Counted from the stretch's first letter, positions 1-20,000 are shown. The stretch: DNA of 20,000 nucleotides from an uncultured virus (IMG/VR IMGVR_UViG_3300025015_000444) (IMGVR_UViG_3300025015_000444), one strand, 5' to 3'. The notes: generated by a model from the letters alone, not told the origin. A program made the numbers and translations.

Positions 1-195
1 CAGGTTGTCCACGGTACCCAGAATGAACTGTTTCTGCTCCATCCAGGGTCTACGGGTGATTTGCGTCTGTTGCCCTGTAAGCTCATCAAACAGGTCAACG
101 GCATTTGCCGGGGTCTTGTGCGTTGGCGGAAGCAATATCTGAGGGGTCGGAGGATCCTCATCGAGGTCCAACAGGCCCAAAGCATCCTCACTCAT
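1..195 (-). CDS. N-terminus of a protein running off the window edge (MSEDALGLLDLDEDPP...RRPWMEQKQFILGTVDNL); product unknown, possibly a replication enzyme given the context
   Basis: Translated by hand: ATG at 195, purine-rich RBS (GAGGGGGAGGG) upstream, open for 65 codons to position 1, same strand as the neighbouring operon. Not in the ORF track. Confidence 0.7.
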   Translation of the reverse strand, partial: MSEDALGLLDLDEDPPTPQILLPPTHKTPANAVDLFDELTGQQTQITRRPWMEQKQFILGTVDNL

Positions 196-215
196 CTCAT
201 TTCCCTCCCCCTCTA

Positions 216-671
216 TTACCCGACCGGATAACCAAACTCCGTGTCTGTCGGCACAATCACGTATCTTTCCTCAGCCCAGGCCAATACCACTATGGTTGCC
301 GCCTCCTGGGCTTCTGGAGAATTCAAGCCGGGGGGAACGAAACAGTTTGGTACCCTGACACAAGGATGACACTCCTTCTGAGCCAACGGACAGGATTTGG
401 ACATAGAACACTGTCTGTGGCCCTCTGGGATGCGTCGGAGCAGCATCTTGGGTGCTGGCCCTATCTGAGTCATCAGGGGCCGTAAATGCCCCCGTAGGGC
501 ATGAGACAGGGCTTCCCCACTGACCTCTGCTATCAAATCCCCCCAGGGTGTGCCCCGGAGAGATGTGAGAACCCCCCACCGGTCCCCTCTGAAAGGAACA
601 GGACGCAGGATCTTGATTTCGCCCCATTGGGGGTGCTCAACAGTGAAACGAGCGGTTCCGTCGTCTGTCAT
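216..671 (-). CDS. Hypothetical protein, 151 aa, with a Cys cluster (C-x5-C-x6-C-x2-C-x5-C)
   Basis: ATGA overlap with the upstream gene at 668-671; fits the operon tiling. Confidence 0.75.
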   Translation of the reverse strand: MTDDGTARFTVEHPQWGEIKILRPVPFRGDRWGVLTSLRGTPWGDLIAEVSGEALSHALRGHLRPLMTQIGPAPKMLLRRIPEGHRQCSMSKSCPLAQKECHPCVRVPNCFVPPGLNSPEAQEAATIVVLAWAEERYVIVPTDTEFGYPVG

Positions 672-1270
672 CCGAGCATTTCCTTGGTCAACCGGTGATG
701 AAGCTCCCCAATCTTCTGTTTGGCCAGTCGCTCATCTAACCCGGCTTGTGTGGCCTGATAGGTTAGATAGTCATAGGTCTCCCAATAGGCCAGGAGGCGG
801 TCAAGAGCCAGACTCCGTTCGAAACTGGCTCTGTCTAGGATGTCCTTTACTCGACCCCGACCAGCTTCAAACGTGACCGGAGGAGTGATCCGGGTCAGGC
901 ACTCATCTGTCAAGCCCCGCGAATCTCCCGGTCTAACCGTTTGAGGCTCTGGTCCTTCCCAGGGAAGCGGTTGGAGTCCATATTGGGACTCCAACCAGGA
1001 CATGGCTTCGGGGAAGCTCAGGTTCTTCTTGATCCGGACAAGCTCAATGGCATCCCGGCTTCTGTCACATGCAAAACAGTAAAATTGCTGAGAATCAGGA
1101 TAAACCCGTGCCGAAGGCTTGTTGTCCCGACCGTCCCCGTGGAGATCACAGGGGAACTGTTGTTCTCGGCCCCCACCGTCAGACCGAACCTGATAACCGA
1201 ACGAAGCCAAGACGGCGATGATCGGGATCTCTTTCTTGATCCTCTCGACCCGTCGTTTCGGCCAACCCAT
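668..1270 (-). CDS. Stand-alone CHC2 (DnaG primase-type) zinc-finger protein
   Basis: CDLH...KPSARVY...FYCFAC....DAIELV......SFPEAMSWL matches the DnaG zinc-binding domain pattern; no TOPRIM domain follows. Confidence 0.85.
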   Translation of the reverse strand: MGWPKRRVERIKKEIPIIAVLASFGYQVRSDGGGREQQFPCDLHGDGRDNKPSARVYPDSQQFYCFACDRSRDAIELVRIKKNLSFPEAMSWLESQYGLQPLPWEGPEPQTVRPGDSRGLTDECLTRITPPVTFEAGRGRVKDILDRASFERSLALDRLLAYWETYDYLTYQATQAGLDERLAKQKIGELHHRLTKEMLG

Positions 1271-1273
1271 GCC

Positions 1274-1504
1274 CTAATCTACCCGACCACGGGAGGGAGT
1301 CCCACCACCGTAACCATCCGCTGCCCAACCGCCGCCGACCAACTGAAAATGCGAAGCTGAAACCAACTTGCGGGTGGTGCTCCCACAAGGTTCCTGGTTC
1401 TCCTTTGAAGGCTTCGGACATGGGGGATTGGGACTATCGGCTCGGGGCACCAACTCCTCAAAACGGTACCCGCAGACTTCACAGGTGTATTCATACAGGG
1501 GCAT
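1274..1504 (-). CDS. FmdB-family zinc-ribbon protein
   Basis: MPLYEYTCEVCGYRFEEL...CP...CGS..RKLVSASHFQLVGGGW..DGY is the typical FmdB/CxxC_CxxC_SSSS pattern; AGGA RBS upstream. Confidence 0.9.
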   Translation of the reverse strand: MPLYEYTCEVCGYRFEELVPRADSPNPPCPKPSKENQEPCGSTTRKLVSASHFQLVGGGWAADGYGGGTPSRGRVD

Positions 1505-1514
1505 CCGGTTTCCT

Positions 1515-1610
1515 TCACCCGTTGATGTTCAGTCCACCCGGTCCATGTTTCAACACGTTGGCCGCCACTGAACCGATCAGGGGTTTCCTGGCTAGAGTCA
1601 GGACGATCAC
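1515..1610 (-). pseudogene. Truncated MTase middle-module copy E (31 aa: MIVLTLARKPLIGSVAANVLKHGPGGLNING*)
   Basis: Translated by hand. GTG at 1610 overlaps the TGA of copy D. Nearly identical to the N-terminus of 5029-5661; TGA at 1515-1517 sits where copy A has TGC (Cys). Confidence 0.85.
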
Positions 1611-1630
1611 CCCTGTTTCCCAACCTGTTT
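1564..1630 (-). repeat. Module junction repeat (end of one module plus start of the next); related copies near 1890-1950, 2492-2570, 3091-3157 and 5615-5661
   Basis: gatcacccctgtttcccaacctgttt (1605-1630) versus gatcacccctgtctcccaacctgttt (3132-3157) differ at 1 of 26 positions; similarity extends through the LTLARKP codons. Confidence 0.8.
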
Positions 1631-1918
1631 GAAGAACCGACAGGAGACATCTCCCATAACCCCAGCCTGCAAAATCAGATTCGCGGGCCATCTCCCGAGA
1701 GGATTCGGATTATAGCCGTTGTCTTCTTCACCGGCATAGTAGCCCCAGGATCGAAACTCACGCACATCGGAGAGTAAGCCTCCCGACCCCCCATGTAGGT
1801 GTTCTATGGTGGCGAGACGACATTGATCAATGTTCAAACCACCCACTCCGTGCTTCAGGAGGTTGATCGTCAACGAGCCTTCTGAACAGGGTTTCCTGGC
1901 CAGGGTTAGGGTGATCAT
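1607..1918 (-). CDS. MTase middle-module copy D (103 aa, short form lacking the Cys/His insert)
   Basis: MITLTLARKP...HGVGGLNIDQCR...GRWPANLIL...RFFKQVG; ATGA-coupled to copy C. Confidence 0.85.
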   Translation of the reverse strand: MITLTLARKPCSEGSLTINLLKHGVGGLNIDQCRLATIEHLHGGSGGLLSDVREFRSWGYYAGEEDNGYNPNPLGRWPANLILQAGVMGDVSCRFFKQVGKQG

Positions 1919-2538
1919 GGTTCTCCGGATCCCCCAACCTGCTTGAAAAACCGAGAGGCTCCCCCAACGTCATAATGCGAATTACTTCTCCTGTCTTTAC
2001 CCCCAAATCCAAACATCCCGCCCGATTGCGCTCCTCTTTGACTCGGCCGTCCTGTTGCAGGTAGGGTACCACTTAGTTCGTCCAAACCAGACACAGGACA
2101 GCCCGATTGACAATCCCACGTATCCACGGTTTCCATTCCGTCGGTATTCGAATAACCCCGTCGAGTGGCGTCAGTAGGACGGAATCGCCAATTGGTCTTG
2201 TCTTGCCGACCATCATCCCCACTAGGTCGAGTATCCGTGCGATTACCCCGCACCTGTTGGATTCCCCTCTTTCGGCATCCTGGAAGGTGGCACAGAATCA
2301 AGTTCGCGGGCCAGCGTTCCGTTGCTATTGGTATAGGTGGGGTTCCTTGTGGATAGGGGGCGGGTCGATAACCCAGAAGAGCTAACTGAGCATTGTAGCG
2401 ATCCATTCCCGAAGGGAGTTTGCTGGCAGCAGTCCCAACCCGACTCTCGTCGATGTTGATCCCCCCAGTTCCGTGCATCAAGACTGTTTGAGCAACAGAA
2501 CCGATCAAGGGCTTCCTGGCTAGAGTCAAGACAATCAC
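1915..2538 (-). CDS. MTase middle-module copy C (207 aa)
   Basis: Start reassigned to GTG at 2538 (MIVLTLARKPLIGSVA) by homology with the paralogs and the GTGA overlap with the copy B stop. Contains RWPANLILCHLPGC, WDCQSGCPV and GGASRFFKQV. Confidence 0.87.
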   Translation of the reverse strand: MIVLTLARKPLIGSVAQTVLMHGTGGINIDESRVGTAASKLPSGMDRYNAQLALLGYRPAPYPQGTPPIPIATERWPANLILCHLPGCRKRGIQQVRGNRTDTRPSGDDGRQDKTNWRFRPTDATRRGYSNTDGMETVDTWDCQSGCPVSGLDELSGTLPATGRPSQRGAQSGGMFGFGGKDRRSNSHYDVGGASRFFKQVGGSGEP

Positions 2539-3137
2539 GGTAGCCGACCCCCAACTTGTTTGAAGAACCGGGCAGCTCCTCCTGAGTCTCCCCGCAACCA
2601 TTCTGATCGTACTGGTTGTCTGTTGAACGGTTGAATGACCCAACTAGGGTTTTTCTCCGTGGTCTTGGCCCCACCGCCACTCATCCCAGGACAATCCCCA
2701 CTCTGTTCATCCAAGGCAGCCACAGGGCACTCTAATTGGCAGTCCCAGAGATCTACTTGTTCGACTGGTGTCGTTGTCCCCTCATAGGGGTGTCCTGCCC
2801 CGCCCCCGAAGGGCTTGGCACCATCAGACCAACGATTGATCTGATACCCGGGAACCGTGGTAGTCCCTGTCTTTCGGCAGCCGGGAAGATGGCACAGAAT
2901 CAGGTTTGCGGGCCAACGCCCCATCGGGTTTGATTTCACATTAGTAGCCAAAACAGATCCGTCTGAGGGTCTACGTGTTCCGTAACCGCCGCCCCGTATG
3001 TCTGTTTGCGTCCCCCATTTCCAAGCTGAACCCAAAATACGGGTGCCGTCGATATTAATTCCTCCAGTTCCGTGCTCCAAGGCGTTGACAGCCACGGACC
3101 TAATCAGAGGCTTCCTGGCTAGGGTCAAAACGATCAC
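2535..3137 (-). CDS. MTase middle-module copy B (200 aa)
   Basis: MIVLTLARKP...HGTGGINIDG...GRWPANLILCHLPGC...WDCQLECPV...GGAARFFKQV. Confidence 0.87.
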   Translation of the reverse strand: MIVLTLARKPLIRSVAVNALEHGTGGINIDGTRILGSAWKWGTQTDIRGGGYGTRRPSDGSVLATNVKSNPMGRWPANLILCHLPGCRKTGTTTVPGYQINRWSDGAKPFGGGAGHPYEGTTTPVEQVDLWDCQLECPVAALDEQSGDCPGMSGGGAKTTEKNPSWVIQPFNRQPVRSEWLRGDSGGAARFFKQVGGRLP

Positions 3138-3178
3138 CCCTGTCTCCCAACCTGTTTTCGGATGCTCTCCTGGTTCAT
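3134..3178 (-). CDS. 14-aa micro-ORF MNQESIRKQVGRQG, remnant of a module C-terminus or translational coupler
   Basis: AGGAG lies 7 nt upstream of ATG 3178. Its stop overlaps the copy B start (GTGA). The tail KQVGRQG matches the copy D tail KQVGKQG. Confidence 0.6.
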   Translation of the reverse strand: MNQESIRKQVGRQG

Positions 3179-3188
3179 GGCATATCTC

Positions 3189-4220
3189 CTATTCGGGTTT
3201 CCTACCAACTACAAACGGTTCCCACGCAGGCTTGAGCGCCGTTCCCCATCCCTCGAACTGTTTGGCCTCGGGAGTGGCCGCTTTGGTTACGGGAATCGTA
3301 ACAGCAACCTGTTTGGCCCCCGTTCCGTAAGCCCCCACACCTTTACCCCCCGGGTCGTCTGTAGTACGGATCTCGTCTGCCTCGTTGACAATGTCGTTGA
3401 GGTTTTCTCCCCCAACACCCTGCTGATAGCCAATGACCTCTCGCTGGTCACTTGCACCGAGGTGGCGGTCTATCGCTTTTGCCACATTTAGTGATTTGGG
3501 GAAACCTGAACCGTAGCACCATGCCGTTAGCATGAGATTTTCGAACCCTACAGATTCCATTGCGGCAGCGAGCCTGTGAAATGTGCGCGTGGCCGAAAAA
3601 GCCTTGATCACACCCCCCGGCTTCAACACTCGAAAGACCTCTATCAGCCAAGCCGTGTGCCAAATCTGCATGGACTCAGCCTGTTGCAAACGGACGTTTG
3701 GGAAGGACGGGTCTTCACACTGACATCGGGTAAATCCTTCACGGTCATTCCCCCGCTGTGTCCCCCCACAGTTCTCACAGATGGGGTTCGGGGAACCGTT
3801 GAAAGAAGGGAGGTTCGTATTCTGGAATCTGTCGCTTCCACCTGAAGTGAAACTCGCCCCACCTGTCGCCACACGGGGTTTGCCCAAAGGCTTCCAGTGG
3901 TCATGTGGCTTCTCACAGGTACATTTCTTAGCCCCCCGTAGACGACCCCCACAGACGGCACACGTTGGATTTGCCGTGCCAAACTGAGCGTTGCTGGAGA
4001 ACGAGGGCCAGTCTGTCTTGCGATCCCCAATGCCGGGTTTCGAGAAACCCCCTGACATTAACCATGCTTGTGGGATCTCTAACCTATCCCACTCTTTTCC
4101 CATAAATTCAAGGCCATATGGGGGATCACAAACAACTGCCCCAATTGATTGATCTTCCATCCCCCTGAGAACCTCGAAAGAGTCTCCCAACCGAAGCTGA
4201 AGAAGCTGTTGCGTCATCAC
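3189..4220 (-). CDS. Amino-DNA methyltransferase (N6A/N4C, beta class), N-terminal catalytic half only, with a Cys-rich insert
   Basis: GDSFEVL...VVCDPPYGLEFMGKEWD, FRVLKPGG, WCYGSGFPKS, GWGTALKPAWEP; ends at VVGRKPE with no DPFxGxG SAM-binding motif. Confidence 0.9.
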   Translation of the reverse strand: MMTQQLLQLRLGDSFEVLRGMEDQSIGAVVCDPPYGLEFMGKEWDRLEIPQAWLMSGGFSKPGIGDRKTDWPSFSSNAQFGTANPTCAVCGGRLRGAKKCTCEKPHDHWKPLGKPRVATGGASFTSGGSDRFQNTNLPSFNGSPNPICENCGGTQRGNDREGFTRCQCEDPSFPNVRLQQAESMQIWHTAWLIEVFRVLKPGGVIKAFSATRTFHRLAAAMESVGFENLMLTAWCYGSGFPKSLNVAKAIDRHLGASDQREVIGYQQGVGGENLNDIVNEADEIRTTDDPGGKGVGAYGTGAKQVAVTIPVTKAATPEAKQFEGWGTALKPAWEPFVVGRKPE

Positions 4221-5032
4221 ATCTCCTCCCCGAACCCGAAGAAATTGTCGAAGCTAATCACCCCCGCATCTTCCTTTGGCCGTTCAGGAGCATCGGACTG
4301 AATCTCGACCCCTTGATTGGCGGGAGTGGTGAGTTTCCAATCCCAATGCCGAACCCTGGCATCTGCAATAACCAAGTAGTCAGGTTCCCGCTCTATCCCG
4401 ATGAAAGCATGCCCCGTCTTGAGACATGCAATCCCAGTTGAACCGCTACCCATGAAAGGATCCAGCACTGGACCTTGATCCGTCGGCACATCTCGGAGTA
4501 GCTTTTCCATGATTGCCATTGGCTTACATGTTGGGTGAAAGTTGTGGACTTGTCCTGCTGTGCGCCCCGCCCCTGCCCTCGGGGATTCGAGCCCTGCCGT
4601 ATCCTCTTCTCGGTCTACGGCTTCTGCCCCTGACCTGGCTGGAAGATGCGCGCACCCGGCTTCCCGTTCCGCCCGTGCTGCCTTAGGTACGTAATGAAAC
4701 CGCCCGGGTTCGGTAACGAACAGAATGGAGTCCCGTATCTCAAACCCGGCATCCTCAATGGTACATGCTCCCGTATGACCCGTAGGCTCTTCGTCGGGAG
4801 CAATCAAGATCAAGTGTGCTCCTGGCTTCAAGACACGAAGAAACTCCACGGACTGTTCTTCCGTGGGGGTTCCTCGTATGATGAGTCCTGTGACGGACTC
4901 TTTCTCCCATCCCGCTACAGTCTGCATCGTGGAATCATTGATCTCTGTCAGGTAGACCGCCTTGACATAAGGCTCTGGCGGGGAAATCAAGGTAATCAGG
5001 TAACTGATCAGATCGTCAGGCATCGTTGTCAT
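4217..5032 (-). CDS. Amino-DNA methyltransferase, SAM-binding half with a degenerate catalytic region
   Basis: NFHPTCKP, VLDPFMGSGSTGIA and FIGIERE are intact; LRVLKPGAHL and IEDAGFEIRD are retained; no DPPY/NPPY/SPPY motif. Confidence 0.88.
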   Translation of the reverse strand: MTTMPDDLISYLITLISPPEPYVKAVYLTEINDSTMQTVAGWEKESVTGLIIRGTPTEEQSVEFLRVLKPGAHLILIAPDEEPTGHTGACTIEDAGFEIRDSILFVTEPGRFHYVPKAARAEREAGCAHLPARSGAEAVDREEDTAGLESPRAGAGRTAGQVHNFHPTCKPMAIMEKLLRDVPTDQGPVLDPFMGSGSTGIACLKTGHAFIGIEREPDYLVIADARVRHWDWKLTTPANQGVEIQSDAPERPKEDAGVISFDNFFGFGEEM

Positions 5033-5661
5033 TTTGGTTGCTCCTGAACTTGCTTGAAGAAGCGGGAAGCCCCACCCGCTTCTCCGAATCCTGGATCCAC
5101 AGCCGTGTGCTCCGTAGTAAAGCCTGTTGGCCCCAAACCAGTGAAAGCCCCCTTGGCGTTCCCTATCCGGCCCCCCGTGGATACGGATACCCCACTCTGT
5201 TGATCAAGGTCTCGAACGGGGCACCCTGGTTGACAATCCCAGGCATCTACGGTTTCCAAGCCTGCTGTATCAGCAAAGCCCCCACCCAAATAAAGGTCTG
5301 TTCGTCCTGTCCCATATAGGTTCGCAGCCCCGAAACCTCCTGGGGCGGTTCCGTGATTACCTGTCCTGACTTTTCGTTCTCCAACGCACCGGCAACCCGG
5401 CAAATGACACAAGATCAGGTTCGCGGGCCAACGCCCAGCTTGTTTATACAGGTCTTGCTGAGAACCATCGGCATTGTTTTTACCCGTTCCTGGAGAATAA
5501 TCGGAAGAGGCAAGATGCTTATAGCCTTGGGTTACGCGAGGTTCTCCTTTTTTCAAAGAAACTCGGCACCCATCAATGTTGATCCCCCCAGCCCCATGTT
5601 TCAACACGTTGACCGCAACAGAACCAATCAAGGGTTTTCTAGCTAGGGTCAGAACGATCAC
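5029..5661 (-). CDS. MTase middle-module copy A (210 aa)
   Basis: MIVLTLARKPLIGSVA...NIDGCRV...GRWPANLILCHLPGC...WDCQPGCPV...GGASRFFKQV; 4-nt overlaps at both ends. Confidence 0.87.
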   Translation of the reverse strand: MIVLTLARKPLIGSVAVNVLKHGAGGINIDGCRVSLKKGEPRVTQGYKHLASSDYSPGTGKNNADGSQQDLYKQAGRWPANLILCHLPGCRCVGERKVRTGNHGTAPGGFGAANLYGTGRTDLYLGGGFADTAGLETVDAWDCQPGCPVRDLDQQSGVSVSTGGRIGNAKGAFTGLGPTGFTTEHTAVDPGFGEAGGASRFFKQVQEQPK

Positions 5662-5987
5662 CGAAGGTCTCCGCTACCTGTAAGTTGGCCCCGTGCTTTG
5701 CGTGAAGCCAGCTTGTCAATGTTCAGTCGGGCGACATTTTCCAGACTGAGCCCCAGTTCCCGAGCCAGGGCACTCACGTACCAAAGCACATCGCCCAGTT
5801 CTAAAGCTAGAGCATTGAGTCGGGCGTCACTGATTAGTCCCCCGTCATCCCGAAGGGCCTTTTTGATCTTTTCGCAGACCTCTCCGGTTTCCCCAGCCAA
5901 GCCTAGAGCCGGGTACACCACGTTGTGCCCTTTGTCCGGGTACACCGCTGTGTCGAAACTGTGCTTCTGGTACTCGTCAAACGTCAT
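5658..5987 (-). CDS. MazG-like nucleoside triphosphate pyrophosphohydrolase
   Basis: LGLAGETGEVCEKIKK...ELGDVLWY...NIDKLASR: the ExxE...ExxD motif of all-alpha NTP-PPases. Confidence 0.92.
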   Translation of the reverse strand: MTFDEYQKHSFDTAVYPDKGHNVVYPALGLAGETGEVCEKIKKALRDDGGLISDARLNALALELGDVLWYVSALARELGLSLENVARLNIDKLASRKARGQLTGSGDLR

Positions 5988-6002
5988 CCGGGCATATCCC
6001 TG

Positions 6003-7601
6003 TTACACTAACGAATCCACGATCCCATCAGCTACCCGATCCCCCTGTGCCTTCATGTCATTCCGGGTGCGCCCCGCAGGCAACACCATGTCTGCACAGG
6101 TATAGAGCCTTCTACAAGGCCACTCTACCCGTGCTTGAAAGAGTGGGAAAGGTGGTTCATCACGAGCCTTCAAGCACTGGAACTGAACCCTGTTGGATCC
6201 CCTCAAGTCGTCATCAAGCCAGGAGGCTGTAATCACGTCGGAAGACCTCTCCGCTTCGTTTGCGTAAGAAAGGTGAACCAGGTCATAGCTTGCCTCTCCG
6301 GTCTTGTCTTTTCGTTTCATAGCGGACCTGAATCCCTCACGGTTGATCTGGAACATCCCAACTACAGCCATCCCTGACCCTCTGTTGAAAGACATAGCCA
6401 AGCGTTTGAGATCCCGCATGACCTCATTGAGTCGATCCGTGGTAGAGGAAACCCACTTGCGAGGAGCCATCAACCCGGCGTGATCCACGAACAGAACTCT
6501 GTAGGGGATCTTGCCATACAAGGTCTCGGCACGATGCCTGAGATCTGCCATCGTGAAATCGTTCTTGTCCGGGTCAGCCACCTCGATCTGAATGTTGCCG
6601 TAGTTCTTTGGGTCAGGCCACGGTCGATGGGTGTAGGGGTCTTCCCCTTCCACGACTAACTTGCCATTGAAATCGGGGATCACGTAGTCGAACAGGAAAG
6701 CCCGGCCGTTCGGGTGCCACTTGTGCAAGTCGGCATCCCGAATGTGCCTGTAGGGCAATCCCATCTGGTCATCCGGGAACTTTTGCAGCCCCAGTTTGTG
6801 CCGGATTGCCTTGAACTTGTCGTGGGCAGAGTGCATGGCATACAGGATGTTCCGACACTGGACGTAGGGCATCTCCAGCGAGAAAATCAGGCTGCTTTGG
6901 AGGAAATAGGAGGCTTGAATGTATGCCCAGTTTAGCAATAACGTCGATTTTAGATGCCCGGTGAAAGCAGCATGGAGCCAGAGTTCATATCTCTTGGCCC
7001 CGCCCAGGATGTCCATCTGGGCTAACCCGGTTGGACAGCCCACACCGGCAAGAGGGTCACTCTCGATTCGGATGTAATTCTCTGATATCCCTTTGCCGTC
7101 TCGTGTGACCTCACCAGATAGCGATGAGCCAATGGCCGGAGCCAGTATGTCATGTCCTTGATCCATGACATACTTGACGGCATCCTCTGGGCCTTGCAGG
7201 AACTTAGTCTGCCCCTTGCCCAGATCGATCTTGACCCCGGTTCCAACGATAGTGCTGGCTTCCTTCAGAATCTCGGATATCCGTCGCAGCTTGCGTTCGG
7301 CAACCTTGCCTTTGACGTAGTTTTCAAAGTCTCCCTGGAGCTTGAGAGGGAGTCCCGACAGTTCGTTGAGTCGGTCAGTGATCCGGTCTTCTTTGGCCCG
7401 GTGGAAGTGATCCTGAAGAGTGGCCAAACCGGGGGCATGTCGGTGAGTGAGAATGAACTCTCGAACGAACGCAAAGATGACCTCATCTTCGAGGATGTCA
7501 AAAGTCAGACCGGCTCCCAAAAACACCTGGAAGTTCTGGAGCATCAGATCCTTGGGATCTGTTGGGGTTGCTGCAAACAGGGAACGGAGGATCGTCTTCA
7601 T
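6003..7601 (-). CDS. DnaB-like (SF4) replicative helicase, divergent
   Basis: PTGL..MD, AAFTGHLKST (Walker A variant), IFSLEM, VLFVDH (Walker B), LKRLA, QINR, ERSSDVI, LKARD. Confidence 0.85.
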   Translation of the reverse strand: MKTILRSLFAATPTDPKDLMLQNFQVFLGAGLTFDILEDEVIFAFVREFILTHRHAPGLATLQDHFHRAKEDRITDRLNELSGLPLKLQGDFENYVKGKVAERKLRRISEILKEASTIVGTGVKIDLGKGQTKFLQGPEDAVKYVMDQGHDILAPAIGSSLSGEVTRDGKGISENYIRIESDPLAGVGCPTGLAQMDILGGAKRYELWLHAAFTGHLKSTLLLNWAYIQASYFLQSSLIFSLEMPYVQCRNILYAMHSAHDKFKAIRHKLGLQKFPDDQMGLPYRHIRDADLHKWHPNGRAFLFDYVIPDFNGKLVVEGEDPYTHRPWPDPKNYGNIQIEVADPDKNDFTMADLRHRAETLYGKIPYRVLFVDHAGLMAPRKWVSSTTDRLNEVMRDLKRLAMSFNRGSGMAVVGMFQINREGFRSAMKRKDKTGEASYDLVHLSYANEAERSSDVITASWLDDDLRGSNRVQFQCLKARDEPPFPLFQARVEWPCRRLYTCADMVLPAGRTRNDMKAQGDRVADGIVDSLV

Positions 7602-8536
7602 GTCAGATCCGTCCCCTTCTTGGGTTTTTTCTTGGCCCTGTACTTCTTAGGTTCCTGCTCCCCTTCCACAACCTCACCTAGCTCGGAATGGTATGCAGGA
7701 TTGGTCACAGAGCGTTGTTTGGGTGCTGAAACCGTTTCTGTCTCCTCTTCCTGTTCTGGAACCAACGATTCGACGATGGGACCAACGGCCACTTCTGGAA
7801 CCGACGGTAGGGGGGTTGCAGGGATTGGAGTTGGGTCCCCAAGGGTGTGTTGAGGCCAACCCTGAAGAAAAACAGCGACCGATTCATCGAAGGCCAGATG
7901 TCCTTTAGCTAGACGTTGATCTGGTTGGTCTGCAAGCCACGTTGGCTTGTCAAGAAAGGCCCGGTGTTGAAGGGCTTCCAGGAGCACCTCAGGCATAGCT
8001 ACGTTTCTGGCTGCTTTGACGCCCAATCGGATGACCAACAACGTCGGGGGACCAACCAAACTAACCAAGGCAGCATAGCGACTCGGGGGTTCTGGTTGGG
8101 ATTGTCCTGTTCGCCGTTCGGCTACATCTCCGTCAAGTACGTCTTCTAAGCCTTTGGAGAGCCAGGCATCCATCAGGTCTACGTCACTAATGACCCGGAA
8201 GAAAAATCGGGGTTGCGTCCGACCCAGAACCAAGAAGGCCCGAGCCAGATGTTCCCGAAGAGCCGTCTGACTCCCGGTGATCCATAGATCTTCTTCGTGT
8301 TTCCCCTCCAGGGGGGAGGGTTGTTTGGCGTGTTGTACCTGAGACAGTCCTCGCCAACCCCGTTCCATGTTGGCATAGATGTCCCGGAGACGAACACATT
8401 GGCAGGGTTCTGTGATAGGCACAATGCAATTGGGGGGCATTCGTTCAGGCGGCACCTGAACCACTCCCCGACCATGACACCGGTCACAATCCTGTCGTCC
8501 GTCACCTTGGGGGTAATCTATGTAGCCCACTGTCAC
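7598..8536 (-). CDS. Zinc-finger protein resembling a degenerate DnaC/DnaI-like helicase loader
   Basis: N-terminal CDRCHGRG...PCQC and a later LLEALQHRAFLDKPTWL segment; sits directly upstream of the DnaB-like gene. Start set at GTG 8536 (GTGA overlap with the SNF2 stop). No Walker A lysine seen. Confidence 0.55.
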   Translation of the reverse strand: MTVGYIDYPQGDGRQDCDRCHGRGVVQVPPERMPPNCIVPITEPCQCVRLRDIYANMERGWRGLSQVQHAKQPSPLEGKHEEDLWITGSQTALREHLARAFLVLGRTQPRFFFRVISDVDLMDAWLSKGLEDVLDGDVAERRTGQSQPEPPSRYAALVSLVGPPTLLVIRLGVKAARNVAMPEVLLEALQHRAFLDKPTWLADQPDQRLAKGHLAFDESVAVFLQGWPQHTLGDPTPIPATPLPSVPEVAVGPIVESLVPEQEEETETVSAPKQRSVTNPAYHSELGEVVEGEQEPKKYRAKKKPKKGTDLT

Positions 8537-10257
8537 AGAAGTTGATCCCAATCCGTTACTTGTGAAGGCGTGTCCCACTCCTGTTTGGGTCTGGGGAATA
8601 ATCCACTTGAGTCCGGGTTCGTTTGAGTCCTTTTGGTAGGGGGTGCTTTCATCAAGGCATCTTCCCGCAACGAGGCAAACAGTTCTTGAATGGTGTCCCC
8701 ATCTTGAAGAACCATCGGAGTACAGTCCCCCTTGAAACGCCGACCCAGGGCTGCCTCAATCAAGTGCATCTTCTTCCCCAACACCTGTAATACCCGGTGA
8801 TCCACCGTCTTGGAGAATAAATCGCTTCGGGCAACCAGATGAATGACATGACACACAGTATGTTCGGACCCGATACGGATCATACGGCCAAGCAGTTGAA
8901 GGAAATCACCTGCGGACCAAGGGGTGTCAAGACAGATGAGCAAGTTCGCGGCCTGAAGGTTGATGGCCTCTGACCCGGCTGTTGTGATGCAGATAACCCG
9001 AGTGGGATCATCAGGGTTCAGAAAGGCCGTCTTGGCAGTCTCCCGTTGTCGGTCATTCTCAGAACCCGTGATCCGAACAGCCTTGATCTTGGCTTTGGCC
9101 AACACAGGCATCAAAAGGTCGATCATCTTCCGGAAACGAGTAAATATGATCACCTTAGCATCCGCAAAATCGCCCTCAGTCAATAGGTCAACAATGGCCT
9201 GGATCTTGGGGGAGTCGTCGGGATCTTCGATGTCAAAGAGATCAAGGGAGTTGGCGATCTCCTGACAATAGGTGATGGCGGTGAGCTTGGTCACCTCCTT
9301 GACTACTACCTCGTCCTTTTTGCCAGTCAAATCCAGGAGTCCTGCCAGAGCTTCCTGGTACTTGGTCTCCTGAGCAGGCGTCATGTCTACTTCGAGAATG
9401 ACTGGGGGCAACAGAGCCGGTAGCTCAGAAGCCACCTCGTGTTTAGCCCGACCCAGATAGTAGGCGTCGATTTCCTGTCGAAACTCGGCAATCTTCTGGG
9501 GCAAGTAGCCCACGATGATCGGGACTTGGCGGCCTCGGGCCACGGTCTGAAGTCTGGTGATGGCGTAGTACATCATGAAATTCCGCTCGGTCATCTGAAA
9601 CAGATCCGGCACCACGACCTTGAAAACACCGTAACCCTCCATCAAGTGGTTCTTGATGAGGGTGGCGGTTAGGCCCCAGCAGCGGCTGGCTGAATCTGCC
9701 ATGAATTTGCAGACCTGATGTACTTGAGTCTTGGTGTTTTTGAATACCGTGGCTTCATCACAGATCAAGATGTAATCCTTCCAGGGCTGAATGGCCCGGA
9801 AGTCCTGTACGGCAGTTCGGTACCCTGTGATGAACACCGTGGGTCCGGTTGATTGCTCGAACAGTCGCCGAGCCATGTTGCGAGCAGCCGGTGGTCCCTG
9901 TCCGACAATGACCCGGATACCACGGGTGAACTTGCTGAATTCGTTGGCCCACTGCCGAGTAGCACTCTTGGTTGTCAGAACAACAACCCTGGTGTTAGGA
10001 TCCTTCTCCCAAAGGTAGCAGAGGGCTAGGATGGCCTCCAAAGTTTTTCCGAGTCCAGTGTCATCACCAAGCAGGAACCGTCGCATCACGGCCAGGTGCA
10101 AGACTCCCTGGACCTGGTAATACCGGATAGACAAGGGCCGTTCCTGCCCGCTGAAATCCGTGAATGTGTCCTTGAGATGCTTGAGGGGCTTGAGTTTCAG
10201 ATCGGTTCTGGTTCGCAGTTCTCGGAGCTTTTCATGCGTTTTGAGTTGGTTTGGCAT
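8533..10257 (-). CDS. SNF2-family (SF2) helicase/ATPase
   Basis: YQVQGV, LLGDDTGLGKT, LICDEAT, GLTAT, KVIIFT, AGSEAINLQAAN, QLLGRMIRIG. Confidence 0.92.
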   Translation of the reverse strand: MPNQLKTHEKLRELRTRTDLKLKPLKHLKDTFTDFSGQERPLSIRYYQVQGVLHLAVMRRFLLGDDTGLGKTLEAILALCYLWEKDPNTRVVVLTTKSATRQWANEFSKFTRGIRVIVGQGPPAARNMARRLFEQSTGPTVFITGYRTAVQDFRAIQPWKDYILICDEATVFKNTKTQVHQVCKFMADSASRCWGLTATLIKNHLMEGYGVFKVVVPDLFQMTERNFMMYYAITRLQTVARGRQVPIIVGYLPQKIAEFRQEIDAYYLGRAKHEVASELPALLPPVILEVDMTPAQETKYQEALAGLLDLTGKKDEVVVKEVTKLTAITYCQEIANSLDLFDIEDPDDSPKIQAIVDLLTEGDFADAKVIIFTRFRKMIDLLMPVLAKAKIKAVRITGSENDRQRETAKTAFLNPDDPTRVICITTAGSEAINLQAANLLICLDTPWSAGDFLQLLGRMIRIGSEHTVCHVIHLVARSDLFSKTVDHRVLQVLGKKMHLIEAALGRRFKGDCTPMVLQDGDTIQELFASLREDALMKAPPTKRTQTNPDSSGLFPRPKQEWDTPSQVTDWDQLL

Positions 10258-10300
10258 CGGGACTCCTCACCTCCCATCCTCTTACCCGAATGGACAGAAC

Positions 10301-10924
10301 TCAGAGCCAGTGGATGAAGTCCAACACGCGGTCGAGTAACTGGGTGTGGTCCTCGATACGACCAGGGTTGTTACGGGCAACCTGACGTAGCTTCAGAAGG
10401 AGTTTCGTAGCCGAATCCGTTGCCGGGATCTTCAAGATCTTCTCGACCTCTGGGGCGAATGCCTTGACCTTCTGGCCGAGTCCTCGCCAGAGGATGTCTC
10501 GCAGGGGCTTGTCTGCCCAGACGGCTAACCCCAGGATCACCTGGTCCATTACGGCTTCGGCGTCGGCAAAATCGGGTACCTGGAGTCCCCGTTGGTAGCT
10601 CGGGGTTTTCCCGGCCGTGTTCATGATCCGGAGGGCCATTTTGAGGCTCTCCTCCTGATCCGGAGTCATGGACGGCCAGAATTCCTTGCTTTCCATCAGG
10701 GTGAAGAACACGTAGGGAAGATACTTGGCCGGTACCCGTGCTTTCTGCATCTGATTCCGGACCTCGGCCACAACGGTGTCCCCGTGGCCCAGGATGAAAT
10801 CCATGATGGCTGTCCCCATCTGGGTGACGATGTTGGCCAGACGTTCCCCGGTCTTGTCCCCCACTGGATGACCGTACATGCGTTCGTAAAAGGCTTCCCA
10901 GTCTACCTCTCGTGGGTCGATCAC
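10301..10924 (-). CDS. Hypothetical protein, 207 aa, predicted helical
   Basis: GTGA overlap with the upstream gene; protein-like composition. Confidence 0.75.
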   Translation of the reverse strand: MIDPREVDWEAFYERMYGHPVGDKTGERLANIVTQMGTAIMDFILGHGDTVVAEVRNQMQKARVPAKYLPYVFFTLMESKEFWPSMTPDQEESLKMALRIMNTAGKTPSYQRGLQVPDFADAEAVMDQVILGLAVWADKPLRDILWRGLGQKVKAFAPEVEKILKIPATDSATKLLLKLRQVARNNPGRIEDHTQLLDRVLDFIHWL

Positions 10925-11703
10925 GAAGCCCCCTGAATGTCCACAACCAACCGACCTGGTTCCCCGGTCAGGAACAATGTAGCCCCCTGTTGGGTTCGTA
11001 TAACCTGAACACCGCCATGAGCTTGCAACACTATTTGCCGACCTGGCACTGCCAGATGTCCAACTTGTTGTTCTTGCGAGGAAAACCGAGCCAGGGCAGG
11101 GGTCTGGGCAGCAAGTACCCCGGCAATCTTGTCCAAAGAGTTCTGACCATGACCTGCCATGGTCAAGGCATCAGCAGTTCGCATCCCAATCTGCCCGTCG
11201 ATTGGGCCACAGTTGTAGCCTAAACGGTGTAACTGGGCCTGCACAAATCGTTCAAGGGGATGGTCCCCTTTCCAGCAACCTGCATCTGTTTGGGCTGCAC
11301 AGCACAAAGAAGGCCAGGCCAGATGCCCGCGACCTTCAGCCAGAAGCCTGTCTACTACGGTCTGCCAAGGACCATAGAAATGGAACACCTGACTGTCTGA
11401 ACGACCCGTCACAGGAAAGCGTTGAGCCGGAGTGAAACCCAAAGGCACGGCATGTCCCCATAGCGCATTGAGGGCGGCTTCTTTCGTGTATGTCCCATCA
11501 CGTTCCAAAGCGAGATGTATCTCCCTACCTGCGGGGATCAAGCTCAGAGGATCTGCCTCCACAACAGGAGACGGCCCTGTTAGTTTCGAGCGCCACCCCA
11601 AAGGGTCCACTCGTGTAGCCAAGACCCGCAGAGCCTCCGCCACATCCGGTGCCAGAATCAATCCTCGATAGTTGCTGAGCGCCAGTCGCCTCATTGGCCC
11701 CAC
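10921..11703 (-). CDS. Protein with a peptidoglycan-binding (PG_binding_1-like) domain
   Basis: VQAQLHRLGYNCGPIDGQIGMRTADAL matches the PGBD signature. The start may be ATG 11694. Confidence 0.65.
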   Translation of the reverse strand: MGPMRRLALSNYRGLILAPDVAEALRVLATRVDPLGWRSKLTGPSPVVEADPLSLIPAGREIHLALERDGTYTKEAALNALWGHAVPLGFTPAQRFPVTGRSDSQVFHFYGPWQTVVDRLLAEGRGHLAWPSLCCAAQTDAGCWKGDHPLERFVQAQLHRLGYNCGPIDGQIGMRTADALTMAGHGQNSLDKIAGVLAAQTPALARFSSQEQQVGHLAVPGRQIVLQAHGGVQVIRTQQGATLFLTGEPGRLVVDIQGAS

Positions 11704-11728
11704 CTACCCTAGCGGTTCAATAGCCCCC

Positions 11729-12085
11729 TTACCGGACGGGTTCTTCAACCACAAAACAAGGCTTCTTGGCCTCCTTAGCGAGCTTGATTGTATGGGCCGT
11801 TCCTCGGGAGGTCTTGTCCCAGAAGGCGAGAATCCTATCCGCCGTTTGGACAATCTGCTTGTTTCGAACCATCCCCGCCCCCCGACCCAAGCCTTTCCAA
11901 TCAGCCAAGTAGACCTCAACAATCAAGCCCAACCGTCGAGCCTCTTCTTCGGCCCAGGTATCCACCCCTCGGGCACCTCCACTCACGATGATGGTCGTGG
12001 GATCCCTGGCCGCAATTTTCCGAACCGCTTCTCGTACCAGGTCGGGTCGGGAAAAGTCTCGGGATCCTACGATGGCTATTTTCAT
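11729..12085 (-). CDS. SLOG-superfamily (YspA/DUF2493-like) protein
   Basis: KIAIVGSRDF, IVSGGARGVD, ADW...GRGAGMVRN, AFWD..SRGT. Confidence 0.9.
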   Translation of the reverse strand: MKIAIVGSRDFSRPDLVREAVRKIAARDPTTIIVSGGARGVDTWAEEEARRLGLIVEVYLADWKGLGRGAGMVRNKQIVQTADRILAFWDKTSRGTAHTIKLAKEAKKPCFVVEEPVR

Positions 12086-12804
12086 ACGTCCACAACCAGT
12101 TCCTCGGAAAAGGCTGGGTTGAGTTCCTGTCCTAGATACCCGAAGGGGTTGTTGAGCACACGGGTCTCGCCCAGCATGTGATCACACGATCCGTGGGAAT
12201 GACCATGGATCCAGAGCTTTGGCTTTCGTTGCAGAATGAGTCCGGTGAGATCTGTCACGAAGAAAGCATTGAGCGGCGACCCCCGGAATTCTTTGGACAC
12301 ACTGACATACGTGGGGAGATGGTGCGTGACCACCACATCCCCTGCCCGAAGGTTCTTTTGGAAGAAGCGAATGGACCTGGCATTATCCGCGAACACCCAG
12401 TCTGTGAAGCCGTAGATGTGACTGAAATCGGATAAGGATGACCGATAGGGCAAGGCTTTGGGGTTTTCGGGGAACCAGAGAGTATTCCCCAGGATTCGTA
12501 CCCCTTCAAGCTCAAGGATCTGGTCTTGCAGAACGTGCAGGTTGGAGTGTTGCCGAGCCACAAAGGCCAGGACTTTCTCAACCCCTTCCTTGGTAGCCCC
12601 GTAAAATTCGTGGTTGCCTGGGGTATAGACCACCTGTGCCCATCGAGCACACAAGATAGAGAAAACCTCTGCCAGGGTCGAAACGGTTCCCAGATCCCCG
12701 GCCACTACCAGAGTAGGGGCCAAAACGGGTAGAGTCCTACAGAAGGAGACACCATGATCACGGTGCCATTCCGTATGGAGGTCGCTGATGACTTGGAGCT
12801 TCAT
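12082..12804 (-). CDS. Calcineurin-like metallophosphoesterase
   Basis: SDLH, AGD, PGNHE, THH and HGHSH motifs. Confidence 0.93.
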   Translation of the reverse strand: MKLQVISDLHTEWHRDHGVSFCRTLPVLAPTLVVAGDLGTVSTLAEVFSILCARWAQVVYTPGNHEFYGATKEGVEKVLAFVARQHSNLHVLQDQILELEGVRILGNTLWFPENPKALPYRSSLSDFSHIYGFTDWVFADNARSIRFFQKNLRAGDVVVTHHLPTYVSVSKEFRGSPLNAFFVTDLTGLILQRKPKLWIHGHSHGSCDHMLGETRVLNNPFGYLGQELNPAFSEELVVDV

Positions 12805-12910
12805 GGTCTATCTACCCCGGTGAGGGATCCACCTAAACATCCGGGTCAATAAACAGGTTATGCACTCCCCCGAGTGAACCCGGTGGACCAGAACCCCAGG
12901 AGTACGCATC

Positions 12911-15900
12911 ATGAATCTTGATCGAAAGGTCGCCAAACGCTATCTGAGGAAGATCGCCATTGAGGCCCCGGCCTCTCCTGTCTCTGGACCTCCGGAGAAA
13001 GAGATTCTTCCCACTCGGTTGGTAGACCTGATCAACTTGGCAGTGGCCTTTGATGCTTACCTGACCTGGTTGGAACAACAGGGTATCGACCTGGACTCGT
13101 TGGCCCAGCAAGGGACGGTTCTGGTCCGCCGGTTCCTCCCATCGCTTCAACTCGGGGTCACCCAACACTTTGCGCCCATCATGGAACGACCCGAAGCCTC
13201 GATACTTCGCACAAAATGGCAACGAGCACAACTTCCTGGCACTCCTCCAGATATAGCTCGCCGACTGGCCAGCTACTTCCAAATGCTTCTCCCCTGGTTG
13301 AAGATTCATCATGGGGTCTTCCAAGACATCTTCTCTGGTCGGTCGGCCAAAACCATTCGGGATCTGGTCGTAGTCGTTCAGGAAGAAAATCCCGCAGCTT
13401 GTCTCAACAAGGCGGCTGCCCTGGCCCCCATCTCGGGTCTCACCATGCCCCGCAAATGGATAGAAGAAGCTGCCCAAGCCGCCGGAGCACCTTTGACAGC
13501 CGGAGAGGCTGCCATCACCGACGGACAAACAGCCCAGAATCTCGGAGAAGATCTCCAAACAGTTGAGTCCAAGATTGGGGTGGTCACTCAAGGCACCCCA
13601 GAAGCCGCCGCTCTTCAGGAAGAACGCACCAACCTGGTTGCCCAGATTCACCAGGTTGCTCAGGAATCAGCCAGTCCCAGTGTGGTTCTCGCAACCGCCA
13701 CATCGGCTACCCGAACCACGCCCCGGTCTGGAGTCATTCAACGCTTTGGCCTCACGGACGAACAGGCCGAAGTCGTGCAGGCAATGGGCAAGGTTCTGGT
13801 TGCTGCCGGGGCGGGCAGTGGCAAGACCCAAACGATAGTAGCCACCATTGCCTCTCTGGTGGAGGAAAAGGGCTATGCCCCGGCTCAGATCCTGACATGT
13901 AGCTTTACTCGGGCAGCCTCAGCCGAACTCGGTTCTCGTTTGGATGCCGCTGGGGTTGGTGGAGTGGACTCTGGAACGACCCATCATGTCGCCCGGGGCA
14001 TCATTGAACGCAACCGCCCCAATCTGGTACCCGCGATGCGGAACACCCGAGGGGCCGATAAATGCTTCAAGATGGCCATGATTCAAGTTCAGATGGACGT
14101 GGCCGGGTTCCAGAGACAGATGGAAGAAGGCAAAGCTGTCCTTCAACGAATCGAATCTATCCCCGGTTGGCGAAGCATCGAGATTCTCAAGTCGTTTCAT
14201 GACCAAGTAGGTCGGGGTCGGTCCCTCTCTGAAAAACAACTCGCGGTTCTCCCCAAGTTTGAACGTGGTGGTGGAAGTGGCGGTTGGGGAGGTGGTTCTC
14301 GACGCCCCTACCGACGTTGGGCGGCTGAAGAAGAGGATTCTGGAGGGGCCGACCGACGGTCCAAGTATTGGTCTGCCCCCATCGGCGAATGGTTCAACCT
14401 CGGCAAGCCTCTCCTGGATGAAAAGGGTGGCAAAATGGGTCCGAAACGGGCCTTGCTTGCCGTGGATAACTACAAGAACTCCGGAATAGGTGTTGACCAA
14501 GCCCGTGCAACCAACGGAGACACCCCCATAGTAGCCCTCTATGCCGCCTATGAGTGGCTCAAAAAGAACGACCCCGTGTTCGGTCCGGCTATGGACTACA
14601 CGGACCAGCTTCAAATCTCCCTGGAAATTCTGGAAACCGACCCGGCCGCCCGAGCCGCAGAACAGGGCAGATATCGCTGCATCCTCGTGGACGAAGCCCA
14701 GGACCTAAACGAAACACAATTCAAGATGTTCCAACTTCTCGGTAAGTCTGCGGATTTACTGAGCTTCATCGGAGATGACCGTCAGAGCATCTACGGCTTC
14801 CGGGGGGCAAGGCCGCAGAACTACACGGCTTTATCTAAAGACCCTGCCTTCCAGACGAAATTGATGACCACCAATTTCCGAAGCGGCAAAGCCATTGTGG
14901 ATGCGGCTGAGAAACTCATTGCCTATAACGAGGATCGCCAAGTCCCGAAAGTTTGTCGGTCACATGACCGTCGAGGGGTTGGCTCTATCCGGGCCAAGGA
15001 TCCCTTGACCCATGAGGAGGGGGCGGCAACAGTAGCCCAAGAGATCGCCGATGCTGTGGCAGCCGGGGAGTCTCCCGCAGACTTCGGTGTCTTGGTACGC
15101 AACAATGCCGAAGCGGATGCCTACAATCTGGCTCTCATTGCCCGGGGCATTCCTTACCGAACCCTCAAGAAGGAACAAGGGGGCTACTTCGGTAAACCCG
15201 TCGTCAAAGCCCTGACCGCCTGGCTCCGTTTGATTGTGGGCGGCTCGGATGCTGAGATCAATGATGCTGTAATCGAGGCCCATCAGACCCCCGGCTTCGG
15301 TCTGGACAAGCAATTTGCCACCTATCTCGGCCGTCAGGTACGTGGGTCGAACTATCTGGACTGGATTTCCGCCGCGAAACCGGTCTATCAGGGTCCGGCA
15401 GCCTGGATGGACAAGAGAGTGGCCGAGTACATGAACACCATCCGACAGGTCCGGCTTCAAGGACAAGGGGATTCATCAGCCCTAATCCAGGCCATTCTGG
15501 GGCTGAGAGGAAACAAGAGCACTTTCATCGAAACACTTATGAAGTTCGTGGACGAGGATGACGTAATCGAGGATGAGGGTGAGGAAGCCGGGGAAGAAGC
15601 TATCAGAAACGCGGCTCTGGCTCCGGTTCGACCCCTCATGACCATGGCTGAGAATTTCCCTGACCCGGCCAACATGTTGCTTTTCATTGCCAAGATGAAA
15701 GGGGCTAACGAGAAAGCCCAGAAAAAGACCCCCCAGGATAAAGAAGACTGGAAAGAACCTGCCGTTCTGGTGGGCACCGTTCATGGCTGGAAAGGACTCC
15801 AGGCCAAACATGTCTACGTGTGCATGGCCGGAGGAGTGTTTCCCAACTTCCGGTCTGACCAGAAAGCTGAGGAACAAACCCTTGCGGGGGAACCCGTTAC

Positions 15901-16180
15901 AGCCTATGACGAGGAACGTCGGCTGGCTTATGTGGCAATCACTCGGGGTATGGACTCCTCTACAGTTATCTCTCCCCATGCAAACTACAATGGCAAGCCC
16001 GCTATAACCAGCCGTTTCATTGGTGAAGCCTGTATCCAGACAGTGGGTGAGGCCCAACAGGAACAAGAGGAACAACTGGTGGAGACAGCCAAGACAGCCA
16101 GTTTCTCTTTCGGGGCTGACCTGGCAACGGCCTTTGAGCAAGGACCAGTTCAATTTGATCTGTTTGGCCTGGAGGGGTAG
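12911..16180 (+). CDS. UvrD/Rep/PcrA-family SF1 helicase with a ~275-aa N-terminal extension and an internal insert
   Basis: LTDEQ, AGAGSGKT, SFTRAAS, LVDEAQD, IGDDRQSIYGFRGA, NFRS, LVRNN, TVHGWKGLQ, EERRLAYVAITRG; AGGAG RBS. Confidence 0.93.
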   Translation: MNLDRKVAKRYLRKIAIEAPASPVSGPPEKEILPTRLVDLINLAVAFDAYLTWLEQQGIDLDSLAQQGTVLVRRFLPSLQLGVTQHFAPIMERPEASILRTKWQRAQLPGTPPDIARRLASYFQMLLPWLKIHHGVFQDIFSGRSAKTIRDLVVVVQEENPAACLNKAAALAPISGLTMPRKWIEEAAQAAGAPLTAGEAAITDGQTAQNLGEDLQTVESKIGVVTQGTPEAAALQEERTNLVAQIHQVAQESASPSVVLATATSATRTTPRSGVIQRFGLTDEQAEVVQAMGKVLVAAGAGSGKTQTIVATIASLVEEKGYAPAQILTCSFTRAASAELGSRLDAAGVGGVDSGTTHHVARGIIERNRPNLVPAMRNTRGADKCFKMAMIQVQMDVAGFQRQMEEGKAVLQRIESIPGWRSIEILKSFHDQVGRGRSLSEKQLAVLPKFERGGGSGGWGGGSRRPYRRWAAEEEDSGGADRRSKYWSAPIGEWFNLGKPLLDEKGGKMGPKRALLAVDNYKNSGIGVDQARATNGDTPIVALYAAYEWLKKNDPVFGPAMDYTDQLQISLEILETDPAARAAEQGRYRCILVDEAQDLNETQFKMFQLLGKSADLLSFIGDDRQSIYGFRGARPQNYTALSKDPAFQTKLMTTNFRSGKAIVDAAEKLIAYNEDRQVPKVCRSHDRRGVGSIRAKDPLTHEEGAATVAQEIADAVAAGESPADFGVLVRNNAEADAYNLALIARGIPYRTLKKEQGGYFGKPVVKALTAWLRLIVGGSDAEINDAVIEAHQTPGFGLDKQFATYLGRQVRGSNYLDWISAAKPVYQGPAAWMDKRVAEYMNTIRQVRLQGQGDSSALIQAILGLRGNKSTFIETLMKFVDEDDVIEDEGEEAGEEAIRNAALAPVRPLMTMAENFPDPANMLLFIAKMKGANEKAQKKTPQDKEDWKEPAVLVGTVHGWKGLQAKHVYVCMAGGVFPNFRSDQKAEEQTLAGEPVTAYDEERRLAYVAITRGMDSSTVISPHANYNGKPAITSRFIGEACIQTVGEAQQEQEEQLVETAKTASFSFGADLATAFEQGPVQFDLFGLEG

Positions 16181-16185
16181 GGCTG

Positions 16186-17325
16186 ATGGCAAGCACTTAC
16201 GTCAGAATCACCCGTGACGAACTGGAAGACTGGCTCAACACCCTGCACCTGGCTGACAAGTGGTACCGGGCAGAAAACAAGGCCGGAGTCTATATGCTCC
16301 CCTTCTCTGACCTTTGTGCCGTCAAGCTCTCCAGTACCATTGGGTCCAAAGACGATGCCATGGGTCGCGGCATGGCTTCCATGCAACTTGCTTTGGTTTC
16401 TCGTGTCACCGGCAAGGTACTCAACAAGAAGGCTCAGGGACAATCCCATTTCGCCCGAACGACCAACTGGAAAAAGAACTGGCAGGATGGGGTTGAACGA
16501 ATGAAAGACGCCTACGAAGCCTCCCAGAGTTTCTACGAGGCTCTTGCCCCCATCGAAGACCGGGTCAAATATCAAACCGACCTGCTCACCAAAATCGAAA
16601 GTCACCCCGACTGGCGGAGCCACCCTGTTCTCTCCGTGTTGTACCAGAAGGTTGAGAAGGGTGGGATTCTGATCGACCGGGAACTTAAACAGATTGAGGT
16701 TGCTTTGGGAGCACCCCATTCGACCCCTGCACAGGCTGAATCCCTTGTGGATTCCATGGTCAACAAGGATTCGGAAACCGAAGCCCTTCTGACCCGGATG
16801 CGTAATCTCTATATGATAGCCAAACGGTCAGGGGATCAGTGGCTTCAGGAGTTCCTCACCAACGTGGCTCAGCAAATCAAGGCTGGACGCAAACCCACTC
16901 CGAAACAACAGGGGGTCTTGGATCAGAATCTGGCTCGGCATCGGTTGGCTTGTCGTCGGATGGTTCATGCGATCTTGGTCTCCACCGACTTTTCCACCAC
17001 CCCCATGTCCAAACCCACAGCAGTTCGCAAGCTCTACAAGATCCTCGGACGTTCCACAGCCGGATTTTTCTCTGATGAGTCCTGGCAAGCAGTTCACAAG
17101 GTCTTTGACCTTCTCAAGCAAGCCGGGGTTTACTACACCCTCACCCGTACCGAGTACCAAAAGAACGACCAGGGAGTCCCTAGCAGCAAGACCTGGTGGC
17201 TTGAGGTGTCCTTCTTGAACCCCGCCGGAAAAGAGCAGACTATACACAGCTACATCGTGGCTGCCGGAGCCGGATCGGTACGGGATCCACTGGACCGATA
17301 TGACTTGACCGTGGTTTTCAACTAA
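16186..17325 (+). CDS. Hypothetical multi-domain protein, 379 aa
   Basis: Long ORF starting 5 nt after the UvrD stop; its middle contains two segments similar to the UvrD insert. Confidence 0.8.
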   Translation: MASTYVRITRDELEDWLNTLHLADKWYRAENKAGVYMLPFSDLCAVKLSSTIGSKDDAMGRGMASMQLALVSRVTGKVLNKKAQGQSHFARTTNWKKNWQDGVERMKDAYEASQSFYEALAPIEDRVKYQTDLLTKIESHPDWRSHPVLSVLYQKVEKGGILIDRELKQIEVALGAPHSTPAQAESLVDSMVNKDSETEALLTRMRNLYMIAKRSGDQWLQEFLTNVAQQIKAGRKPTPKQQGVLDQNLARHRLACRRMVHAILVSTDFSTTPMSKPTAVRKLYKILGRSTAGFFSDESWQAVHKVFDLLKQAGVYYTLTRTEYQKNDQGVPSSKTWWLEVSFLNPAGKEQTIHSYIVAAGAGSVRDPLDRYDLTVVFN

Positions 17326-17411
17326 TCTTGGGGGCAACGCCCAGATCGGGGGTCGGTAACTGCTCTATAGGTCTTTCTCAATGACCCCATAACGGGGGGA
17401 AGGAAAATGAA

Positions 17412-17603
17412 ATGCCGGAGCAAACAGCGAAAGATTGGTTTGAGCTTAACCATGCCCAACTGAAGAAGGAGTACAACGGTCTTACCATCGCCATTCCCGT
17501 CGTAGCCCCCTTCAAAGTGGTTGCTTCTGGGTCAAACAGTATGAAGGTCACAAAAGCGGCCAAGGACGCGGGCTACCCCAACGTCGCCTTGTTCAAGCTC
17601 TAA
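17412..17603 (+). CDS. Small DUF5678-like protein
   Basis: WF..NHAQLKKEYNG..IAI....VVASG.......AAK..GY resembles DUF5678; GGAAGGA RBS. Confidence 0.6.
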   Translation: MPEQTAKDWFELNHAQLKKEYNGLTIAIPVVAPFKVVASGSNSMKVTKAAKDAGYPNVALFKL

Positions 17604-17647
17604 CCCAACCCTACTTTTGTCAGGCTTAGCCGGAACCCCTTCTGCGT

Positions 17648-17881
17648 AGCACTGATTGGATCGGGTGGACCCCCCCAACGGGAGAAACCAGATGCCCGCT
17701 CCAGATGGCTATGGCAAGCCGTTGTGTCGGGAACTGGTCCACAAAGACAGGGCTGGCAGGCTCCGGAGAGACTCTGGCCCAAAGAGAGACCATCCCTGGT
17801 GCCAACCAGGGATCTCGAAAACGCCCCGAGTCAAAAGAGAACCTCGGGGTACCCGGTCCACTCTTGTAACTCGTCGGTGCT
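17648..17881 (+). ncRNA. Candidate structured non-coding RNA or cis-regulatory leader (~235 nt)
   Basis: Closing helices 17648-56/17873-81 and 17663-71/17855-63 enclose several nested stems; immediately followed by a terminator. Confidence 0.5.
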
Positions 17882-17882
17882 T

Positions 17883-17939
17883 TGGACCCTCTTCTGGGAT
17901 CCCATAAGCAGTTTCCCAGAAGAGGGTCCACCTTTTTTT
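17883..17939 (+). terminator. Intrinsic terminator
   Basis: Perfect 17-bp stem TGGACCCTCTTCTGGGA (17883-99) / TCCCAGAAGAGGGTCCA (17914-30), then CC and T7. Confidence 0.8.
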
Positions 17940-18002
17940 AGGGTTTCGGGCTGCTTTCGGGTAGAGAGCCTTGGGGAAACACCCATTGAACAGGCTTTGC
18001 AA

Positions 18003-19463
18003 ATGAACACTCTCTACTACGGCGACAACCTGACTGTTCTTCGAGAACATTTGAAAGATGCTTCCGTGGATCTGGTCTATCTGGACCCCCCGTTCAATTC
18101 TGGACGGGATTACAATGCCTGCTTCAAGGGAACAGAAGCAGAGGGGCAAACGGCTCAAATCAAAGCATTCACGGATACCTGGTCCTGGGACACTGTGGCA
18201 GCCCGAGCCTATGATGCCACGGTGAAGATCGGGGACAAGGTATCGGACATCCTCAAAGCATTCAAGGTCGTCTTGGGGGAAGGGCAGATGCTTGCCTATC
18301 TGTCTATGATGGCTCCCCGGCTAGTCGAACTGCACCGGGTCATGAAAGACACTGCCAGCATCTACCTTCACTGTGACCCGACGGCTTCGCACTACCTGAA
18401 GATGCTCATGGACGTAGTGTTTGGGAGAGGGAACTTTCGGCGGGAGATCGTTTGGGCAAACAACACGGCATCTGGATTCAAAACCAAGACTAGAAACTGG
18501 GTGCGTGGACACGACATACTTCTCTACTACATGAAGGACGCGGAGCCTGTTTTTAACCAAGAATTTCTTCCCTATGATGATCGAACCATTCACAGATATG
18601 ATAAAAAGGATGAACAAGGAAGACCCTATAAGATATACCGCGAGGAAGGTAAAGAACGACGAGCGTATTTAGATCTTGCCAAAGGACGGCTTGTTTCTTC
18701 TGTCTGGGGGGACATTACAGATTTTCAAACTGTCAATAATACAGGGGAGCGTCTCGGTTATCCTACGCAGAAGCCTCTTGCCCTTCTCAAGCGGATCATC
18801 AGTGCCTCATCCAATCCCGGGGACACCATCCTCGATCCCTTCTGTGGTTGCGGCACGGCCATAGACGCAGCACAGGAGCTTGGACGCAAGTGGATCGGGA
18901 TTGATATCACGCATCTTGCTATAGGGGTTATCAAGAAGCGGCTGGCCGATGCCCATAGCCTCGAAACCAAGAAAGACTACACAGTGATTGGGGAACCCGC
19001 TGACCTGGCCGGAGCACAAGAACTTGCTAAGCAGGATCGGCATCAGTTTCAGACATGGGCACTCGGTCTAGTAGATGCACGAGAGACCTCTTCTCATAAA
19101 GGCGGGGACCGAGGGGTTGATGGAGTCAAGGTTTTTGACGACGGCAAGGTCAAGTGCCTGATATCCGTCAAATCGGGAACGATCAACCCAGGAGTTATTC
19201 GGGATCTTCGAGGGACCATGGATCGAGACAAGGCTCCTTTGGGGTTACTAATCACACTTGAGGAACCGAGTGGGGGCATGACCCGCGAAGCTCTGGCAGC
19301 AGGCTTCTGGGAACCTGACGATGTTACCGCAGTTCTGGATGATGCCAAAATCCCGTGCATCCAGATAGCAACCATTGAAGAGTTGCTGGCGGGTCAACAC
19401 CCCCAATGGTCAAATCTAGCGGATAACAGAACTTTCAAACGGGCAAAACGTCGCACAACCTAG
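18003..19463 (+). CDS. Site-specific adenine DNA methyltransferase (beta class, Mod-like) with a C-terminal Mrr-like PD-(D/E)xK-fold domain
   Basis: MNTLYYGDNL, VDLVYLDPPFNS, YPTQKP, LDPFCGCGT; the C-terminal part has GDRGVDG...ISVKSG. Start reassigned from 17724 to ATG 18003. Confidence 0.9.
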   Translation: MNTLYYGDNLTVLREHLKDASVDLVYLDPPFNSGRDYNACFKGTEAEGQTAQIKAFTDTWSWDTVAARAYDATVKIGDKVSDILKAFKVVLGEGQMLAYLSMMAPRLVELHRVMKDTASIYLHCDPTASHYLKMLMDVVFGRGNFRREIVWANNTASGFKTKTRNWVRGHDILLYYMKDAEPVFNQEFLPYDDRTIHRYDKKDEQGRPYKIYREEGKERRAYLDLAKGRLVSSVWGDITDFQTVNNTGERLGYPTQKPLALLKRIISASSNPGDTILDPFCGCGTAIDAAQELGRKWIGIDITHLAIGVIKKRLADAHSLETKKDYTVIGEPADLAGAQELAKQDRHQFQTWALGLVDARETSSHKGGDRGVDGVKVFDDGKVKCLISVKSGTINPGVIRDLRGTMDRDKAPLGLLITLEEPSGGMTREALAAGFWEPDDVTAVLDDAKIPCIQIATIEELLAGQHPQWSNLADNRTFKRAKRRTT

Positions 19464-20000
19464 ACCAGAAGCACAGCCGCCGTTAGCACCGTGGTCCAAT
19501 GCCCTTTCGCGTTGCCCTTGGCTGATTGCACAATAGACTTGGAGTCAACCATCTGCCCACTCATCTTGTAGGCTTCTTCCCGTTCATTCCATGCCAGATC
19601 CGGGTCCACTTCAATGCCTAATGTGGACCCCAACATCGTGGCGGCGAGATCCTCTGCGTAGTCTCCGGCTGCTCTGACTGTCAGACCATAGGCATGATGC
19701 TCTGAGATGTAGCCGTACCGCGTTACGTCCCGTGGTCGGGCCAACCCCACGGCTGCCGTCACAACCCGTCCTGGTTCATCTGTGTCGTTCCTGGACAATA
19801 CCACGTAGGTCACACGTCCAGGCGGGAGATGAGCAAGACCCTGTTTCCGGGTCAGGAGGCGACAATGAGGCGGGAAAATCGAGGAAACATAGACCAGATT
19901 CTGATGTTCGATTCCGGCATCCCGAAGGGCCATCTCAAAACTGGCCAGACGTTCCTTATGAACTCCCATCCCTTTGGTGAAGAAGGCTCCGGTTGGAACA
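19460..20000 (-). CDS. Pyruvoyl-dependent arginine decarboxylase (5'-truncated by the window edge)
   Basis: VPTGAFFTKGMGVHKERLASFEMALRDAGI..NLVYVSSIFPP (SS autocleavage site), YGYISEHH, WTTVLTAAV; the frame stays open to the window end. Confidence 0.88.
   Translation of the reverse strand, partial: VPTGAFFTKGMGVHKERLASFEMALRDAGIEHQNLVYVSSIFPPHCRLLTRKQGLAHLPPGRVTYVVLSRNDTDEPGRVVTAAVGLARPRDVTRYGYISEHHAYGLTVRAAGDYAEDLAATMLGSTLGIEVDPDLAWNEREEAYKMSGQMVDSKSIVQSAKGNAKGHWTTVLTAAVLLV

Follow-up and report, generated by a model that had tools for sequence, protein, structure and literature searches.

Large structured non-coding RNA classes such as raiA, ROOL, GOLLD and OLE are defined by many covarying homologues. 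In enterobacteria, small RNAs derived from 3′ untranslated regions (3′ UTRs) share the terminator of the upstream mRNA and are mostly short RNAs that act by seed pairing. The HK022 put and EAR elements are processive antiterminator RNAs, which make RNA polymerase terminator-resistant, measure ~65–120 nt and adopt two-stem or pseudoknot folds; EAR constitutes an Rfam family. Riboswitch and attenuator leaders, such as SAM-I/IV, consist of a P1-closed domain and then an intrinsic terminator, upstream of the gene for a SAM-using enzyme; they are recognized by an aptamer conserved upstream of homologous genes, and by a terminator and an antiterminator that are mutually exclusive and of comparable stability. 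The raiA motif, like ROOL, GOLLD and OLE, which are larger, is of unknown function, and some of these classes occur in or near phage-like DNA (see also bioRxiv 10.1101/2024.12.08.627333; PMC10861870).

Here we describe a candidate structured RNA within a 20,000-nt stretch of DNA from an uncultured virus (IMG/VR IMGVR_UViG_3300025015_000444), the whole of which was analysed and is referred to as the window. The element (17648–17939, + strand) comprises a predicted structured core and an intrinsic terminator, and is situated between the final gene of a helicase operon and the gene for a DNA methyltransferase. A sequence-only reading of this DNA had proposed either a stand-alone phage non-coding RNA or an attenuator/riboswitch-like leader that controls read-through into the methyltransferase gene. 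With its length of a few hundred nt and its multi-stem junction, the element is reminiscent of raiA, ROOL, GOLLD and OLE, some classes of which likewise occur in or near phage-like DNA; however, no such Rfam model matches it at E ≤ 10 over 17500–18100, and no homologue of the element was found. Its position is like that of 3′ UTR-derived small RNAs, in that it comes after the final ORF of an operon, is not separated from it by a terminator, and extends to the operon terminator, yet its core is a predicted 234-nt multi-helix fold known from sequence alone. As with put and EAR, the candidate RNA is encoded in cis within phage or operon DNA and a strong terminator follows closely, whereas its 234-nt core contrasts with their ~65–120 nt. 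The layout of riboswitch and attenuator leaders is also recognizable, but the element has no aptamer match and no mutually exclusive antiterminator, its P1 and terminator share no nucleotides, and relatives of the methyltransferase lack such leaders. The abstracts that we surveyed contain nothing specific to this element.

Results

Genomic context of the element

The window originates from groundwater metagenome DNA, and five DNA runs carry part or all of 17000–18600, none of them recorded as RNA. Among the four runs compared, three carry the stretch with zero differences in full-length contigs and thus offer no natural variation, and the fourth covers just 17101–17266 and 18316–18401. Logan contigs from three runs (37,314, 13,411 and 3,631 nt) share one end at ~19123, 523 nt beyond 18600 and inside the methyltransferase gene, which suggests a branch in the assembly graph, e.g., strain variation or a repeat.

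According to Pfam and PHROG matches, a minus-strand block (216–12804) harbors phage-like replication and modification genes, including those for a CHC2 primase, a DnaB-like helicase, an SNF2 helicase, MazG, a metallophosphoesterase and several DNA methyltransferase-like proteins. Paralogous small genes at 1519–5681 (− strand) have common 112-nt and shorter repeats (families D1–D7); their PHROG matches lie in the N-terminal part of phrog_3008, a DNA methyltransferase family, and they adjoin split-looking N6_N4_Mtase genes at 3189–5032. From 12911 onwards, the plus strand carries an operon of ~5 kb, sequentially organized as a UvrD-like helicase gene (1,089 aa; 12911–16180, assigned by ORF and domain search), the ORF of a 379-aa protein with no family assigned (16186–17325) and, as the final ORF, a 63-aa gene taken from the ORF list (17412–17603) with GGAAGGA ahead of its ATG. 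The 63-aa ORF seems to be a genuine small gene: a search of 1.84 billion representatives yields two relatives of 64–67 aa (47% and 45% identity; E = 4e-9 and 8e-7), and DUF5678 gives a weak match below threshold.

While the other operon junctions are 5 and 86 nt, the gap between the 63-aa gene and the methyltransferase gene is 399 nt. The structured element occupies most of this gap, beginning 44 nt past the stop codon of the 63-aa gene, and the methyltransferase gene starts 64 nt after the T-run of the terminator. This gene (18003–19463, + strand) encodes a DNA methyltransferase with a C-terminal Mrr-type domain (N6_N4_Mtase, 1.4e-41; Mrr_cat, 5.3e-6; phrog_67, 1.3e-62). The phage setting upstream of a methyltransferase that had been read from the sequence is therefore borne out, given the phage-like neighbors and an N6/N4 methyltransferase–Mrr fusion as the next gene. 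A pyruvoyl-dependent arginine decarboxylase gene (19460–19969, − strand) follows with a 4-nt tail-to-tail overlap; its product is at most 62% identical to the best 80 loci from species-representative genomes, and these span bacteria, DPANN archaea and Thermoplasmatota in many phyla, so that the host lineage is not narrowed.

The helicase gene and the 379-aa gene form a conserved two-gene module, in which a UvrD-like helicase is directly followed by a 260–290-aa protein; the window copy of the latter, with 379 aa, has a C-terminal extension. The family of the 379-aa protein comprises 145 proteins at E ≤ 0.001, and one relative, P0004, shows 91% identity. Among the matches listed there are 21 longer metagenome loci, 13 of which have a plus-strand ORF of >1,000 aa ending where the relative of the 379-aa protein starts; in several others, such an ORF lies one small gene further upstream, or a contig end intervenes. 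All six large ORFs scanned encode UvrD-type helicases of 1,038–1,652 aa, two of them with intein or LAGLIDADG insertions. After the module, most of the 21 listed loci switch to genes on the other strand, and the 12 downstream gaps that were folded are partly coding in appearance and unrelated to the RNA. As the 21 listed module loci lack a comparable downstream element, the RNA is not a regular part of the helicase module. Foldseek gave no PDB match at E ≤ 0.001 for an AlphaFold model of the 379-aa protein (mean pLDDT 78.8); the best VIA-align Z, 7.2, falls on a helical hairpin, and the predicted fold offers no pointer to a link with the RNA.

Predicted fold of the core

The structured core (17648–17881, + strand; 234 nt) folds at minimum free energy (MFE) into 74 predicted pairs, including 8 G-U pairs. 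The sequence-only reading had called the element highly structured, and the folding energies agree: the core reaches −103.2 kcal/mol, compared with −83.0 ± 4.7 kcal/mol for dinucleotide shuffles (z −4.33), and is better than 200 of 200 shuffles. On the reverse strand of 17648–17881, z is only −0.95 and 29 of 200 shuffles are as good. When the 5′ spacer or leader and the terminator are included, the plus strand reaches z −5.29, with none of 100 shuffles as good. A GC-corrected 240-nt scan identifies the element as the strongest outlier of the 20-kb window on both strands; the minus-strand signal at the element comes largely from scan segments that take in the terminator hairpin, which is symmetrical. 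Neither flank is structured beyond expectation (17326–17660, z +1.57; 17931–18030, z −0.35). The excess stability on the plus strand only, together with 8 G-U pairs among the 74, fits structure at the RNA rather than the DNA level. The scan ranks ~761–1040, within a primase-like ORF (668–1270), as the second-strongest folding outlier, with residual z of −2.9 and −2.3 on the two strands.

In the predicted fold, a bipartite closing stem, P1, surrounds a multi-helix junction that contains one 52-nt hairpin and three 28–31-nt hairpins. The 5′ strand of P1 (17648–17666) pairs with its 3′ strand (17851–17881) through an outer helix, AGCACTGAT/GTCGGTGCT (17648–56/17873–81; pair probability ~1.0, range 0.72–1.0), and an inner helix, whose MFE register (17657–66/17851–60) has pair probabilities of 0.42–0.58; between the two segments of the 3′ strand lies a 12-nt internal loop, CUCUUGUAACUC (17861–72). 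P2 is a weak 3-bp helix (probability 0.15). P3 (17687–17738) is a three-segment hairpin (17687–91/17734–38, 17695–99/17726–31 and 17704–10/17717–23) with pairs mostly at 0.68–0.99. P4 (17750–17780) is a hairpin of 12 pairs capped by a CGGA loop (17750–63/17768–80; 0.89–1.0), P5 (17786–17816) a hairpin of 4 + 8 pairs with a GCCA loop (inner 8 pairs at 0.98–1.0, outer 4 at 0.61–0.78), and P6 (17823–17850) a hairpin of 10 pairs, the main 8 of which are at 0.87–1.0. A-rich linkers (CCACAAAGACA, AAAGA and GAAAAC) join P3, P4, P5 and P6. The centroid matches the MFE structure for outer P1, P3, P4, P5 and P6, with pair probabilities of ~0.9–1.0. The fold is predicted from a single sequence with 60% G+C, and its inner P1 is ambiguous.

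Six of the seven stems picked out by eye in the sequence-only reading are present in the thermodynamic ensemble. Stems ATCCCTGGT/ACCAGGGAT and GCCCCGAG/CTCGGGGT each have a pair probability of ~1.0, and ACCAG/CTGGT enclosing CCCG/CGGG and GATGGCT/AGCCGTT is recovered at 0.7–0.99. The seventh, CCGGAG/CTCTGG, is displaced by the 12-pair P4 helix (0.9–1.0), and GGGTGGACC/GGTCCACTC (17663–71/17855–63), although real, turns out to be a minor register (0.36–0.42) of inner P1.

The repeated words that had been noticed in the sequence are indeed present and locally enriched. GGTCCAC occurs on the plus strand at 17736, 17855 and 17925, and TGGACC at 17666 and 17883. TGGACC/GGTCCA has 21 copies in the window on both strands, 5 of which fall inside these 292 nt, against ~0.3 expected pro rata; GGTCCAC has 8 copies in the window, 4 of which are here (three direct and one inverted within ~270 bp), against ~0.07 expected pro rata from the shuffles. 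At the RNA level, the GGUCCA(C)/UGGAYC words give rise to three near-isoenergetic conformers of the inner junction: the MFE register of inner P1 (−137.9 kcal/mol), the inner P1 register of the sequence-only reading (−137.8 kcal/mol), and a conformer in which a helix 17665–71/17736–42 replaces outer P3 (−137.6 kcal/mol). The base of the junction may therefore be dynamic in these models.

Two further complementarities were observed. ACGGGAG at 17678–17684, in the P1/P2 junction, is complementary, with G-U pairing, to CUCUUGU at 17861–17867 in the 12-nt loop of P1, and a 7-pair pseudoknot (17861–67/17678–84) could form across inner P1. The word AAGAG/CUCUU also occurs in the P4/P5 linker, the P6 loop and both arms of the terminator.

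Coding potential and known RNA families

In agreement with the sequence-only reading, which had not confidently recognized a family, an Rfam 15 covariance-model search of the entire window gave no match at the gathering score, with raiA, SAM-I/IV, 6S, tmRNA, RNase P and group I intron among the models. Relaxing the cutoff to E ≤ 10 over 17500–18100 yielded four matches, all to eukaryotic lncRNA or miRNA models, with 16–21 bits against thresholds of 45–58; these are chance-level (E ≥ 0.16). Even at this cutoff, no riboswitch, T-box, leader or EAR family matches 17500–18100, and none of the four matches is of the EAR kind. ARAGORN detected no tRNA or tmRNA. The six ORFs that overlap the gap have no Pfam match and a single PHROG match (E = 0.075), and their translations are rich in R, P and G. 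By every test run, the element is non-coding.

Two other interpretations of the gap were tried and rejected. An open frame that runs from 17724 into the methyltransferase gene could be taken as an N-terminal extension of the enzyme, but relatives of the methyltransferase align from residue 1 or 2, and the terminator lies within the frame. The same alignments, along with the lack of a group I model match, speak against an intron.

Search for homologues

Blastn of the element against phages gave no match, and blastn of 12001–20000 against plasmids and phages gave matches only in the methyltransferase and arginine decarboxylase genes. Neighboring genes were used as anchors: the methyltransferase led to 54 viral loci with relatives of at most 52% identity, the 379-aa protein to at least 32 metagenome loci (relatives of 39–60% identity; 55-sequence alignment), and the DnaB-like helicase to one 122-kb viral record. 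In viral contigs, no relatives were found for the 379-aa protein alone, for the UvrD-like helicase, or for the 63-aa protein, either alone or as a 3-sequence alignment. In 86 anchored loci, nhmmer and sensitive blastn for the element found nothing above noise.

A covariance model, R1, was built from the single sequence and its predicted structure (234 positions, 74 pairs), and scores 296 bits on the window itself. In the 86 anchored loci, no R1 match exceeds 13 bits; R1 found nothing in the 122-kb viral record, and no homologue in 150 loci overall (the 86, 5 further viral and 59 more). Two junction-motif patterns retrieved 4 and 58 loci from viral contigs, all of which are chance matches by R1. 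Nor was a homologue found by R1 in 447 distinct genomes (10 reached via arginine decarboxylase loci, and 135, 151 and 151 of three phyla), a small sample picked without a known host, such that absence of the element there says little. A single 17-bit match among the 135 genomes (E = 0.059 per genome), which lacks P4 and outer P3, was rejected as chance. Since no homologue was retrieved, the fold is a prediction from one sequence; the absence of relatives is itself weak evidence, because the decarboxylase does not point to a host lineage and the metagenome loci are only those among the matches listed.

That the element is an orphan, with no homologue in any search, would fit non-functional filler or decayed sequence, whose hairpins arose from GGTCCA/TGGACC duplications and G+C richness ahead of an ordinary terminator. 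The hexamer enrichment (5 of 21 copies) could have arisen by duplication and need not reflect selection. The junction is degenerate, P2 is weak, and the z-score of one sequence does not prove function. Yet such an origin sits poorly with an excess stability confined to the terminator-bearing strand (z −4.33 versus −0.95 on the other), with five helices at probabilities near 1.0 and with sharp boundaries. Moreover, genes are tightly packed elsewhere in the operon, and 300 nt of junk would be unexpected in phage-like DNA. We consider this explanation unlikely. On a single-sequence prediction, the element is a plausible candidate for an RNA that functions through its structure.

Terminator and the methyltransferase gene

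The core is followed by an intrinsic terminator (17883–17939, + strand), which consists of a perfect 17-bp stem (17883–99/17914–30), a 14-nt loop, CC and T7; the sequence-only reading had already noted a 17-bp terminator. Its stem, inverted repeat I14, is 100% complementary and starts one base after P1 (17881 versus 17883). On the transcribed strand, a G+C-rich hairpin is thus directly followed by a U-tract, the defining arrangement of an intrinsic terminator, and no T-run follows the stem on the reverse strand. A consensus terminator scanner with a loop limit of 3–8 nt missed the terminator owing to its 14-nt loop. The hairpin alone has a folding energy of −33.9 kcal/mol and pair probabilities of ~1.0. 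No further terminator is present between the 63-aa gene and the element, and across 5 kb of genes in one orientation, the terminator of the element is the first that is convincing.

The competing pairings that had been proposed hold for the inner junction, with its three near-isoenergetic registers, but not for the terminator arms. Forcing the terminator UGGACC onto either upstream GGUCCA gives −122.5 or −122.1 kcal/mol, in comparison with −137.9 kcal/mol, a cost of 15.4–15.8 kcal/mol, and even with these forced partners, 10 of the 17 stem pairs of the terminator persist, as does its U-tract. For the 5′ arm of the terminator, the most stable rival duplex reaches −15.8 kcal/mol, versus −33.9 kcal/mol for the terminator. 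In every co-transcriptional snapshot, the terminator hairpin arises independently once its 3′ arm is present, leaving the core undisturbed, and neither these snapshots nor the forced alternative pairings uncovered an antiterminator. A terminator and an antiterminator that exclude one another with comparable stability were therefore not observed, and by every thermodynamic test the predicted terminator is constitutive.

The methyltransferase loci were used to ask how often relatives of this gene are preceded by a long leader. Among 48 loci whose match takes in the N-terminus, the upstream gap, i.e., the distance to the nearest upstream ORF of at least 70 aa, which is a crude ORF-based measure, has a median of 42 nt, and it is at least 250 nt in 4 of the 48 viral loci. 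Neither nhmmer nor R1 found the element in the 54 viral methyltransferase loci, and an aptamer conserved upstream of homologous genes is thus not seen. Judged from these sequences, the element is not a regular leader of the methyltransferase.

Even so, a cis-regulatory leader of this particular methyltransferase gene, either a riboswitch/attenuator or a put/EAR-like processive antiterminator RNA, deserves consideration, as the element lies directly upstream of the gene and ends 64 nt before its ATG. No promoter-like site was found in 17325–18003 with the sigma-70 consensus, the only one used, which the host may not follow, and no clear Shine-Dalgarno sequence was seen between the terminator and the methyltransferase ATG; the gene may therefore depend on read-through, which keeps a leader function alive. 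The GGUCCA/UGGACC words do connect the core with the terminator arms at the sequence level, but the arms pair with each other at ~1.0 and no antiterminator was found, the alternatives being 15.4–15.8 kcal/mol costlier with 10 of 17 pairs kept. P1 ends before the terminator begins, Rfam has no riboswitch, T-box, leader or EAR model that matches at E ≤ 10, and the relatives of the methyltransferase have short upstream gaps and no R1 match. A 234-nt multi-helix aptamer would also be unusually large. Put-like antitermination, for its part, requires no alternative pairing. On balance, a leader function is quite improbable. The attenuator/riboswitch half of the sequence-only proposal is accordingly not sustained, given that the terminator forms independently, with no competitive pairing, and that the gaps in methyltransferase relatives are short; the other half, a stand-alone or transcript-end non-coding RNA, fits the strand-specific stability, the boundaries, the terminator, and the lack of a coding signal or known family.

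A DNA-level element, with GGTCCA(C) as sites for a regulator, a replication protein or a recombinase or as methyltransferase targets and the RNA fold as incidental, could draw on the three direct and one inverted GGTCCAC in ~270 bp (~0.07 expected) and on its location, which adjoins a DNA methyltransferase gene and separates two transcription units, but is very unlikely, as palindromes would fold alike on both strands whereas the stability here is strand-specific with 8 G-U pairs, most of the structure (inner P3, P4, P5 and P6) is without the repeated word, and the window has no integrase or initiator gene with obvious iterons.

Discussion

We tentatively favor, at a little under an even chance, the interpretation that 17648–17939 (+ strand) is transcribed, folds on its own as an RNA domain and closes the plus-strand helicase operon with constitutive termination. 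The element would be made as the 3′ UTR of the operon, an origin that we infer from the lack of a terminator between the 63-aa gene and the element and of a visible sigma-70-like promoter, and this 3′ UTR might be trimmed to a stable RNA of ~290 nt. Such an RNA would act in its own right, for instance as a protein-binding or stabilizing 3′ domain or as a trans-acting small RNA, and would not be a switch that senses a ligand. With three hairpins of similar size joined by A-rich linkers, and a junction that may be dynamic, it might serve as a scaffold for protein binding. The terminator would at the same time insulate the methyltransferase gene from the operon; with a terminator that is constitutive, the element is expected to insulate the gene rather than to switch it.

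In comparison with described RNAs, the element is so far a single member of terminator-ended structured RNAs in phage-like DNA. It is not called a new class, as a class needs homologues. A bolder interpretation, which we regard as rather unlikely, is that it represents the first member of a new class, a large phage-borne structured RNA of uncultivated groundwater bacteria with a three-register junction, which binds proteins or modifies RNA polymerase, e.g., as a processive antiterminator that lets transcription proceed past the terminator into the methyltransferase–Mrr gene.

The element is a well-bounded candidate that can be tested cheaply and can serve as a seed for homologue searches. If real, it would be a large structured RNA from a setting in which few RNAs have been described, namely phage-like DNA of an uncultivated groundwater organism. 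Its position between a conserved, uncharacterized helicase module and a methyltransferase–nuclease fusion hints at a role in phage replication or in the interplay with host defence.
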